DNA of 64,000 bases from a virus. Lineage: Duplodnaviria > Caudoviricetes. Location: the IMG/VR virus record IMGVR_UViG_3300026484_000545, positions 13,832 through 77,831 of that record, one strand, 5' to 3'. How positions within the stretch are numbered: position 1 is the first letter of the stretch; every line of letters begins with the position of its first letter. This document shows positions 1-64,000 of the stretch, piece after piece. The notes under the pieces were generated by a model. The model saw only the letters and a list, made by a program, of their open reading frames with translations. It had not been told where the DNA came from and ran no database searches. Both the position numbers and the translations under genes were made by a program.

Positions 1-1150
1 TGTATAACTTGATGCGCGTGATGACAATATTGTATTTTTGCTTGAAGTATTTATTATACGCTTTAAGTAAATCAGTAATTGCAGATAAGTACATTTTTTC
101 TTTTGCTGAAAATGCGGAACCAAGCTCAAGTTCTTCAGATACTATTTCGGAAATTTTTTCATCAGGATGAATTGCCTCAGGTAATTTAATACGAGGTGGA
201 ATATACTCGACTAATTCATCAAGTATTTCATCAATTGGTTTATTTGGATCTACAGGAATATCGAATTCGGCTGCAGCATCAATTATTACTTGTTTTACTT
301 GCCGTAAATCCTCAAGCTTAAGTTGCGATAATTCATCAATATGATTTGAAAAGTATGCTGTTAGTAATGTAAGAGCAGCATTAACTTTATCCTCCTGCTT
401 AACTTTAACCTTTAATAACTTTTCAACTCTTTTAACCTTTCTTTCTAGTTTTTCTTTTAATTCTTCATCAGTATGTAATTGCAACCATTTGTTAGCTAAA
501 GATAGTAGTCTACTTAGTGGTAAAATATCGCCCTTGACGTAAAGCGGAACGGTAAGATAATCTCCTTTTACTTTCAATGTAATAAGGATATGCGAAAAGT
601 GTTCTGTAAGTAGTTGTGGTTCTTTATCCAAAATGTGATAGATTACATTTAACGGTAAAGACCGGATGCTATTTTTTGTGATAGTTTCTTGAGTTTGTAA
701 ATATTCAGTTAAATCCCACAGAAGATCAAGAGCAATTGCTTTGTAGTTATTTGCGTACTTTAAAACCTTTTCATACAGTATCTTTAAAAACTCAATGAAA
801 ACTGTACGGGCTTTTCCAGTATTCCATCTAAGATGGTATCTATACTGAATTCCCGATATATTTCCAGTTAAATCCAGTAAAGCAGTTTTTCCTGAAGTTA
901 GGTAAGATTTGAAATTTGCAGATAATGGTATTTTCCGCTCTTTTGCATATTTCTTAATTTGCTCAAGATATTTTGCAGTTGCAATAAATTTATCGAGTTG
1001 ACGAATTATGAGTGCTGGAATGTATTTTGTTAATGCTTCCTCAAGTTGTAATCCGTTGATAAAACTTAAATCCAAACTGCATAGTAAAATCCTTTCATTA
1101 ACTGGAATCTTTTTAAAACGACGTGTAACCGATGTTAATTTTGAAAGCAT
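1..1150 (-). CDS. Large protein running off the left edge (not in ORF track); possibly the N-terminal part of a virion RNA polymerase beta subunit
   Basis: ATG at 1150 with GGAG upstream, open frame (MLSKLTSVTRRFKK...) to position 1; lies directly downstream of beta-prime #1. The function is an inference from context only. Confidence 0.45.
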   Translation of the reverse strand, partial: MLSKLTSVTRRFKKIPVNERILLCSLDLSFINGLQLEEALTKYIPALIIRQLDKFIATAKYLEQIKKYAKERKIPLSANFKSYLTSGKTALLDLTGNISGIQYRYHLRWNTGKARTVFIEFLKILYEKVLKYANNYKAIALDLLWDLTEYLQTQETITKNSIRSLPLNVIYHILDKEPQLLTEHFSHILITLKVKGDYLTVPLYVKGDILPLSRLLSLANKWLQLHTDEELKEKLERKVKRVEKLLKVKVKQEDKVNAALTLLTAYFSNHIDELSQLKLEDLRQVKQVIIDAAAEFDIPVDPNKPIDEILDELVEYIPPRIKLPEAIHPDEKISEIVSEELELGSAFSAKEKMYLSAITDLLKAYNKYFKQKYNIVITRIKLY

Positions 1151-1176
1151 ACTATCAAAACTCCTGCGTTTATTTT

Positions 1177-4100
1177 CTAAAATTCATTAAGCAATATTTT
1201 TTCGAAGAAGGAATTTGTACTTTCTTTGCTAGAAAGTAATGCATAAAATAGTGCGCGTTTTGGATTTTCGAATGCAAGTCCAAGAAGTGGAGATTCTAGA
1301 TATGGTACTTGTTTCTTTCCAACAATAATGTATGGTTCATCTGGTTTAAGACGCATAGGTATAAATGGATTTTCTTTGTTTCTAGTCATTTGAGCAACAA
1401 AGATTTCAACATGAACTGATAACAATCCAAATTTCTTAACCATGTGGAGAATTTTCCAATATAATTCTTGCCATGTCTTGATGTTATATGCATTAAAGAT
1501 CCTTTCAATGTATTGAGCCTGAGTAGACATATCTTGAGTAATAAATACTATGTTTGCAAAAGGTTGTTTTGCATCAGTATATACTCTAATTTCAGAGTCT
1601 TCAATTACAACTTTTTCAGGATTCACAATTGGAATATCTAAACCAAAATCATGTATTTCTAATATGGTAACTGGGGTTCCTTCAACATCATAAATATACA
1701 CTAAACCTTCTTTGATAAAGATTACATCGTCCTGATAAAGGTATAAGGTAGTATTTGGGTTGAATTTTATCAATAAAGGAACTTTTGCAATAAGTTTGGT
1801 TCCAACTTGTTCTAGATATTTATGAACTTTCTCTTCCTTTGGTAAGATTTGAGGAATTTCGGATAATTCTGCAACTCCTCCTGTATGAAATGTTTTCATC
1901 ATAAGCTGAGTCATTCTTTCACCTAATGCTTGAGCAGCAACAATTCCAACTTGTTTACTATTTAAAACCTTGTAGTATGTACCATAACAGTTTTCACATA
2001 CTCCAGGATAAGTTTTACAGAAGATAGGTGAATAAAGCTTTACACGTTTACCTGCAAAACGCTTATAATTTTCAGGGGTTATCATTCCTTTATCAGTATT
2101 TCTAAACAGAAAGAGTTTTGCAAATTCTTCATCGCTCAATTCACCTTTTGGATCAGATAAAATTAACTCGAAATAATGATCTGTATGACAATTTTTCTTT
2201 GCAATATAAACATTTGCTGCAACGTATGTAAGCTGTCTGGATAAGTACCCAGATTTTGCAGTATTGATGGATCTGTCCATAGATCCTTTTATTGCAGCAA
2301 CAGATGCTTTGAAGAATTCTTCAGGAGTTAAACCTTGAATGTAACTATGAACGATAGCCTCATTTAGAATACGTCCGTTAGGATCTGTTACAAACCCTTT
2401 GGCAAGTAGCATTTGCTGAATATCTGTCCAAGATCCTCTAGCACCTGAGTCAATAAGATAATAAAACCCAGCATGTTGCTCTTTCAACCATTTCTTAATT
2501 TCTTCCATTGCAAGTTTGATAAGTTTTGTACCCTCAAGTAAATCAGCAGATTTTAATTTTTTCTGAATTCTTTCAATAAGCTCCTCAGGTGGGTTTAATT
2601 CTTCGAGAGTAATAGTAACTGGATACATGTTATTGACGATTCCAGCAATTTCAGTGAGACGATCCAAAATTTTGATAATAGTATGCTTATCTGTCTTATA
2701 GAGAGCATGTTGTAGATGATTTTTAAGATCCTTTTTACGAATTACCTGATCAAAGAATGTATCAAAAATAAAAGGTGGGTATACGAGATTATATATAACT
2801 CTACCGAGTGTTGTAGTAACTTTTCCTTTATCTCCTTTATATGTAACAATAACGTATGGTCCCTTTTGTTTAAGTAACTCTATCAATTTATCCAGTGGAG
2901 TATTATCAGTAACCGTTAAATTCAATGTAGGACCAGTTTCCTCATTTAATGTAAGCAAGTAGATGCCTAGTACAACGTCCTGTTTTGGAGAGTAGGAAAT
3001 TGATGCATTTCCAGGATTGATAACTTGATAGGTTAGTTTCTGCTTTGCTTCTTCAATTGCTTCCTCAGTTAATGGTACGTAGATTGCCATTTGATCTCCG
3101 TCAAAATCTGCATTGTATGGATCCGTAACAAGCGGTGGAATTTGAATAGTGTAATCATCAGTAAATACGTATTTAAATGCTTGCAAAGAAAGTCTATGTA
3201 AAGCAGGATCCCTTTTGAGAATTATTGCTTTATCCTTACAATACTTTTCTAGAATTTCTTTTAGTATTTTTTCTGCTTCTTCTGGTAGATGTCCATCTCT
3301 AAATAAGGTAGTAATGTAGGTAATAGTTTTTGCGGTAATAGGTGTCTTAAGAATTCTTTCTAGTTTTTCTCGATATGGAACTCCATCATCATCAAGCGAA
3401 TGTAATAAATGATATGCTAACCATGGTTCAAATAATTTTGCTGCAAGTTTATAAGGTATTGCAACAGTATCGTGAGGTAAATTTGGATTTACGGTAATAA
3501 CTGCTCTTGCAGTAAAGTCTAGACGTTTACCAAGAATATGCTGCCTAATTAACCCTTCTTTATGAGCAAATATGTTTTCTTCTTCTTTAAAACACTCGTA
3601 GAGTTTTTCTTGAATTGCCAACCAAATTGGAAAACGCTCGTCATGTTTAGGATGCATATTTTCTAAGTCTTCAGGAGTGAGAGCAAGTCTTTTACTAAGA
3701 CGTATAATATCCGCGTAAATTACATTTAATACGCTTTTACTTGAAATTTTGTCTTTAAAAACCGATAGATCACGAAATGCTGGAGGTAATACAAACCATG
3801 CATGAATTTTTACAGAATTTTTGTATTTTTGCAAAAGAGTTTTTAAGTTATCGGAAATTGGAACTTCATCTAAATTTTCTAGCAACCATGTAAAAACTTT
3901 TGGACCAGTTAAATCTCCGGTTTCAGTAAGTTTTAATTCACCGTCTTCAAATTTTAAACTTCCTTGTCCAATTAGAGCGCTGTAAATTTTACGAGCATGA
4001 GTTTTTAGCAAGTTGTATACGTATGGATGGATAAACCAACCGCAATCTCTAAGATCAATGTATGCTTTTTGATATGACCAGGATTCAGATCCTGGTACTC

Positions 4101-4227
4101 CAAATATGTCAGGTGAAAATAATCCTTCTGGATCAAATCTGCGTGATCCAGGTAAAAAAATATTTGGGCTTGTTACTGGTTTTAAATTTTTAGTATAATC
4201 TGCAGGATCAATTAACTCAAATTTCAT
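1177..4227 (-). CDS. rpoC: Multisubunit RNA polymerase beta-prime subunit #1, unsplit (probably the virion RNAP)
   Basis: GLFSPDIFG, GKRLDFTARAVI, RDPALH, catalytic NADFDGDQMA, bridge helix TAKSGYLSRQL, trigger loop GERMTQLMMKTFHTGG. Confidence 0.96.
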   Translation of the reverse strand: MKFELIDPADYTKNLKPVTSPNIFLPGSRRFDPEGLFSPDIFGVPGSESWSYQKAYIDLRDCGWFIHPYVYNLLKTHARKIYSALIGQGSLKFEDGELKLTETGDLTGPKVFTWLLENLDEVPISDNLKTLLQKYKNSVKIHAWFVLPPAFRDLSVFKDKISSKSVLNVIYADIIRLSKRLALTPEDLENMHPKHDERFPIWLAIQEKLYECFKEEENIFAHKEGLIRQHILGKRLDFTARAVITVNPNLPHDTVAIPYKLAAKLFEPWLAYHLLHSLDDDGVPYREKLERILKTPITAKTITYITTLFRDGHLPEEAEKILKEILEKYCKDKAIILKRDPALHRLSLQAFKYVFTDDYTIQIPPLVTDPYNADFDGDQMAIYVPLTEEAIEEAKQKLTYQVINPGNASISYSPKQDVVLGIYLLTLNEETGPTLNLTVTDNTPLDKLIELLKQKGPYVIVTYKGDKGKVTTTLGRVIYNLVYPPFIFDTFFDQVIRKKDLKNHLQHALYKTDKHTIIKILDRLTEIAGIVNNMYPVTITLEELNPPEELIERIQKKLKSADLLEGTKLIKLAMEEIKKWLKEQHAGFYYLIDSGARGSWTDIQQMLLAKGFVTDPNGRILNEAIVHSYIQGLTPEEFFKASVAAIKGSMDRSINTAKSGYLSRQLTYVAANVYIAKKNCHTDHYFELILSDPKGELSDEEFAKLFLFRNTDKGMITPENYKRFAGKRVKLYSPIFCKTYPGVCENCYGTYYKVLNSKQVGIVAAQALGERMTQLMMKTFHTGGVAELSEIPQILPKEEKVHKYLEQVGTKLIAKVPLLIKFNPNTTLYLYQDDVIFIKEGLVYIYDVEGTPVTILEIHDFGLDIPIVNPEKVVIEDSEIRVYTDAKQPFANIVFITQDMSTQAQYIERIFNAYNIKTWQELYWKILHMVKKFGLLSVHVEIFVAQMTRNKENPFIPMRLKPDEPYIIVGKKQVPYLESPLLGLAFENPKRALFYALLSSKESTNSFFEKILLNEF

Positions 4228-4248
4228 TGCAACCTCATTTCTGTATTT

Positions 4249-4824
4249 TTATTTCTGGCGACAGTATATCATGTAATTATGAGTACCAATAGGTACGTAA
4301 TATTCGTGATCATCAGGTAGTATAAGTTTTACAGTATCATTGATTTCTGTTTGATCTAATTCAATAATGGAAGTAATTTCAAAGCTTACCGATATATGAT
4401 CGTAGTATTTAATAAGGATTCTGTCTCCATCGTTAAGTTGATCAAGTGTTACAGGTATGAATTTATTCTGATCGTTTTCATCTTGCTTAAGCACGTAATA
4501 TAAATCGGGTAAAAATACAGTTGATTTGTTTGACACTCCAAATTTAACACCGTAAATAGTTACAGTGTAAGTTGTACTGGTATCTCTCAGGTATTTAGCT
4601 TGAATTGTTTTAACTTGCTTTTCTCCGTTTGAATCAAAGTAAAACCCTTGTATCGGCAGCTCATCTTCTTGCACAGGTATGTTATTTTCTGATGCCCATT
4701 TATGATATTTCTCAAAGTAATCAATAACAGTAAGATTTGGAAGAATCTTACGACCATCTGGTAAATACTCCAAATAACCTACATTTCTGGTATAAAGAAT
4801 GCTAGGAATAATAATTTCTGCCAT
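4249..4824 (-). CDS. Hypothetical protein with a degenerate Hint-like (intein-fold) domain
   Basis: Pattern FIPVTLDQLNDGDRILI...ITSIIEL...HEYYV...HNY resembles Hint blocks; splicing residues not evident. Confidence 0.4.
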   Translation of the reverse strand: MAEIIIPSILYTRNVGYLEYLPDGRKILPNLTVIDYFEKYHKWASENNIPVQEDELPIQGFYFDSNGEKQVKTIQAKYLRDTSTTYTVTIYGVKFGVSNKSTVFLPDLYYVLKQDENDQNKFIPVTLDQLNDGDRILIKYYDHISVSFEITSIIELDQTEINDTVKLILPDDHEYYVPIGTHNYMIYCRQK

Positions 4825-4850
4825 TGCCTAATACCCTCCTTTTGCTATTA

Positions 4851-5456
4851 TTAATTTCCATACATATGGCGAACCAAACTATTTTCGTTTATATAAATTT
4901 CCAGTGAATCGAAAAGAAACTTAAAGGTTGATTTTAGATTTTCGAGATTGGTTTTAACTCCCACATAATTACGATATATCAGGTTTCTACCATAATTTGT
5001 AAATAAAAGAATTGGCGAGCATATATTATTCGGCCTCTTTAGAGCAATTCCTTTGTACACATAGTTTTCGTTAAAATACAAAATGTATTCTGCATATTCG
5101 TCATACAGTTTTCGAAATACAAGCTTATAGCCATGATTCCATAGATGTCTTCTATCATTTTCATATAAGACGCATTCTTTATTAAAGAGACGTAAGGAAT
5201 CAATGTATACACTAAAAAATGGAAACTGCTCCTCGCGTAAAAAAAATACAAATGTACCTGAGCGATACAAATAATGCCAGTAAAGATAGCGTAAAAATAT
5301 ATCTGAGACTTTTTTACGAAATTCCTCACATGCATTATGATAGATATCCACAAATGATTTATTTTCCAAGACAGTCTTTGACAAACAATCAAAGTACGTG
5401 AAAATTCGTCCTGCTTTAACAAGGAAAAAGCGATTATCTAAAAGTAGACTTTGCAT
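4851..5456 (-). CDS. Hypothetical protein
   Basis: 201-aa ORF with GGAGG RBS, co-oriented with neighbours. Confidence 0.7.
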   Translation of the reverse strand: MQSLLLDNRFFLVKAGRIFTYFDCLSKTVLENKSFVDIYHNACEEFRKKVSDIFLRYLYWHYLYRSGTFVFFLREEQFPFFSVYIDSLRLFNKECVLYENDRRHLWNHGYKLVFRKLYDEYAEYILYFNENYVYKGIALKRPNNICSPILLFTNYGRNLIYRNYVGVKTNLENLKSTFKFLFDSLEIYINENSLVRHMYGN

Positions 5457-5499
5457 AAGAAATTACCTCCAAAATGCTATAAAACAGGAAAGGTGCTTT

Positions 5500-6195
5500 T
5501 TACCATACATCCAATTCAATATTTGGCGGTAGAGTTTCAAGACGTTCAATTACATATGAACGAATTTGTTCAGCTTCACTTTTTAAGGAATCAGCATTAA
5601 GGTTTATAGTTCCAAATGGCGTAGTTATCTCGCTATATTTACTACGAATATCTGCAAGTACGTCTTTAATATCTGCAACTGCTAAATCTAAAAAATATCT
5701 CTCAAATTGAGCAGGAATAGTGGTAAAGTCTTTATGGACTAATTCTAATTCAACGACGCAATTGCTTAAATCTTGAACCGGTACAATTTTAACTAGATTT
5801 GGTGGAATAAATTCGAATTGTAAATTCGTTACTTTTGTATATTTTGCGGAAACCTCAGCTTCTGTAATATCGTATAAGTAATTGATAACTGCATCGTAAC
5901 CAGATACAATAGGCTGAATTGGATATCCTACAATTACTAAATTATTTGGTTGATAGATTTTAACAACAGAAATTACACTTTCATTATCATCTACAGGTAA
6001 TTTCCAAGTGCTATTTGTTATTTTAAGCTCGGGACTAAATCTACGAAATGTTTTATAAGGTACAAAACGCGAAAAATATGGCAACGTGTAATTCTTGATA
6101 TACCAAATGGTTTGATCATAATTTAGCTCAAAAAAGGTATATGGAATGCCAAATCGTTGTTTTATAAAATTCCAGACTTTTAATTCAGTTAGCAT
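5500..6195 (-). CDS. Neck/head-completion protein (T4 gp13-like)
   Basis: N-terminal IKQRFG..FELN and C-terminal RSKYSEITTPFGTINLNADSLKSEAE match the pattern of myovirus neck proteins. Confidence 0.6.
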   Translation of the reverse strand: MLTELKVWNFIKQRFGIPYTFFELNYDQTIWYIKNYTLPYFSRFVPYKTFRRFSPELKITNSTWKLPVDDNESVISVVKIYQPNNLVIVGYPIQPIVSGYDAVINYLYDITEAEVSAKYTKVTNLQFEFIPPNLVKIVPVQDLSNCVVELELVHKDFTTIPAQFERYFLDLAVADIKDVLADIRSKYSEITTPFGTINLNADSLKSEAEQIRSYVIERLETLPPNIELDVW

Positions 6196-6197
6196 AT

Positions 6198-7598
6198 TTA
6201 TTTAACCTCAATTATTTCATATGGGATTCCCAGGCGAGAATATTCTGCCATTCTAGATAATGCTAGTTTTTCAATTTGCTTGTATTTACAATCGAAAAAA
6301 TCTACAATAAGCGGGGTATTTGTGTAGTTTTTATGACGAGTAATTCTTCCTTTACTTTGCTCAAGCGTTACGGAGTTTCCTGAAAATGGAGTGCTGTATA
6401 TAAGCGTATCTAGATGATTTATAGATAATGCATCAGTCATCATTTGATACGTAGATAAAATAATTGGTTTTGAATACTCCTTGATTGATGCAGTTAAAAA
6501 TCCAATTTGATCTTTAGAAACGCCAATATCAAGCAACCAATTACGAATAATTTCCAGATTCTTTATCAAGTGATTTAAAATTAGGAGATTTCTTTTACGA
6601 CCTAATAATGCTTTTATTGTATTTTTGAAAAGTTGCTCAAATTTCGAGTCCTTCTTATACAGCATCTTGTAATAACGAATGTAATTAAACTTGTTACCAT
6701 AGGTAATGTATTTGTAAGTTTTATCTGGAATAGCATTTTCAAATTTAAAAATCTTACATGTAATTGAAATGGGAGAACCTGCAGGCTCAATAATGTAGCG
6801 ATCAAAATAGTATTTTAGAATATTGGTTAATTTTGGATGTTGCTTTCTAGGAGTAGCTGATAAACCTAAAATTTTCTTACTTACGAAAAACATGGATGCT
6901 TTCGAAAATTCGTTAGAACCAATAGTTTTATGCACTTCGTCAACGATTGTAATTCCAGGACTGAATTCGAGAATCTTTTTAAATGCTGGATTCTCAGTTG
7001 GTAACAACGATTTTTTTGCAAGCGATGATAAGGTTTGAATGCTGGCAATAATAACTTTTGTATTCGGAGTAAGTTGTTTTAGTTTTGAAGATCCAAATAA
7101 AATTAGAATTTCATCTTCATTTAAATTGGTAAACTTAAGGAGTTCATTTTTCCATTGTTGCGCCAGAATTTCTTTATGTACAACAATTAATGCTTTTAAA
7201 TTTAAATCAGTGAAATACTTGATTGCAACAACTGTTTTTCCAAATCCAGGATATGCCTTTAGAATACCAGCATCAATAGTTTGAAGCTTTTTATATGCAT
7301 CCTCTTGAAATTCATCACGAAATTGAATTTGATTTGAGATTTCACATTTTCCGTAGGTGTAATAGGTTTCAATTGTTTCCTGAGGAAATTTTATGAAGTA
7401 AGGATAAAATTTAGGTGTTGCTACAATTTGCTGCTCATTACTTTCATCTAAAATATGGTAATGCTGATAAATTTGTGTTTCTTCAAAACCTTGTGTTTCA
7501 ACGTATAAGTCGGAATGAATTCGCGTTAAAAGATTTGTATGAGTTTTGGGGATACATAAATAAGAAAATCCAAACGTTATACATCGCATTTTTACCAC
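6198..7598 (-). CDS. Superfamily 2 DNA helicase (UvsW/XPB-like)
   Basis: Walker A PGFGKT, DEVH, LSATP, QSKGRITR. Confidence 0.9.
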   Translation of the reverse strand: MVKMRCITFGFSYLCIPKTHTNLLTRIHSDLYVETQGFEETQIYQHYHILDESNEQQIVATPKFYPYFIKFPQETIETYYTYGKCEISNQIQFRDEFQEDAYKKLQTIDAGILKAYPGFGKTVVAIKYFTDLNLKALIVVHKEILAQQWKNELLKFTNLNEDEILILFGSSKLKQLTPNTKVIIASIQTLSSLAKKSLLPTENPAFKKILEFSPGITIVDEVHKTIGSNEFSKASMFFVSKKILGLSATPRKQHPKLTNILKYYFDRYIIEPAGSPISITCKIFKFENAIPDKTYKYITYGNKFNYIRYYKMLYKKDSKFEQLFKNTIKALLGRKRNLLILNHLIKNLEIIRNWLLDIGVSKDQIGFLTASIKEYSKPIILSTYQMMTDALSINHLDTLIYSTPFSGNSVTLEQSKGRITRHKNYTNTPLIVDFFDCKYKQIEKLALSRMAEYSRLGIPYEIIEVK

Positions 7599-7619
7599 CC
7601 TTTTCCTTAGAATTCAAGC

Positions 7620-7663
7620 AAAAAAAAAAAGAAAGCGGGTAATCCGTAACGGATTACCCGCTT
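7620..7663 (-). terminator. Intrinsic terminator
   Basis: 14-bp perfect stem AAGCGGGTAATCCG/CGGATTACCCGCTT followed by a long T tract on the minus strand. Confidence 0.9.
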
Positions 7664-7896
7664 GTTGATGTAGTTGACGGCATTGTAAAGTTTACGAAAT
7701 CATAATTTTGTGCTTCTTCTTCTGTTGCGAATGGACCAATTAACATAACTCTATCGTTTGCAATTAAATCGTTAGAAACGTACAATACAACCCACCAACC
7801 TGCAGCTACTGGATGAATAACGACATCGCATATAAAGAATCTTTTTCCAGGTTCCATATAATGTATTGCTTTTTTTCGAACAGGATGTTTAAGCAT
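7654..7896 (-). CDS. Small hypothetical protein
   Basis: 80-aa ORF abutting the beta C-half stop, GGAGG upstream. Confidence 0.65.
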   Translation of the reverse strand: MLKHPVRKKAIHYMEPGKRFFICDVVIHPVAAGWWVVLYVSNDLIANDRVMLIGPFATEEEAQNYDFVNFTMPSTTSTSG

Positions 7897-9702
7897 TTAA
7901 GTATTTTCCTCCGTTGTAGGTAGGTATTTTGCAGCTATTTCATCGGGATCCCATTTTTTAGCTTCAATTCTAGAAACGATTTGGTTTTCCACTTCTATTT
8001 CTAACGATTGTTCATATAATTTGACGGGTAGTAAAACATTAAGGTACTCCTCAAATAAACGGTAAACTTGTCCTTTGCTTTTGGCAAGTGTTTTTAATGA
8101 AACTTCCCCTTTCTCGAGAATTTGCTTTAAAGCACCCTCCTTCATTTTATGATTGTCGGATTTCAAAGTTATATTCTCGTATAAAAAGTATGGAACATCA
8201 TATGCAAGTAAATTCCAAATTTCCATTTCCCCAAGTCTTTGTCCATTTAACGGAATAAATTTCTTCTTACTATATTCTCCAGTTGATTGAACCTTTAATT
8301 TATTGAATGCAATATGTTCTAACTTCAACATGTACATTACGCCAAATCCGTATTCGTACTCTAAAAGTTTAGGAGCAAGATGTTTTATAAGATGCTTAAC
8401 CCGAAGTAAAATATTTTTCTCAATACAATCAAAATAGAATTGGAAACCATGTGTTAAAATTCGTTTAATTAGCTTTTCCGCATATATTTCTAGCTTGCCT
8501 TCAGTTTCGTATTTAACAAGCATTCGTTTGATATGTTGCATATAATCTGAATTCTCATCGTATATAACTTTGTATACATTTCGATACAACCAGTTTAAAA
8601 TCGAAGTATACGAATATTCATTTTTAAGCATTTTACGAATGTAAGTTGGAATTACGTAACGTGCAAGATAACCTAGATACATTTCGGCAATTTGTCCAGG
8701 GTTCATTCTAGAATGAACCCCAGGTGTTGATAAAATCACCTCTGGTATAAATGACTCAGGTATTTTACCTTTGAAATACTTTTTTATTTCTTCATCGGGA
8801 GCAATATAGGATACAACTCCTTTATTTCCGTAACGATTTGCAAATTTATCGCCTATTCTTAGTGGATGAATATAATGAATGTAAATTTTGATACGAATGT
8901 TAGGCTCCGGATTTTTAAAGTAGAATTTGAAGTATTTAGAGTACTTTGGAAACTTGCTTATAAGTTTTTCACATTGTTTTTCCGCGTTATATTTTTGTAG
9001 GAAGTTATATGTATTATCATCAAGTTTTAGATTTTTGAGGTTTCGAGGTAGATATACTTCGATTTTATCAACTACGCAATCAACTGGAAATTTCTCTAAA
9101 ATTCGTCCTCTAGGAAATGCACGATCTCGTAAAATCCAAGTACCTTCCGCAAAAGTTTTATTCTCTTGAATTTCTGGATTTATTGCAAAACTTGGATATT
9201 CTTTTGGATCAAGTTCAATATCGATACAATCGTAGTGAATGCTTGTTAGTTTCTTTGCAGCAGATTCTGAAATAACGATTGCGTCTTCATGTGTTCTGTA
9301 TTTGAACATTGAGAATATTACGTTTAAGTTTTTACCAAGCTGAATTTGATTATCTTTAAATAGCATATGCTGGGCAATAACTTGCCCAGCTTTAACTTGA
9401 TCATTTTCATTAACTTTAACCTCAAATAAACCTGGAATTGGAATTAAAACGCATTGCTTATCATTATATATAAACACGTAATCATCAATAAATTGTACAG
9501 TTCCGGAAATAGGAGTACGTTTCACAAAATATTCGCATATATCTAAGCGTAAACTGTGAAAACTTGCAACATGTGGTAATTCACGTTCAACTAAAACTAA
9601 TGCTTGTTTACTCATAGAACTTGCCATTTGGATTCGGTTACCATCATTGTGATTTACAAAAGGAATGTTGGATAAAACTGGGGAAAGAATGCTTCCGGAC
9701 AT
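7897..9702 (-). CDS. rpoB: RNA polymerase beta subunit, C-terminal half
   Basis: IPFVNHNDGNRIQMASSMSKQA, HEDAIVIS, GDKFANRYGNKGVVS, SRMNPGQ, YMLKLEH, GQRLGEMEIW. Confidence 0.95.
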   Translation of the reverse strand: MSGSILSPVLSNIPFVNHNDGNRIQMASSMSKQALVLVERELPHVASFHSLRLDICEYFVKRTPISGTVQFIDDYVFIYNDKQCVLIPIPGLFEVKVNENDQVKAGQVIAQHMLFKDNQIQLGKNLNVIFSMFKYRTHEDAIVISESAAKKLTSIHYDCIDIELDPKEYPSFAINPEIQENKTFAEGTWILRDRAFPRGRILEKFPVDCVVDKIEVYLPRNLKNLKLDDNTYNFLQKYNAEKQCEKLISKFPKYSKYFKFYFKNPEPNIRIKIYIHYIHPLRIGDKFANRYGNKGVVSYIAPDEEIKKYFKGKIPESFIPEVILSTPGVHSRMNPGQIAEMYLGYLARYVIPTYIRKMLKNEYSYTSILNWLYRNVYKVIYDENSDYMQHIKRMLVKYETEGKLEIYAEKLIKRILTHGFQFYFDCIEKNILLRVKHLIKHLAPKLLEYEYGFGVMYMLKLEHIAFNKLKVQSTGEYSKKKFIPLNGQRLGEMEIWNLLAYDVPYFLYENITLKSDNHKMKEGALKQILEKGEVSLKTLAKSKGQVYRLFEEYLNVLLPVKLYEQSLEIEVENQIVSRIEAKKWDPDEIAAKYLPTTEENT

Positions 9703-9724
9703 CCATCTACCTCCTTTATGCTAA

Positions 9725-10882
9725 TTAGTTAAGAATAAATCTCCCATATTCATCAATCGGCGCATCAATTGCCAAATGTCTATTTTTTCCTACGTTTTCA
9801 TTGTCTGGAGTATCAAGTGGACAGATATAATTTGTATAGGTTAAATGAGTATCCCTAAGGTATGCAGGTGGATTATCTAAATTTAATACAACTTTTGTTT
9901 TGTATGCAATTTCCTCAAGCGGATTTGTGAAATCCAAATACTGTAAAAGTTTACATGTTTTCGCATATTGCGTAATAATGTCATGTGGAATCTTTTGTTT
10001 TAGAATTAGACTGTCATTTTGTTTCTCAACTAGTTTCTTAATCTTTTGGATTTTGTATGCAAGTGGATCTAAAAGAGTTTCCAGATATCTTAGACGTTTA
10101 AATTTGATATGAATTTCTGAGTAATGCGAATATTTATTGTAGTCTTTCAGTGCTCTAATTAAAATTTCCTTGAAAGTTTTTATTTTCTCAACAAATTGCA
10201 AGTCGTAAGGAACTTCGGCTTCAAACCATTTTTCAATAGTCTGCACTTCATAGTTATAAAGCACATCAGTAATACCTGCAAACGAATCTGCAATTAGTTT
10301 TTGTACAGGAGTTACTTTATTGTTTTTGACGACTAAATATTTTTGTCTTCCTTTTACAATATAATAACCTTTTAGTTCATAATCACTAGGTACGCTTTCT
10401 AAAAGTTCATATTCGCCGAGAAATTTATCAAGTAGATTGTAATGCTTTAAAATTTTAAAGAGGGCAACTGGAGCTCCACCATTTGAAACCAAACCATCTT
10501 TTGTAACCATGAATTTATAAAACCTGATTTCACCGTTACGAATATAATAACCATTATCAATAATACATGAAACCAATATATGTGGTTTTCCAAGGTAAAT
10601 TACGTCTTCATAATTGGGAGTTACTACCTTGATAACATATTCCAATGTCTCATCAATTGGAATTACTCTCTTTTTAACTTTCAAAAGCAAGATATTTTGA
10701 GGATGAAATCCTTCACTTGAATATTTACTGGACAATTCATATTGTAATTTGATTTCGTATTTACCAGTTTCTTCAAGCTTTTGGAATAAAAATGGGATAT
10801 ACTGCGTAAGAATTAAGTGTGCATTTTCTTTACGCCATTGTAAAATATTTGTACTAGGAACGTAAGATTTTACAAACAACAT
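9725..10882 (-). CDS. rpoB: RNA polymerase beta subunit, N-terminal half
   Basis: C-terminal RDTHLTYTNYICPLDTPDNENVG matches beta region D (RDVH..GRICPIETPEG.NIG); adjacent to the C-half. Confidence 0.85.
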   Translation of the reverse strand: MLFVKSYVPSTNILQWRKENAHLILTQYIPFLFQKLEETGKYEIKLQYELSSKYSSEGFHPQNILLLKVKKRVIPIDETLEYVIKVVTPNYEDVIYLGKPHILVSCIIDNGYYIRNGEIRFYKFMVTKDGLVSNGGAPVALFKILKHYNLLDKFLGEYELLESVPSDYELKGYYIVKGRQKYLVVKNNKVTPVQKLIADSFAGITDVLYNYEVQTIEKWFEAEVPYDLQFVEKIKTFKEILIRALKDYNKYSHYSEIHIKFKRLRYLETLLDPLAYKIQKIKKLVEKQNDSLILKQKIPHDIITQYAKTCKLLQYLDFTNPLEEIAYKTKVVLNLDNPPAYLRDTHLTYTNYICPLDTPDNENVGKNRHLAIDAPIDEYGRFILN

Positions 10883-10926
10883 TTATTACCCCCTCTTCCT
10901 TTTTTTTGTACTAATTTTACGAGAAT

Positions 10927-10961
10927 TAAAAAATAGGACGAGGGTAGTTATCCCTCGTCCT
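10927..10961 (-). terminator. Intrinsic terminator
   Basis: AGGACGAGGG/CCCTCGTCCT stem then T tract on the minus strand. Confidence 0.75.
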
Positions 10962-13611
10962 CAATCAAATCAGAAACTAGAAGTTTGTTTGTATAAATAT
11001 AGTGCAGTGTTTTAGATTCCTCAGTTACTTCAATTACCTCTCCAAATAACACCTTACATAATGGAGATAATTGCATCTTTTCATTGAGGACAAATACTGG
11101 AAAGTTTTGTTTAAACCTTTCAAATGCAATCATAATTGGTTTAAGATAAATTACTTTTCTAATTGGATATAACTTGTAATGCTTTGTACTTTTTGCATAT
11201 TGCTCTGGATTTTCAGGATTTCGCATCATTCCTCTGAGTAAAGTTTCAATATGTAACGATTTTATACCAACTTCATTAAATATTTGTAGTAATGTTTTGT
11301 AAACCTCAACCCAATCTTTTTCTTCATCAGGTTTAAATTCCACTTGACATAAAATTTCATCTAAAGCACTTGTAATATTTTTTCTTAATTCAAGTACTGC
11401 TCCCTTTGGAATAGTATCTACAATATCCACAAGTAATACACTGTTTTTTGGAAGGATTACTGTATCTCCATTTTCCAACTCTAAAACAACATCTGTTTCT
11501 AAAATAGAGTATTTCTCTAAATTTACGGGTTCAGCAAGTTTTAATTCTTCTTTAGCAATAACTGACGGATACTCAATTGTAAAATACTTTTGATTAATCT
11601 TCTCCTCTGGATTTTCAGACGCACCTCCTGTATGGAAAACTCTCATCATAAGTTGAGTGGTTGGTTCTCCTAGAGACTGTGCAGCAATAATTCCTACATT
11701 TCTTGATTTGTAAAAGCGATAGTATGGATAGCATTTTTTGCATAATTTATCTGACTTACATGTAATTGGAGAACGTATACGTACAGTTTTATCTAAAAAT
11801 TCGTGTTTATTTAGATGAGTTAAGAATGTTTCAGTTCCATCTTCATTAATAATCCATCTAAATAGAAATTGATCAATGTTGTCTTTTGTTAAGGTTACTT
11901 GAATTCCTTCCTTATCACCGCAATCTTCAAGTGTTTCATCTAATTCAATATCTTCTAAAGCATACACCAAACGTCTTGTTAAGTATCCAGTATCTGCAGT
12001 AGAAACTGATCGATTATAAGATCCTTTGATTGTCCCAAAGGACATCAAAACAATTTCTTTTTCATTTAATCCTTCGACAAATGAAGAAGTAATGGGAGTT
12101 GGAATTGTGAAACCTCTAAATGATTGCACATAACCTTTTGCAACAAATAACTGTTGTAAGTTTAACCAGGAACCTTTGGTTTTCGAGTTAATTAAAGTTG
12201 CTAGATTTGGAAATTTCTCAGGATGTTGCTTTAGATATTGTATACATTTTGCAAGATATTCTTGATAGTTTTCCTTAAGGCCTTGTTTCAATTTGAGAAA
12301 TTCTTCATCTTCCATAATTTGCGTAAAATCGTTTAAGTTTATCGAAATATCTATTTTTCGCAATTGTTGGAAAATGTAATCAATTACAGCAACATTACGA
12401 TAAGCAATTTCGCCTTTTTCTAGATACAGATCGTAAAGAAATTCAGTTACTAGTTTATCGAAATCTTTACCAGTAATTTGACGATCTACTTTAAATCCGA
12501 GTAATCTAAATAGAAGTCGTCCTAACGTAGTTTCTTCACCTTTATAAATCGCCTTCTTGGTAAAACCGTATTTATCAATTAACTTGGAGAGTTCTCTTAA
12601 ATTGGTTACCTCAATCGGTTGATCATTTTCATCAGGATCGCGGGTTGCCAAATACACTGAAAATCCTAATTGCGATGATGAAAATTTAAGTGAACCTGGG
12701 AATAGTAAATTTTGGTAAGACATCATCTTTGATTTTACTTCCTCTATCGCCTCTTTCGTAATTGGAATATAAACTGCCATTTGATCCCCATCAAAATCTG
12801 CATTATACGGTTTTACAATTAATGGCGGAATTTGAATTGCATATCCTTTAATTGGCTCAGCATAAAAAGCTTGCATAGAAGGCCTATGTAAAGTAGGTTG
12901 ACGATTTAAAATAACAGGAATATCCTTGGCAATTCTACGTACGAATTCCTCAAGTTCTTCATCATTGTCATTATAATTTTGAATTCTAAAGTAAATTTCA
13001 ACCGGATCTTCAGCTAGATTTAAAATCCAAGGCATATACAAATGTACTAAGATTCTATATGGAATTTTTACTTTGTAAAGTGGTAAATTTGGATCAACAG
13101 TAATTACAGTACGTGCAGAAAAGTCGATTCGCCTACCTAATAAATCTCCACGAATCAATTTCTTCTTTCCTTGTAATACTTCTTCAATTATAAAGTCAAA
13201 GAGTTTATTTACAGCCTTTTGTATAACGTTGTCTGTTGCAAATTGACTTTTACATTTTTTGAGAAGTTGTCTATAAAAGCGATTGATTTTATCAGAATAA
13301 CTCACCATTGTTGGTCTAAATTTTGCTGGGATAACATAAACCTTGTCAATCTCTAAAGTCCAAGGATATTTTTCGAAGAAACGTGCATACAATTCTTTAC
13401 TTCTAGATAACTTCTTACCTTGTTTGTAGCTATAATACCATTTAACGATACGCGCTCTAACTTCATTTAAATCTAATTCAAGTAAGTTGAGTTTTTCGAT
13501 GTCTTTACGTGTTAAGTATAGAGGATGCACAACTTTGTGAGGTAATGGGATAAATGCAGGTTTTTCAACTTTTGTGAGATCTTCGAAGTCATTAATAATA
13601 CCTACTCTCAT
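10948..13611 (-). CDS. rpoC: RNA polymerase beta-prime subunit #2, unsplit (probably the non-virion RNAP)
   Basis: LLGRRIDFSAR, NRQPTLH, NADFDGDQMA, TADTGYLTRRL, Zn-binding Cys, GEPTTQLMMRVFHTGG; start moved to MRVGII after AAGGAGG. Confidence 0.96.
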   Translation of the reverse strand: MRVGIINDFEDLTKVEKPAFIPLPHKVVHPLYLTRKDIEKLNLLELDLNEVRARIVKWYYSYKQGKKLSRSKELYARFFEKYPWTLEIDKVYVIPAKFRPTMVSYSDKINRFYRQLLKKCKSQFATDNVIQKAVNKLFDFIIEEVLQGKKKLIRGDLLGRRIDFSARTVITVDPNLPLYKVKIPYRILVHLYMPWILNLAEDPVEIYFRIQNYNDNDEELEEFVRRIAKDIPVILNRQPTLHRPSMQAFYAEPIKGYAIQIPPLIVKPYNADFDGDQMAVYIPITKEAIEEVKSKMMSYQNLLFPGSLKFSSSQLGFSVYLATRDPDENDQPIEVTNLRELSKLIDKYGFTKKAIYKGEETTLGRLLFRLLGFKVDRQITGKDFDKLVTEFLYDLYLEKGEIAYRNVAVIDYIFQQLRKIDISINLNDFTQIMEDEEFLKLKQGLKENYQEYLAKCIQYLKQHPEKFPNLATLINSKTKGSWLNLQQLFVAKGYVQSFRGFTIPTPITSSFVEGLNEKEIVLMSFGTIKGSYNRSVSTADTGYLTRRLVYALEDIELDETLEDCGDKEGIQVTLTKDNIDQFLFRWIINEDGTETFLTHLNKHEFLDKTVRIRSPITCKSDKLCKKCYPYYRFYKSRNVGIIAAQSLGEPTTQLMMRVFHTGGASENPEEKINQKYFTIEYPSVIAKEELKLAEPVNLEKYSILETDVVLELENGDTVILPKNSVLLVDIVDTIPKGAVLELRKNITSALDEILCQVEFKPDEEKDWVEVYKTLLQIFNEVGIKSLHIETLLRGMMRNPENPEQYAKSTKHYKLYPIRKVIYLKPIMIAFERFKQNFPVFVLNEKMQLSPLCKVLFGEVIEVTEESKTLHYIYTNKLLVSDLIEDEG

Positions 13612-13673
13612 AGATACCTCCTTCTTTTTTTTATATGAAAATTTTACTGAGATTTCTCGAAAATTCAAGATAA

Positions 13674-14024
13674 TTATTTATACTGATAAGTGGTGTTTAC
13701 AAACTCAACCCTTACGCTATAATTGTATTGTTTAAGTACCTCAATTAGATGTTGAATTGCCAAATAATACTCGCGTAACACTTGGTTTAACATCTGTATA
13801 TTATATTCGAACTTAGATACTTCAAAATCCATGTAGCAGAAATATAATTTACTGGAATTAAAGTCGTAGACAACAATCGGATGCATTTTCAGTGGCTTTG
13901 GTTTTGAAAGAAAAATGGTTTCATTTTTACTTGGCAAAGGAGTTTTAACGTAGATTACCTGCGGTTGAGGTTGAGTGCATGCATACAACGCTGTCATACA
14001 TAAAGCTAATACAACACCTCTCAT
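13674..14024 (-). CDS. Outer-membrane spanin (Rz1-like lipoprotein)
   Basis: Signal peptide with lipobox LYAC, Pro-rich segment, overlaps i-spanin stop. Confidence 0.7.
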   Translation of the reverse strand: MRGVVLALCMTALYACTQPQPQVIYVKTPLPSKNETIFLSKPKPLKMHPIVVYDFNSSKLYFCYMDFEVSKFEYNIQMLNQVLREYYLAIQHLIEVLKQYNYSVRVEFVNTTYQYK

Positions 14025-14566
14025 TTTCCACCCGTAATATCAAAAGTAATATTCCAACTCAAATATTTTAAAAGATTCGAAAGTGTACCATTAATATCCT
14101 TTCGATATAAAAGTAGGCATATATGATAAAGCTCTTTTGGATAGGTAAGTTTCGTTTGATTTACCTGCTTATAGATGATTTTCTCTTTATAGATTACCTT
14201 TGGTTTTAACGTTTTAAGTTTTTTCTTTAAAGCTTGCATATAGATATTTTGCTGTTCAAGTTTTTGTACAGTTTTTCTCAGCTCGCTTTGGAGTTTTTGC
14301 TTTTGTTTTTCTAATGTAGAAATATACTGTTGTAAACCTCGAACTTGAACCTTACAAACCTGTAGTGACTTATTTGTTTGTTGTAGTAAAACATTGACTT
14401 GCTCAAGTTTGTATTTAAGCTGTATATAGCTACTAGAAAGGGAATGGTATTTCACTTGTAACTTGAAGTACTTATAACCCAGACTTATTGAAAATCCGAG
14501 TAAAAGAATCGTAACAATTTTGCTTTCTAAAATTCGCCTAAGTATTTGCAGGATTATTGAATACAT
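14021..14566 (-). CDS. Inner-membrane spanin (Rz-like)
   Basis: N-terminal TM helix plus long coiled coil, between endolysin and lipoprotein. Confidence 0.7.
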   Translation of the reverse strand: MYSIILQILRRILESKIVTILLLGFSISLGYKYFKLQVKYHSLSSSYIQLKYKLEQVNVLLQQTNKSLQVCKVQVRGLQQYISTLEKQKQKLQSELRKTVQKLEQQNIYMQALKKKLKTLKPKVIYKEKIIYKQVNQTKLTYPKELYHICLLLYRKDINGTLSNLLKYLSWNITFDITGGK

Positions 14567-14571
14567 AACGA

Positions 14572-15096
14572 TTATCCTTCAAAAAATATAGTTGATAGAA
14601 TACGTCTAATCCAACCTCGTAAAAATTTTCGTTGGTTTAAAGAGCAATAATATAAAACTGCCCTTGTTAAAAACTCATGGTAGAGTTTCTTTTTATCACA
14701 ACGTTTAAATGCGGTAAGAGTTTTTGGACCAACGATTCCATCGACTTTCAATTTAAAACCGCAATCGTTTAATGCTTCTTGTAATAAAATGTTTGCTCGT
14801 TTAGGCCCGGTATTTACAGATAAATGAGCATGTAATAAAGCAATTTTTTTACAATATGATGATTTATCGCAATTATCTATAAGTTTCTGTGTAACGGTTA
14901 AATACTTATGGTAATAAACAGTTTTTGCATCATCTATTGAAAAATAATTCCAGTCATTCAACTGAAGAGCATCTTTATATTGCAGATAGGTGTTATAGGT
15001 AACTCCAAATTTAGTTTCGCCGCCTAAATCGTCAGGATCGTTTGAATATGCTCCTTCCCATTTTAAAATTTCGTCAAGAATTTTTTCGAGAAGCAT
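14572..15096 (-). CDS. Endolysin, GH108 lysozyme with peptidoglycan-binding domain
   Basis: EGAYSNDPDDLGGETKFGVT, VDGIVGPKT, FLRGWIRR; start moved to MLLEK after AAGGAGG. Confidence 0.9.
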   Translation of the reverse strand: MLLEKILDEILKWEGAYSNDPDDLGGETKFGVTYNTYLQYKDALQLNDWNYFSIDDAKTVYYHKYLTVTQKLIDNCDKSSYCKKIALLHAHLSVNTGPKRANILLQEALNDCGFKLKVDGIVGPKTLTAFKRCDKKKLYHEFLTRAVLYYCSLNQRKFLRGWIRRILSTIFFEG

Positions 15097-15225
15097 TTTC
15101 TTCCTCCTTAGAAATAGGGGAGGAATCATCCTCCCCTACAAATATAACTTTTGGACTCATAATTTTATCTGTAACGCGAATTTTCCTATTATATTTGCAA
15201 TATTGTAAAAGGTATTTCTTTAGCT

Positions 15226-15984
15226 TCATAGATCCTCCAAGGATAATTCCTCGAGTTGTTCATCAAAAATTTCTCCAAATTCATTTAAAGATGCAGTATT
15301 ATGAATGCATACGTGTATATCATTTTCAAGTACACCTTCGCTAAATAAATGATATACGTTGTCGTCAAATTTTACAGCAATTTGTAATGTCTTAAACGGC
15401 AATACAAAAACCATTGGATCAATATCTAAAGTACCTTTAACCTCACCATTATAACCTGTAATATCAAATTGAACTTCGTTATTTCCATCACTTGATAAAA
15501 TGTAGAATCTTGCAAATTTATCGTCTAGTTTTAATCTGGGAGCAGATTTGAAAACTGTTGCAAGTTTGTAAATTTTTGCAAGTTCAGATACATCAATTGT
15601 AAGATTAGCAATTTCTTGCATATCTTTAGTTTTTAATTCGTTAAACTCATCTAGTACAAATTCGTTGGCTAGAATTGGAATACGAGACTCGAAACGAAGT
15701 TTTTTATCTTCAGATTCAAAAATACATTCGCTATCATTAATGTCATAATAGAGTGCTTTCTTAAAGTTGTCAGTTAATATTTTGAACGCTTGGATTTTTT
15801 GTTTTACATCGGTGATTATAAAGTTTTCGGAAAATGTAAATGGAAATTTGAAGTAGTAAATTGCAGTCTTTGCGTTGTTAGTAATACACATGATGTCATT
15901 TTTAATTTGAGCATCAGTTACATCTAATACTTTGAGAATGTCAACAAGAGTTTTGAGATTTTCTGCAGCAATCTTCATGCTCAT
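15226..15984 (-). CDS. DNA sliding clamp (gp45/PCNA-like)
   Basis: ~250-aa acidic beta-rich protein next to primase and clamp loader. Confidence 0.6.
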   Translation of the reverse strand: MSMKIAAENLKTLVDILKVLDVTDAQIKNDIMCITNNAKTAIYYFKFPFTFSENFIITDVKQKIQAFKILTDNFKKALYYDINDSECIFESEDKKLRFESRIPILANEFVLDEFNELKTKDMQEIANLTIDVSELAKIYKLATVFKSAPRLKLDDKFARFYILSSDGNNEVQFDITGYNGEVKGTLDIDPMVFVLPFKTLQIAVKFDDNVYHLFSEGVLENDIHVCIHNTASLNEFGEIFDEQLEELSLEDL

Positions 15985-16032
15985 GCTTGAAATACCTCCT
16001 TTTAACTGGTTTCATTTTTTCTTCAAAGATAT

Positions 16033-16920
16033 TTATACAAATTTCTTTTCGCATACTAAAATGGGATCTACATGCGGTTCCCCAAAGTCTTTGCCAAATG
16101 CATTCTCATAAATACGCAACGTTTGGCAATATTGCGATGCATAATTCATCAAGTCGGTATAATCATAATCTTTATCACGTAAAAATATCAAGTTAAACCG
16201 AATGCCGTATAATACAAATAGGATTTTGATAGTACTGAAAATTGCATTTTTTCCTAATGTGGCTATTTTTGGATAAGGTAGATTATATGCAAACTTTGAC
16301 AAAATATCGAAAATTCCTTCAGCAAGGATAATAGTTTTATACTTTATGAAATTTTCAAGCGATAAATGATAGGCATAGAAATCAAACCCTTCGCTTAATT
16401 TTTTAGTACGATATCGAATACGTGCTGCCGAGTCTATTGCTCTTCCAATAAGTTTACGTTTGAAAAAAGTGAGAAATCCAATATAATTTGGACCAAAATA
16501 CTCCTCAGAATTTACAATTGATAACTCATCATACTTTTCAACTGGAATATGAGGAACTCTACGTTGCAAATATTCTATTTGAGCATCGGTTAATTCCTTT
16601 GAAATAACTACATCATGTGCCTTTTGAAAAGTCTGCAATTTAAACCTGACGGATTGCTGTGCAAATAATTGCAAAACCTCAATAGGAATTGGTTTACCTT
16701 TTGCAATTAGTTGAAGAAAGAATCTAACTGGAGCGAATTTTCCACAACGAAAGCATTTTCCAAAACCTGAGTCAAAATATAGGTATAGATGTCCATGATT
16801 GTATAAATGTTTACGACTGTCGCCACAAACGGGACATCGAGTAACTATAGCGTTAGGTTTTACTTTAAAACATCTATTTTCCTCAAAAAATCTCTGTACT
16901 GACTCTGGAATCTCAAACAT
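16033..16920 (-). CDS. DnaG/T4 gp61-type DNA primase
   Basis: Zn finger CPVCGDS...CFRC; TOPRIM EGIFD and DKD. Confidence 0.85.
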   Translation of the reverse strand: MFEIPESVQRFFEENRCFKVKPNAIVTRCPVCGDSRKHLYNHGHLYLYFDSGFGKCFRCGKFAPVRFFLQLIAKGKPIPIEVLQLFAQQSVRFKLQTFQKAHDVVISKELTDAQIEYLQRRVPHIPVEKYDELSIVNSEEYFGPNYIGFLTFFKRKLIGRAIDSAARIRYRTKKLSEGFDFYAYHLSLENFIKYKTIILAEGIFDILSKFAYNLPYPKIATLGKNAIFSTIKILFVLYGIRFNLIFLRDKDYDYTDLMNYASQYCQTLRIYENAFGKDFGEPHVDPILVCEKKFV

Positions 16921-16934
16921 TTCTCAATACCCTT

Positions 16935-17861
16935 TTATTGGGATTTCCAAAGTTTGAACGCAAGTGCAATAAGAATTACATCGGGATAAATTGAGGATTC
17001 AATTTTATAGGCATAGTCCGCAATAATTAGTTTCTGATCTAAATCAGCTAGTTCCATAATAGAGTCAATGATAAATTTCAAGTCGAGCATATTATGATAG
17101 GTTCGAAGCAATTTTGCAATTTCGTTGAGAGTCTGTTTAGTAGCATTTCCAGCAAGGATTTGATTAAAGTAGGAAATAACCTTATTGTTGACGTCAACTA
17201 ATTCATGATCTTCAAGCTGTAGCTTTTTATTAACGGTATATTTTTGTAATGTTTGTAAAATATCTCTAACCTTTGGATAGTAGTAGTTCACGATTTTAAT
17301 TACGTCTTCCTTGTTATATTCAACTTGCTCGGCATCTAAAACTGAAAATACGTATTCTAATACCTTATCCTTAGGTAAAGCATTAAAGTAAAATATTTGG
17401 AATCTAGATTGAATAGGACTTGGGATTTTACGAATGTAGTTTGCAGTTGCAATAACTGATACATGTTTTGCTGCTTGTTCGATAAGTTTTCTAAATGCTA
17501 GGTAAAAGTCTTTAGAAGCATTATCAAACTCATCAATAAATATGATTTTTACAGGTGATGCAAGTGGCGGAGTTCTCGTAAAGGGTTCAATTGTATCTCT
17601 AACATCATCAATACCTAGCCCAGAACCGTTTAACTCTAGTAAATCTCTCGGACTACGAATGATATGAGATATTAAAATTTTTGCTAAAGTTGTTTTTCCA
17701 GAACCAGGTAATCCTACAAATAACAAATGAGCAAGATTTTGTTTTGGATTTTTTAGGATTTCTTCCATTTTTTGCTTTACAATCGGTTTTAATTGCAATT
17801 GCTCTAGAGATTTTGGACGATATTTTTCATACCAGATTCTGCTTAGGATTTCATTTTGCAT
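16935..17861 (-). CDS. Clamp loader AAA+ subunit (RFC/gp44-like)
   Basis: WYEKYRP, GLPGSGKT, DEFD, PIQSRF. Confidence 0.93.
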   Translation of the reverse strand: MQNEILSRIWYEKYRPKSLEQLQLKPIVKQKMEEILKNPKQNLAHLLFVGLPGSGKTTLAKILISHIIRSPRDLLELNGSGLGIDDVRDTIEPFTRTPPLASPVKIIFIDEFDNASKDFYLAFRKLIEQAAKHVSVIATANYIRKIPSPIQSRFQIFYFNALPKDKVLEYVFSVLDAEQVEYNKEDVIKIVNYYYPKVRDILQTLQKYTVNKKLQLEDHELVDVNNKVISYFNQILAGNATKQTLNEIAKLLRTYHNMLDLKFIIDSIMELADLDQKLIIADYAYKIESSIYPDVILIALAFKLWKSQ

Positions 17862-17893
17862 TCTTCATACCTCCATCTTTAATACTGACTTCA

Positions 17894-18700
17894 TTAATTA
17901 TTTAGCTGAGATAATTGAGAAAGCTCCTTTAGTACTGATTGTTCCAACGATCTAAACTTATCTTTAACCCATTGAAGTTCTTCTTCGTTAAAATTACAAT
18001 CCTCTTCGAGGAATTTCAAAAACGGTTTTTCTTTCATTTTTTCGTAAAACTTAATGGAAATATGTACTAGATCTGATGGAGATAATGAAGATTTTTGGTT
18101 GTATATAATACGTTGCGCTTTTAAATCAGGAAATAGCACTTTTAAAATTTTTGCGCGAAGTTTTTTGTTTTCGAGAATTTGATATAGAACAAGTGTCTGT
18201 TTAAGCATTGTCTCTGCTTTTGCCTTTTCAGCTTCGATTTTTTGGGCACGTTCCTGTAAGAATTTATGAAATTCCTCAGGATCTATATCAAACATTTTGC
18301 ATATGTCATTGACTGACTTTATATCTGAAATTATGAGCGAATAACCATCGTTACGTGAAGAAGCTTTTTGTTCAAGCTCTTTAAGTTCATTAAGAAATTC
18401 GTTGATTTTATCAGTTGCTAATTTCAGTTGTTCAGCGTTATTTTCCATACGAGAAATTTTTTCTAGATACCAAGATAAAACCATTATAAAGCGTCCTACA
18501 TATATTGCAAGCGGTAGATGTTCTTCCTTACAATTTTCCAAATAATTTTCTTTTATATGTGTTGCAAGTTGTTCTAAACTTTTAGCAATATTACCTTGAA
18601 TCAGTTTGTTTTTAATTCCATCGAATGTAGATTCTACAAAAGATGATAAAAATGCATCGAGTTCTACCTTTAATCTTTCATATTTTGAGAGTTCAGCCAT
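17894..18700 (-). CDS. Hypothetical helical protein
   Basis: ORF with GGAGG RBS before MAELSK. Confidence 0.7.
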   Translation of the reverse strand: MAELSKYERLKVELDAFLSSFVESTFDGIKNKLIQGNIAKSLEQLATHIKENYLENCKEEHLPLAIYVGRFIMVLSWYLEKISRMENNAEQLKLATDKINEFLNELKELEQKASSRNDGYSLIISDIKSVNDICKMFDIDPEEFHKFLQERAQKIEAEKAKAETMLKQTLVLYQILENKKLRAKILKVLFPDLKAQRIIYNQKSSLSPSDLVHISIKFYEKMKEKPFLKFLEEDCNFNEEELQWVKDKFRSLEQSVLKELSQLSQLNN

Positions 18701-18729
18701 TGGTACCTCCATCTTTTGATTTTTTTAAC

Positions 18730-19881
18730 TTAACGACAAATTGCAGGTTTAATATAAATGAAATACAACAAACGAATTAAATATTTTCGAAATTGGGCAT
18801 TTAAACTTGCATATCGTTTTACCAGCTCTACTTTATTTGGCATATGTTTATTAAGCACATAGAAAATCATTCGATCCACATATTCCTTAAATATTTTCGC
18901 ATGTTGACTTCTCTTATCCTTTAAAAGCTTTATTAGTAATTGATATGATTTTAAGCTTGCGCATATGTTTTTGGGAGCATAAAATTGAGGATAATGCTCT
19001 AAAAGAAACTGTAGAAAGCTATGAAAATAATCTTGTAATTCTTTGGATTCTTGAATTTCTTGTACAAAATATTTTCCAAAAGTTATAAGCATGTATTTCG
19101 ATTGCATGTCCTTTGCAAATTGAGTTAAAACTTGTTCAGGAATAGCACTTGCATTTGATATTTGTGCAAGTATTTGTTTAATGTAAATACTAAGCATAGA
19201 AAATGAAAAAGTTTCATGTTCATCTTTATACGCGAGACTTGTTTGATGCTCATGTGCAATGTAATATGCTTTTGCCAGCTGTGAAAGAATTGTATTAATT
19301 CGATGCTTTATATAGGAAAATAGTCGAGAGAAAGATGTAACGTCAAATCGTTTTACTACTTTCTGAATTTCATGCTCTGTTAGATACTCTAAAATTTTAA
19401 CGAAATCCCCTTTGTACTTATACAATAGACTACGCTTGTCAACGTAGTCCAATGCTGATACCAATATATCGTCTTTGCAATAGGGAATATATTTTTTGAA
19501 CAAGTTAATCCAAACAAATGCAGCATACGATAAAATTACTTTCTTAAGCTCTTGTGGATGTCTTGTAAGTACGTACAACGTAAGCAAAATGTATGTTGCA
19601 ATTGGACTTGCTTTAATATTACGAAATAATGAATAAGTTTCAGTATACTTGTTTAGAATTTTTTGAATTTGACTTGCACCTAGTTTCTCCAAGAAATGAT
19701 CCCTAATTAAAATCAGCTCCTGCATAGTTGCCACTTTCGGACACATATCCGTTAACAATGCAAGTTGCTTTTGGTAAAGTTTATGTAATAATGACATTAC
19801 GTATTCGTCATCAATATTTGAAAATACGTCATGTAATTCGCGACGCACATCATCAAATGCTTCACATAGTTTCTTATACAT
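18730..19881 (-). CDS. Jumbo-phage-type helical hypothetical protein (possible RNAP accessory or sigma-like subunit)
   Basis: 383-aa helical ORF with good RBS; function is inference only. Confidence 0.5.
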   Translation of the reverse strand: MYKKLCEAFDDVRRELHDVFSNIDDEYVMSLLHKLYQKQLALLTDMCPKVATMQELILIRDHFLEKLGASQIQKILNKYTETYSLFRNIKASPIATYILLTLYVLTRHPQELKKVILSYAAFVWINLFKKYIPYCKDDILVSALDYVDKRSLLYKYKGDFVKILEYLTEHEIQKVVKRFDVTSFSRLFSYIKHRINTILSQLAKAYYIAHEHQTSLAYKDEHETFSFSMLSIYIKQILAQISNASAIPEQVLTQFAKDMQSKYMLITFGKYFVQEIQESKELQDYFHSFLQFLLEHYPQFYAPKNICASLKSYQLLIKLLKDKRSQHAKIFKEYVDRMIFYVLNKHMPNKVELVKRYASLNAQFRKYLIRLLYFIYIKPAICR

Positions 19882-19904
19882 TTAAGGCCTCCCTTTGTTC
19901 TAGT

Positions 19905-20483
19905 TTAGATTCTTGTAAGAATCAAATTGGGATTTCCCGATAGTATTACTCTACGTAAAATATGATACCAGGGAATTAATACGGGTTCTTTTGTTTCGTA
20001 GTTAGGTAGCGTTTTTAAATCAATCACATAATAATTGAAGTAAAAATGATTTTCAGGAAAATTTCGACGTAAATACAATCTAGCCTTTTGAAGCATTTGT
20101 CGGGTTTGCAAATGCTTTTGCTGAGCGATTGGTGCAGTTACATGAGTTAGTATTGCTGCAAGTTCAGTTTTCTTATTAGGATATACTCCAAAGATATAAC
20201 GCTTACCAGGACGTTTATTAAAAAATACTCGGTTATAAAAATAAGGAGTTTTAAAGAAAACTCTCGGATTATACAATTCAACTACGAAACCAGAATAAAT
20301 ATCGAAAAACCACTTTGCTCCAAACCTAATTACTTTAGGTGAACGTTGGTATATTCCTAAATATGCATGAAAAGGATTGTAATCAAAATAGGGTTTGCGT
20401 TCCCAAGGTGCTAGATAATGTAACCAATCCCGTAAAAATTTATGATAAGTTTCTTCAAAAATTTCAAGTAGATCTTTATTCAT
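19905..20483 (-). CDS. Hypothetical basic/aromatic protein
   Basis: ATGA-coupled to the PolB C-half. Confidence 0.7.
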   Translation of the reverse strand: MNKDLLEIFEETYHKFLRDWLHYLAPWERKPYFDYNPFHAYLGIYQRSPKVIRFGAKWFFDIYSGFVVELYNPRVFFKTPYFYNRVFFNKRPGKRYIFGVYPNKKTELAAILTHVTAPIAQQKHLQTRQMLQKARLYLRRNFPENHFYFNYYVIDLKTLPNYETKEPVLIPWYHILRRVILSGNPNLILTRI

Positions 20484-21541
20484 GCATGCTCCCGAGCCAA
20501 TTTTATTAATTCATGTTGCTTTTGGCGAATTAGGTTTTCAGCTAAACGATCAAAATCGATGCCTAGCGGTTGTAATAATTGTACTAGTTTTGCATGTACA
20601 AAGGATTTATATTGCGCAATAGGATCGACTTCAAATTTCACATCTGGAATAGTTTCCTCAAAAAATATTGCTGTAAAGTAATTTCTTGGATTAGTGATTC
20701 CGAAAAGTTTTTTCCACTCTTGAGTAATTTGTTTATATTGCTCTGGAGTTAAATCAATTGAACGAATCTTAAACAAGTAACCTTTTGAGAAAAATTGTTG
20801 GCCAGTTAAAACTCGATATAATGAAGCTGCTCTTGCAGCTTCATTATTTGACTTGTAATCCTCTAGTTTTTTAACACTTTGTGGTTTGGCAGTTCTCAAA
20901 TCTTTTTTTGCTGCTAGTTTCATAAACTGATATGCAAATGATAAAGCATATTTTTTGATAGTTTCAACACTATCGCCCTTTAAAATACGCTCGGCCAAGA
21001 AACGTATCATTTTATTTGTAAACTCAGGTACGTCAGATTTAACTCCAATGTTCAAATATCCAATTTCGTCAATTAAAACACCTTCTCTCATTATTGCACG
21101 ATATACATAATGCTTTTTCATTGAGATTAAAATTGATTGGAAAATATACTCTTGCTTGAATTTGAATTTGTTTTCAGCATTTAAGGATTTTGCATATGCA
21201 TCTAAAACTCTATCTACATATTTTTGTATGTAATGTACTAGAGCAAGAGTTAAAGCAATTACATCATTTTTTGTAAAAGGTAAATTCTCATATTCATCAT
21301 ATTTTAGAGCGCGTTCAATTTGTTCGTCACCTAAATTAGGATAAAAGCGTTTAAGTGCTTTTTTAAGAAGTGGATATAGTACAATGAACGAAGAATCTGT
21401 ATCGGAATACAATACATATTTCAAGGAACCAGCGCCATACTTAACCATTTTAAAGGTAATATCCACAGGAAATTTTTGAACTTCCTCTTCCAAAAATTGA
21501 AGTTTTTCAATCCACTCGTTAACCTGTTGCTCTAAATCCAT
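20480..21541 (-). CDS. polB: Family B DNA polymerase, C-terminal subunit (palm motif C and thumb)
   Basis: YSDTDS motif C, FKQE, KKHY. Confidence 0.88.
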   Translation of the reverse strand: MDLEQQVNEWIEKLQFLEEEVQKFPVDITFKMVKYGAGSLKYVLYSDTDSSFIVLYPLLKKALKRFYPNLGDEQIERALKYDEYENLPFTKNDVIALTLALVHYIQKYVDRVLDAYAKSLNAENKFKFKQEYIFQSILISMKKHYVYRAIMREGVLIDEIGYLNIGVKSDVPEFTNKMIRFLAERILKGDSVETIKKYALSFAYQFMKLAAKKDLRTAKPQSVKKLEDYKSNNEAARAASLYRVLTGQQFFSKGYLFKIRSIDLTPEQYKQITQEWKKLFGITNPRNYFTAIFFEETIPDVKFEVDPIAQYKSFVHAKLVQLLQPLGIDFDRLAENLIRQKQHELIKLAREHA

Positions 21542-21567
21542 TTCTTTACCTCCAATTTTATTTTCAG

Positions 21568-21596
21568 GAATTATTTATGCAGATATGAGATAAAAA
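21568..21596 (-). promoter_or_regulatory. Candidate phage promoter (TTTTTAT..N..CATAAATAATTC)
   Basis: Same GAATTATTTAT core (plus-strand reading) as at 24595 and 30710, upstream of a minus-strand RBS. Confidence 0.6.
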
Positions 21597-21608
21597 TTGA
21601 GAAAATAC

Positions 21609-22250
21609 TTATAGATATTTGTCAACGTTAAATAGTATATCGTATTGATAAACTTTTAGATTCAAAATGTATTTCTTGACGTACTTGATAAAATTGAATT
21701 GATTTAGTTTAAAGTCGAGAATTGTTTTCCAGATTTCAGTCCGAGACATAGTGATAAAGTCTTTTGCAGGAATTGGAATGCAAAGAAAGTTGTAACGTTT
21801 AAAATTTCCTAATCCAGGGAATCGCCGAAATGGATTTGGATTAATGGATCCCTTAAAATCAACTGGGCTATTTTTGAAAATGTCTTTTATAACCTCTCTT
21901 ACGCGAGCAAAATCCTCACGTTTAGTTCCAAATGGAAAAAGACAGTGACTTATTATATGGACTCCTCGTTCTGAAGTTATCTCAACGTGAAAATACTTTA
22001 ACTTTGGGTAATCAATTTTACTGAGAAATTTTTGCGCATCGTCCCAAGAGCTATCAATATCAAAAGTATGCTGATAATAGTAAACAGAGTTATTATCCCA
22101 AAATACAGGCGATAGGAAAAATTCTAGTTTACGATGAATAAAGTCATCACGATGTTTTAATAATTTTTGTAAAAGCTCTTTGAACTGGATTCTAATAGGA
22201 GCCATATATAAAGTATACTTATACGTAGTATACAAATGATCGGCTTTCAT
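21609..22250 (-). CDS. Archaeo-eukaryotic primase/polymerase (AEP) catalytic domain
   Basis: FDIDS (DxD), SERGVH (SxxGxH), VD...RRFPG. Confidence 0.7.
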   Translation of the reverse strand: MKADHLYTTYKYTLYMAPIRIQFKELLQKLLKHRDDFIHRKLEFFLSPVFWDNNSVYYYQHTFDIDSSWDDAQKFLSKIDYPKLKYFHVEITSERGVHIISHCLFPFGTKREDFARVREVIKDIFKNSPVDFKGSINPNPFRRFPGLGNFKRYNFLCIPIPAKDFITMSRTEIWKTILDFKLNQFNFIKYVKKYILNLKVYQYDILFNVDKYL

Positions 22251-22726
22251 TGCAATACCTCATCAACTAGATCTTTATATGAACGTACCATTAACCAAGC
22301 GTTTTTAGGAAATCTAGAACTCGGCAACTTGAGTAAAGTAAATTTAAGTTTACCATAGTGTTTTAAGTCAACGTAAACAGTTATTTTCCCAGATAAATAC
22401 TGCTGGTAGAATTCGCCTCGATCTTGTTTCTTCTTATCATCAAGAGTATATATACTTTTAATCCAAATTAAGTTTAAACCAGCACCATATCCATCTTCAA
22501 TTTCGCCTTCAAAGTATTGATATTTCCAAGAATGAATTTCGGTTTCAAATGCAAGAATTTTGCATGGCTCCTTTAGAAATTCAACCCACTTTCGAGTTGC
22601 CCACGAGAAAAATACACATTGTTTATATTCTGGATGATATGCTCCAAATCTGATGTCGTAATGTAATCCTGCTCGTTTTGCATGATGCTCATTTACTAGA
22701 AAGATTCTCTTGCAGGCCATATACAA
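22247..22726 (-). CDS. Stand-alone LigD-type 3'-phosphoesterase (PE) domain
   Basis: EHHAKRAGLHYDIRF, SWA, LAFETEIH, FEGEI..GYGAG...IW match the LigD PE signature. Confidence 0.88.
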   Translation of the reverse strand: MYMACKRIFLVNEHHAKRAGLHYDIRFGAYHPEYKQCVFFSWATRKWVEFLKEPCKILAFETEIHSWKYQYFEGEIEDGYGAGLNLIWIKSIYTLDDKKKQDRGEFYQQYLSGKITVYVDLKHYGKLKFTLLKLPSSRFPKNAWLMVRSYKDLVDEVLQ

Positions 22727-23216
22727 TATCCGTAAGGAGATTTAGATAGTGAGTTTTCGTGGTAATATAATATTGACTACCAACTATTAAATAAACAAAC
22801 TCATTTTCAATAAATCCGCAACCTTCTAATCCATTTTCTGTTTCTACAAGAAGCAAATTCACATAAATACTTGATTCCTTTAGATACTTTAAAGCTTGTT
22901 TGTATGATTTTACTCGTTTTAACTTGCGTTTTACTTGTACATACACAGGGATTTTATCTTTGAAAGCATGCTTTAATAACTCTTTGACTTTTGGTTCAGT
23001 TTTTATATGCCAAAGTGAAGAAAGTTTTGTATGTCCACCTCGAGGACCTGACTTAGAGAAAATTCCAAATGTTAAAACATGCTTAAATCCAAATTTGTCA
23101 AAAATGATTTTACGTCGGTATTTGCATACTCGCCAATCACGATACTTTTCAACAACGTAATTTCGTGTAATCACTATTTTTTCAGGTTTTCCGTATTTCC
23201 AATAAGTTTTGCTCAT
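22689..23216 (-). CDS. Basic hypothetical protein
   Basis: K/R-rich with GPRGG motif; overlaps both neighbours. Confidence 0.65.
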   Translation of the reverse strand: MSKTYWKYGKPEKIVITRNYVVEKYRDWRVCKYRRKIIFDKFGFKHVLTFGIFSKSGPRGGHTKLSSLWHIKTEPKVKELLKHAFKDKIPVYVQVKRKLKRVKSYKQALKYLKESSIYVNLLLVETENGLEGCGFIENEFVYLIVGSQYYITTKTHYLNLLTDIVYGLQENLSSK

Positions 23217-23836
23217 AACTGTTTACACATCCAAGATAATTTGCTTTCATCAAACGGTTTAGAGTAACGGAAATACTTAAACTTTAATTCATAAACTGTT
23301 TGTAAAAATTCCTGAGGAGTTGCGAAATTTCGATTTATATACTCGCGTAAAAAAGCTAAAGATTCAACTTGTTCTGAAAAATCTCCAAGAAATTTTGTTG
23401 CAAGAATTCTTGCTTTAATTGATTCGAGTACACTTAGCGGTAAAGATACTGTTCCAGATTTAACAACATCGATTGCACTTGTAATTAAATACTCAGTTTC
23501 AACTAGATGTTTGATACGTACAATTATTCTACCAATAAAGTTTTTAGTCGTTGGTAGTTGATTGTATCTCATAAAAAATGTATTCAAATCATCAGCCACT
23601 GGATTATCTAATGTTATTTGCAGTAATCTGATTTGCATATTGCTCATTAAAATTTCGCTGATTAATGAAGCAATTGGAGATAAGGTACTTGCTTTAAAAT
23701 CAGGATTTAATAAAAAGGTATTTGAAGCGGAAACTCCGAAAAAGGATTGCCTGTCCTCAAAATAAAACAAACCATGTTTATAAAGACTGTCGTTTTGAGT
23801 TACAATTTGTGCAATGAATACTGGCATAAGATTCAA
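23213..23836 (-). CDS. Hypothetical protein
   Basis: ORF with GGAGG RBS. Confidence 0.7.
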   Translation of the reverse strand: MNLMPVFIAQIVTQNDSLYKHGLFYFEDRQSFFGVSASNTFLLNPDFKASTLSPIASLISEILMSNMQIRLLQITLDNPVADDLNTFFMRYNQLPTTKNFIGRIIVRIKHLVETEYLITSAIDVVKSGTVSLPLSVLESIKARILATKFLGDFSEQVESLAFLREYINRNFATPQEFLQTVYELKFKYFRYSKPFDESKLSWMCKQL

Positions 23837-23883
23837 TTTTAATACCCTCCTTTTTAGATGTATTCTTTTCTTTTTACCTTAGC

Positions 23884-23923
23884 AAAAAAAAAATTGAGAG
23901 GAGGGAGTCGCCTCCCTCCTCTC
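23884..23923 (-). terminator. Intrinsic terminator
   Basis: GAGAGGAGGGAG/CTCCCTCCTCTC stem then T tract on the minus strand. Confidence 0.85.
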
Positions 23924-23929
23924 CATATG

Positions 23930-24562
23930 TTATTTCTCATCTTTTGACGCTATCGCATTCCAGTCAACTAAATGTAATTTTTGATGTCTGAATTTATAAG
24001 CTTTTTGTTTTGCTAAATCAATTATTATAGGTCTTTGTTTTGCATGAAATGTATCAATTACAATAAAACGTTTTCCAAACACTACAAATTGATGTCCGAG
24101 TGGTAATGTTTCAATCTTTTGAACTTCATCTTTCAATAAATATTTGCATACCGACGGAGTTAAAATCGGAAGAGTTAATTGCGCATTCAAATCTTCTCGG
24201 GAAATTAAAAGTGCATCTTCTTGTTCGGTAACTTGAAAACCTAGTGCCTTCAAATCTTGAGCAATAAGCGATTTTAAGGAATTGAAAAACGTTTTTAAAG
24301 AGGTTTTAGAGTTTGTTTTGTTAGCTTTCTTTGTTTCAGTGGTTACCTTTTTTGAAGTCTTTTGTTCAGTAATTGTTTTCTTGCATGAAGCTTTTTTGGG
24401 TTTAGGTTCAGATTCAGCTTGTTTGGTTTCGGGTTGAACTGGAATTGCAACACTTGGATTAACTGAATTTGCAGGAATTGATGGGTTTACATTTTTAGAT
24501 TCTTCTTCTACTTCTTTTTCTGCATTTAAAATTGCGTCTAATTCTGGAATTTGTAATTCCAT
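23930..24562 (-). CDS. Hypothetical protein with low-complexity K/T/S linker
   Basis: RBS AGGAGGTG before MELQIP. Confidence 0.7.
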   Translation of the reverse strand: MELQIPELDAILNAEKEVEEESKNVNPSIPANSVNPSVAIPVQPETKQAESEPKPKKASCKKTITEQKTSKKVTTETKKANKTNSKTSLKTFFNSLKSLIAQDLKALGFQVTEQEDALLISREDLNAQLTLPILTPSVCKYLLKDEVQKIETLPLGHQFVVFGKRFIVIDTFHAKQRPIIIDLAKQKAYKFRHQKLHLVDWNAIASKDEK

Positions 24563-24594
24563 GATTAGCACCTCCTTTTAGTTTTATTTTTGAA

Positions 24595-24626
24595 GAATTA
24601 TTTATACTGGTTTTACGAAATAAAAA
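24595..24626 (-). promoter_or_regulatory. Candidate phage promoter (TTTTTATTT-N11-TATAAATAATTC)
   Basis: Near-identical to 30710-30741. Confidence 0.65.
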
Positions 24627-24642
24627 ATATGGAGTACTGACT

Positions 24643-25449
24643 ATGATATATTACGTAGGGTTTGAGTACAACGACAAAATTATCCCAGTAACTGAAGATT
24701 TATGGGCTTGGGATTTATTCGTTTTAAACCAAAGAATTATAAACAAATTGTTTCCAAATGCTACGCCTGCCTATTTAAAAGAAGTGTACGAAAATATGCT
24801 TTTATCAAACCTTAAACTCTATCCTGTATACTATTTGGATCAAGATGTACTACAACTACCAGATGATATTTTACTTGAGTATCTAAAGGAACTAAAATAC
24901 GCAACTTGCTCATATAAATCAATTCTAAATTCAGATTTTACCCCAGATGTAATTTGTCAACCTTTAGATGCATGTTTGGAATATGGTTTCAAAAAATTCT
25001 TAACCGGAAAAGTTCAAATTAAAAATGATTACAAATTTCGTAAGGTTAATATAACTGAAGAAAAGAAAATTTTAGTTGTAACATGTCATCTAAAACTATA
25101 TAAATCATCATCGTTTACATTACCATTAGCAATCGATAAGGATAAAACTCTCTATGAAATTATTATGCAATACTATGGAATTTTTGGAGATTTCAAAAAC
25201 GTTAAATTAGGATATCAATTAACGCTTGGATTATATAATCCTGTAAAACATGAGTATACTGCATTAGGTGAATATAAGCTAAAAGAAATTCCTATTAATC
25301 TAGAATCAAAATCAAAGTTAAAATTGCTAATGAATCCAATTCCTGTGATATATGCAAATGTATTTGAAATTGGTGCCGATAAATGGAATTTTACCATTAC
25401 GAAAAAACTTACAACTCAAGCCAAACATGTAAAATGGTTAATTGATTAA
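24643..25449 (+). CDS. Hypothetical protein
   Basis: 268-aa ORF with GGAG RBS. Confidence 0.75.
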   Translation: MIYYVGFEYNDKIIPVTEDLWAWDLFVLNQRIINKLFPNATPAYLKEVYENMLLSNLKLYPVYYLDQDVLQLPDDILLEYLKELKYATCSYKSILNSDFTPDVICQPLDACLEYGFKKFLTGKVQIKNDYKFRKVNITEEKKILVVTCHLKLYKSSSFTLPLAIDKDKTLYEIIMQYYGIFGDFKNVKLGYQLTLGLYNPVKHEYTALGEYKLKEIPINLESKSKLKLLMNPIPVIYANVFEIGADKWNFTITKKLTTQAKHVKWLID

Positions 25450-25473
25450 ATTAGCATAAAGGAGGAATGAAAT

Positions 25474-25671
25474 ATGCTTCCAATGCAAACTAGAAAAGCT
25501 AGACGTATGAGAAGAGCAGCATTAATCGCATATGCTTTAGCAAAGAAAAATGGAGATAGATTGTATTACGAGGTTATTAAATTAAGAAGAGCATATTTGG
25601 CAAAAAAAGCAAAACTTCTTCAAAAATACTTACCAAAAGCATTAGCTATTTTAAATAGACGTGGAGTTTAA
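25474..25671 (+). CDS. Small, very basic protein (possible virion or DNA-binding protein)
   Basis: R/K/A-rich; AAGGAGG RBS. Confidence 0.65.
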   Translation: MLPMQTRKARRMRRAALIAYALAKKNGDRLYYEVIKLRRAYLAKKAKLLQKYLPKALAILNRRGV

Positions 25672-25696
25672 CTTTAATACATCTAGGTAAAAATCA

Positions 25697-26206
25697 ATGC
25701 GTAGTGTAGGACGATTTAAAGCACTGGATCCTATTGAACTCGATGATGTTGTTACTCTAGGATATATTTTAAACACTGTAAATTTTGATACATGTGAGCA
25801 AATAAGAGAAAATATATATATTGCTGCACGTACTTTTTCTTTAGAGTACATTTTATATGAATGTCTTGATGATTTAAAAAATGCTGATCTAATTGCAAAT
25901 GGAGATTACATTTCGCAAAAAATAATATTTCAAAATGTATCTGCAGAAAAACCTGGAATCTATGTATCAACAACGTGGGAATTAGATACTAAAGCTACTC
26001 GCTATTATATCGTTGTATATTCTATTGGTTCTACACCAATAATTGAACTTTCCTTTGACGATGGTGAAACTTGGAAATTGATACCTGAAGAAGGGAAAGT
26101 TTACGAATCATCAAATCCATTTCAAAGCGTTAAATTTAGGTTTACTTTTCCAGAAAAAGCAACTTTATTCGGATTTGCGTTTGCACATGACGTTTACTAT
26201 GACTAA
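25697..26206 (+). CDS. Hypothetical beta-rich protein (probably virion)
   Basis: Contains Asp-box-like SFDDGETW. Confidence 0.6.
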   Translation: MRSVGRFKALDPIELDDVVTLGYILNTVNFDTCEQIRENIYIAARTFSLEYILYECLDDLKNADLIANGDYISQKIIFQNVSAEKPGIYVSTTWELDTKATRYYIVVYSIGSTPIIELSFDDGETWKLIPEEGKVYESSNPFQSVKFRFTFPEKATLFGFAFAHDVYYD

Positions 26207-26215
26207 TATTTTTAC

Positions 26216-26677
26216 TTGGAGCTATTGATGAATGCAGTAGATTTCATTATTGCTGATTTACAAAAACATGTGGATAAAGTTTTAGAAACATATCCTCAAT
26301 TAAAAATCAGATTCAGAAAAACAACTACGCCATTATCTATATTATCAATTCTCGCAAAAACAAAATCAGTAAGTTCCATATTAAAAAGTCCCGACTATTT
26401 AAGCGAAACAGATCCTTACAAAAAATATTTAATTCTGATTGCAAAACTATTTAGCTTTTTAAGTATGCAATTGAAAATTGATTTTCGCAAAATAATAAAC
26501 ACAAATTTCGTACTTGTAACAAAAAAAGTTTGCGAAGCTAATAACCTTACCTATGGAATTGTATATCTGGCAATTTTGTATTTATTAATGTATTTGGTGC
26601 GTGAATATGGACCAAGTACTTTACTTGACTTAACATCAACTTTACGTCGTGTTAAACGCGCAGTATATGTTAAATAA
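26216..26677 (+). CDS. Hypothetical protein with hydrophobic C-terminal helix
   Basis: ORF in plus-strand cluster; start may be 26228. Confidence 0.65.
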   Translation: MELLMNAVDFIIADLQKHVDKVLETYPQLKIRFRKTTTPLSILSILAKTKSVSSILKSPDYLSETDPYKKYLILIAKLFSFLSMQLKIDFRKIINTNFVLVTKKVCEANNLTYGIVYLAILYLLMYLVREYGPSTLLDLTSTLRRVKRAVYVK

Positions 26678-26705
26678 GGAGGAGCGGAAATTTCCGCTCC
26701 TCCTT
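26676..26705. terminator. Probable bidirectional terminator between convergent genes
   Basis: AAGGAGGAGCGGAAA/TTTCCGCTCCTCCTT perfect inverted repeat. Confidence 0.8.
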
Positions 26706-26716
26706 TAATTGACTCG

Positions 26717-29200
26717 CTAAATTACTTGTGTTAAATGTTGTAAAAATTTATCTAGATTACCCGTAACAAGTTTAATCTCAGTTTGACCGGTTAAGGTAAT
26801 AGCTCCTCCTAGTTCAGCACAGTAAAATCTGAAGTAGTTATTACCATGCGCTCCAAATACTGCATTAGCTGCAATTTTTGGTACTTTTTGCATTTTATTG
26901 TAATATGCAATTTCATACTTGTTTTGCGAAGCGATTGCCTTTAAATATAATGACTTGTAATGTTTACGAATACTGAGTAAGTAATCAAGTAATGCCCTAA
27001 AAATCCCAACTTCATCTTTTGGATTCTTTAAAATTGCTCCAGTTGGAGTAACGATAAATTTTCTACGTAAAATTAATGATTCTAGCTGCTTTAGAGGTAA
27101 CTTACACTTATACCCAAATTGTTGACCAAAATAGGTTAATGGTTTTACAGTAACCTCAAGTTCATTTGGAAGTTGTATAGTATCTTCATATCCTCCAATT
27201 TTTGCACGCATATAATGATAAAATGCTTCTTTTAACTCATCGGATCCTTCAACTTGTAAAACATAGGTGTTTGGAGAAATATTTAAAGCTTGAATTATAC
27301 TAGGATACATAGAAGAAGCATCTAAATCAATTACCCAGTAAAACAAACCAACTTGAGGATCTCTGTTAAAACCTCCAGGAAATTTTGTACTTGATGTGGT
27401 TAACCTTGCTCTTAAACACTTATTCTCTTTAGCTAGTTGACTTAACATTAATGCATCCGTTTGAGCTAACGCTGAAGATGAGTTTTCCCAAGAAACTGAT
27501 ACGAAATTCTTTAACAATGTACTACTTGTATACAGAGATAATGCTGAATCTAATGCTTTAATTAAAGCTGTATCGATTATGTTATAAAATAGGAATTTGG
27601 TTGGATCGTTCTCATACAACTCACTCAAGGTACCTTCGTATTTAACTTTTTGAACTCCAAGTTCAATTTGTGCAATATAGTCTAGTTTATAAGAAGGCAT
27701 TTCCTTCATTTTTGATGCTTTATAAGTTTCAAGCATATCTGAGATAATTATACCTGGGGCTTTGTAAAGATTAGTTTTTGCACTTCTATATCCAAATATA
27801 TCTAGCTTTGATAAAGTGCAATTTGCTTTTAACCGAAAAGCTCTCTCGGAAATATAGTTTGCATCAAACCATGCGTTCCATGAAGTTAAAATATCAACGT
27901 CTTTAACCAATTGCTGCAAATACTCAAGAAGTTCAATTTCCGATGATACCTCTTTAATATCAAATTTTAACGGTACGTTGAATTTCTCGAGAATCTCTTG
28001 GTAATCGCGCTTAAATTCTTCAAGCTTACTTTTGTCAACTTTCTTATTTAGAATACATGCATATATTGTATCTGTTTTATTTGTAGTAAATGCAAATGCA
28101 ATAATTGGAAATTGAGGATCTTTAAAATCTGGTACAATACCTGGAGTTAAAACCTCAATATCTAAATAACCAATAGTTAAATCGTCGCATAATGCATCTT
28201 CTTGTAAAAGTCTTGTTTTAACCGTAAGATAGTCAGTTATGTGTAAATCGGCATTAAAGAGATGAGGTTGATTTGAAGCTTGTTTGGCATGAATCAAAGT
28301 ATAGTCAAGTGCTGTAGTGGTTTCTGTAATCATATAAGATTCATTTGTATTTTCAATAGGTTCAATTCCAATATTCTTTTTAGGATTTGGAATTTTTTCA
28401 CATCGGAAAAATTCAACTGGTAATTGCGATACGTCACAAATAATTGTATCATTAGTATCGGGATTTTTAAAAATCCCAATTAAAAGCGGATGTTTAAATC
28501 GATACTGGTTGTAAAAGTACTGAAAATCAACAACTTTATAACCTAACTCCAAATACTTTTTAACATCGTCCCAATTTGTAAGCTTTGGTAATTTTGCAAT
28601 ACAGTTTAAGATAGGTTGACATTCATGGTAATAATCACGAATATATTGTAAATCCTTAACAAATGAATCCAAGAGTTTACTGTTACGTAAACATGCACTC
28701 GGATGATATGTTACAAATAAAGCAGATGACTTATATAATCTCGGAATTTTTCGTAAGGCTTTAACAGGTAATTCTTTGGCTTCAGGTAAAAATGTAGATG
28801 CAGCAACTGATCCTAATGCAACTATGATTTTTGGTTTAAAAAAGTCAATTTGTGCATCTAAAATAGGTTTGCAACATTGTAGTGCTTCATCTGTAGGATC
28901 GCCGTTGTTTTCAATAAAACACATACATGCATTAGTATAAACAATGCTAAATCCATCAAAAATTTCATTGACATATTTCCTTAATAATTTTCCAGCTCTA
29001 CCTGCAAAAGGTTTATCATTTTTCAACTCGTCCTTATAGGGATTCATTCCAACAAACATAATATCTACTGTATCTTTTACATTTTGCATATCAAAAGATA
29101 TTGCAGGATTGGAGTAAAGCGGACACTTTTTGCAAGTCTTAAATTGCTTGTTTTTAAGATATTCTGTAAACATTGTGTAAAATTTTTGAATTCGATTCAT
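26717..29200 (-). CDS. polB: Family B DNA polymerase N-terminal subunit: UDG-like Fe-S domain + 3'-5' exonuclease + motifs A and B
   Basis: UDG: CKKCPL, VGMNP, PFAGRAGKLL, TYHPS; exo: LDIEV, WNAWFD, YNIID; pol: DASSMYPSII, KIAANAVFG; no motif C; start moved to MNRIQK. Confidence 0.93.
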   Translation of the reverse strand: MNRIQKFYTMFTEYLKNKQFKTCKKCPLYSNPAISFDMQNVKDTVDIMFVGMNPYKDELKNDKPFAGRAGKLLRKYVNEIFDGFSIVYTNACMCFIENNGDPTDEALQCCKPILDAQIDFFKPKIIVALGSVAASTFLPEAKELPVKALRKIPRLYKSSALFVTYHPSACLRNSKLLDSFVKDLQYIRDYYHECQPILNCIAKLPKLTNWDDVKKYLELGYKVVDFQYFYNQYRFKHPLLIGIFKNPDTNDTIICDVSQLPVEFFRCEKIPNPKKNIGIEPIENTNESYMITETTTALDYTLIHAKQASNQPHLFNADLHITDYLTVKTRLLQEDALCDDLTIGYLDIEVLTPGIVPDFKDPQFPIIAFAFTTNKTDTIYACILNKKVDKSKLEEFKRDYQEILEKFNVPLKFDIKEVSSEIELLEYLQQLVKDVDILTSWNAWFDANYISERAFRLKANCTLSKLDIFGYRSAKTNLYKAPGIIISDMLETYKASKMKEMPSYKLDYIAQIELGVQKVKYEGTLSELYENDPTKFLFYNIIDTALIKALDSALSLYTSSTLLKNFVSVSWENSSSALAQTDALMLSQLAKENKCLRARLTTSSTKFPGGFNRDPQVGLFYWVIDLDASSMYPSIIQALNISPNTYVLQVEGSDELKEAFYHYMRAKIGGYEDTIQLPNELEVTVKPLTYFGQQFGYKCKLPLKQLESLILRRKFIVTPTGAILKNPKDEVGIFRALLDYLLSIRKHYKSLYLKAIASQNKYEIAYYNKMQKVPKIAANAVFGAHGNNYFRFYCAELGGAITLTGQTEIKLVTGNLDKFLQHLTQVI

Positions 29201-29256
29201 TTTCCTACCTCCTTTATTTTCCTTTAATCCATGTAAAAAAATAAAGCGAGTAAAAT

Positions 29257-29290
29257 GGGAGGCAGGGGAAATAATTTTCCCCTGCCTCCC
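29257..29290 (-). terminator. Intrinsic terminator
   Basis: GGGAGGCAGGGGAAA/TTTCCCCTGCCTCCC stem after the 29296 gene. Confidence 0.8.
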
Positions 29291-29295
29291 CATAT

Positions 29296-30390
29296 TTATG
29301 CATTTTGCTTTTTCCTTAAATATTTAACTACAAGTCCAATTAACGAACCAAATGCTCCAAATAACATGATTACTGCAGCTAAACCGAATACCAAAAATAC
29401 AAGGCCTTTAATTCCTCGAGCGTAACATGCTTTAAAATAAAGTTTAAACATTGTAACTGGTTTTAGTAGATGCTTAGATGTTAAATTTGCAATTTTTCTA
29501 CCGATGGCCCAAACGGCTAGATATAACGCAAGTGCAAAGGCAAAAAGCATTGCAAAACCTTTAACTCCATATTCTCCTTTAATTGCTTTATAATATTTGG
29601 CAAATAATTGTTTAACTTTTCCAAAAATAGATGCATGTTTAATATTGTGATAGGCTGTTTTTAACTCTGCAAATGCTACTTTGAATTTTTTGTATGCTGC
29701 TTCTGCCTCTTTTTTGGAGCAGTCGAATTTTTCTTTGAATTTTTCATCATCATATTGAAAAGCCGCTTGTATTAGCTGATCAATTTTTTCCAAACTGCGA
29801 ATAGTACATTCAAGATGAAGTGCAACAATTGTGCGCTCAAGTTTTTCCAGTTCCTTGAAAATTTTTAATGCTCTAGATGCAGCATCTTCTGATACTTTAT
29901 ACTCACTTAATTTTGATTCTAGATCCTCAGAACTTGCACTAATGTCGGAAAAAGACTTTGTAGGTAAAAGCTCTTCTGCTTCTTTCTTTAGCTGTTTAAT
30001 TTTTTCGTCCAGTTCTTTTACACGAGCTTCATATTCATCTGCAAGATTATTAATCCACTCTTTAAACTCCTCAATTAAACGAGATCTCTTATCAGCATCA
30101 TCATAAATTTTATTTACTAACCATTCATAGAAAATTGTGTAATTTCGAATTTCAGAAAATGCTTCGGTATTTCCAGTATGTGAAATGTAAAATTTGTAAG
30201 CAATCGATCCAGATTTTGTATCAAACTCTGGAATTAAACCTTTAATTGCAGTACGTGTTAAATCATCAACTGCATTTGCAAGCTGTTCTATAAATCCGCA
30301 TAGAGACTTAAATGGATCTTGATTTTCGTCTTCGGAAGCCTCAGTTAAAATGTCAAGCATTAGAATTTCAGCTTCAGTAAGGAGATTCAT
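29296..30390 (-). CDS. Putative internal virion/ejection protein, paralog of 30784-31914
   Basis: N-terminus MNLLTEAEILMLDILTEA, coiled coil, two C-terminal TM helices. Confidence 0.55.
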   Translation of the reverse strand: MNLLTEAEILMLDILTEASEDENQDPFKSLCGFIEQLANAVDDLTRTAIKGLIPEFDTKSGSIAYKFYISHTGNTEAFSEIRNYTIFYEWLVNKIYDDADKRSRLIEEFKEWINNLADEYEARVKELDEKIKQLKKEAEELLPTKSFSDISASSEDLESKLSEYKVSEDAASRALKIFKELEKLERTIVALHLECTIRSLEKIDQLIQAAFQYDDEKFKEKFDCSKKEAEAAYKKFKVAFAELKTAYHNIKHASIFGKVKQLFAKYYKAIKGEYGVKGFAMLFAFALALYLAVWAIGRKIANLTSKHLLKPVTMFKLYFKACYARGIKGLVFLVFGLAAVIMLFGAFGSLIGLVVKYLRKKQNA

Positions 30391-30671
30391 TATTCCTCCT
30401 CATTTTTATTTTTATTTTCTTTGTCAGCAACAATAATTCTTACATTTCGTTCTTTATAAGGATATCCTACATCCTCGCATAAATCTTTAGTCGTCTCATA
30501 TCCAAACCTACATATTAACAATTTAAAACCCGGATCTCTAATTTCATATGCAGGATTTCCTTGAAAAATTTGCTCCAGCATTTCGTAAAACGCTTCACGT
30601 ACGGGTTTATCTACATCAAGATACGCTACACGTCTTCCTTCTGAAGTATAGACAGGAAATTCCAACTTCAT
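30390..30671 (-). CDS. Small hypothetical protein
   Basis: AGGAGGTG RBS. Confidence 0.7.
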   Translation of the reverse strand: MKLEFPVYTSEGRRVAYLDVDKPVREAFYEMLEQIFQGNPAYEIRDPGFKLLICRFGYETTKDLCEDVGYPYKERNVRIIVADKENKNKNEEE

Positions 30672-30709
30672 GAGACACCTCCTTTTTTTGTTTTTTAGGA
30701 AATTTTTGA

Positions 30710-30741
30710 GAATTATTTATACAGATTTTAACAAATAAAAA
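30710..30741 (-). promoter_or_regulatory. Candidate phage promoter (TTTTTATTT-N11-TATAAATAATTC)
   Basis: Near-identical to 24595-24626; lies just after a terminator. Confidence 0.65.
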
Positions 30742-30746
30742 ATAGA

Positions 30747-30769
30747 CTCTCCAGCATACTGCTGGAGAG
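30747..30769 (-). terminator. Intrinsic terminator
   Basis: CTCTCCAGCA/TGCTGGAGAG stem followed by T-rich run on the minus strand. Confidence 0.75.
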
Positions 30770-30783
30770 CCTTGTATACAACA

Positions 30784-31914
30784 TTATTTAGCAAATTTTT
30801 CTTTTATTACGTCGATTAATACTTTGATTGCAGATCCAAATGCTGCTACCAATGTTAAAATTGCAGCTGCTCCAATTATTGCAAGTGGAAGTCCTTTTAA
30901 ACCGAGAGTTTTACATGCTGCAAAATACTTCTTGAATAAAGTAATAGGTTTTGTAAGGTGAGCAGTAGTTAAACCTGCAATTTTCTTTCCGATAGCCCAT
31001 ACTGCCAAATACAATGCAATACCTACAGCTAATAATACTGCAACACCTTTAACTCCATATTCACCTTTAAGAGTTTTATACGCTTTTTGGAAGAGTTCTT
31101 TAATTTTACCTAAAACTCCTCCAGATTTAACAGCAGCTATAGTTGCGCTAGCTTCTTTAGTAAATGCCTCTAATTTCTTAAGTACTTTCTTTACGTCTTT
31201 TTTAGCACAATTGAATACATCTTTAAATTTCTCATCATCAAGTCCAAGTGCTTTTTCTACTACACCTTGGAATTTCTTACCAAGCCATACAAGAACACCT
31301 AAAGTTTCTGCATAAATTTTCTTGTAAGCATCCATTATTTGATTGTATACGGATATCACTTTTCTGTAAATTTCCTGAGGATGTTTGTATCGTTTTAATG
31401 CTTTTTCAAATTCTTCTTCATCATTGTATCTAAGCTCTTTTAATGCTTTTCCAAAACCAGCTTCTCTTAAATCGGAAACTGCTCTTTCAAGTTTCTTAAT
31501 TTCTTCATCTACAAGTTTGTTAAACGCTTCTACTTTATCTTCAATTGCGTCTCTAATTGCTTTTATTTCTTTTCTTTTTCTTTCCTCATCATCTTTATAC
31601 TTTACTCTTGCATATCTTTCAATAACATATTCACATGCATCTTTACATACAGCTGCACTATTTCTTACGGTTTCTTTTGTCTTAGATATTGCGGATTTTA
31701 CGTGGCTGAAAGTTTCTAAATTTAACGCAGATGCATCAATGTTTGCTGCAAATGAAGCTACAAGACGTCTAGCTTGTTCATCAAGATAATCAGCTACTTT
31801 GTTTACTAAATCTGCTAAATTGGAAACACTACCTATGCTAGCAGGAGCTTCAGCGTTTTCAGCCTCAGTTAAAATATCCAATGCCAAAATTTCTGCTTCA
31901 GTAAGTAAGTTCAT
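30784..31914 (-). CDS. Putative internal virion/ejection protein, paralog of 29296-30390
   Basis: MNLLTEAEILALDILTEA; shared KGEYGVKG...ALYLAVWAIG..IA C-terminal TM module. Confidence 0.55.
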   Translation of the reverse strand: MNLLTEAEILALDILTEAENAEAPASIGSVSNLADLVNKVADYLDEQARRLVASFAANIDASALNLETFSHVKSAISKTKETVRNSAAVCKDACEYVIERYARVKYKDDEERKRKEIKAIRDAIEDKVEAFNKLVDEEIKKLERAVSDLREAGFGKALKELRYNDEEEFEKALKRYKHPQEIYRKVISVYNQIMDAYKKIYAETLGVLVWLGKKFQGVVEKALGLDDEKFKDVFNCAKKDVKKVLKKLEAFTKEASATIAAVKSGGVLGKIKELFQKAYKTLKGEYGVKGVAVLLAVGIALYLAVWAIGKKIAGLTTAHLTKPITLFKKYFAACKTLGLKGLPLAIIGAAAILTLVAAFGSAIKVLIDVIKEKFAK

Positions 31915-31973
31915 ATTACAATTCCTCCTGTTTAGATTTGAGTTTCTTTAATTTTGTTAAGCATGTTAAAAAC

Positions 31974-33293
31974 TTAAGCATCGGGTTTATCTTTATCTTC
32001 TCTAACCCGAATAAATGTAGGATGTCTAAGTTTTCCATCTTTTGTAACTTCTAGAAATTTAACTTCAACTATTTTACCAATAATTTCTTCAGGATGTTCG
32101 AACCATCTTCTCCTATATTCGTATGGTAAACCTGAAACTTTTACATATTGATCCTTATACTTAACCAGTAGTGCTTGAATTTCATTTGGACGTTTTGTAG
32201 AAGGTACTACATCAACAACAAGTAAATCTAAGGTGTAAAACTTTTTGAATTTTATCCAATAGTACGTTCGTTTACCAGGTTCGTAAGGTGCATTACCTAA
32301 TTTAAGCATTAAACCTTCCCAGCCTTTTGCAACAAGCTTATCGGTTAGTTGTAGAAGATATGCAATACTTGGTTTTTCTACTTTATGATGTGGCACGTAT
32401 ATAAGTTTTTCATCATCGTAATGCGATAAAAATTTTTTCAAGTCTTCTTTACGTTTGATATAAGGACGAGTGTAAACAGAGTTTGCAAGTTCATTTGGAT
32501 TGCCAATTAAAAAGTCATAGAGGTAATATTTAACAAGTTTTTCTTGACTTGGACTTAATTTGTATTTTCTAGAGCTGGAAAAGGCCATTGAGATATTCCA
32601 ATTTTTTGCATAAATTTCACCGTCGAGGATATAAGTTTCTCCTTTTGGAACTACGGATTGGTATTTTTTAATATGAGGAGCAATTACTTCTTCAAAATAC
32701 GTCATACGTTTACCATTTCTACTATAGCACATGAAGTAGTCTCTGGTTACGAAAGTTACGCAACGTAAACCGTCAATTTTAACTTCCCAAAAGCAAGGTT
32801 GAGTTTCTAAAAAGTACTCTAATTTACTTTCAGGTACTTTTTCAAACGATTGAGCAAGCATTGGGTAAAACTTAGTTTCGGTATCTACATCTCCTTTAAT
32901 TGCTTTTTTGATAAGTTGTAAACCTACTCCTATACGCAAATCTTTTGCAAGTATCCTTTTGTACCATTTGCAATGAAATTCATCGCATTTCTTAAAAAAT
33001 TCTTGAAGTGTTTTAAGCAGTACATTGCCTGATAATTTTCTGAGAGCAATTGCAGTCGCAATGTTCCAGAATTCTTCAAATGAGGTTGTATATTTTTTAC
33101 CGCATGGGATTTTTTGAAGGGTTTCGTAAGAAACGTTGAACTTCAAGTTTTTATCAAATACAAGTTTTACGATTTTCATAAAGATTGCGGGATATAGTTC
33201 ATATAGTTCGCGAATGATTTCTATTTTAACTTTTTGTTTTGTTTCTTTTTCGAGACGTTCAAATATTTTAAAAATCTCTGTTTCAGGTTTCAT
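31974..33293 (-). CDS. lig: ATP-dependent DNA ligase
   Basis: EVKIDGLR, LDGEI, EGLMLK, WIKFK, LRHPTFIRVREDK. Confidence 0.95.
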   Translation of the reverse strand: MKPETEIFKIFERLEKETKQKVKIEIIRELYELYPAIFMKIVKLVFDKNLKFNVSYETLQKIPCGKKYTTSFEEFWNIATAIALRKLSGNVLLKTLQEFFKKCDEFHCKWYKRILAKDLRIGVGLQLIKKAIKGDVDTETKFYPMLAQSFEKVPESKLEYFLETQPCFWEVKIDGLRCVTFVTRDYFMCYSRNGKRMTYFEEVIAPHIKKYQSVVPKGETYILDGEIYAKNWNISMAFSSSRKYKLSPSQEKLVKYYLYDFLIGNPNELANSVYTRPYIKRKEDLKKFLSHYDDEKLIYVPHHKVEKPSIAYLLQLTDKLVAKGWEGLMLKLGNAPYEPGKRTYYWIKFKKFYTLDLLVVDVVPSTKRPNEIQALLVKYKDQYVKVSGLPYEYRRRWFEHPEEIIGKIVEVKFLEVTKDGKLRHPTFIRVREDKDKPDA

Positions 33294-33300
33294 TATAAAA

Positions 33301-33741
33301 CTACTCCCCGGAAGTTTTTATTAAATCTTTACAAGCCTTATAAATACAGAAGTAGAAGTCGTAAATTGCTTTAATCAAGCGTAAATACGTTTTGTAATAT
33401 GATTTTACTGGCTTAATTGAAAAAGTAATAAAATGATTGCTTCCTTGTCTTGAATGAGTAAAGTTTTCAAGTTTTTTTGACATTAGTTTGATTGCAGGTT
33501 CTAATACGTTTTTCTTATCTTCAATTACAAAGGAAATACATATGTTTTCTAAAACAGTGTAAGCAGGATCGTGAATAAATGTCACAACTTTACAGCCGAG
33601 TTGATTTAAGATTCTTTGAATAGGGTAGATTTTTTCATCAACATCTATCAATTTTGAGTTACTACATTTGGGACATTTTTTATCAGTCCATATAGAGTCG
33701 TGAAAAATCTCAAAACATTTAGCGCATACTTTCATCAGCAT
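33301..33741 (-). CDS. Zn-ribbon protein
   Basis: CAKC...CPKC. Confidence 0.65.
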   Translation of the reverse strand: MLMKVCAKCFEIFHDSIWTDKKCPKCSNSKLIDVDEKIYPIQRILNQLGCKVVTFIHDPAYTVLENICISFVIEDKKNVLEPAIKLMSKKLENFTHSRQGSNHFITFSIKPVKSYYKTYLRLIKAIYDFYFCIYKACKDLIKTSGE

Positions 33742-33762
33742 ACCCTCCTTTTTCTTACTTGA

Positions 33763-34200
33763 TTATTTCGTTTTTCGACGCCTACGTTTCTTAAAACCTT
33801 CATCTTGTTTCAATACTTTTCGTTCTTCCGGAGTTAAGATGCAAGTCCATATGAAATAAGCTTCCGATTCGGATGCGTCAGGTTTAATATATCTTCGAAC
33901 CTTTTGTACGATTTCCTTTAGTTCCTTTTTTGGACTCTTTTCGTTTTTACCATAAAAGATTTTGTCTTTTTTTGTTAAATTGTATTGACGCACTAACTTT
34001 TTTGCTAGCTTCAAATATGAAATTGCTGGAGCATTTAATGTCTGATAGTTATTTAAAACTTGACTGAAAACAGATAAGTATTCAGGATGTCCAATGTAAC
34101 GCGGAATTATTTGTTTTACCATAAATTCATTTTCTAGTAATTCAGGTGTTAAATCGCCATCTTCAAATAGGAATTTATCGATTTGAGCAAAGATAGACAT
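33763..34200 (-). CDS. Possible clamp-loader small subunit (T4 gp62-like)
   Basis: C-terminal RY...SESEA....ILTPEE pattern and size. Confidence 0.45.
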   Translation of the reverse strand: MSIFAQIDKFLFEDGDLTPELLENEFMVKQIIPRYIGHPEYLSVFSQVLNNYQTLNAPAISYLKLAKKLVRQYNLTKKDKIFYGKNEKSPKKELKEIVQKVRRYIKPDASESEAYFIWTCILTPEERKVLKQDEGFKKRRRRKTK

Positions 34201-34225
34201 GAGACCCTCCTAATCCATTTCTTAT

Positions 34226-35077
34226 TTATAGGATTACAAAATCTTGCTCGGAGTATAGCAAATCTGAACTAAACTCCTCTTTTTTCAGCAGACATATTTC
34301 TTTATAAGGACAGAAATAACATTTGGTTTTTTCAATAAATGGATGATCGAGATTTGGAATTTGTTTTGTAGCTATTGCTTTTTGAATTTCATTAGCTTTA
34401 TTTATACAATATTCTACATCGGAATCATTAGGATTATACTCAAATGTAAATACTTTGATAGCATCTAGATTTCGCGATATATATAAAAGCTGTCCGTATT
34501 TTACAGGTTTTTGTTGTTCAGTTGCAAGTAAATACATATAGAATTTGAGCTGACGAATATGTTCAATTCGTCCAGTAAAAGACTCGGATTTCAATTCATC
34601 AGCCTTGATTGTTTTGATTTCAATGACGTTATAAGAATTGTCATCAAGAATATTAATTGCATCAATTCTACCTTTTACTTTAAGTTGCTCTGAATAAATT
34701 TCATGCTCAACGTAATCAAATCCAAGCAGTTGTTGTAAAAACTGATGAACAAACTCTCCAACTGCGGTAATAAGTCCCAAGTATGGATAAACGGATACAT
34801 TACACTTATCGTAATTAAAGTACTCAAATAAAATTTGACGAATACATTTGGAAGTTAATGAGGATACGTATATATAGTCTTTATAAAACATTGAATTCTT
34901 TTGCGTAAGTTGAGAATACTCCTTGAGAGCATTTAAAATGTTTTCTTCATCTAATAATTTGGCGACATTTGACTGATGCGAAATATCGACATTTATATTC
35001 GGCTGTATACTAGATTTTTGCGTTTCTTTTTTCAGAATTCCCGCTTGAATATAATCCAGCAAATTTTCTAAATTCAT
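34226..35077 (-). CDS. Cas4-like PD-(D/E)xK exonuclease with Fe-S cysteines
   Basis: CIRQ, GRIDA, EIKT, QLKFY, CYFCPYKEIC; start moved to MNLENL. Confidence 0.85.
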   Translation of the reverse strand: MNLENLLDYIQAGILKKETQKSSIQPNINVDISHQSNVAKLLDEENILNALKEYSQLTQKNSMFYKDYIYVSSLTSKCIRQILFEYFNYDKCNVSVYPYLGLITAVGEFVHQFLQQLLGFDYVEHEIYSEQLKVKGRIDAINILDDNSYNVIEIKTIKADELKSESFTGRIEHIRQLKFYMYLLATEQQKPVKYGQLLYISRNLDAIKVFTFEYNPNDSDVEYCINKANEIQKAIATKQIPNLDHPFIEKTKCYFCPYKEICLLKKEEFSSDLLYSEQDFVIL

Positions 35078-35104
35078 TGCAGTATACTCCCAACTAAACT
35101 TACG

Positions 35105-35142
35105 AAAAAGAAAAGTTAGGCTGGGTTGCAACCCAGCCTAAC
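35105..35142 (-). terminator. Intrinsic terminator
   Basis: GTTAGGCTGGGT/ACCCAGCCTAAC stem then TTTTCTTTTT on the minus strand. Confidence 0.85.
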
Positions 35143-35547
35143 CTATTTTTGTAACTCAGTGTAGTATGCATATTTACGAAATGTTTTAAAGATTTTTGGA
35201 TTTTTTTGCTCACTTAACTGCTTAAATGCTAAATATGCAATATATGCCTTTGTAAGTTTTTCACATAATTTACCTGAACAGAGCTGAATTTTCCTGCTAT
35301 TTGAAGTCTCAATTAAATGCATTAAAGCATCATCTTTACTTAAAACAGTTGCTAGTTTTTCGGCAACTTTATGTTTATGTTTTTTAACAAGAGTTTTCAT
35401 TTCAGATAAAAGTTGATTGACATCTTCATATGTTTCAATATCGCAATGCTCAGCAATTTTTTTAGCAAGTTTTAATCGTAGCTTTGCAAATTTTTGACTT
35501 GAATCAATATACTCAAGTAGTCTCCGAATTATTCGTATCGCGGTCAT
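35143..35547 (-). CDS. Hypothetical basic protein
   Basis: GAGGAG RBS inside the recA 3' end. Confidence 0.6.
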   Translation of the reverse strand: MTAIRIIRRLLEYIDSSQKFAKLRLKLAKKIAEHCDIETYEDVNQLLSEMKTLVKKHKHKVAEKLATVLSKDDALMHLIETSNSRKIQLCSGKLCEKLTKAYIAYLAFKQLSEQKNPKIFKTFRKYAYYTELQK

Positions 35548-36676
35548 CAATATTCTCCTCAAGCAATTGAGTTTCTAGATTTTTCGAAGTTTCAATTTGT
35601 TTACGTAATACTTCTTTTAACGTTTCGACATGTTCATCAAAAACTTCCTTGAATTTTGGATCGTTTTGATAGTACTCATATGCTTTTTTCAAATGGAATT
35701 TTTTAGGATACCCTTCCATAGAATAATAGCCACCCGATGCTCCTACTACCTTTAATACATCTCTCAAATAGAGGAAATTTGTCCAAAATTCACTAAACCC
35801 ATTTGCATAATCTAAAACCATGTAAAATGGATGAAATGGTGCAACGTATTTGTTCTTCAGAAATTTACATTCGGTAATTGCTCCTTGAAATCCAAAACTT
35901 CCGGATTTATCAGGTTTTAATTGAGTATACGGTTTCATAAGTAAAACTGAGAATGCTGCAAATATTTGTGCTTTACCACCAGGTATTGATTTGTTTTCAA
36001 GCCCAGGTAAATTAATCTCGTTTATACCATCAAAAGGCCCAAGCTTTGGTTTCTCTCTAAGCTGATTCACTGCAAGTAGTGTAATATTGTATTGTGCAAG
36101 ATAACCAGTGATAGTTCTAAAGAAAGCTGATAAAATTCTAGCATTCAAACCTAGTGTTTGATTTATATCATTTGTCTTTAATTCTTTTTCACTTGGTGTT
36201 TGAGCAATAGAATCCCATACGATAATAGTTGGGACTTTAAGATAAGAAGGATCCTTTTTAATTTTTTCACGTTTAATTGCAATGATTCCCTCAATAGATT
36301 CCATTACCTTTTCGAGTGTAATACCTGCATCGCAATATAATACTTTATCAAGTTTTACACCAAGTTGTTGAAATCTTTTACGGGACATTGCAGCTTCGGT
36401 GTCAATTATAAGAATTATTGCGTCTTCATATTTTCTTTGAATTGCTGATACGCATTGTAATGCTAAAGTAGATTTACCTGCACCAGGATTTGCTAAAAAC
36501 AAATGGAATTTCCCTAAAGTTATACCACCTCCGCTGTAAATGTCAAATATTGTCAAATTTGTCGGAATTAAAATATCGTCGTCCTCAGCTTTTTTTCGAA
36601 CTGGCAAAGATTTGGATTGTAATAAGTCAACTATTTCATCGTATAAATCTTCAGATTGTTTTCTAGTCTTCGCCAT
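35513..36676 (-). CDS. recA: RecA/UvsX-family recombinase
   Basis: PGAGKST, IDTE, VWDSIA, NQLR, PGGKA, KNK. Confidence 0.92.
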   Translation of the reverse strand: MAKTRKQSEDLYDEIVDLLQSKSLPVRKKAEDDDILIPTNLTIFDIYSGGGITLGKFHLFLANPGAGKSTLALQCVSAIQRKYEDAIILIIDTEAAMSRKRFQQLGVKLDKVLYCDAGITLEKVMESIEGIIAIKREKIKKDPSYLKVPTIIVWDSIAQTPSEKELKTNDINQTLGLNARILSAFFRTITGYLAQYNITLLAVNQLREKPKLGPFDGINEINLPGLENKSIPGGKAQIFAAFSVLLMKPYTQLKPDKSGSFGFQGAITECKFLKNKYVAPFHPFYMVLDYANGFSEFWTNFLYLRDVLKVVGASGGYYSMEGYPKKFHLKKAYEYYQNDPKFKEVFDEHVETLKEVLRKQIETSKNLETQLLEENIDDRDTNNSETT

Positions 36677-37028
36677 CATCACCTCCAATTACTGTAATCG
36701 TTTTTTGTAGTTGAGTTAAAATACGAGGATCAAGTTTGACTTGATCCTCAGATGTATCTAATTTCGATAAAAGCTTGATTTGTTGTAAACGTGTTGATAT
36801 TGCTGTGGATTGTAACTGTCCAAAAATTCTCAATAACTCAACGTACATTTCATTTTGATTCATTACATTCTTACTTTTATATGCATAATAGCTGGTGTCG
36901 CGTTTATCTGACAAAATCTGTTTTTGCAAAGTTTGTAGATTACTTTTAATTGTTGAAAGCATTTCATCAATATCGGATAATCTATTATCCAAATCTTGCA
37001 TATATTCATCTAGTTTTTTATTTTGCAA
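36663..37028 (-). CDS. Coiled-coil hypothetical protein
   Basis: AGGAGG RBS; heptad pattern. Confidence 0.65.
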   Translation of the reverse strand: MQNKKLDEYMQDLDNRLSDIDEMLSTIKSNLQTLQKQILSDKRDTSYYAYKSKNVMNQNEMYVELLRIFGQLQSTAISTRLQQIKLLSKLDTSEDQVKLDPRILTQLQKTITVIGGDDGED

Positions 37029-37042
37029 AAGAATTCCTCCTT

Positions 37043-38551
37043 TTATACGAGATGTTTTTGAATTTGTTTCATGTTAAATAGTTGCTTTCGAATTTGAGGC
37101 AATAAATGCTTTGCTCTAGGTAGAAAATCATAGAAAATTTTAAGCTCGTAGGCTAAAGCTTCAGCACGTACTGTAATTAACTTTTGATTCAAGAGATCCA
37201 AGTATGTATATCTACATACATTTGTGATAAATTTATGCCAATACTGAGTTTCTTTTGTATAGCGTTTAAATAGGTTATTTGGATGCTCATACAATTCATC
37301 TAAAACATTTTTGATTCCGGTTAATTTAACACGATTTTTCAACTGCTGCTTTACATTTGATGTCAATAATCGTGGAATTAATTGTAATTTGGCAAAGCGT
37401 TTAAGAAAATCGCTGTAATAAAGTACTAAAATTGCACTTTCTTTTTTAGTAAACGGCAATGAAACAGTTTCACCAACCGTATAAGTTATTAATGGCGCTA
37501 CAAATGTATCAAAAAACGGTTTGTTAAAGTTATATTGCTCGTAAAATACAGAGGTTTTCATACCATATGTCTTTTCTAAATACTGCATCATATACATCAA
37601 ATATTTATCGAAAGCAACCTTTAGGCAATAGTCAATATTTGCCTTATAAAAATCATCAAGTTCTAAATAAGTTAGCGAAACTTGATATACGTCAGTGTAT
37701 AGGTAATACAGTTGACGACTCAAGAAGTCAATTACAAAACCAATGGGATTATAACTTTTATGCATAATAGGAAGAATGTAAAAAAGAATGTTGTAGAAAA
37801 ATTCAGAAACTACGTAATCTTCGTCTTTAAGCATTACTTCCGATAAAAATTTCCAGATGTTTTCTCTATTTTTCTTAGAACCGTATACTCTTTGTTTTAC
37901 GATCACAAAAAGTTTATCAAAAACTCCATGTTTTCGTAAGGGTTCTAGTAAAGTTTCTGTTATTTTAGTATGCAATCCTGGTGAAAATTTTTTGGAAGTG
38001 TAAAAAATTAAACCATATAACTTCATCATCCAGGCATATTGAATCAATAAAAGACTATCTTCCTCATTTATCTTAACTTTTGCACGAGTATTAGTACGAA
38101 TTTTTAGTTTCACATTTGGTAAATAATAAGTTTCGAGATATTGCTTTAGGAAATTAAACCCTGCAAATAAAATGTCAGAGAAAGTAATTTCGTCAATCCA
38201 AGAGTTTAAATATAGGTAATATGAGTAGAGAAATTGCTTTGCAAAATCAGGAAACTTCTCGAAAAAATCATCCAAATCGCTTAAAATATACGGACGAAAT
38301 TTTCGAGTGATTTTTTGCTCTAATTGAACGGTTACATCTTGTAAAGTTTCGTAGGGATAATTTACTCCATATTCATCGCATGCATACTCATAAATCGACT
38401 TACGTGTAGAATCAGTTACACCAACATGTAATCGATACCCTCTGATATTAAACGAAAACCCCAAAGTCTCATAAAACATAACGAAATACCTCCTTAATTT
38501 GCGTGATACAGTGCGAGTAAAAATATGAGGGGGCTTTTTATGCCCCCTCAT
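37043..38551 (-). CDS. Large helical protein; candidate sigma-like promoter-specificity subunit of the non-virion RNAP
   Basis: 502 aa, all-helical, size similar to phiKZ gp68/AR9 gp226; assignment is inference. Confidence 0.45.
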   Translation of the reverse strand: MRGHKKPPHIFTRTVSRKLRRYFVMFYETLGFSFNIRGYRLHVGVTDSTRKSIYEYACDEYGVNYPYETLQDVTVQLEQKITRKFRPYILSDLDDFFEKFPDFAKQFLYSYYLYLNSWIDEITFSDILFAGFNFLKQYLETYYLPNVKLKIRTNTRAKVKINEEDSLLLIQYAWMMKLYGLIFYTSKKFSPGLHTKITETLLEPLRKHGVFDKLFVIVKQRVYGSKKNRENIWKFLSEVMLKDEDYVVSEFFYNILFYILPIMHKSYNPIGFVIDFLSRQLYYLYTDVYQVSLTYLELDDFYKANIDYCLKVAFDKYLMYMMQYLEKTYGMKTSVFYEQYNFNKPFFDTFVAPLITYTVGETVSLPFTKKESAILVLYYSDFLKRFAKLQLIPRLLTSNVKQQLKNRVKLTGIKNVLDELYEHPNNLFKRYTKETQYWHKFITNVCRYTYLDLLNQKLITVRAEALAYELKIFYDFLPRAKHLLPQIRKQLFNMKQIQKHLV

Positions 38552-38783
38552 ATTTTGCTACAACTTGTTTAATCGTATCCTGAATTTCTTCTAGCGTATT
38601 TGAATCTACAATTCCATATATATTTACACTGATTCCGATGGGATTACGTACAATCTCAAATCGTTGAATCAACTCAAAGTTGATGTGAGGAAACTGTTCT
38701 CGTAAGGTTTGTTGCAATTCCTTAATCAGTTCATCGGAATACAAATCGATATTGCAAACAGACTGATATTCAAACGTACTCAT
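38538..38783 (-). CDS. Small hypothetical protein
   Basis: 81-aa ORF with GAGGG RBS. Confidence 0.65.
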   Translation of the reverse strand: MSTFEYQSVCNIDLYSDELIKELQQTLREQFPHINFELIQRFEIVRNPIGISVNIYGIVDSNTLEEIQDTIKQVVAKYEGA

Positions 38784-38917
38784 TAATCCCTCACGTTTGA
38801 TTGATTGTATGATTAATCTAGCAAGATAATCAAATATGCGCTACCTGTTTTCCTAAACTCGAAATGCAAAATCAGCAAATTCTTCGTAAATGTAAGATAA
38901 TCGAATTTCTACATCTG

Positions 38918-39144
38918 GTGTCTTTCACTTTATGCGTTAAACGAAAAGCTTTTATGTAGCTGATCGATTGCAAAGCGAAAAAGAATCAGATTTGAGTACG
39001 AGGATATCCATCGAGTATTGCATCATACTTTGTGTTGTTCACTTTATGTGAATTTTCTGATTGCAACAATTGATTTGATTACAAGATCGATTAACCATCG
39101 ATTACTCACTAGTGTTTCTGCAATACGTGTTTTCTCTTTATGTG
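38918..39144 (+). repeat. Three degenerate direct repeats GTGT(N)2TTC(A/T)CTTTATG(C/T)G
   Basis: Copies at 38918-38936, 39032-39050, 39127-39144. Confidence 0.7.
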
Positions 39145-39319
39145 ATTTTAAAAGAAAGCTAATTTGCAATAAGGATAGTAAATTGCAACGATACTAGAAA
39201 GAGATATACTCACCACATTTTGTGTTTTGATAAGATGATTTGTTAATCTCATTGCTTTTTGAGTTTACAATAGGTTAATCAAAATTTGAGAAATCAAAAT
39301 CGGATATGTAATGACTCGT

Positions 39320-39362
39320 TATAGCGGATAACGTAGTCCTATCCGCTATATTTTCTATTTTT
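39320..39362 (+). terminator. Plus-strand intrinsic terminator with no plus-strand ORF upstream
   Basis: 11-bp stem TATAGCGGATA/TATCCGCTATA followed by TTTTCTATTTTT. Confidence 0.65.
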
Positions 39363-39870
39363 ACTTAAGATATTTCTATCTCAAATTTTGATTAGTTATA
39401 TTCTTTATTACCTAATTGTCTATTTTCGATAGTTAGGTAATCTCTAGATATGAAATCAACAAAATCTCTTTTAATTCTCACATAAGAATCACAAGTGATA
39501 TCAAACGATAAATCAACCAGGAATTTGCGAATATTTGCATTTATGCGAATATTTGCAAATTCCGATGAACTATCGATGTTATTACTTATTCCCATAAGCA
39601 TCATTAGTAAGCAGATAATCAACAATAGAACGTATGATTCTCTTGTTTGAGATATCTTTAGATATCTCAAATGAGAGAATCTTCTATTATTGCTTAATTT
39701 GCTAAAGGAATCGTAAGTTTGATAGATAAAGCTATAGAATAAGCTATTCTTATTTACGCAGATCACGTTTTCGCACTTGTAATCCAATTGCTTGCATTGG
39801 TTTTCACATCTGGTTGGGATTTGTGAGAACTCCAACATTTGCAAACACCTCCAATGATTTTTTGACGTCA

Positions 39871-40188
39871 GGCTGCACTCGTTTTTAAAAACGCAGGTGC
39901 AACGAGTATTATCTAGTGCAGCCCGGTCCGGTTCCTAAATATATTTAGCCGGATCGCGATCATAATATGTTATTCGGCACGTCATGTTAGACATCTAGGA
40001 AAACTCGTTGAATTTGTTGGTCTTGCAATCTGTTAACCTAAGGTTGTCTGAGTAACGTGAGGTTTTCCGTTAACCAGACGTTTCGATTTCGTGAAATCCA
40101 GCGAAAAACGTTGCAAAAATTGTGGCTTAAAACGCTTGACATTTCAGAGACGGCGTATAAATTTAAAAACAGTGCAGCCCGGTCCGGT
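39871..40188. repeat. AGTGCAGCC motif x3 (18-bp direct repeat plus one inverted copy)
   Basis: AGTGCAGCCCGGTCCGGT at 39916-39933 and 40171-40188; inverted copy at 39871-39879. Confidence 0.85.
40136..40163 (+). promoter_or_regulatory. Sigma70-like promoter
   Basis: TTGACA-16 nt-TAAATT; predicted start ~40170. Confidence 0.45.
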
Positions 40189-40331
40189 AGCAGGTTCTCT
40201 TCGCAAAGAAGAGAACCGAGAAGGAGACAGGGCATCTACGTGTTGATTTTCTGAGTAAATAATCCCCAGAATCTACCAAATTTCAAGAATCCTTCCGAAA
40301 TTTGCTTTATCTTCCATGCAAAGTATAAATC

Positions 40332-42722
40332 GGATTTTAACTTAACAAGTTTTAAAATATTTGAATTTCCAAATAAAAGAATTTGCGTTAATTACACATG
40401 AATATTTTAAAACATATAAAAATGGAGGTATCTAATTGTGAAAGCTGCAGATGTAATGAGAATTTTGCAGATTAGTCGATCAACTCTCTGGCTTTATGTG
40501 AAACAAGGAAAAATCAGAGTCAGAAAGTTGCACAATGGTAGATACGATTATAATGATGAAGATGTCTGGAAACTTGCTGGTAAATGTAAGGAAAGAATGA
40601 ATGTGATTTATGCAAGAGTTTCTACTCATAGCCAAAAAACCAGTTTAGAGAGTCAAGTTAAGCAATGCGAGGAATACTGTAGAGCTAATGGGTTAACTGT
40701 ACATAAAGTTTTTAAAGATATCGGATCTGGTATTGACTTTGAAAAGCGAAAACAGTTTATGCAAATGTTTGAGTTAATCAAGCAATTCAAAGTTGATAAA
40801 GTAATTGTTACATACAAAGATCGCCTATCTCGTATTGGATTTGAATTTTTAAGAAAAGTTTTTGAATCATACGGTACTAAAATAGTAGTCATCAACGAGT
40901 CTAAGTATGATGATGAAAAACTTGCTGAAAAAGAAATCTTTCAAGAATTAATTTCAATTATTCACTCTTTTGCAATGAGACTTTATAGCAATAGAAAAAA
41001 GAGACTGAAATTACAATATTGCGAAGAGGAGCTAAAGCATGAGCTCAAATGTGATAAAAGTACATAAAGCATTGAGGTTAACCTCAAAGTATGCAAATAA
41101 AGACAAAAAACAATTCATTTTTCAAATACTTGATGATGTCAAACGTATGAAAAACCAAATGTCTGAATTTATGTATAATCGAATTCATGAATTAGTTGAA
41201 TGTTTGGAAAATAAAAAGAAGAAAAGTCAATTTATTGGTAATTACAAACAATGGAAACACTCAGTTCTTCCAGCGCATACTATTCAAACTTTATTTTCCA
41301 ATGTTATGACTTGCTATTTGAATCACATCAAGCAACTTATTAATAATGCGAAAAAGAAAATTCGCATTCAATCTAAACTAAATATTTCAAAAAGAAGTCA
41401 ACGTATCTCTATTGAATTTAAGAAATCTCCTTTATGCAGATTAATATCGTATTTATTATCACTATCCAACTTACAAGAATACACTTCTTTTTCACATGTA
41501 GAAGCCAAACTTATAAGCAAAGAGTTGCAAGAATTTTGGCAAAATCTCTCTTTCAAAAAGAAGATGCTTGTTATAAATATTGTCAATAGCAAAATTCAGA
41601 GAATACTAAAAAGAATCAAACGTATTCAATTTACCTCTGGAAGCTTCAGATTAACCGCTTCTGGTTACTCTTACGAAATTGTGAAAGATGAAGATAATTC
41701 ACTTTTCAAATACTTTTTAAAACTAGCTTTCAAATCTAAATCTATCTATCTTCCACTGCTTTTAGAAGATAATCCTAAAAACAAAAGAAGCAAAAAGTAC
41801 TTTCAAAGAATACTTACTGGAAATTTAAAAAAGCAAATCTTTTTGATTGACCGAAGAAATTCTACAAATAGTAAGAAACTCTTTTTTGTAGTAGTAAGCG
41901 AAGAAAATTTGACATTTCATGAATTTGGAAAATTTGTTGGATGCGATGTAAATCTAACATCTGAAAAGTTTCTTACATTCTCCAACGGATTTTCCGTTGA
42001 ATTTGATAAAAGATTTCTCAAAGAATACCTCTCGTTTTTAGAAGAAATCGATAGAAAAGGATATCGTAATCTGACTAAAGATGAAAAGAGAAAACTGAGA
42101 AAATATACAAAAAGAATTGAGTGGTATATTGAGTTTCTCATTGCAAATGTTATAAACAAACTCAAACAACTTGGATATACAGATATAGTACTTGAAGATT
42201 TAGATTTATTTAACAATGGAAAATTTTATGTTAATCTCTTTGGATACAAAATGAAACTCAATAGATTTGTAAGATTTCTCAGACTAACTGGATTAAAGGA
42301 AAAATTCATTCGTATAGCTCATAACCGAGGAATTAGAGTACATTTAACACACTCCGCATATACTTCACAAATGTGTCCTTGTTGCGGACACATTTCTAAA
42401 AAGAATCGAAAAAGTCAATCTGAGTTTGTATGCGAAAAATGCGGTTTCCAATATGATGCTGATAGAATTGCTAGTGTAAATCTTTTACTAAGAATCAAAC
42501 ATAAAGAAATTTGCAAAAAACTTCATACTCAAACAAAGGATACTAAAGAATTCAGAGCAAAACCGATGACCTCTAGAAGTATTTTGTCAATCCTTGAAAA
42601 GTATTTTGATTTTATGACATTGTCTAAATTACTGGTACAGTTGGTAGATGTTCTACCAACTGAGTTTCTTGCTAGATACTTTCGACATAAACGTATGATT
42701 TTATGCGGGTTTCATCATGCGG
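40332..42722 (+). mobile_element. IS607-family insertion sequence (tnpA + tnpB); ends approximate
   Basis: Overlapping serine-recombinase tnpA and tnpB; candidate GG crossover dinucleotides at 40332-40333 and 42721-42722. Confidence 0.85.
40438..41067 (+). CDS. tnpA: IS607 transposase (MerR-like HTH + serine recombinase)
   Basis: N-terminal HTH ISRSTLWLY, YARVS, DIGSG, DRLSR, RLYS. Confidence 0.95.
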   Translation: MKAADVMRILQISRSTLWLYVKQGKIRVRKLHNGRYDYNDEDVWKLAGKCKERMNVIYARVSTHSQKTSLESQVKQCEEYCRANGLTVHKVFKDIGSGIDFEKRKQFMQMFELIKQFKVDKVIVTYKDRLSRIGFEFLRKVFESYGTKIVVINESKYDDEKLAEKEIFQELISIIHSFAMRLYSNRKKRLKLQYCEEELKHELKCDKST

Positions 42723-42733
42723 TTTCCCGATAA
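41039..42733 (+). CDS. tnpB: TnpB RNA-guided nuclease (IS607-associated), RuvC apparently intact
   Basis: GCDVN, VLEDL, YTSQMCPCCG...CEKCG, DADRIASVNL. Confidence 0.93.
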   Translation: MSSNVIKVHKALRLTSKYANKDKKQFIFQILDDVKRMKNQMSEFMYNRIHELVECLENKKKKSQFIGNYKQWKHSVLPAHTIQTLFSNVMTCYLNHIKQLINNAKKKIRIQSKLNISKRSQRISIEFKKSPLCRLISYLLSLSNLQEYTSFSHVEAKLISKELQEFWQNLSFKKKMLVINIVNSKIQRILKRIKRIQFTSGSFRLTASGYSYEIVKDEDNSLFKYFLKLAFKSKSIYLPLLLEDNPKNKRSKKYFQRILTGNLKKQIFLIDRRNSTNSKKLFFVVVSEENLTFHEFGKFVGCDVNLTSEKFLTFSNGFSVEFDKRFLKEYLSFLEEIDRKGYRNLTKDEKRKLRKYTKRIEWYIEFLIANVINKLKQLGYTDIVLEDLDLFNNGKFYVNLFGYKMKLNRFVRFLRLTGLKEKFIRIAHNRGIRVHLTHSAYTSQMCPCCGHISKKNRKSQSEFVCEKCGFQYDADRIASVNLLLRIKHKEICKKLHTQTKDTKEFRAKPMTSRSILSILEKYFDFMTLSKLLVQLVDVLPTEFLARYFRHKRMILCGFHHAVSR

Positions 42734-42819
42734 TTTAATTTTCGAATGTTTTCGAATATTTCAAAATAAAAACCGGATGTCATAGTGATTCAAAAATACT
42801 AAAAGAAGGAGGCGTTATT

Positions 42820-43137
42820 ATGGAGTCTATTCACTGTGAAATCCTCGAAAACCTTTGTAATACTACATGTAATCCTAAACTTGTAGACATTTTTCAGCTT
42901 TTAGAGGAATATCTGAAACCTTTTTCTAAAATCTACTACGGCATATCGCAATCCGAATTTACAATTTACCATCCTAATTTCAAAATCACTATTCGTTGCA
43001 TTTCTGAAGAACCTTTTGAATTTGTCCTCGATTATAACAACAAGGAGTTATTCAGCACTACTGACATAAATAAAGTAATAGAATTTCTGGAGTATACTTT
43101 ATTACCAGACTACGAAATGGGCTTTATCTCAGATTAG
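42820..43137 (+). CDS. Hypothetical acidic protein
   Basis: AAGGAGG RBS. Confidence 0.7.
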   Translation: MESIHCEILENLCNTTCNPKLVDIFQLLEEYLKPFSKIYYGISQSEFTIYHPNFKITIRCISEEPFEFVLDYNNKELFSTTDINKVIEFLEYTLLPDYEMGFISD

Positions 43138-43218
43138 TCAATTTGCATAACATAATAATGCATCACTGAGAGCTAAGATGTATTGCTAAACCTTTGAATA
43201 GCAAGGAGGATTAAGAAA

Positions 43219-44769
43219 ATGAATAAGTATCACCAGATTATCCACGAGTTTATTAAAAACACAGATATTGCAAGAAATAATGCAAATTTCATCAGATCTC
43301 TCCCAGCTCTTGAACATGTAGTTGTCGGCGAGGTTATGAAAGACTATCTCTTTAATCAAATTTACAAAGGGTTACCAGTTAGAGAGCATCACGAAACTGG
43401 TTGGACTTACCATCATCAAGCATTTAAATTATCACCTTACTGTATTGGACTCTCTGCAAAAGATGTTGCATTTTATGGTTTGAAATCTAATGCTAAAAAT
43501 GCTAGAAATGGTAAACCTCCAAAACGTCTCGAAACTCTTTTTATGCAATGTGCAAATTTAATTTGTTTGATTGCACAAGAAGTATCAGGTGCAACTTCAT
43601 TAAATGACATTAGTACAGTTGCTGCAGGGTATTTATGGTATCTTGAAACAAATGGAATTAAAACGTACACAGATTACGAGTTGATTAATATCTGGCAAGA
43701 ATTTCTTTTCAACATAAATCTTCCATTTCGCTCAGGCAACTCTCCATTTAGTAATATAACTCTTGAGTTTGGAAAACCAAATAAAATTCTCGCAAAACAC
43801 AATGTAATTTACGCTGGAAAATTACTTGATAAGACTTATTCTGAAATTCCAAGTGAGTATTTTGATAGAATTAACGATGCATTTATTGAGGCAATGAAAA
43901 TTGGTGATGGAAATGGAAATCCGTTTACATTTCCACTAATTACAGTAAATATCACAGAAGATTTTGATAGAAATAATCCAATTTGGAAAAAGCTACTTAG
44001 AGAATCAGAGTACTTCGGTGGATTTTATGTGCAAAACTATCTCAAAAAGCCATTTCTTGAATCTGAATATAAAAAATACAATCCAAATATGAGACCGTTT
44101 GATGAAGACATGATATATAGTAATTGTTGTAGAATGCTATTTAATGTCTCCACAGTTGAAGCAGTTACAGGAAGTAATCCTTTTCACTCTGGAGCAGGAG
44201 TTGGTGGAATAGGTGTATATGCAATAAACTTAAACAGACTCCTATTTCTTGCAAAAGACAATTTCGAGCTTTTGAAGGAGATGCTTTCCTATTTAATGGA
44301 AATTGGAGCAAAAGCATTACAGAGAAAAAGAAAATGGATTATGCAACACTATGAAGACTTATATCCATATCTTTCATTTTATCAAAGAACAGATAAATCC
44401 CTCTTCAATATCTTTTCAATTGTAGGTGGACATGAAGGTATGGTTAATGCAGGATTCAAAGGAGGGCTTGCAAATCCTCAGGCAAAAGAATACGCTCACA
44501 AAATCTTACAATTCATTCATGAAAAACTTAATGAATTCATGGAAAGAGATAAGGTTTTATATTCACTTGAATATGCTCCTTCAGAAAATGCCGCAGTAAA
44601 ACTTGCACAAAAAGATTTACAATTTGCATATCAAATTGCTCAACTTATAAACAACAATCAAAAGTGTACTCTATTTCATGATGAAAAACTCAATGACTTT
44701 GTAAATAGAGCAATAGAAATCCATGGTGAAAAAATATTTGACATACCAGAGGGAGTAGTGCTAGAATGA
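43219..44769 (+). CDS. nrdD: Anaerobic (class III) ribonucleotide reductase, N-terminal subunit
   Basis: NAN, SPYC, QEVSGA, PFTFP, finger loop SNCCR, INLNR, EYAPSE; no glycyl-radical loop. Confidence 0.92.
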   Translation: MNKYHQIIHEFIKNTDIARNNANFIRSLPALEHVVVGEVMKDYLFNQIYKGLPVREHHETGWTYHHQAFKLSPYCIGLSAKDVAFYGLKSNAKNARNGKPPKRLETLFMQCANLICLIAQEVSGATSLNDISTVAAGYLWYLETNGIKTYTDYELINIWQEFLFNINLPFRSGNSPFSNITLEFGKPNKILAKHNVIYAGKLLDKTYSEIPSEYFDRINDAFIEAMKIGDGNGNPFTFPLITVNITEDFDRNNPIWKKLLRESEYFGGFYVQNYLKKPFLESEYKKYNPNMRPFDEDMIYSNCCRMLFNVSTVEAVTGSNPFHSGAGVGGIGVYAINLNRLLFLAKDNFELLKEMLSYLMEIGAKALQRKRKWIMQHYEDLYPYLSFYQRTDKSLFNIFSIVGGHEGMVNAGFKGGLANPQAKEYAHKILQFIHEKLNEFMERDKVLYSLEYAPSENAAVKLAQKDLQFAYQIAQLINNNQKCTLFHDEKLNDFVNRAIEIHGEKIFDIPEGVVLE

Positions 44770-44852
44770 TAAGCAAAATTCTATTTGTATTGGGAGTTAT
44801 AGTAGGTACACTATTTGCACTTTCGCAGATTTTATTTTCACGCAAAAAATAA
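44766..44852 (+). CDS. 28-aa single-TM peptide (MISKILFVLGVIVGTLFALSQILFSRKK)
   Basis: ATGA-coupled to the nrdD stop; hydrophobic core and basic tail. Confidence 0.5.
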   Translation: MISKILFVLGVIVGTLFALSQILFSRKK

Positions 44853-44876
44853 ATAGAAAAAGGGAGTATTATAGCT

Positions 44877-45575
44877 ATGTATTTGGATAAAGAAACGATT
44901 TTAGTTGCCGATTACATTGTAACTTATAAAGACGAACCAAATACTGCATCGCTTCTATTTCACATTCCTGGTTTAATTTGCAATCTAGATTGCTATAAAT
45001 GTCACAACAAATATTTTTCAAAGCAAAACAAAAAACCTTATTACACTTACAATGAACTCAAGGATATTCTAAAGAAAGCAAAACTTATGCAAATTGAGTC
45101 TATTATAATTTCAGGAGGAGAGCCAACTCTCCTCCTCTCTCCTTTAATTGAACTTCTGGAGTTTATAAAGGATTTCGGTTTTAAATTTATCAGAATTGAT
45201 ACAAATGGTACAAAACCTGATGCAGTAAAGTATTTACTTGAAAAAGCGCTTGTAACTCATTTTGCAATTGATGTAAAGATTCCACTGGATGTAGAAAATA
45301 GTCGATGGCATGAAAATTTAGAATTATGGGATCAAGTTTTATTTTCAGGTAAAAAGAAATTTAGTGAAGTAATCGAATATACAATAAATCTTAAGCAAAC
45401 CTTTGAATATCTTAGGCTAGCAAAAAACTTGCTAAAACGAAGAATTCTATTGAGAACTGTAAAATACCCCCAATATACCCCACATATTCTAGATTGGATA
45501 TATCAGAATATTACCGAACTTGAATTTCCATATGAATATCAGGTTAATCAGTTTTATGAACCAGAAAAACTTTAA
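44877..45575 (+). CDS. nrdG: Class III RNR activase, radical SAM
   Basis: CNLDCYKCHN, SGGEP, DTNG, DVK; lies between the nrdD halves. Confidence 0.9.
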   Translation: MYLDKETILVADYIVTYKDEPNTASLLFHIPGLICNLDCYKCHNKYFSKQNKKPYYTYNELKDILKKAKLMQIESIIISGGEPTLLLSPLIELLEFIKDFGFKFIRIDTNGTKPDAVKYLLEKALVTHFAIDVKIPLDVENSRWHENLELWDQVLFSGKKKFSEVIEYTINLKQTFEYLRLAKNLLKRRILLRTVKYPQYTPHILDWIYQNITELEFPYEYQVNQFYEPEKL

Positions 45576-45599
45576 GAAAATCAAGGAGGAAACGCAGAA

Positions 45600-46115
45600 A
45601 TGGTAAAGCCAAAAATGTTTGTATCAGGTTCTGTTGATGGACAAAGAGTATTCTTAACCTCTGGATTTCAAGCGCCATCTTCAGCTCCATTATTTGAGCA
45701 AATAGATGTTGCAGCACATTTTCAATCTTACGCAACAGGTGGAGCAATTTTGCATCTTTTTACAGTTGAAAATTTAAGCGAGAAAGAACAAGAGGATTTA
45801 ATCTTCAGAATATTTGAAAACTTCCCAGTGCAATATATGACTAAAACTCCATTTTTAACTGTATGCAACGAATGTGGACATAAAGCTGTAGGATTACATC
45901 ATGTATGCCCAAATTGTAGAGGAACAGATGTTACGCTCTACTCTAGGCCAATTGGATATTTTAGACCAGTATTAAGAAAAGAAATATCTGCAGACTTATC
46001 TGATGCTCGCTTTAAATTCTGGCTTGACGGTAGAATTGAAGATTTTAGAACCAGATACAGAGTAAGTAAAAAAGACGTTGAAAGTATTGTTGAAGAACTC
46101 TCTTCTATCTCCTAA
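45600..46115 (+). CDS. nrdD: Class III RNR C-terminal subunit with Zn site and glycyl-radical loop
   Basis: QSYATGGAILH, CNECG..CPNC, YSRPIGYFRP. Confidence 0.92.
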   Translation: MVKPKMFVSGSVDGQRVFLTSGFQAPSSAPLFEQIDVAAHFQSYATGGAILHLFTVENLSEKEQEDLIFRIFENFPVQYMTKTPFLTVCNECGHKAVGLHHVCPNCRGTDVTLYSRPIGYFRPVLRKEISADLSDARFKFWLDGRIEDFRTRYRVSKKDVESIVEELSSIS

Positions 46116-46125
46116 GTCAACGAGT

Positions 46126-46163
46126 AAAAAAGGATCCTCCCCGAAAAGGGGAGGATCCTTTTT
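46126..46163. terminator. Bidirectional intrinsic terminator
   Basis: AAAAAGGATCCTCCCC/GGGGAGGATCCTTTTT. Confidence 0.9.
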
Positions 46164-46169
46164 GTCTTG

Positions 46170-46547
46170 CTAAAATAGCGTAAGTAAACTCAAAATACAG
46201 AAAATAGTATTTCCAACAAGCGCTGCAAAGTATGTAAATGAATTTGGATAAACAAGTGCAATTGTGAGAAGCAAAATTTGTATAGAGATTAATGTAAGTG
46301 CAAGTTTTAGTTTTGTAAGCAGTTTTTGAAAACGAATCATACTGTTAAAACTTGCGTCTTGTAAGGTTTTAGTGTTCTTTTCAGTGATTTTTCTTAATAA
46401 TGCTAATGCTTGTTTTAAATCCGAAATTTCGTGGTGTAAAGTATCTGTACTAGTTTCAACATGTTTTAAAGTACTATGAATCTGCGCAAGTAAGTCATTT
46501 TGAGATTCAATTAGACGATAAATACTTGGTTGGTTTTCGAAATTCAT
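46170..46547 (-). CDS. Coiled-coil protein with two C-terminal TM helices
   Basis: Heptads then hydrophobic hairpin. Confidence 0.6.
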   Translation of the reverse strand: MNFENQPSIYRLIESQNDLLAQIHSTLKHVETSTDTLHHEISDLKQALALLRKITEKNTKTLQDASFNSMIRFQKLLTKLKLALTLISIQILLLTIALVYPNSFTYFAALVGNTIFCILSLLTLF

Positions 46548-47521
46548 GTCCCTCCTTCCTGTGCTGCTTTTTTAATACCTTCCTCAAATTTAGACAACCA
46601 TTGGTCTAACATTTTCATAACAACGTCTTCCTCGTCCTTTAATTTTTTTGGGAGGAATAGAGGTTCTATCAGCATTTTAGAGATAACGGCTCCAAAAGTT
46701 TTCCAAGCAACATTTATAATAATTGCAACTAAATTTAGTTTAGCTTTTTGTAGCAGATAGATTATTAGTTCGATGAGAATATCTAATCCTTCTACTGCAG
46801 TGTATGCATAAAGTGGCGATTGTTTTGGATTTGGTTCAGTAAAAATATTTCTTCCAAATTTTAAAACGTATTCTGCAACTGCACTATAAAGTATAGCATA
46901 TTTTCCTAGTTCAGCCTGAGCCGATTTCTGTAACACACTACGTTTGTAGTACTCAAGCAACGTATTAAAAATTTTACGTCCAATATATTGCAAGAAATAT
47001 GCAAGTTCAAGTTTTAGCATACGTAATGTATGTAGAATTACATGTTCAGTTATAGTAGGAACCCATGCAAAAGGAGCAATTATAGCTAAAGCTAAATCTC
47101 TAAATGCAATATCAAGGTAAGCATATTTTACTGCAAGCTCGATATCAGTTGTTTTATAGCGATTAAGTAGACGATTTTTGATTGGAGGTATTTTATCAAC
47201 GAGTTTTGCAAGTAGTTTTAAGTATGTACGATAAAAGTCTTCAATTTTTTTACTTACTGCTAGAAGAAGGAGACATACAATGATAACGAATTTTTCAATG
47301 ATATTTAGATCTGCCAAATATGAGGCAACGATGAGGGCTTTATCTAGACGTCCAAGTTTTTCGATTTTCTTTTGTAGTTTTTGTAAACCTTCTTCTGTAG
47401 TCATCAATTTTCTGATTTCTTTAGATGTCCAACCTGCCAATTTTTTATCTCTTAACGCTTTGGCAATAACTTTACTACATGTAAAACAAAAACGATTAAG
47501 TTTTAATAATGCTTCGCTCAT
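46544..47521 (-). CDS. Hypothetical protein with hydrophobic helices
   Basis: 325-aa ORF overlapping the topoisomerase end. Confidence 0.65.
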   Translation of the reverse strand: MSEALLKLNRFCFTCSKVIAKALRDKKLAGWTSKEIRKLMTTEEGLQKLQKKIEKLGRLDKALIVASYLADLNIIEKFVIIVCLLLLAVSKKIEDFYRTYLKLLAKLVDKIPPIKNRLLNRYKTTDIELAVKYAYLDIAFRDLALAIIAPFAWVPTITEHVILHTLRMLKLELAYFLQYIGRKIFNTLLEYYKRSVLQKSAQAELGKYAILYSAVAEYVLKFGRNIFTEPNPKQSPLYAYTAVEGLDILIELIIYLLQKAKLNLVAIIINVAWKTFGAVISKMLIEPLFLPKKLKDEEDVVMKMLDQWLSKFEEGIKKAAQEGGT

Positions 47522-48983
47522 ATTCTCTTACCTCAATGCATTCTTTGAACATCAAAAGTTTTTGCATTGATTTTGGAAGTGGAATATTATACTTTTCAAA
47601 GTAGTCTAAAATAAGATGCGGATCTACGTAGTATTTAACAGCCGTCGTCCAAGTAGGTTTTTCATTGTTAATATGTCCTAAAGTTTTTCCTACATCAAGC
47701 ATAACCTGTTTAAAGTATTTTAGATGCACTTTTGGATCGTCTATATTTTTATATGGATTTTCTTCAAAAAGATATTTGTATGCTATAGCTGAACCCTTTA
47801 GATGTCTGAATTTATGTGCAGTAATTGGTAGCCCAATTCTTTTACGTAAATAATCATTTAATTTCTGGGCTTTGAATGTAAATACTCTTTCATTTGGCTT
47901 TTTGTTTTTAATAAGCTCTTTTAGGTATTTTACAAGTTTTGGATCGTCAATGATATGAGTTTGTATAATTCCTTTTTTACCAGGATAACGAATTACACAT
48001 TTTTTATTGTCACATTTTATATGCTTGCGTAATATTGTAACTAAACCGAATGTATCCTTTGTTTCAGTACCAATACGTGCAGCAGTTTGATAAAGTAGCT
48101 CTGTTGCAAGAGCCATTTGCTTAATTATCGGATCTTTTGATTCTAGATCCTTTAACCAGCGCCTTCTATATTTTTCGATGTTTTTAAGTAGGTACTTTAG
48201 TTTTTCAGTGTATCCTTTGACAACGCGTTTCTTGTAATCTTTTGTATAACAGAATTGCCAGGATTTACCACCGATAGGTCTAAATTTTAAAACGTAGCTA
48301 TCGTCTTTTTCAGGATTGTAGTCTTTGTTTATTTCAATTTCAACGTGAATTAAAGGAATATTACAGTCGAGTTCCTTTTTGGTTTTACATACATATAGTT
48401 TTAACTGCGCGTCGATACAAATTAAATTGGTATCAACTAAAACTGGAGGATAACCCAGTTTTCTAAGTTCCCTATTGAGCGTCTGAATAGAAATATACTT
48501 CCACTTATACTTATGAAACAGGTATTGAATTGCGTATTTCAATTTTTTAACGAGATCCTGTTTTAATTGCATATACTCAGGTTTTAGTTTATGTTGAGCC
48601 AGTTTCTGAATATCAACTTCACCCTCTTTACTTGATGAGTCTATTTTTTGGGCAATTGAGTATAATTGTTTTTGTAGTCGTTTTATAACATCAGGTTTCG
48701 GAAACTTTTCGCTATATGTTAACTTATACGTTTTTAACAAGTGAATTAGTTGTATGATTGTTTCTTTGTCATATATTTGCTTACGATGTATTTTGTACAG
48801 CAACTCAACGATGTTGTATAAATTATATTCGAATTTACAATTTTTACGAAAACTGGATATGGCTGCTTTAAATTCTTCGTCGTTGAGTTTTGGTTCAGTT
48901 TTAACTACACAAAATCCTGAATTTTTACAAATATGATAAATCAGATAATGAATTAGATGCTTACCTAACGTCTTGCATTGCAT
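47496..48983 (-). CDS. DNA topoisomerase IB (bacterial/poxvirus type) with N-terminal extension
   Basis: Catalytic set AARIGTE, YPGKKG, HKFRH, LGH, KYYVDP. Confidence 0.85.
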   Translation of the reverse strand: MQCKTLGKHLIHYLIYHICKNSGFCVVKTEPKLNDEEFKAAISSFRKNCKFEYNLYNIVELLYKIHRKQIYDKETIIQLIHLLKTYKLTYSEKFPKPDVIKRLQKQLYSIAQKIDSSSKEGEVDIQKLAQHKLKPEYMQLKQDLVKKLKYAIQYLFHKYKWKYISIQTLNRELRKLGYPPVLVDTNLICIDAQLKLYVCKTKKELDCNIPLIHVEIEINKDYNPEKDDSYVLKFRPIGGKSWQFCYTKDYKKRVVKGYTEKLKYLLKNIEKYRRRWLKDLESKDPIIKQMALATELLYQTAARIGTETKDTFGLVTILRKHIKCDNKKCVIRYPGKKGIIQTHIIDDPKLVKYLKELIKNKKPNERVFTFKAQKLNDYLRKRIGLPITAHKFRHLKGSAIAYKYLFEENPYKNIDDPKVHLKYFKQVMLDVGKTLGHINNEKPTWTTAVKYYVDPHLILDYFEKYNIPLPKSMQKLLMFKECIEVREYERSIIKT

Positions 48984-49289
48984 TTAAAATTCTTTTCTGA
49001 TTCTAATTCCGAGTTTCTTTTCGCAGTTATTTTTACGATATAATTCCGCAGCTTTCTTTGCGATATCAAAGTAGTGATATTCGCTAGCTCTTAAGTATGC
49101 TGCAAATAATAATCCACAATGATATTTACAGTCATCAGTCATAACTGGAAATGCTAAATCTTCAGGTCTTAAAAAGGCTTTTTTACCACATTTTTTAAGT
49201 AATTGCTTTCTCCAAGTTCTAGTATGCACTTTTTGTTGTAAACTTGCAGGAATAATATCGGTTCTAACTTCAAGTAGTACTGAATACAT
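48984..49289 (-). CDS. Small Cys-containing hypothetical protein
   Basis: KCGKKAFLRPEDLAFPV...C...CGLLFAAYLRA. Confidence 0.7.
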   Translation of the reverse strand: MYSVLLEVRTDIIPASLQQKVHTRTWRKQLLKKCGKKAFLRPEDLAFPVMTDDCKYHCGLLFAAYLRASEYHYFDIAKKAAELYRKNNCEKKLGIRIRKEF

Positions 49290-49381
49290 GGTAGCTTCCT
49301 CCCACGTTGAGTTTATGTAATTTAAAAAACAAAACGATTATTTTAGATTTTCACTAAATTAAAAGAAGGTGGTTATGGAGG

Positions 49382-49831
49382 ATGTATGATATCAGGTATC
49401 CATTTGAAAAGCTAACAACAAATGATAATATTTATTGTGCAATTATTGGATCAACATTATGGATTAAATGGTATGATAACGTTATTAGCTTAGATTCTGA
49501 TTTAAATTCCATTAATCGAACTACGCTTCCTAAATACATTCGACTATTTTTATATTACCTTGACAAATATACGCTCCACGCGTTTTTAGAATACTTGATC
49601 CAAAATAACTTCGTGTTTCTATTTGACTTTCAAAATTTACAAGGATTTATTGCAAATGAATCATGTCAGTGTTTATTTAAAAACAATACTGCAACTATAA
49701 ATAGCTATTTACCTGCAATGTTTATGTTTTATCATAAGTTTCATACGCGAAAAGTTCATAAGAAAATTTTCTACAATCATCGTTCGGATATTAATCTGTT
49801 TAATAGGTTTTTTAAACAATTACGCTCATAA
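49382..49831 (+). CDS. Hypothetical protein
   Basis: 149-aa ORF with RBS. Confidence 0.65.
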   Translation: MYDIRYPFEKLTTNDNIYCAIIGSTLWIKWYDNVISLDSDLNSINRTTLPKYIRLFLYYLDKYTLHAFLEYLIQNNFVFLFDFQNLQGFIANESCQCLFKNNTATINSYLPAMFMFYHKFHTRKVHKKIFYNHRSDINLFNRFFKQLRS

Positions 49832-49845
49832 CTGGAGGTACTGAT

Positions 49846-50040
49846 GTGTTATACAAGGAGATATGTGAAGAAATTGCAAACGAATTAAATACTAGCTCAA
49901 ATCAAGTACGATTTGTAATTGATCGATTTTTCGAAAAATTGCTTGAATTATCTTCGCATAATGTAGAATTTGAAATTCCAGGATATGGACGTCTTAGAAC
50001 GTTAAAACGAAAAAAATATATTGAATTAAAAGGAGTGTAA
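49846..50040 (+). CDS. HU/IHF-like DNA-binding protein (short arms)
   Basis: EIANELNTS..QV...FEIPGYGRL matches the HU helix-helix-(I.GFG.F) pattern. Confidence 0.65.
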   Translation: MLYKEICEEIANELNTSSNQVRFVIDRFFEKLLELSSHNVEFEIPGYGRLRTLKRKKYIELKGV

Positions 50041-50042
50041 TA

Positions 50043-50438
50043 ATGGCTACAAAAGCAGTAGGAAACTGGACTAACGCAGAGTATCGTAAGATTAGAGCAT
50101 TTTTAACCCTCGCCCTATTTAAACATGATGGATCGTATACTAAATTTGCAAGAAAATATGGTGTAAGAACGTACTCTGATTTCTACAAAGTATTCAAAAC
50201 TATTAAGGAAAACCTTAAAAAAGACAGAGAAGGTATTGCATTTGAGATTATCATTGACATGGCAAAATCTGTCGTTGGAAGATTGAAACCGAGAATGCAA
50301 TCAACGCTTGGAATTGATGCAACTTTTGCAGCATTTGTATACGTATTGAGAACCATTGCATTTATTTTAGATGATCTTAAGACATTAAAAGTTGCACTTA
50401 AGAAAATGGACGACGAAAATAAATCCCGCAAAAAGTAA
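50043..50438 (+). CDS. Basic hypothetical protein
   Basis: AGGAG RBS. Confidence 0.7.
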   Translation: MATKAVGNWTNAEYRKIRAFLTLALFKHDGSYTKFARKYGVRTYSDFYKVFKTIKENLKKDREGIAFEIIIDMAKSVVGRLKPRMQSTLGIDATFAAFVYVLRTIAFILDDLKTLKVALKKMDDENKSRKK

Positions 50439-50445
50439 TACTGAG

Positions 50446-50484
50446 AATGTAGGCGGTTGTGTTAATGGCCGCCTACATTTTTTG
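50446..50484 (+). terminator. Intrinsic terminator
   Basis: AATGTAGGCGG/CCGCCTACATT stem then T tract. Confidence 0.85.
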
Positions 50485-50544
50485 TCTCGAACAGATCTGT
50501 GTAAATAAAAGCATGATTTTAAAATAAAAAGGAGGTATTACAAG

Positions 50545-51237
50545 ATGTTTTACGAAATTGGAAAAGAATTTGAGGTATGTTTTGCACACCGTGTAAGAAC
50601 TCAGGATCATCCTTTAGGTAAATGCAAAAGAATTCATGGACATAATTACACAATTGTCCCTATTTTAATAGGAGATATTGATACAAAAACCCAAATGGTT
50701 TTAGATTACTATTACTTTTCCGACTTCAAAAAGTTTTTAGATGAGTATTTCGATCATCGTTTTGTTGTTGATATAAATGATGCTGAATTACTCTCCGAGC
50801 TAGCTATCAAAGAGGATACTACAATTGAAATTTGTACGCCATATACTAAAGAATCCTGTAAATTTAGTGAAATTCCTGAAAAAGAAGGTTGCTGTAATTT
50901 ATGGCTTGCAAAAGTAATTGATGACTCTATTATAAAAGGATCCTTGATAATAATTCCAGTTACGCCTACTGCAGAAAATCTAGCAAAATTTTTAGCAGAA
51001 TTTTTTGCACATCAACTCATTACAAAATTAGACGATAGAATTTTACAGAATATTCGTACACTAGGAATGAAAGTAAAAGAAACTTCAAAAACCCATGCAT
51101 TATACGGATTAGATTTTTCAGAACTTTATCAAAATCTTACAGATATTGAGGAAATGTTAAGTCCAGATGAAAATTTAACAGAGTTACTTACAGAAGAAGC
51201 ACTTACAGAATTTATACAAGAGGAGGAGGAAAAATAA
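50545..51237 (+). CDS. queD: 6-carboxy-5,6,7,8-tetrahydropterin synthase (QueD/PTPS family)
   Basis: FAHR, CKRIHGHNY, FDH, PTAENLA, KET. Confidence 0.9.
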   Translation: MFYEIGKEFEVCFAHRVRTQDHPLGKCKRIHGHNYTIVPILIGDIDTKTQMVLDYYYFSDFKKFLDEYFDHRFVVDINDAELLSELAIKEDTTIEICTPYTKESCKFSEIPEKEGCCNLWLAKVIDDSIIKGSLIIIPVTPTAENLAKFLAEFFAHQLITKLDDRILQNIRTLGMKVKETSKTHALYGLDFSELYQNLTDIEEMLSPDENLTELLTEEALTEFIQEEEEK

Positions 51238-52037
51238 TGATGCTCCCAATTGAGTCAAATTATATTCCAAAAAAGTATTACGCACTTGTTGCAAAAATTT
51301 GCGTAACAAAACTTGTTTATCCCGAAGAAAACTATCTCTCAAATCTAGTATCCAGCGTAAATAACATATCAGATATCAATATGTATCTTGATACACTTGT
51401 TAAAAGAAAACATTACTCAATTTTTGGAACGCTTTATTACACAACGGAAAATCCTAAATACTTTGGAAAATACAAATGTTTTAAGCTCAACAACAATTTA
51501 TATGCAATAACTTTGCGTCATATTCTTGAAGAGAATCCTAACGGATTCTCCCTCTCTACATTTTCCGACATTGATTTTAATCTTGATTTTACAAAGCTTT
51601 CCAGACATGTGTATGTAGTTTACGAAGATGAAATACAGCTTTCGGTTTTGTTTGTAGGAGTTTCTAGAGTATTTACTCATCAACTTGTAAGACATACAAT
51701 TTTTAACTTTATGCAGGTTTCCAATAGGTATACTACAATTGAAAAAGAAATCTTCAGATATCTCGACGATTTAATTTCCGACAATCCATTTTTAAATCTA
51801 GAGCTTATTCAACTTATGCAAGAAAGTTTGTCAATTTATAGAACTCTACTTAATTCTGGAATAAGAAAAGAATATGCTAGATATGTTGCACCAATGGGTA
51901 CCCCAACCGTAATCTTTGTAAATGGCTTGAAAGAACATTGGTATAAACTACTTGAAACTCGTCTTAAAGATGCAAGTCAATATGAATTTAAAAAACTAGT
52001 ATATCCAATTGCTAAATATTTACATTATTCAAATTAA
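51237..52037 (+). CDS. thyX: Flavin-dependent thymidylate synthase
   Basis: HYS, SRVFTHQLVRH...QVSNRY, EYARYVAP, SQYE. Confidence 0.9.
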   Translation: MMLPIESNYIPKKYYALVAKICVTKLVYPEENYLSNLVSSVNNISDINMYLDTLVKRKHYSIFGTLYYTTENPKYFGKYKCFKLNNNLYAITLRHILEENPNGFSLSTFSDIDFNLDFTKLSRHVYVVYEDEIQLSVLFVGVSRVFTHQLVRHTIFNFMQVSNRYTTIEKEIFRYLDDLISDNPFLNLELIQLMQESLSIYRTLLNSGIRKEYARYVAPMGTPTVIFVNGLKEHWYKLLETRLKDASQYEFKKLVYPIAKYLHYSN

Positions 52038-52052
52038 TTTAACTGGGGCATT

Positions 52053-53225
52053 TTGCAAATGCTTAAATACAATGCTTTAATACAAACTCGTAATAAATTT
52101 AAGTTTGCGCATCAATTAAGGTACTCCGATTTTTTTGTTGAAAGCTACGATTACACTCATTTGCATTACGTACATGAATATATTTCAGGATATGCAATTG
52201 CAGGTAGTATTCAAAAAATCACTCAATTTAGAGATAACCGAGTTTTGTATCTTGAGGTAAATGGAGGAGGCTATTTTTATATTCATCCCTATTCAAAGGT
52301 ACTCACCATTGATCGTAATACCAATACGTATCAATGGATACGAGCACAAGATTTAACGTTGGGAACTCTACTGGAAACTGGTTCTTATAAACAGGAAGTT
52401 GTGTATCTAAAATCGTATAACTTTGATACTCTTTTTATATCCATTGATGCTGCACCATATCATAACATTCTTACTTTTTCCTTTAATAATCATATTGTGC
52501 TATCATCAGATTTTCCTCCGTTTTACGTCCTACTGATTCCTATGTATTTTTCCATTTTAGATGACGCTCAGTATAACACCTTGCTTACTGGGTTACAAAA
52601 TCCTTATTTATCAGCATTTATCATTATCAATCCAAATTCAGGAATTACTGATGATTTATTTGAAACATACAAAACAAATCCCGTAATTCAAGAAAGATTA
52701 AAAGAACTCAGAAAATATGCCAAGCTATTTGGATACGTACCTACAGGTTATGCAAAAGATCTTGGAAGACTTGATGAAATTAAACACCAAATTGATCTGT
52801 ATAAAGCTTTAGACTTTGAGGGAATATTTTTCGATGAATGCTATTCAAGCCCTGATATGGCAATTATATCGTATTACAAAGAGATGACGGATTATGCTCA
52901 TAAACTGCAAATGGAATCAATTGGGAATTTTGGCGTAAGTCCTATTGATAGTATTTATTGGGTGTTTTTCGATTATCTAGTTGCATTCGAAAATTCATGC
53001 GATAATTTTAGTATTGATAAAGTACAATTAAAACCAAATACATGTGTAATTATTCACTCATGTTCTGATTATAATAGCACTTTATCAGAGCTTGTATCAA
53101 ATACAATAACCTACTTTTACATTACTGATCGCGACTATATTTATCTTCCAAGTTACTTTACAGAGTTATGCCAAAGTGTATCACAGTATAATGCTGATTT
53201 AATTGAAACCTATGGAACTTCATAA
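52053..53225 (+). CDS. Degenerate Hint domain fused to a spherulin-4/GH135-like glycoside hydrolase
   Basis: N-term WIRAQDLTLGT..V...YHNI; C-term IPMY, IINPNSG, GYVPTGY, GIFFDE, VAFEN, YITD, LPSYF. Confidence 0.75.
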   Translation: MQMLKYNALIQTRNKFKFAHQLRYSDFFVESYDYTHLHYVHEYISGYAIAGSIQKITQFRDNRVLYLEVNGGGYFYIHPYSKVLTIDRNTNTYQWIRAQDLTLGTLLETGSYKQEVVYLKSYNFDTLFISIDAAPYHNILTFSFNNHIVLSSDFPPFYVLLIPMYFSILDDAQYNTLLTGLQNPYLSAFIIINPNSGITDDLFETYKTNPVIQERLKELRKYAKLFGYVPTGYAKDLGRLDEIKHQIDLYKALDFEGIFFDECYSSPDMAIISYYKEMTDYAHKLQMESIGNFGVSPIDSIYWVFFDYLVAFENSCDNFSIDKVQLKPNTCVIIHSCSDYNSTLSELVSNTITYFYITDRDYIYLPSYFTELCQSVSQYNADLIETYGTS

Positions 53226-53247
53226 ATCCAATAGGAGGCAGTAAATC

Positions 53248-53415
53248 ATGCAAGAATTTGTAAGAGTTCATATGTATTGTCCAAACTGTAGACGTTATAC
53301 AATTGCATTTTTTAATCTAAAGGATAATGTAATGATTTGTAACGAATGTGGGTATTCCTACTTTATATGTGAGGATGAAGACGATTTTAAAATGGAGGTT
53401 GAATTTAATGGCTAG
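53248..53415 (+). CDS. 55-aa Zn-ribbon protein (not in ORF track)
   Basis: AGGAGG RBS; CPNC...CNEC. Confidence 0.7.
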
Positions 53416-53800
53416 AGCCGCGGGATTTTGCTTTAACAAAACCGGTGATAAGATATTAATGATTCTAGTGTCGGTAAATGGAACTACTTATTGGTCTTTA
53501 CCCGGCGGAACGATAGAAGAAGGCGAATCTCCAGAAGATGCTTTTATTCGCGAGGTTAAAGAAGAAACTAATTGTACAATCAAAATACTAAAGCCTCTGG
53601 GATCGCATCAATTTAAATCAAAGACAGTGTACTTTTTTCTAGCGCAGGTTATTCGCTATATTCCTAAACCACAATATGAAGAAAATATAATAAAAGTTGA
53701 GATGAAACCTGTTTCTGAAGCATTTCAATTAATTAAAAATCCAGTTTACAAAAAATTCTTTAAACTTGCCCTTGACGAATTCCATAAACTAAAGCGATAA
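53408..53800 (+). CDS. Nudix hydrolase
   Basis: [22 protein letters not shown] Nudix box; start moved to MARAAG after GGAGG. Confidence 0.92.
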
Positions 53801-54553
53801 ATGCTATTTGAAGTAGTTGTTTCAGCCAATGTATCTTTCCATGATTTTTCCACTGAAAATAAAAGTGATTACATTGAAACTTATGTTGTAAATAAACAAC
53901 AGGTATATATCGATCCTCGAGTTCAAGTAAATTATACAGGTGCCGGTTCACTTATTGAAATAAGTCGTATGAATTACAATATACGTAAAAAGTGTGAGGA
54001 AGCAATTGTAACATATCAAATGGATAAGTTTTACGGTTCAATTTCAATTATTACGCATAAAATACCTGAGGCATTCGTTTGGACTCATAATTTTGCAAAT
54101 TATCAGGTTTCCAGCAACTATATTGAAACTATCGTGAAAGAATCGCATAAAAATATAAATCCTTGTGTTTTTACTCACCTTGCAACTTATGAAACAATTG
54201 TAAACGACGGGCGTTTACAAGGTTTATTTACTAGCGTATATGCAGACTGCTATCTACAAATCTTAGATTATGCGCAATTATTATTTATAGGACACGTTTC
54301 TGATGTAAAATTACAAAACGACGTAACTTTAAAATTCAAAGTACCCTTTAGTCATAAATGTGCATTATTAAAATTACCACAATATACCCTACTTTCCAAA
54401 TCAAGCGATAGAATTAGCATTGAGAATAATATCGTTTATTATCATGCAACTGTTAATCAAGGTTCAGATGAACTAGTTGTACAATTTACAAATGGTGCAA
54501 AATTAACATGTATTTTCGAAATCATTCCAAATTTAGCCATCTACTACCTATAG
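53801..54553 (+). CDS. Hypothetical beta-rich protein (probably structural)
   Basis: 250-aa ORF. Confidence 0.65.
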   Translation: MLFEVVVSANVSFHDFSTENKSDYIETYVVNKQQVYIDPRVQVNYTGAGSLIEISRMNYNIRKKCEEAIVTYQMDKFYGSISIITHKIPEAFVWTHNFANYQVSSNYIETIVKESHKNINPCVFTHLATYETIVNDGRLQGLFTSVYADCYLQILDYAQLLFIGHVSDVKLQNDVTLKFKVPFSHKCALLKLPQYTLLSKSSDRISIENNIVYYHATVNQGSDELVVQFTNGAKLTCIFEIIPNLAIYYL

Positions 54554-54575
54554 TCGAAAATTTCTATTTAAAAAG

Positions 54576-55367
54576 GTGTCTACGGATATGCAAATTGATT
54601 TGAGCAATGTAGTTTTAAATAGAACGTTTCTACTACCAAAGATTGATTTAGGACTTGATAAAAAATATTACGAAAGAAAAGCACTTAAAAATAAAAATAT
54701 CTTAGATATTCAGTTTCAAGATGATGCGGTATTTTTACCTGATTTATTTATACCTGAGGATAAGTTTGAGGATAAATATCAGGAGTATTCTAGAGCAGAT
54801 TATCTCGATTTTTATACATCGCTTTCTACTATTTCAGCTTTTCTTCACTTTATTCAGAATGAAGATAAGTTTGCTTATGTTGAGAAAAAAGCACTCGCAA
54901 AACTAATTGTTGATAGAATTACTCATGAATTTCAATTTAATGTGAATCTGCCCGAATTTGAAAACTTTGAGATTCTTAATATCCTGTATTTTAAACGTAT
55001 TCAAATTTTAAACATGATTTTTGCAATTTACTATATGCATGCGTTAAAAATTGCAAAAGCATACAAAAATCCACATTTACTTAGTATCTTGACGCGTTTA
55101 CTTCGGGATAAACAAAAAGCATCCAAAATAGTATCCGTATTTGAAGCACTTAAAGAAGTATGTTTTAGTGGAGCAATTTCTTTTCCAAGTCAAATTGCAT
55201 ATGTAAAGAAATTGAGCGAGTCATATGCTATTGACTCGCGTATTCTATGTATATTTTCCTATAATTTGGCATCAACTATTTTTAAATTTTATCAACAACT
55301 TCTTAATATTCCACCTATATATTTTGCATATTTCTATTTACTCCGAGTTATTTCAAAGTATGTCTAG
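54576..55367 (+). CDS. Hypothetical protein
   Basis: 263-aa ORF; start may be 54588. Confidence 0.65.
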   Translation: MSTDMQIDLSNVVLNRTFLLPKIDLGLDKKYYERKALKNKNILDIQFQDDAVFLPDLFIPEDKFEDKYQEYSRADYLDFYTSLSTISAFLHFIQNEDKFAYVEKKALAKLIVDRITHEFQFNVNLPEFENFEILNILYFKRIQILNMIFAIYYMHALKIAKAYKNPHLLSILTRLLRDKQKASKIVSVFEALKEVCFSGAISFPSQIAYVKKLSESYAIDSRILCIFSYNLASTIFKFYQQLLNIPPIYFAYFYLLRVISKYV

Positions 55368-55806
55368 TTACGGGATTTGAAAATAACTCTAGGATTTCTT
55401 TGTTATAAGATTTGATTGCGGAGGTTCTTTGTATACGCTTTAAAATGTCATCAATTGTTGCAAGAAACAATCTTTTTTGTGTAACATCTGATTTTACAAG
55501 AGTTCCCTTAATTGGAAAGTTATTTGTAGTCCATATATAGTAAAACGCCTTATAATCAGGAAAAATTATATACCAGTGTTTTATTTTGTCTTTTTGGATT
55601 TCACCAGATATTGCATATAGTGCTGTTGGTTTAACTGATTTTGGATAGGGAATCAAATTCATTTTAAATTTTGGGAATTCAATTATTGCAACTTTTCGAT
55701 GAGCAATGATATACATAAATTCATCTTCTGTAAAGCGATAGTCTTTGAGGATATTACTCTTAAGAAATCTAAAATCAGCCTCAGAATTTGAATAATATAG
55801 TCGCAT
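55348..55806 (-). CDS. Hypothetical protein
   Basis: GGAGG RBS. Confidence 0.65.
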   Translation of the reverse strand: MRLYYSNSEADFRFLKSNILKDYRFTEDEFMYIIAHRKVAIIEFPKFKMNLIPYPKSVKPTALYAISGEIQKDKIKHWYIIFPDYKAFYYIWTTNNFPIKGTLVKSDVTQKRLFLATIDDILKRIQRTSAIKSYNKEILELFSNPVTRHTLK

Positions 55807-55844
55807 ATTTCAACCTCCAAGTTTTTTAAAAGGAGCGTAGTACA

Positions 55845-58001
55845 ATGGGATATAAACTAACTCAACCTAGATGGATTAATCCAGGCGAACCAGTATTTGC
55901 AGATATTACTAATCGTCCAATTCAGGATTTATACCAAAATTTCTTAAATCACTTGACGTTCTTTTATGATCCAAGTGGAACTGACTATACTCGTTTTCCA
56001 AGCGCAGACGTTAATTTTACAATTCCTGAAAATACACTTTGTTTAGCAAACAATATTGATTCCGTTAATTATATTGAAGATGAAACTGGACAAGAAATTA
56101 AAAACGTTCAGTTTTACATTTATCAAGGAGGAGCATGGAATTTATTTAAGAGTCTCGATCTAACTAAAATTCCTAAGAATACCTATTTTTGGAGTACTCA
56201 AAAGCTAAAATGTAATACGTTTTATATTGGTGGTTTTCAATCAAGAGCAAAACAAGAAGTTGTTCTTGCAAATATCATTGATTCAAATTCAGTACAAGTT
56301 TTACCAAATCATAAATGCGTAATTCCTACTCTCGAAACGCTAAAGGCTCAAATTCAAGATATAAATGTATCCTCAGGAACTCTCGAAAATTGTACACTTA
56401 CAAACTCATCTCTAGATAACTCATCAATAGCAAACTCAACAATTAATAATACTACACTTATCAATTGTACTTTAGAAAATCCAGAGACAAATACCCTCTC
56501 TACCCAATCCTTAAATGTGGACTCTAATGCAAATTGTAAATCTCTTCATACCTCTACATTACAAGTAGATTCTAATGCTACAATTCAACTGGCATCTATT
56601 GAGAATGCAAATATTTCTCAAATTCAAGGAACTGAGTGTACTTACGATACTGGAACGTTTCGCGTTTTAAACGTTACTGAAACTTTTAATGGTCCTGCAA
56701 TTACAACTGATAATATTTCCTCAGGCATTATTGCGGGAGAAACTCTTACTGCCGATTCCGCTGTAATTGATAGCTTAACTACTCAAACATTAACTGTTGA
56801 ATCAAACGCAACTATTGCAAGCTTAAGTGGTACAAGTATTGAAGCTAAAAATTTAACTATTACAACAAATGCTCAAATAGATACTATAAATTCAACAACA
56901 ATTAATGCTAGTAACATACTTGCAAATACCCTTTCTACTCATTCGCTAAATGTAGATTTAAATGCGCAATTTGATGCAATAGATGCTACAGCTCTTGATG
57001 CAGATAACATAATAGCAAACATAGCAAGTATTCATTCATTAACTGTTGATTCAAACTCTCAGTTTAACGTAGTAAATACTACGTCACTTAATGCTAATAA
57101 TGCATCCGTAAATACTCTTCATACTACCTCTTTAAAAGTGGACTCAAATTCTCAATTCAACGCGATAAACTCTACTAAAATTGAAACCGGAAATATACTC
57201 GCAAATGCAATTAATATACATTCATTAAGTGTTGATTCAAATGCTACATTTAAATCCTTATCTGCGACAAATTTAAATGCGGATACTGTACATGTATCAA
57301 ATGATATAGAAACAGATACACTAACTGTATCTACAAGTGCTTCAATTCAAGATGCAACTGTGGATACTTTACAAGTTTCAACTAACGCGCAAATTAAACA
57401 GAGTTCAATTACTACATTAAGTGCTGCTAATGCTACAATCGATAATATAGATGCTACAGATATTGACACACAAACAATAACAGTTACAAATTTAAATGCA
57501 TCAAGCTTCAACTATCCTAATTTTATAAACAATTTTAGTGCAATCTTTACTACGGATACAAATGGTAAAGTACTCTTAAATGTGGAATCTCCTCTTATTT
57601 ATACAGATACCGGAATTAGTTTAGATTTAGCTGAAGTTGAAAAATATTTAGTTGCTGATGCTACTCATACATTAGGAGACAAAGTTATACATGTTAAAGA
57701 TGCTACAATTATTGTGGATTCTTCATCTGTAACTGAAATTACAGATACATCTTCAGGAACTGTTTATTATACTGCAACATATACCATTGATGCAAGTGTA
57801 ACTGTAGACGGTTATGAACTTGTAAATTACATGCTAGAGCAAATTCTTGCAACAGGTTTAAATCAATTAGATGGGATCGTGATTAATAAAGATGTTGCAA
57901 AAAAGCAAATTCAAATTATTTTAACTTTACCTTCTATACCATCAAAACAACTTGCTTTAGGTTATTCAATTTATGCAATTATGCGGCCTACGTTAACTTA
58001 G
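55845..58001 (+). CDS. Tail fibre/spike-like protein with beta-repeat shaft
   Basis: N-terminal GEPV.ADITNRP; many S/T/N-rich repeats (SL.VDSN.) with 5/15-aa period. Confidence 0.7.
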   Translation: MGYKLTQPRWINPGEPVFADITNRPIQDLYQNFLNHLTFFYDPSGTDYTRFPSADVNFTIPENTLCLANNIDSVNYIEDETGQEIKNVQFYIYQGGAWNLFKSLDLTKIPKNTYFWSTQKLKCNTFYIGGFQSRAKQEVVLANIIDSNSVQVLPNHKCVIPTLETLKAQIQDINVSSGTLENCTLTNSSLDNSSIANSTINNTTLINCTLENPETNTLSTQSLNVDSNANCKSLHTSTLQVDSNATIQLASIENANISQIQGTECTYDTGTFRVLNVTETFNGPAITTDNISSGIIAGETLTADSAVIDSLTTQTLTVESNATIASLSGTSIEAKNLTITTNAQIDTINSTTINASNILANTLSTHSLNVDLNAQFDAIDATALDADNIIANIASIHSLTVDSNSQFNVVNTTSLNANNASVNTLHTTSLKVDSNSQFNAINSTKIETGNILANAINIHSLSVDSNATFKSLSATNLNADTVHVSNDIETDTLTVSTSASIQDATVDTLQVSTNAQIKQSSITTLSAANATIDNIDATDIDTQTITVTNLNASSFNYPNFINNFSAIFTTDTNGKVLLNVESPLIYTDTGISLDLAEVEKYLVADATHTLGDKVIHVKDATIIVDSSSVTEITDTSSGTVYYTATYTIDASVTVDGYELVNYMLEQILATGLNQLDGIVINKDVAKKQIQIILTLPSIPSKQLALGYSIYAIMRPTLT

Positions 58002-59885
58002 CACTGATTTAACTAAAGACTTAAAGTAATTGAGAATTTCTTCTCTACGCATTTGTATTGTCTTTTCAGGAGTATCTACTTTGATGGTAATAATTTTAAC
58101 TGGTTTGGTTTGTCCAATTCGATAAATTCTATCTACAGCCTGTTTTAAATAGATATCTCTAAATGGTAAGTCAACGAGTATCACCGTATCTGCTTCCGTA
58201 ATTGTAAATCCAACACCAAGTAGCGCATATGTAGTTACTAAAACTTTTGCATTTGACTTTACAAATTCTTTGATTTTAGCAAGTCTATCTTTATCCTCAC
58301 GAGAAATTACCATACATTTAAATCCACATGTTTTTTCTATAATCTGAGCAACTTGATTTAGAATTTGCGCTGAATTTGTAAAGAAAATAGTTTTGGTTGA
58401 TTTTGCAATATATTTACAGTACTCGGTACATTTGGTTAAAACTACAAGCACTAAATTTCTTAACGCTTCATTATAATGCTTATTTACAAGTTTGGTGAGT
58501 AATACTAAATCTGCAGCATAAGCAATTGTTATGTAATTTTTAAGTGTATCTCTAAATTTCGGATCCTTTATTTCCTTTAAAATCTCAGTACGTAAATTTA
58601 CAATTGCATTACGAATCTCCTTTGGAATTTTGTAGTAGGATTTATCTTGACATTTTAAAATAAGCATAAGCAGTTTTTCGAAACGTTTGTTATTGCGAAA
58701 ATGTTTTTGATAGATTTCATAAAGTTTTTTAAGCGCTTCTTTTTGCAATTTACGATATTTTGGAAGTAATGCTTTAAATTCATCAATGATTGTCTGTCTA
58801 ATTGCTTTTAAAAGAATTTTGGATTTTTTGAGAGTTTCTTCATCAAGTTTACAACGTAAAGTTATTTCGTATTTTGGCGGCAGTTTGAGTACTTGTGTTT
58901 TAAGCTTTCTTACCATAAAAATCTTGAGTTTATTCTTGAGAATAAATGAAGTCAACTCGGAATTATATTTGTAAATCTCAATAAATCTCTTGATAAATTC
59001 ATCAGTCATAAATGGATCAAGTAGTTTTAAGTATGGAGCAAACTCAGTAAATTTTCCAGCAATAGGTGTACCTGACATCAAAAGAATCTCATGGATTTTA
59101 TATTCTTCTTGTAACTGTGAAAGTAATGTAACACGTTTTGTATGTATGTTTCGAATATAATGAGATTCATCAGCAATTAGCATAGGGCTTTTTCTTAAAA
59201 ACTTATGAACCTTGTTTAAACTCTCAAAATTTACAATTATGTATTTTGGATTCGCAACAATACTATCTGGGATAACTGTAATCATATCAGAATTGACTTT
59301 CATATCAAATTTTAAAATTTCCTCTTTCCAATTTGGTTTTAATGAGTTCGGACATACTATTAAAACTTGATGCGCATTAATAACTTTTGATAATGCTATT
59401 GCAGTTAGCGTTTTACCTAATCCTTGATCGAATGCTAAAATCATTCCGCGTAGATTTGTAACTTTACGAATGGTTACATATTTTTTGAGAGCTTCAAGTT
59501 GGTAAGGATATAACTTTGCATTTATTTCCTCAAGTTTTCCAAAATTTGCATTTACTGGAATATAATCAATTTTTTTCAAGGTAGATAGGTAATAATTTTT
59601 TAATATAAGCTCAACTGTTTTAAAATGACTTTGTAAATCGCTTGGAAATGCAAATTGTTGTAGAAAATTAAAAAGAAACATTAAATCGAAATGAAATGCA
59701 TTGGGATACACTAGAGTTTTTATAAGTTTTGGGAATTCAGTACGAGTCATAGTTTCGAGAAAGAAAACTACTGAGTCAAACTTTTGCTTAAGTACATTTT
59801 TGAATGTATTCAGATATCCATCAGGTAACCAATCCTGCAAAATTGAAAAATATCTATTTTTCAATGAAACCTTTGGGGTTATCAT
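57993..59885 (-). CDS. SNF2-family helicase/ATPase
   Basis: DQGLGKT, DESH, SGTP, QAVDRIYRIGQ. Confidence 0.92.
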   Translation of the reverse strand: MITPKVSLKNRYFSILQDWLPDGYLNTFKNVLKQKFDSVVFFLETMTRTEFPKLIKTLVYPNAFHFDLMFLFNFLQQFAFPSDLQSHFKTVELILKNYYLSTLKKIDYIPVNANFGKLEEINAKLYPYQLEALKKYVTIRKVTNLRGMILAFDQGLGKTLTAIALSKVINAHQVLIVCPNSLKPNWKEEILKFDMKVNSDMITVIPDSIVANPKYIIVNFESLNKVHKFLRKSPMLIADESHYIRNIHTKRVTLLSQLQEEYKIHEILLMSGTPIAGKFTEFAPYLKLLDPFMTDEFIKRFIEIYKYNSELTSFILKNKLKIFMVRKLKTQVLKLPPKYEITLRCKLDEETLKKSKILLKAIRQTIIDEFKALLPKYRKLQKEALKKLYEIYQKHFRNNKRFEKLLMLILKCQDKSYYKIPKEIRNAIVNLRTEILKEIKDPKFRDTLKNYITIAYAADLVLLTKLVNKHYNEALRNLVLVVLTKCTEYCKYIAKSTKTIFFTNSAQILNQVAQIIEKTCGFKCMVISREDKDRLAKIKEFVKSNAKVLVTTYALLGVGFTITEADTVILVDLPFRDIYLKQAVDRIYRIGQTKPVKIITIKVDTPEKTIQMRREEILNYFKSLVKSVLS

Positions 59886-59937
59886 CTTATTTTACTCCTT
59901 TTGATTGATAATTAAATTCTTTTTGAGGCTTTAAAAA

Positions 59938-60180
59938 ATGCTTACAAATTATGGAGCTTTACAGTATTTCTATGGCAAAAATTTTGAAAAGACGTGTTTT
60001 TCAGGAATAGCATGTCCAATATGCGGCTGTCCTGATATAATATTTTTAGGTAGAGTTCCTTTAATGGGATTTCGTTTTAAATGTCAGAAATGTAAAAACG
60101 AATTTGCAGTTAGACTTGCAATAATTCGTTCTGATAAAAAGCGTAGGTCTTTAAAAACTGACTATAATGCTGAGGGGTAG
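59938..60180 (+). CDS. Zn-ribbon protein
   Basis: CPICG...CQKC. Confidence 0.6.
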   Translation: MLTNYGALQYFYGKNFEKTCFSGIACPICGCPDIIFLGRVPLMGFRFKCQKCKNEFAVRLAIIRSDKKRRSLKTDYNAEG

Positions 60181-60188
60181 TAGATAAA

Positions 60189-61880
60189 ATGGTTAAGATA
60201 AAGATAGGAGATAACTTGGTACTATTTCGCGTAGGTCAGGATAAACCTTATTTGTATTCAGTTAACAACTCAATTTGGAAATATCCCGAGTTAATTCCAA
60301 CAAATGCGGTTATTCATTCATATAATCATAACTTTACAGGAATGTATGATTTTATGGCTTCCCCATTTTGCGAGCTGTCAGATAGATGGTATAGGAGTGA
60401 CAATCAAACTTGTTCGCAAACTACATTTGGCAATTGTAATTCAATTATTTATAAGGATTTTTTCAGCGGCTCTATTTGGGACAGGGTTAAAAGTTCTATA
60501 ATACGTACTAATCAAACATTTACAGAATATAATGCTAGATATGAAACTTTCGATGCAGTTTCTAGCGGTGTTTTCTACCGCGGTCCAATATATGCTACGA
60601 AAAATGCTTATATTATGGTAGGATTGTATACAAATGGCGATGGGTATGTAGAAACTTACGATCGAGTAAGCAAACGGATACTCAAATGGCCTAAAATTTG
60701 GGATTTATCATGTAACGGTTATCAATCCTATTTTCTAAATAGTGAACTTACAACTACAACAAATTATCTATTATGGTATGGAACTGCAACCGTTAGTGCC
60801 CAGTCGTATCAATATATAGGACATGAATATCATTTATGGGTTATAGTTGATGAAAACGGCAATCCACGCGGCATAACTCGTATTTACTACGATCAAATAA
60901 ACGACAATCGTACAGAAACTGAGAATACATACGGTCTCGATTGGGGCACCGGATCTACTACCGCAAACAATATTGGTTACGGAATTATTGAAACTGATAG
61001 ATACATTTACATATACGGATCGTTTTTAGTTAAACTTGGGGCATTTGGTGGTCTATCAATTATAGATAAACAAACTGAAAAAGTTTACGTTGTAAGATTT
61101 CCAATTGATTCAGAATATTTTAATCACGTAAGAGCGGTTGCAGGTACTGGAAACGGTGTAACTTGTACGCGCTTATTCTATGATGCTAATACAAATACAC
61201 TTTACGCTCGTAATGTGTATCGTTACGGTAATCAACTTACAACTGATTACCATGTAATTAAACCAGTTTATGATGAAACAAATGACGTATTTACCGTACA
61301 ATTTGAAATCGGCGAGGAAATCTACAAGTTACTTGATATCAATTTAAGTGAAAGTTACGCACTTGCTGCAAATAAATCCGGTACACTATTTTATGGACAT
61401 GCATCAGCATACAGTTTATTTTTCCTTAGAAACGATTTTAATACAGGCAAAATTGAAGTGCAACATATCGAAGCGTTTGATTATGTACCCTACGCGATAA
61501 GTCGAATTGATGATGAAACTTTTATCGTAAACTGTCATGCAGTTTGTGATTGGCCAGATACTTATAAATGCTACTTACTTAAACCGGGACTTGCTCATAC
61601 TTTAGATATACACTTTCCAAATGTTACTTACACCTACGATGGTAATCCAATTGATACCTACGTCAAAGTTGCTGCAAAGGACTATGAAGGTAACTATGTT
61701 TCCGCTAAAATAAAATTAACCGTTCAAACAGGAGACGGTGCATTTATTGATTCAAATGGTAATGAAGTTTTAGAATATATTGTTACAACGGATTCAAACG
61801 GTCCTATTCAGGTTCCATTTAGAATTTTAGGGCCTGGAAAAGTTACAGTGCATGGAGATTATATACTAGACAATACATAA
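60189..61880 (+). CDS. Virion tail-associated protein (beta-propeller-like + C-terminal Ig-like domain)
   Basis: Y/G/N/T-rich beta composition; C-terminal VKVAAKDYEGN..TTDSNG Ig pattern. Confidence 0.55.
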   Translation: MVKIKIGDNLVLFRVGQDKPYLYSVNNSIWKYPELIPTNAVIHSYNHNFTGMYDFMASPFCELSDRWYRSDNQTCSQTTFGNCNSIIYKDFFSGSIWDRVKSSIIRTNQTFTEYNARYETFDAVSSGVFYRGPIYATKNAYIMVGLYTNGDGYVETYDRVSKRILKWPKIWDLSCNGYQSYFLNSELTTTTNYLLWYGTATVSAQSYQYIGHEYHLWVIVDENGNPRGITRIYYDQINDNRTETENTYGLDWGTGSTTANNIGYGIIETDRYIYIYGSFLVKLGAFGGLSIIDKQTEKVYVVRFPIDSEYFNHVRAVAGTGNGVTCTRLFYDANTNTLYARNVYRYGNQLTTDYHVIKPVYDETNDVFTVQFEIGEEIYKLLDINLSESYALAANKSGTLFYGHASAYSLFFLRNDFNTGKIEVQHIEAFDYVPYAISRIDDETFIVNCHAVCDWPDTYKCYLLKPGLAHTLDIHFPNVTYTYDGNPIDTYVKVAAKDYEGNYVSAKIKLTVQTGDGAFIDSNGNEVLEYIVTTDSNGPIQVPFRILGPGKVTVHGDYILDNT

Positions 61881-61893
61881 GTCTTTTTTCGTT

Positions 61894-62568
61894 ATGAGTT
61901 TATTAGAAACTAGAGTAAGTGTAACTGTAGTCTCCCTTGATTATCAGTCAAACATTGTTGATTATAAATCAAAAAGCACGAACGTTTTCATTCAAAATGC
62001 TTCTCATGAAACGTCAAATATTTCTCTTGAGTATAAAGATGATATTGCAATTGCCTACGTAACATCAAGACGTACTTATTATCTTGACTCAAATGCAACT
62101 GTAGGAGTTCAAGTGTTATCATATCCAAAACCAAATGTAGTAAATACTTCATATCAATTTTCATCAAATGCTTTAACTCAACTCTTTTCTCTGGCTTATA
62201 ATACTATAATCGATTCACGGGTATATCAAGATAAAACGGCAAGTGCCTTTGTATTCTATCCCTATAGAATTTTTGAAGGAGATGATACATCAGCAATTGT
62301 TTATCATATAAAATGCGACTTGCTTAAAACTTTAATAGGGCTTTGTTTTCAAGGCTATTCATCTGAGTATTTAACAATCCTAGTGCCAATTACAAAGAAT
62401 TTAAACTATAAGATTTCAGTTTGTACTTTTACAAAATATAACCGAGAATATATAGTTGATATACAAGCGCTAATTTCCAAAGGATTTATTGTAGATCAAG
62501 TTTACGATGATTACAATAACCCATTTTATGTCAAAGTGATACCATATTTTGGAGTTCAAATTTCATGA
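61894..62568 (+). CDS. Hypothetical structural protein
   Basis: 224-aa ORF in tail cluster. Confidence 0.6.
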   Translation: MSLLETRVSVTVVSLDYQSNIVDYKSKSTNVFIQNASHETSNISLEYKDDIAIAYVTSRRTYYLDSNATVGVQVLSYPKPNVVNTSYQFSSNALTQLFSLAYNTIIDSRVYQDKTASAFVFYPYRIFEGDDTSAIVYHIKCDLLKTLIGLCFQGYSSEYLTILVPITKNLNYKISVCTFTKYNREYIVDIQALISKGFIVDQVYDDYNNPFYVKVIPYFGVQIS

Positions 62569-64000
62569 TTAGAAAGCTATCATTTCTCTATAAAGATTCT
62601 AACGGATATGAACTTGTTTCGATAGAAAGTGAAAAGCAGTTTGCATATACATTTTTCGATTCTAATGGTGAATACATTTTAAATCCCAATAAGACTTATA
62701 TTGATACAAATAGTATTTCAGTAGAGTATCCCGATCGAATTACAGGTGACATTCAAGATGTAACGACAAAATATACTACGCACTTTTCAGAAAATGTATC
62801 CATTTACATTCCAAAATCTGGTATTCTAGATAGATGTAATCACGAACTCGAAAATTTCGATTATTTAGATAACTTAAGAGTATATGCACTCGATGTACAA
62901 GATTACGTAACATTTGAATTTGACTCAAATATTAAAATAGAAAACTTTATGTTTTACGTGCCTCCCTCATATTTTTCAACAAAATTACGAAAGCAGCTTT
63001 ATAGCAGTCCATATACATTTATCTACAATAAAACATTAAAGCGCGTATTTTTTGGGGCGTATCGTCATTCAAATGTATTAATAACAACCCGTGATTTTGA
63101 GACAAATACTGAATACGAATTAGAAATACGCTCTACAGCAAACTATCCATATCGAATCAATGCGCATATTACGCGTCTATCTTATACTATGATTCCTAAT
63201 ATTTATGACACGGGTTATCAAATGTCTTACATTGGTCCTTGGATTCCTACATATGATTACCATGTTTTGTATACTACGGCCTATCAAGCAGGTTATATAC
63301 CTGCAAAATTATGTGGAGTTACAACAGTTCCTCAGGAAGGTGTATGTCCTCCGCTTTCTACGCTTAGAAAGTATTTCTCATATCTACTGGTATACTTTTA
63401 TGGAGAACTTTGGGGGACCTGGATAACTTATGGAATTCATTTTAATAATTATCAGTTACATTTGAATCCACGTGCAGGCTGGGCTTTCTATGATCCCGAT
63501 GGTAATAAGTTAATTGGCGGCGGTACATGTGGATATGATGATAACATTCGCGTGCAAATGGTTGTTGATGTATACAATGGAATTTTAGCGTTTAGAGTAT
63601 GCGACGTTCATCGTCTTCATAATGCTTTAACTACTATGAGAGATACGTATACACTTGGAGCTCGTTTTAATCTAGATGACTTTAAGACATGGGATGGTTC
63701 CTTTTTTATTCTGCTAGATAGATCTTCATGTGTTTATGCATATGATGAAGCAATTTATTGGTTTTTATGGACTCCCAATATAAAACCAAAAGCGCGTTTT
63801 CGTGTAAATATAAAAACATGTAATATTCGAATTTATCCAAGCTTTATGATTTCAAATATACCGGATTCCATTAAAGAATCCGGTTTAACTTATGATAACG
63901 GATCAAAAGTTTTTGATTCAAATTATAATCATCTAGGAAACATTGCTTACTCGTTTACGGACACTGAAATTACTGCGTTTACTCACACGGATGTTGCATT
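62565..64000 (+). CDS. Large hypothetical (probably structural) protein running off the right edge (not in ORF track)
   Basis: ATGA-coupled start MIRKLSFLYKDSNG...; no stop seen in the part of the frame read. Confidence 0.7.
   Translation, partial: MIRKLSFLYKDSNGYELVSIESEKQFAYTFFDSNGEYILNPNKTYIDTNSISVEYPDRITGDIQDVTTKYTTHFSENVSIYIPKSGILDRCNHELENFDYLDNLRVYALDVQDYVTFEFDSNIKIENFMFYVPPSYFSTKLRKQLYSSPYTFIYNKTLKRVFFGAYRHSNVLITTRDFETNTEYELEIRSTANYPYRINAHITRLSYTMIPNIYDTGYQMSYIGPWIPTYDYHVLYTTAYQAGYIPAKLCGVTTVPQEGVCPPLSTLRKYFSYLLVYFYGELWGTWITYGIHFNNYQLHLNPRAGWAFYDPDGNKLIGGGTCGYDDNIRVQMVVDVYNGILAFRVCDVHRLHNALTTMRDTYTLGARFNLDDFKTWDGSFFILLDRSSCVYAYDEAIYWFLWTPNIKPKARFRVNIKTCNIRIYPSFMISNIPDSIKESGLTYDNGSKVFDSNYNHLGNIAYSFTDTEITAFTHTDVA

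Follow-up and report, generated by a model that had tools for sequence, protein, structure and literature searches.

Family B DNA polymerases (PolBs) encoded by two distant genes occur in archaea (Methanothermobacter PolB1 and Nanoarchaeum), the Nanoarchaeum halves being rejoined by a split intein, and to our knowledge neither carries a uracil-DNA glycosylase (UDG). Both are cellular and belong to a different branch of PolBs from the one described here. Among phages, Aeromonas phages 25 and 44RR code for a T4-type replicative PolB as two genes without an intein (PMC2988022; NC_008208), and gp43A and gp43B of Aeromonas phage 25 are reported to co-purify and to polymerise (PMC2988022). An RB69-like PolB of the jumbo phage PhiKZ, a chimallivirus, comes from two widely separated genes, and the products DNAP-N (gp82) and DNAP-C (gp50) are described as a stable 1:1 complex on the basis of cryo-EM and activity assays (PMC13648687).

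An N-terminal UDG of the family-4 type is joined to the replicative polymerases of SP15-like (YerA41 and phiLo; PDB 9qhs), SPO1-like, and N4-like phages (PMC10201439), and the YerA41/phiLo enzyme is reported to excise template dU ahead of synthesis, with E53 and H178 as catalytic residues (PMC13697223). These polymerases belong to family A (PolA) and are single-chain, and our literature search found no paper on a family B counterpart. Poxviruses and herpesviruses (vaccinia E9-A20-D4, mpox E4) also couple a PolB to a UDG on the template side, although there the UDG is described as a separate family-1 protein held on a bridging subunit (PMC4889955, PMC13697223). Split PolBs and UDG-polymerase fusions are each already known as kinds, from PhiKZ, Aeromonas phage 25, and YerA41.

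Here we describe a polymerase encoded in a 64,000-nt stretch of viral DNA (the window; positions 13,832 to 77,831 of IMG/VR record IMGVR_UViG_3300026484_000545). We think it probable (about 0.7) that this is the T4/RB69-type replicative PolB of an uncultured large phage, encoded by separate genes, the products of which come together as unlinked chains, with the product of a further gene, NX, as a subunit and a UDG domain acting on template uracil. As in PhiKZ, multisubunit RNA polymerase subunits are also encoded in the window.

Two distant genes encode complementary parts of a gp43-like polymerase

Gene N (26717..29200, minus strand) codes for an 827-aa product comprising a UDG domain, a PolB N-terminal region, a 3'-5' exonuclease, and palm and fingers with motifs A and B; both its sequence and its alignment to the gp43 profile PHROG 262 place its end just short of motif C. 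Residue numbers of gene N motifs follow a longer, 858-aa frame (26717..29293, minus strand), although 29200, the start first proposed, is the better one: the 858-aa frame opens within a terminator-like hairpin of 15 bp (29257-29290), and the ATG at 29200 has AAGGAGG 7 nt ahead of it. In the longer frame, residues 72-214 match the Pfam family UDG (E 6e-22) and residues 615-844 match DNA_pol_B (E 2e-20), residues 369-854 match positions 113-565 of the 856 in PHROG 262 (DNA polymerase; E 3e-83), and residues 374-853 match chain positions 110-607 of RB69-type gp43 structures (E 2e-30). Exonuclease motif I, DIE (D378-E380; 28154..28162, minus strand), is an invariant column in alignments A3 and A7. 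Also invariant in the alignments are D658, Y663, and P664 of polymerase motif A (DASSMYPS, D658-S665; 27299..27322, minus strand) and K806, N810, and G814 of motif B (KIAANAVFG, K806-G814; 26852..26878, minus strand).

Gene C (20480..21541, minus strand) encodes a 353-aa subunit in which an additional helix at the N terminus precedes the motif C hairpin, a KKxY motif, and the thumb. It has no match in Pfam, in the PDB, or by tblastn in catalogued phages; PHROG 262 aligns with residues 36-334 at profile positions 567-845 of 856 (E 1e-19), so that the two genes abut in profile coordinates at 565|567. Motif C, YSDTDS (residues 45-50; 21392..21409, minus strand), can be read directly from the sequence, and in KKHY (residues 142-145; 21107..21118, minus strand) K143 and Y145 are invariant in alignment A6. 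Judged by their E-values, the polymerase matches of both genes exceed chance. The preliminary description had proposed a PolB split into two distant genes, and the complementary profile coordinates, the intact motifs A, B, and C, and the gap between the genes all bear this out.

That gap (21542..26716; 5,175 nt) holds nine unrelated open reading frames at a 50-aa cut-off, of which the minus strand has five and the plus strand four, in agreement with the opposite-strand genes noted earlier. They include an AEP-like protein (21609-22250) and a LigD-type 3'-phosphoesterase (22247-22726), and none is shared with G001, the sole relative with a visible gene layout, whose polymerase is cut elsewhere. 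Genes N and C are independent cistrons. The N product ends ...LTQVI before a TAG stop, and 11 nt further on begins a 30-nt palindromic hairpin (26676..26705) between this stop and a convergent plus-strand gene, the end of which lies 39 nt from the stop. The hairpin is probably a two-way terminator, one that the terminator hairpin scan passed over on account of a short T tail. Gene C follows a 67-nt spacer and has a separate Shine-Dalgarno sequence and ATG (GGAGG 7 nt upstream). Contigs from runs X2 and X3 bridge both junctions, and the arrangement with genes N and C apart is real.

This layout departs from the known phage examples. In the Aeromonas phages the two genes adjoin, parted either by a homing endonuclease gene or by a brief untranslated spacer, whereas genes N and C belong to different transcription units and have 5.2 kb between them. 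The Aeromonas cut falls between motifs A and B (gp43A, annotated in NC_008208, has 498 aa and ends ~85 residues past motif A), and ours falls between B and C. In PhiKZ, the published account places the cut after motif A, within a large palm insertion, so that the C subunit carries the fingers, motif C, and thumb together, and describes an Rhc clamp-like partner and no UDG. The Aeromonas phage enzymes lack both a UDG and NX, and our locus has both.

The cut before motif C is shared by a clade

Of 150 best representative relatives, ours counted, 20 are cut within -5 to +16 residues of the end of N; these relatives are metagenomic proteins without genomic context, and their partner genes are mostly out of view. 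In a tree of 96 representative rows, our polymerase falls in a 14-member clade (SH-aLRT 99) with 11 members cut before motif C, three cut after it, and none whole, and branch lengths range from 0.3 to 1.3 across the deep clade keeping the cut before motif C. Stand-alone relatives of gene C are represented by P0175, of the same type, and by eight proteins (P0167-P0174) of the type cut after motif C. Among the strain differences listed (40 of 121), those in gene N are synonymous in 12/12 cases and those in gene C in 7/8 (19/20 together). These patterns indicate that the cut is old, common to the whole clade, and under purifying selection. The contig carries one PolB match and one UDG match; as its 77.8 kb amount to ~27% of the genome by the completeness estimate, a second polymerase may be encoded in the remainder.

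Predicted assembly and a candidate third subunit

A model of the N+C complex gave ipSAE values of 0.84, 0.85, and 0.84, against 0.00 for the best control, with partner pLDDT of 87-88 and at least 98% of contacts shared among runs. In calibration of the tool, the mark was reached by 58 of 80 solved complexes and by two of 110 mismatched pairs. The predicted interface sets the motif A strands (residues 640-671) and a helix (835-858) of N against residues 26-59 and 115-147 of C, and it thus contains motif A of the one product and motif C of the other. Subunit N would bring the UDG domain, the exonuclease for proofreading, and, together with motifs A and B, the fingers and palm strands, and subunit C the motif C hairpin with the second catalytic aspartate, the KKxY strand, and the thumb; the palm sheet would be rebuilt across the two chains, with the last N helix packed against the first C helices. 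The score may reflect the resemblance of the pair to single-chain PolB structures already solved, that of RB69 among them, and the model accordingly shows that the halves fit the PolB fold rather than that they bind. With a conserved cut, synonymous variants, and a complex model that passes, the split polymerase is probably a working multi-subunit enzyme, and it has no intein.

In 29 relatives an N-terminal extension is fused ahead of the UDG. Gene NX (33763..34200, minus strand; 145 aa) is homologous to this extension, with tblastn E-values of 1e-9 and 9e-7 and BLASTP E-values of 1e-11 and 2e-8, and a hidden Markov model built from the 29 extensions matches NX alone among 114 window open reading frames (E 6.5e-13). 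Searches with NX gave no known family or fold. Since relatives carry the same domain fused at the polymerase N terminus, NX is probably a third subunit, and the enzyme would come from three genes. A heterodimeric PolB had been suggested; a multi-subunit split enzyme is indeed probable, but two subunits are probably too few. NX as a probable third polymerase gene is new here. While the anatomy, the homology, the conserved cut, and the layout of the genes on the DNA are demonstrated, we infer the assembly of N and C, the role of NX, and any glycosylase activity.

The UDG domain has a family-4 scaffold with an atypical loop

The N-terminal domain (residues ~48-220 of the 858-aa frame; 28634..29152, minus strand) is by sequence a family-4 type Fe-S UDG, as the preliminary description had it. 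In addition to the Pfam match, residues 50-220 match the solved family-4 enzyme 4zbx (E 5e-22), and searches with the domain itself match 4zbx (E 4.5e-23), TM0511 (3e-20), and TthUDG (2.5e-14), with the UDG-PolA structure 9qhs a weak match (E 1.3e-5). Our domain shares with the UdgA enzymes (S. tokodaii 4zbx, T. maritima TM0511, T. thermophilus 1ui0) the same fold by sequence, the four 4Fe-4S cysteines (CKKC at 54-57, C125, and C141), PF-G-x-x-G, the Asn of TNA(C/V), and the HPS His. Motif B, HPS (197-199; 28697..28705, minus strand), is followed by ACLR and aligns with HP(A/S) of family-4 UDGs. UdgA is free-standing with GE(A/G)PG, whereas our UDG heads a polymerase subunit and has GMNPY (residues 82-86; 29036..29050, minus strand), aligned with FVGEAPG/FVGEGPG of solved family-4 UDGs. 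The cysteines, HPS, and this replacement had been recognised earlier, and the comparison then drawn with SMUG GMNPG, Ung GQDPY, and family 4 GE(A/G)PG agrees with the motifs in the literature (PMC10359453), where the SPO1 UDG-PolA fusion mentioned alongside is likewise in print (PMC10201439).

UDG-PolB fusion proved common, occurring in 75 of the 150 best representative relatives. Among relatives, the four Cys, N121, and HPS vary little or not at all; of the 75 UDG-bearing proteins, 70 have HP(S/A), 60 have the Glu of GE(A/G)PG, which is the catalytic E53 in YerA41 and Met in ours, and nine have GMNP[YN]. The scaffold retains the uracil-pocket residues (Phe, the TNAC Asn, and the HPS His), and in the water-activating loop GE(A/G)PG is replaced by GMNPY, with Asn as in MUG/SMUG and Tyr as in Ung. 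Most likely, if the solved UDG-PolA enzymes are a guide, the UDG would check the template for uracil while it is single-stranded and ahead of the active site, and would excise or at least bind such uracil. The uracil surveillance coupled to replication that was first suggested thus has a fair parallel in YerA41/phiLo, although active UDG-PolAs are reported to keep E53 and H178 (PMC13697223) and ours has Met-Asn for Glu-Ala/Gly.

Alternative readings of the split and of the loop

Genes N and C could be remnants of a polymerase gene broken by insertion and rearrangement, with the working replicase among the 73% of the genome that lies outside the contig. The contig is indeed incomplete (completeness 27) and the window carries mobile genes (a resolvase and a TnpB-like gene), but neither frame is interrupted and no catalytic motif is damaged, each gene is served by a separate ribosome-binding site, both are surrounded by genes for a clamp loader, UvsX, and a ligase and by a primase-like gene, and neither the listed variants, nearly all synonymous, nor the same cut across a deep clade fits with decay; we regard this as very unlikely. 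Even less probable is that the products are joined into one chain by a split intein, RNA trans-splicing, or excision of the 5.2-kb stretch, despite the precedent of fractured genes with split inteins (PMC2677866) and an N-terminal intein fragment at motif C in 10 of 148 classified wider-family rows. N ends five residues past a helix without an intein block, and C has 44 residues ahead of motif C without an HN-Cys/Ser/Thr junction, in line with the earlier remark that split-intein residues are absent from the junctions. Intron halves are also lacking, given that the spacers measure just 39 and 67 nt, too small to hold them, and that an Rfam search of the whole window gave no match. The 5.2-kb stretch has no flanking repeats, and no contig in four runs joins 26717 to 21541, though rare forms can escape contigs.

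With the enzyme split as we propose, the UDG may nonetheless no longer cut, its role instead being structural, in processivity, or in strand handling, or that of a sensor that stalls synthesis on binding template uracil, with no excision. This is a serious contender, if somewhat doubtful. Met replaces the family-4 Glu, and in the nearest relatives, P0022 and P0025, the domain is degenerate (no UDG match and, by eye, neither CxxC nor HPS), so catalysis is dispensable in at least part of the clade. N4-like UDG-PolAs are described as having lost catalytic residues, with a processivity role proposed (PMC10201439), and archaeal PolBs as sensing template uracil four bases ahead without excision (PMC2794169, PMC2241895). 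Against a non-cutting domain, each of the nine GMNP[YN] proteins of the 150 best representatives retains the four Cys, F96, N121, and HPS, as does P0002, and the loop itself is conserved (GMNPY, n=8; GMNPN, n=2), which argues for selection on the pocket. Asn has a role in the catalytic loop of UDG families 2 and 3. The Asn of GMNPY occupies that loop position, going by the reported motifs (PMC10359453). Alternatively, GMNPY may mark a changed specificity, with a 5-substituted uracil or another modified base removed or checked in connection with the phage's DNA chemistry. The motif does join a SMUG-type GMN to an Ung-type Tyr (PMC10359453), and among the products of the window are a NUDIX enzyme, a QueD-like protein, and a ThyX with additional sequence at its N terminus, but no window gene is tied to hydroxymethyl-dU synthesis or deazaguanine insertion, and a radical SAM gene inside a split nrdD looks like the nrdD activase. 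We consider a changed specificity unlikely, and favor template-uracil surveillance by a multi-subunit polymerase.

The earlier suggestion that the UDG is useful at high temperature has two weak supports, vent labels and an amino-acid index. The index is 0.423 and would point to a warm habitat only by way of a formula, and three runs containing the sequence are labelled 'hydrothermal vent metagenome'.

A family B polymerase divided between distant genes

By sequence comparison, the DNA polymerase of this phage is a family B (PolB) enzyme of the T4/RB69 gp43 type, and it is split between two distant genes, as the preliminary description had proposed: gene N (26717..29200, minus strand) and gene C (20480..21541, minus strand; 353 aa). 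The gene N open reading frame (26717..29293, minus strand; residues are numbered in this longer 858-aa frame) matches Pfam UDG at residues 72-214 (E 6e-22) and Pfam DNA_pol_B at 615-844 (E 2e-20, profile positions 18-196 of 453); it aligns with positions 113-565 of the 856 in PHROG 262 (DNA polymerase; E 3e-83) and with chain residues 110-607 of a solved RB69-type gp43 (E 2e-30). Gene C aligns with PHROG 262 positions 567-845 of 856 (E 1e-19), and the two products therefore complement each other exactly to make up a single gp43-type polymerase. Gene C matches no Pfam family, has no relative in the PDB by sequence (best E 0.15) and has no match by tblastn among 50,697 catalogued phage records; the closest catalogued phages for the polymerase are T4-like, at about 27% identity. 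All PolB catalytic motifs are present, distributed over the two products: DIE (378-380), NxxxFD (473-477), YxxxD (570-574), DASSMYPS (658-665) and KIAANAVFG (806-814) in N, and YSDTDS (45-50) and KKHY (142-145) in C, which we take to be Exo I-III, motif A (DxxSLYPS), motif B (KxxxNSxYG), motif C (YxDTDS) and KKxY, respectively.

A gp43-type PolB is expected as one polypeptide; here there are two genes, each with its own start and stop, 5,175 nt apart, and the gap, previously put at about 5 kb with opposite-strand genes, holds five minus-strand and four plus-strand ORFs. The start of gene N at 29200 is supported by an AAGGAGG 7 nt upstream of the ATG, and the longer frame begins within a 15-bp terminator-like hairpin (29257-29290). 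Gene N ends in TAG, followed by a 30-nt palindromic hairpin, with a convergent neighbour gene 39 nt off; gene C has a GGAGG 7 nt 5′ of its ATG and is preceded by a 67-nt spacer. Neither tRNA genes nor Rfam families were found in the window, and with spacers of 39 and 67 nt there is no space for intron halves. Rejoining by a split intein calls for an N-intein of ~100 aa with blocks A and B, and a C-intein ending in HN before Cys, Ser or Thr; there are no intein blocks in the tail of N or the head of C, which bears out the earlier remark that split-intein residues are missing from the junctions. A search for flanking repeats at the junctions of the intervening stretch gave AT-rich chance matches only. 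Rearrangement at the DNA level can be assessed in public sequencing runs, where contigs from X2 (20400-26070 and 26079-26941) and X3 (20400-23842 and 26326-29400) span both junctions in the same arrangement as in the window; no contig joining 26717 to 21541 was found in the runs compared, a search that rare forms can escape. The only read-derived joint, from 24024 to 24585 (20-letter sides with 433 other letters between), lies outside the polymerase genes and is probably foreign.

Three intergenic hairpins of 12-15 bp (29257-29290, 26676-26705 and 23896-23923), all with a GGAGG / CCTCC-rich stem, lie at gene ends and are probably two-way terminators. Gene N is flanked by two of them and so may be transcribed separately. 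A sigma-70 promoter scan of the window was no better than chance, with 48 found versus 48.7 expected from shuffles.

Conservation and age of the cut

The cut before motif C is old and has been kept. From 1.84 billion representatives, an HMMER search retrieved 226 proteins at E <= 1e-30; the best 150 were classed by how far they run past the last residue of N, with coordinates set by phmmer with N residues 341-858. Nine of the 150, with matches ending early or starting late, were unclassified. Among the 141 classified, 73 are whole polymerases, 33 stop some 15-20 residues past motif C (a few running further), 20, ours included, stop within -5 to +16 residues of the end of N and before motif C, 10 finish with an intein-like fragment at motif C, and five are odd. 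These ends are not scattered, as those of broken contigs would be.

A quick maximum-likelihood tree (LG+G4, SH-aLRT only) of 96 rows, being the ids up to P0112 from the 148 classified rows in the protein file, places our polymerase within a clade of 14 (SH-aLRT support 99), of which 11 are cut before motif C and three after, with no whole polymerase among them; end branches measure 0.04-0.93 and inner branches go up to 1.26. Stand-alone C subunits also occur among the relatives, with P0175 (348 aa, YTDTDS) of our cut type and P0167-P0174 (about 310 aa) of the after-motif-C type. These surfaced once the corresponding piece of a relative contig, G001, joined gene C as query; a protein search with gene C alone matched only itself, and an IMG/VR pattern search with gene C gave seven matches, none of them a relative. 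Among the differences between window and runs that were listed (40 of 121), 12 of 12 in N and seven of eight in C are synonymous.

G001, a 147-kb IMG/VR contig and the one relative whose gene order was examined, has a polymerase 31% identical to ours, in four pieces (9395-13129 of its stretch L002 and 1486-2436 of L005): an ORF with an N-terminal extension and the larger part of the UDG, a 115-aa ORF lying within the cut UDG fold, a 774-aa ORF from just before HPS through motif C, and a 316-aa thumb gene 12 kb downstream. The UDG fold is therefore interrupted just before the HPS strand, and the second polymerase cut follows motif C. A 35-kb stretch of G001 shares the polymerase pieces, and no other gene, with the window. 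This layout indicates that breakpoints shift within the clade and that dispersed pieces are not unique to our phage.

Ten wider relatives (P0042, P0069, P0099, P0108, P0115, P0132, P0133, P0135, P0143 and P0164) end 120-150 residues beyond the cut in an intein-like fragment, which begins inside motif C and contains a (T/S)EDH(S/T) block. The same polymerase family may therefore include split-intein versions.

A third gene corresponding to an N-terminal extension

Many relatives have 140-220 residues before the UDG domain that our N lacks. Using tblastn, the extensions of P0025 and P0022 matched an ORF in our contig at 33763-34200 (minus strand; E 1e-9 and 9e-7, respectively), which we refer to as NX (145 aa). 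Pairwise BLASTP of NX against these extensions gave 1e-11 and 2e-8, collinear over almost all of NX, and with an HMM of 29 extensions NX was the sole match among 114 window ORFs (E 6.5e-13), or at 1.5e-9 when the two nearest relatives were left out. Together, these matches show that a domain fused in relatives is a separate gene here. NX lies 4,562 nt upstream of gene N on the same strand, with a ligase and four other genes between.

NX matches no Pfam or PHROG family. Its AlphaFold (AF2) model is all-helical with a pLDDT of 79, over 88 for the first 80 residues, and Foldseek found no match to it in the PDB at E <= 0.001. An hhalign comparison of NX with alignment A3 found no match (probability 0.2), a result that probably reflects poor modelling of the extension columns in A3. 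An Atlas lead to Phage_clamp_A, the clamp-loader A subunit (20% of one cluster), was discarded, PF16790 having no match in the contig.

A family-4 type UDG domain with an altered loop

The UDG domain of N best matches 4zbx (E 4.5e-23 over 171 residues), then TM0511 (3e-20) and a Thermus thermophilus structure (2.5e-14), with UdgX at about 1e-5; the same sequence search of solved structures gave no match to UDG families 1 to 3. Together with the Pfam UDG match (E 6e-22), this agrees with the family-4 type proposed initially. All four cysteines are present (C54 and C57 in a CxxC, C125 and C141) and are putative 4Fe-4S cluster ligands; the Phe of PF-G-R-A-G, the Asn of TNAC (120-123) and HPSACLR (197-203) are also kept. 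Motif A reads GMNPY and departs from the family-4 GE(A/G)PG, so that among the catalytic positions H197 is retained and Met stands in place of Glu, with Asn adjoining. In the available text of PMC10359453, the corresponding motifs are GQDPY in family 1, GINPG in family 2, GMNPG in family 3, GE(A/G)PG in family 4 and GLAPA in family 5, with His and Asn stabilizing the leaving group and Glu taking part in the nucleophilic step. By that listing, GMNPY was correctly likened to SMUG1 GMNPG and UNG GQDPY. We read these features as a pocket under selection in our protein, with the chemistry of the water-activating loop changed; the domain may excise its base, may bind without cutting or may have acquired another substrate.

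A UDG domain accompanies the PolB in 75 of the best 150 of the 226 representatives. All four cysteines are present in 74 of the 75 and the motif A Glu is kept in 60; nine have GMNP(Y/N), eight of these being cut before motif C and one after, and six have another motif A. Within our clade, every UDG-bearing member has GMNP(Y/N), and the two nearest relatives, P0022 and P0025, have no UDG match and, by eye, neither the cysteines nor HPS. An IMG/VR scan for back-translated FVGMNP(Y/N) gave 48 stretches, none with PolB, and a metagenome scan with a pattern general to family-4 UDGs found a PolB part in one of 80 kept loci (L008). Fusions to other polymerases also turned up: in P0011 a UDG domain of family-4 type is joined to a Pol III alpha-type polymerase, and P0014, a UDG-PolA, combines a scaffold of four cysteines with a loop reading GMNPG, exactly as in SMUG.

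A model of the N-C complex

Complex models of N residues 340-858 with C gave ipSAE values of 0.84, 0.85 and 0.84, compared with 0.00 for the best control, with partner pLDDT of 87-88 and at least 98% of contacts in common between runs; in calibration, the mark was reached by 58 of 80 solved complexes and two of 110 mismatched pairs. In the modelled interface, the motif A strands (640-671) and last helix (835-858) of N meet two elements of C, its motif C hairpin (26-59) and its KKxY strand (115-147), which matches the needs of a rebuilt palm. Single-chain PolB structures have been solved, so the model may owe its pass to resemblance to them. We take it as indicating that the N and C pieces would fit the PolB fold; it says nothing on binding.

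Comparison with known systems

Split PolBs occur in archaea. Among phages, the 43A and 43B products of Aeromonas phage 25 co-purify and are active, as reported in the available part of PMC2988022; its 43A (498 aa) and 43B genes are adjacent with a homing endonuclease gene between, and the cut falls between motifs A and B, whereas ours is between motifs B and C. In PhiKZ, gp82 and gp50 are encoded far apart, and cryo-EM has resolved their 1:1 complex, in which the cut lies after motif A inside the palm insertion domain (PMC13648687, available part). That cut position is absent here, ours being after motif B and before motif C.

UDG-PolA fusions of SPO1-like and N4-like phages are described in the accessible part of PMC10201439, and for those of YerA41 and phiLo an active UDG excises template dU, with E53 and H178 catalytic (PMC13697223, likewise in part); PDB 9qhs, of this type, appears among the matches of our UDG domain. 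SP15-like UDG-PolA proteins have a family A core, whereas our UDG-bearing core is of family B. Poxvirus PolB works with a separate UDG (PMC4889955 and PMC13697223, in the text available), and in archaeal PolBs a pocket of the polymerase itself senses uracil in the template (PMC2794169 and PMC2241895, in the text available). Our literature search, supplementary files aside, found no paper on a natural UDG-PolB fusion; the supplementary alignments of PMC13697223 and PMC10201439 may contain further UDG motif variants.

The divided polymerase is real, and its breakpoint, its dispersal (three genes over 13.7 kb) and its active-site variant are new within known kinds. We have high confidence that the enzyme works as a multi-subunit replicase, and moderate to low confidence in the role of the UDG head. 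The most far-reaching reading, to which we give a probability of only about 15%, is that of a vent phage with a three-subunit PolB replicase, whose family-4 Fe-S glycosylase front, its catalytic loop rebuilt into a SMUG/Ung hybrid (GMNPY), would have a new substrate range (5-substituted uracils, for example, or a different damaged or modified base) and would read the template ahead of the polymerase, with NX docking the head or linking it to the rest of the replisome. If true, this would give bacterial viruses a counterpart to the 'read-ahead' check for uracil in archaea.

With its cut through the palm, after motif B and before motif C, this enzyme supplies a third natural cut site in a T4-type polymerase kept by selection, and bears on how a palm sheet assembles from two chains and on the engineering of split polymerases; NX adds a case of a domain fused in relatives that has turned into a separate gene. 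The relatives add evidence that phage polymerases of family B, like those of family A, are commonly fused to a uracil glycosylase. In the GMNPY clade, the UDG superfamily's catalytic loop has undergone a natural experiment, in which loop residues of families 1 to 3 sit on a family-4 scaffold.

Phage setting and other genes in the window

The virus record has 77,831 bases and is 27% complete by CheckV; the window covers bases 13832-77831, with a G+C content of 29-34% along its whole length. It codes for RNA polymerase subunits (two beta-prime-like and one beta-like), a clamp loader, a primase-like protein, UvsX, an ATP-dependent ligase, topoisomerase IB, ThyX, and a resolvase with a TnpB-like gene, and therefore represents part of a large phage genome. 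Among public DNA data, three runs bearing the label 'hydrothermal vent metagenome' contain 0.97, 0.94 and 0.82 of the region's sampled words, and the first of these runs may be the source of the record; run X4 contains a small share (0.12), as short pieces at low depth, and no RNA run among the public runs listed contains the region. The IVYWREL fraction over 53 window ORFs is 0.423, which corresponds to about 61 C only by a formula uncalibrated for phages or AT-rich genomes, and is a weak hint of thermophily.

A second split gene is that for the anaerobic ribonucleotide reductase NrdD, in ORFs 43219-44769 (plus strand; Pfam NRDD profile positions 2-432 of 562) and 45600-46115 (plus strand; 437-546), with a radical-SAM / 4Fe-4S protein between the halves (44877-45575) that is probably the NrdD activase. 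Modules of a LigD-type repair enzyme are present as separate genes (21609-22726 and 31974-33293, both minus strand): a 3′-phosphoesterase gene (Pfam LigD_N, E 3.9e-10) overlaps that of a 213-aa AEP-like protein, whose Atlas model aligns with AEP primase domains at TM 0.66-0.72 over about 190 residues, and the two lie directly upstream of gene C with the ATP-dependent ligase 9 kb away. These modules might act on abasic sites produced by the UDG.

Just upstream of gene N are two paralogues of about 370 aa (29296-30390 and 30784-31914, both minus strand) with the common start MNLLTEAEIL and, by eye, a coiled-coil-like middle and a hydrophobic C-terminal half; the one searched matched no family. 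At 40438-42733 (plus strand), the gene for a serine resolvase (Pfam Resolvase, E 1.7e-25) precedes that for a 564-aa protein carrying a Cas12f1-like TNB domain (E 1.2e-14), and the pair looks like an IS607-type transposon within the phage. A further cluster at 50545-53800 (plus strand) codes for a QueD-like 6-pyruvoyl-tetrahydropterin synthase, ThyX with an N-terminal addition of 133 residues, a Spherulin4-family protein and a NUDIX hydrolase, and may be relevant to nucleotide or DNA modification.

Follow-up and report, generated by a model that had tools for sequence, protein, structure and literature searches.

RNase III-type hairpins occur in the transcripts of phages lambda and T7, and lambda-type origins and operator arrays are built from repeated dyad-symmetric sites, which in lambda lie inside gene O. 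To our knowledge, hardly any control region or origin has been mapped in jumbo phages that carry multisubunit RNA polymerases of their own. In T4-type phages, ORFans are flanked by PeSLs, which are repeated cassettes of a promoter plus a terminator, as set out in the portion of Arbiol et al. 2010 (PMC2839356) drawn on here. According to the available portion of PMC4058570, serine-recombinase crossover sites have a 2-bp overlap at their centre with inverted half-sites on either side, and the IS607-type TnpA family joins ends via a GG overlap and shows little target specificity.

The locus considered here belongs to an uncultured jumbo phage from a deep-sea hydrothermal vent, with two RNA polymerases, and lies on a contig of 77,831 bases that makes up only 27% of the genome. 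Positions refer to the window, the stretch of 64,000 nucleotides of this contig that was analysed. A preliminary description had proposed that a run of long hairpins, mismatched only by G-U pairs on the plus strand, forms part of a large plus-strand non-coding RNA. The hairpins are real and odd; the large non-coding RNA is not shown by the evidence. The reading preferred here, tentatively and as a possible rather than a probable one, is that plus-strand RNA hairpins form a local array antisense to a young ORFan; DNA-level sites are a close rival to it, and so are duplication by-products.

The hairpin array and its control region

The two long hairpins were reproduced in full, with the coordinates, the arms (21 and 22 bp), the TT centres and the two mismatches each that had been reported, and a further hairpin came to light beside them. 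The features of the locus are as follows.

Hairpin 1 (H1), 39520-39563, plus strand: two arms of 21 nt flank a central TT; its two mismatches are both G.T when read on the plus strand
Hairpin 2 (H2), 39636-39681, plus strand: 22-nt arms around a TT centre, with two adjacent mismatches that form a tandem T.G/G.T on the plus strand
Hairpin 3 (H3), 39407-39441, plus strand: 14-bp stem and 7-nt loop, with two mismatches, both G.T on the plus strand; new in this analysis
Stem earlier listed as the third, 39788-39846, no strand assigned: no stability beyond shuffles on either strand; not counted in the element
Open reading frame of 148 aa, 39392-39838, minus strand: ATG at 39838; contains all three hairpins
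Shine-Dalgarno sequence GGAGG, 39848-39852, minus strand: 9 nt ahead of the start codon (ATG) of the 148-aa frame
Intrinsic-terminator-like hairpin, 39320-39362, plus strand: perfect 11-bp stem followed by TTTTCTATTTTT; about 45 nt upstream of H3
Gene-poor divergent control region, 38784-40331, no strand assigned: 1.55 kb; holds the hairpins; its right bound is the putative left edge of an IS607-type insertion

A scan of all 77,831 bases of the contig for inverted repeats with stems of at least 14 and at most two mismatches found 14, and H1 and H2 are the two longest. The remaining 12 are mostly GC-rich, terminator-like stems beside runs of T or A; the stems of H1 and H2 are more AT-rich and far longer than the contig's other terminator-like stems. 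The array comprises three AT-rich quasi-palindromes in series, about 300 nt in total, all of them within the minus-strand 148-aa frame. On the plus strand H2 is followed by a T-rich tail, TTCTATTATT, and with its 20 pairs (5 of them G-C) it is the sole terminator-like match of a scan over 38500-40500, whilst H1 and H3 have no T tail.

Two elaborations of this picture fared less well. The third stem originally placed at 39792-39844 has z values of -1.66 on the plus and -1.94 on the minus strand (for 39788-39846), with 14 and 5 of 200 shuffles, respectively, being equally stable, and it was dropped. The extension of H2 to about 39608-39696 does exist as pairing, over 39608-39700 and with a bulge, and it folds on both strands (-35.9 versus -34.3). 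On the plus strand, however, it includes a U.C mismatch at 39619 and a C.A mismatch at 39623, and the rule that only G-U mismatches occur holds for the core stems alone.

The contig's main switch of gene orientation falls in the control region, as the preliminary description had it, and the leftward gene block ends at 38783, to the left of the region. The terminator-like hairpin at 39320-39362 has no plus-strand ORF before it; because this orphan structure stands there, transcription of the plus strand to its left is suggested. No sigma-70-like plus-strand promoter was found between this terminator and the hairpins (39362 to 39407), and such promoters are predicted at 39884-39912 and 40136-40163. 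The CTTTATG repeats have their only other intergenic copy at 9714 and are not generalisable as a promoter.

Strand bias of the mismatches and folding energy

As had been claimed, the four mismatches in H1 and H2 are without exception plus-strand G.T pairs. Among the three strong repeats in 38784-39870, the internal mismatches are G.T on the plus strand in six cases out of six, with no transversions, and the rest of the contig's inverted repeats in the same census of 58 carry 6 G.T, 25 A.C and 46 transversion-type mismatches. Setting G.T against A.C (6:0 here, 6:25 elsewhere) yields a hypergeometric P of about 4e-4, provided that mismatches are independent. Both G.T pairs of H1, however, stem from one departure from symmetry in a repeated 14-mer, so the independent events may number only three; counted as one event per hairpin, the same comparison gives P of about 0.007 to 0.125. 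Selection acting on a plus-strand molecule, which had been deduced from these pairs, thus agrees with the strand-biased mismatch types and loses force through the non-independence of the two mismatches in H1, the 14-mer being directly repeated.

Folded as RNA, H1 reaches -25.7 kcal/mol on the plus and -17.9 kcal/mol on the minus strand, and H2 -27.9 and -23.4 kcal/mol, each being more stable than 200 of 200 shuffles on both strands. H3 reaches -14.8 kcal/mol on the plus and -7.9 kcal/mol on the minus strand as RNA, and its strands are equal as DNA. The segment 39500-39850 has a z of -8.1 on the plus and -6.2 on the minus strand, against a background drawn from 40 segments of the same contig on both strands, where z averages about -0.2 (sd about 1.2) and goes no lower than -3.1. 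At -7.7, the difference in energy between the plus and minus strands of this 351-nt segment lies within the contig background (mean -3.1, sd 9.9). In H1, H2 and H3, respectively, the G.T pairs contribute 7.8, 4.5 and 6.9 kcal/mol as RNA, and 4.6, 1.2 and 0.1 kcal/mol as DNA. Because the gain is larger as RNA than as DNA, the modelled energetics of these pairs fit RNA better than single-stranded DNA.

For the preferred hairpin-array RNA, a sequence of steps can be envisaged. The repeats would have arisen as short palindromic motifs were duplicated locally, in tandem or inverted, and the hairpins would now be kept as parts of a plus-strand transcript. The start of this transcript would lie at 38.9-39.2 kb, in the repeat and promoter region, and, since nothing promoter-like stands on the plus strand between 39362 and 39407, the transcript would have to read through the terminator at 39320-39362. 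Being antisense to the ORFan, it may hold down ORFan expression, with the hairpins acting as stable 3'-end, stop or double-strand-RNase-type structures. The element would then be a local hairpin array and not an ornate RNA of 1.5 kb. The orphan terminator just upstream, the T-rich tail of H2 and the unconstrained look of the ORF all speak for such an RNA, as does the lack of transversions among the mismatches, which a mere weakening of hairpins in the minus-strand mRNA would also admit. Against it, the total folding excess is equal on the two strands, and RNA hairpins have no need of palindromic arms with a period of about 10 bp.

Palindromic sub-repeats and a possible DNA-level element

The arms of the two long hairpins have an inner structure of their own. 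H1 consists of two direct copies of the quasi-palindromic 14-mer TGCGAATATTTGCA, 18 nt apart (TGCG-AATATT-TGCA), and is also readable as about four copies of a 10-nt unit, whilst in H2 the perfect palindrome AGATATCT occurs twice, at a distance of 10 nt, and forms the inner arms. The nested symmetry exceeds chance both in the H1 arm (a 14-nt palindrome with one mismatch, P = 0.012) and in the H2 arm (a perfect 8-nt palindrome, P = 0.035), and the sub-repeats of these arms have a period of about 10 bp. Because H1 and H2 are made of short palindromic sub-repeats with this period, an origin of the hairpins at the DNA level is suggested, and arms of this kind would fit DNA sites or duplication by-products. 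An imperfect copy of AATATTTGCAAA, matching at 11 of 12 positions, overlies the start region of the 148-aa ORF.

Other sequence signals in the region were weaker. An excess of short palindromes was rejected (z 1.1, 1.8 and 0.1 for 6-, 8- and 10-mers). TTGCAA occurs 10 times in 1.75 kb against about 2.8 expected, a modest surplus. The 18-mer AGTGCAGCCCGGTCCGGT has 0 matches in viral contigs, and it was discarded as an informative motif, its 24 matches in genome contigs falling in unrelated taxa where about 17 are expected by chance.

The sub-repeats could mark a DNA-level cis element, made of arrays of dyad-symmetric protein-binding sites phased at about a helical turn, which would serve as operators, an origin or an unwinding region; the ability to form hairpins would simply follow from the repetition of palindromic sites, and the G.T pattern would be chance. 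Such an element is somewhat unlikely, although several observations besides the nested arms and the AATATTTGCAAA copy favour it. The folding excess is equal on both strands, and genes of replication and recombination flank the region (RecA/UvsX-like, Cas4-like exonuclease and NrdD). The tandem quasi-palindromic sites stand, as at an origin, where gene orientation and skew switch, the cumulative GC-skew minimum of the whole contig lying at 38170-39170, with the skew confounded with gene orientation. A DNA element predicts random mismatch types, however, and six out of six G.T on one strand has a P of about 0.001 to 0.04. The motifs of H1 and H2 have no further copy anywhere in the 77.8-kb contig, no DNA-binding protein or initiator was recognised beside the control region, and the sites would fall within an ORF that looks translated. 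Membership of a multi-copy family of the MITE, REP or PeSL type is likewise not borne out, the contig matching itself only and the motifs being unique.

The antisense reading frame and its relatives

The antisense ORF had been set aside too hastily in the preliminary description. Its codon usage is non-genic and it has no homologue, yet the frame is open for 180 codons (P of at least 150 being 0.0045 in 2000 Markov simulations) and GGAGG stands 9 nt before the ATG, a motif and spacing usual in this phage (most of the 64 listed genes). By open frame, start and ribosome-binding site the ORF thus resembles a protein-coding gene; by codon usage, homologues and purifying selection it does not. Its codon score is -0.013, compared with 0.269 +/- 0.081 and a minimum of 0.093 in 59 genes, and a score as low turned up in 0 of 4000 random draws of 149-codon pieces of real genes (long-enough ones being scored). 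A search of 1.84 billion (1.84e9) representatives returned the self-match only. All three SNPs in the ORF are nonsynonymous, as 63% of possible transitions would be, and three are too few for a firm dN/dS. The product would have one hydrophobic helix (VLLLIICLLMMLMGI), and its structural models are uninformative (AlphaFold2 pLDDT 43.9; ESM Atlas pLDDT 0.42, with no related cluster). On these grounds the ORF appears weakly constrained. That 180 open codons and GGAGG should be an accident is very unlikely, and for this reason the hairpin region is probably also read on the minus strand.

Relatives of the locus were sought at several levels. A blastn search against 50,697 phage records gave no match, no related loci were reached via the 502-aa neighbour, the 148-aa ORF or NrdD, and the 502-aa neighbour protein falls in its own cluster only. 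Degenerate DNA patterns for H1 and H2 had 0 matches in viral contigs and 0 in metagenome contigs. The RecA-like protein has closest relatives that are at most 45% identical. Its alignment of 25 sequences led to 79 loci, of which the 43 closer ones (850,095 bases) were scanned, the other 36 lying further off (about 25-27% identity). These 43 related jumbo-phage loci contain 20 repeats of at least 18 bp, about one per 42 kb, none of them at a syntenic place and none paired this close.

Strain variation was followed in the contigs of four DNA runs rather than in raw reads. In three metagenome runs, 39496-39687 is covered by no other contig with a likeness of at least 80%, and brief alignments of other contigs with 39225-39386 (36-37 nt, of which 5-6 differ) were put down to chance or low complexity. 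Three strain SNPs fall in 39392-39870. One changes G.U to A-U (39529 G>A, turning a G.T of H1 into A-T), and two are at positions unpaired in the plus-strand minimum-energy fold, with probabilities of being unpaired of 0.99 and 0.70. This placement counts in favour of the plus-strand RNA. Over 38600-40500, three phage-length contigs show seven strain differences, all seven within 38784-40437 and all seven transitions.

Much of this would be expected if the locus had no dedicated function, being a young, fast-evolving ORFan in a hyperplastic region. Its palindromes would be recent by-products, formed when short palindromic motifs were duplicated by replication slippage or fold-back (template switching), and its G.T bias would be due to chance, mutation bias or selection for mRNA translatability. 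The ORF is open and has a canonical ribosome-binding site, yet its codons are not adapted, it lacks homologues and its SNPs are all nonsynonymous; the repeats are nested as well as tandem; the whole region is orphan, the neighbouring 502-aa, 81-aa and 121-aa ORFs included; and the strain differences are confined and transitional as described. In the mRNA, moreover, the mismatches are A.C, which makes the hairpins 4.5 to 7.8 kcal/mol less stable. Transversions would nevertheless be expected under neutral decay or under selection against mRNA structure, and none of the six mismatches is one. Two such long repeats within 117 nt, and a third in one large control region, would have to be a coincidence, and the 43 related loci (850 kb) show no such close pairs of repeats of at least 18 bp. 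A locus devoid of dedicated function is accordingly judged somewhat unlikely.

Proposed wider roles for the hairpins

Read more ambitiously, the sequence might encode a lineage-specific plus-strand hairpin-array RNA, of about 300 nt or more if joined to flanking structured parts, kept by G.U-preserving selection and acting as an antisense silencer or processing hub that heads two divergent gene blocks; or the same strand-specific hairpins might mark a replication origin. Either one would add a type of cis element so far unmapped in this jumbo-phage group. This wider proposal is decidedly unlikely.

A single structured plus-strand non-coding RNA of about 1.5 kb across 38790-40330, comparable with ROOL or GOLLD, is very unlikely indeed. 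It is true that the whole 1541 nt fold far better than shuffles, that every sub-segment has a z of -3 or below (-3.2/-3.9 and -3.0/-3.0 in the flanks) and that the region is gene-poor within a densely packed genome. When 38790-40330 was folded, however, the plus strand exceeded shuffles by about -87 kcal/mol (z -15) and the minus strand by about -92 kcal/mol (z -10); being about equal, the excess shows no strand preference and fails to bear out the proposed RNA. The three local hairpins supply about half of this excess. A plus-strand terminator stands in mid-region (39320-39362), both predicted sigma-70-like plus-strand promoters are internal, and a minus-strand ORF with a ribosome-binding site lies inside. 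That there was no sign of ROOL or GOLLD was correct, as neither they nor 4227 other Rfam families gave a match at gathering score in the 64-kb window. Even at E up to 5, over 38500-43300, there was no Rfam match on the hairpins beyond models of microRNA precursors that stayed below threshold (18.5-25.9 bits, where the cut-offs are 70-110).

It is hardly credible that the hairpins are serine-recombinase crossover sites, with inverted half-sites around TT and two sites in direct orientation: the half-site geometry is present (21-22-bp inverted half-sites, a 2-bp non-palindromic centre and a TTTA core common to both, matching the general layout in the available portion of PMC4058570) and a serine recombinase gene lies 760 bp away, but no cognate recombinase or recombinant products were found, the only recombinase on the contig (27% of the genome) being an IS607-type TnpA, whose family uses a GG overlap in that same portion of PMC4058570 against the TT of H1 and H2, the arm sequences of H1 and H2 being unrelated, and the contigs of four runs, which can miss rare forms, holding no deletion or inversion joints. 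A link to the IS607 element through 8-mers common to H1 and the presumed IS ends was not significant (P = 0.047 for the left and 0.11 for the right end, against random segments).

Comparison with known systems

If the hairpins function as strand-specific structures, whether as RNA or as DNA, they would mark the regulatory centre of such a jumbo-phage genome; the locus would also provide a clean case of an RNA structure and a young ORF on the same DNA. For the present the locus is a well-characterised oddity from a single lineage, and it carries a caution: extreme folding scores arise on both strands from palindromes, very few events can yield G.U-only mismatches, and an antisense ORF with a good ribosome-binding site is not to be dismissed.

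The hairpins of primosome assembly or complementary-strand origins in small single-stranded-DNA phages are comparable in that full pairing, by way of G.T wobbles, occurs on only one strand; the genome here, by contrast, is that of a double-stranded-DNA jumbo phage, and the G.T pairs add little as DNA (0.1 to 4.6 kcal/mol). With ROOL and GOLLD the locus has in common, as far as the accounts of those RNAs available here go, a phage or prophage context, a gene-free stretch and strong predicted structure; unlike them it has no covariance-model match, and its structure, as strong on one strand as on the other, is dominated by three simple hairpins. The PeSL cassettes, in the portion of PMC2839356 drawn on here, are likewise stem-loops that accompany ORFans where the genome of a large virulent phage is plastic, whereas the present hairpins are single-copy, lie inside an ORF and have no adjacent promoter.

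Lambda-type origins and operator arrays are another point of comparison. They and the present locus have tandem quasi-palindromes inside an ORF, AT-richness, a switch of strand and skew, and flanking replication or recombination genes. The present locus differs in that no initiator or repressor gene is recognised, in having two copies per motif only and in its strand-biased G.T pairs, which are not expected under double-stranded recognition. With cis-antisense RNAs and the RNase III-type hairpins of lambda and T7 there are differences too, the stems here being AT-rich with 4-nt loops and palindromic arms, and being known from sequence alone. [quoted passage not shown]

Genomic setting of the hairpins

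The hairpins lie in an IMG/VR virus contig of 77,831 bases (G+C 31.8%, rated 27% complete), of which the window covers bases 13832–77831, and the stretch is near-identical in three DNA runs labelled hydrothermal-vent metagenome. The minus strand carries almost all genes to the left of 38783 and the plus strand most of those to the right of 40438. Across the whole 77.8-kb contig the cumulative GC skew has its minimum at 38170–39170 and the sign of the AT skew flips near 40 kb, both coinciding with the passage from a ~53-kb block of minus-strand genes to mostly plus-strand genes. The minimum could mark a replication origin or be a mere effect of gene orientation. The hairpins thus sit at the main strand switch, in the sole large gene-poor gap, 38784–40437.

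Features of the locus
34226–35131, Cas4-like exonuclease gene
35513–36688, RecA/UvsX-like gene
39392–39838, minus strand, antisense ORF (148 aa) containing hairpins 1–3
39407–39441, hairpin 3
39520–39563, hairpin 1
39636–39681, hairpin 2
40438–41067, serine recombinase of the IS607-type pair
41039–42733, TnpB of the IS607-type pair
43219–44769, NrdD gene

Structure of the hairpins

Hairpins 1 and 2 have the positions and form given in the preliminary description. A scan of the whole contig found 14 inverted repeats with a stem of at least 14 and no more than two mismatches; these two are the longest, and the other 12 are mostly GC-rich stems adjoining runs of T or A. Each folds better than 200 of 200 shuffles on either strand. 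The 351-nt interval 39500–39850 gives folding z-scores of −8.1 (plus) and −6.2 (minus), against a background (40 contig windows, both strands) that averages about −0.2 with an sd of about 1.2 and goes no lower than −3.1. Hairpin 3 is of the same design, with two mismatches, both plus-strand G.T. By contrast, the third stem originally proposed (39788–39846) does not beat its shuffles (z −1.7 and −1.9). The proposed extension of hairpin 2 exists, but its mismatches are not confined to G-U, since plus-strand U.C and C.A also occur, and it folds just as stably on the minus strand. Real and statistically exceptional as the structure is, it belongs to a single lineage, and all functional readings are candidates.

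Hairpin 1 is built in the order GGAATT, 14-mer, TTTA, 14-mer, AATTCC, which Tandem Repeats Finder reports as four copies of a 10-nt unit. Hairpin 2 contains the perfect palindrome AGATATCT twice at a spacing of 10 nt, and the two hairpins share the centre T-TT-A. Shuffled arms seldom show such nested symmetry (P = 0.012 and 0.035 for hairpins 1 and 2, respectively), and an RNA hairpin does not require it. It points either to an origin in which short palindromic motifs were duplicated, in tandem or inverted, or to phased binding sites in the double strand. The repeat motifs do not recur elsewhere in the contig, and no other contig of the three metagenomes covers the repeats at 80% likeness or more.

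Strand bias of the mismatches

A census of the whole contig (10 or more Watson-Crick pairs, no more than two internal mismatches, loop of 2–12 nt) returned 58 inverted repeats. All six mismatches in the three repeats within 38784–39870 are plus-strand G.T, whereas repeats elsewhere hold 6 G.T, 25 A.C and 46 transversion-type mismatches. That A.C excess is no simple function of gene strand and so cannot be used to calibrate the transcribed strand. Moreover, hairpin 1 is a direct repeat of a single quasi-palindromic 14-mer, so its two G.T pairs are a single asymmetry counted twice; if each hairpin counts as one event, the probability under a symmetric null is only 0.125. The energy difference between strands for the 351-nt interval (−7.7 kcal/mol) also falls inside the background (mean −3.1, sd 9.9). 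The absence of transversions nevertheless favours a real plus-strand RNA signal, since mere weakening of hairpins in a minus-strand mRNA would permit them. The G.T pairs also contribute far more as RNA (7.8, 4.5 and 6.9 kcal/mol per hairpin) than as DNA (4.6, 1.2 and 0.1), which likewise favours such a signal.

Three runs yielded three contigs covering this stretch, which differ at 1, 3 and 4 positions over 1901 nt. Every one of the seven distinct differences in these phage-length contigs is a transition within 38784–40437; five further differences (40449–40470) come from short contigs of another IS copy. The change 39529 G>A turns one G.T pair in hairpin 1 into A-T, and the other two differences within 39392–39870 are unpaired in the plus-strand fold (probability unpaired 0.99 and 0.70). 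These differences are compatible with kept pairing, their numbers being far too small for a test.

The antisense ORF

Its reading frame stays open over 180 codons (simulating the gap 2000 times with a first-order Markov model gave P = 0.0045 for at least 150 codons), and GGAGG stands 9 nt before the first ATG (39838), an arrangement common to most genes of the window. Gene callers predicted the 148-aa protein too, since the database contains an entry for it. The protein has one hydrophobic helix. Four results speak against an established gene. The structure predictions are of low confidence. No homologues were found in PHROGs, 1.84 billion representatives or the ESM Atlas, and Pfam gave only one sub-threshold match. 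Its codon score is −0.013, whereas 59 genes give 0.269 ± 0.081 (minimum 0.093). When 149-codon pieces of real genes were drawn at random 4000 times (and scored where long enough), none came out as low, and the ORF's value falls within the wrong-frame distribution (−0.055 ± 0.116). All three strain SNPs in the ORF are nonsynonymous (R132K, R104C, Y20C), where 63% of possible transitions would be. Conservation at protein level with dN/dS below 1 was not found. Taken together, the results suggest an ORFan that is translated yet young or under weak constraint. The preliminary description set it aside, but the open frame and GGAGG make outright dismissal unwarranted.

Candidate functions

Each reading accounts for part of the evidence. 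Strand-biased, transversion-free mismatches and an orphan terminator upstream favour plus-strand RNA hairpins, and a local array of these, antisense to a young ORFan, is our tentative preference, held at rather less than even odds. A DNA-level set of sites or an origin is somewhat unlikely, although the nested palindromes of 10-bp period, the equal folding excess on both strands and the GC-skew minimum speak for it. Equally doubtful is a by-product of duplication without function, carried by the young ORFan, to which the combination of ORF signals with absent constraint lends support.

The bolder proposal, a plus-strand structured RNA of ~1.5 kb, is mostly unsupported and very improbable. The interval 38790–40330 folds at −424.9 kcal/mol on the plus strand (−337.5 ± 5.8 for 16 shuffles, z −15) and −405.8 on the minus strand (−314.0 ± 8.9, z −10), an excess of about −87 versus −92 kcal/mol without strand preference. 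The three hairpins supply about half of it; their flanks give z −3.2/−3.9 and −3.0/−3.0. No Rfam family matched at gathering score, the hairpins matching only sub-threshold microRNA-precursor models at E up to 5, and ARAGORN found no tRNA or tmRNA. A plus-strand terminator-like hairpin (39320–39350) followed by a T tract lies mid-way in the proposed RNA and two sigma-70-like plus-strand promoters (39884–39912 and 40136–40163) in its right part, which argues for several units rather than one. Recombination sites are the least probable reading, the sole recombinase in the contig being the IS607-type TnpA. PMC4058570 describes how crossover sites of serine recombinases are laid out in general, and the GG overlap of IS607.

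Neighbouring motifs and the IS607-type element

Three dispersed copies and a partial fourth of a ~25-nt motif, GTGTnnTTCACTTTATGTGA, lie in one orientation at 38906–39240 (spacing 114 and 94 nt), upstream of the orphan plus-strand terminator (39320–39362). Other intergenic regions hold only one partial CTTTATG, at 9714. The copies could be tandem promoters or binding sites. An island richer in G+C (39863–40260, ~42% versus 32%), for which neither Rfam matches nor relatives were found, contains the 18-nt sequence AGTGCAGCCCGGTCCGGT as an exact direct repeat (39915 and 40171). Both copies lie directly downstream of a sigma-70-like promoter match (39884–39912; 40136–40163, the latter combining TTGACA with a 16-nt spacer). 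The first half of the repeat recurs in inverse form at 39871–39879; 24 genome matches to the 18-mer look like chance.

The IS607-type element encodes a serine-recombinase TnpA and a 564-aa TnpB. Two similar putative junctions, AAATCGGAT (GG 40332–40333) and AAACCGGAT (GG 42775–42776), suggest boundaries at 40331–42776 (~2.44 kb). Related tnpA 5' ends on other contigs of the same metagenomes show 11–13 differences in 81 nt. On the plus strand, the box GTATAAAT is found at 40155 and 40323, ahead of the IS and the rightward genes. If the boundaries are right, the element would have inserted just downstream of this promoter-like box, which would otherwise fall ~50 nt ahead of the gene at 42820. 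A 14-nt minus-strand motif, TGYATAAATAATTC (0–2 mismatches), at 13684, 21581, 24608 and 30723 precedes minus-strand start codons, by ~15 nt in the first case and by 35–50 nt in the other three. In three of the four a T-rich block, TTTTTATYT, stands ~10 nt ahead of the motif, which probably represents a class of phage promoter. Gaps in the list of ORFs of at least 100 aa (25450–25696, 30391–30783 and 59886–60188) hold apparent short ORFs with GGAGG-type ribosome-binding sites.

Apparent short ORFs outside the list
start near 30710, minus strand, short ORF
59886–60188, plus strand, short ORF with two Cys-x-x-Cys pairs

Comparison with related phages

No relatives of the region or its orphan neighbours were found in any collection searched, and the nearest RecA-like proteins are at most 45% identical. 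Across 850 kb from 43 related jumbo-phage loci, long repeats turn up about once per 42 kb, none syntenic or paired like hairpins 1 and 2. In four related jumbo-phage contigs, the ~300-aa ORF lying two genes past the RecA-like gene carries a long hairpin (18–27 bp stems, sequences differing) at its 5' end.

Long hairpins in related loci
L004, 12043–12092
L006, 4140–4184
L028, 12349–12389
L031, 12214–12273

A GC-rich 18-bp palindrome (35111–35146) likewise stands at the start of the Cas4-like exonuclease gene, whose position matches that of the ~300-aa ORFs. A hairpin at this gene position may be conserved and act in regulation or as a terminator.
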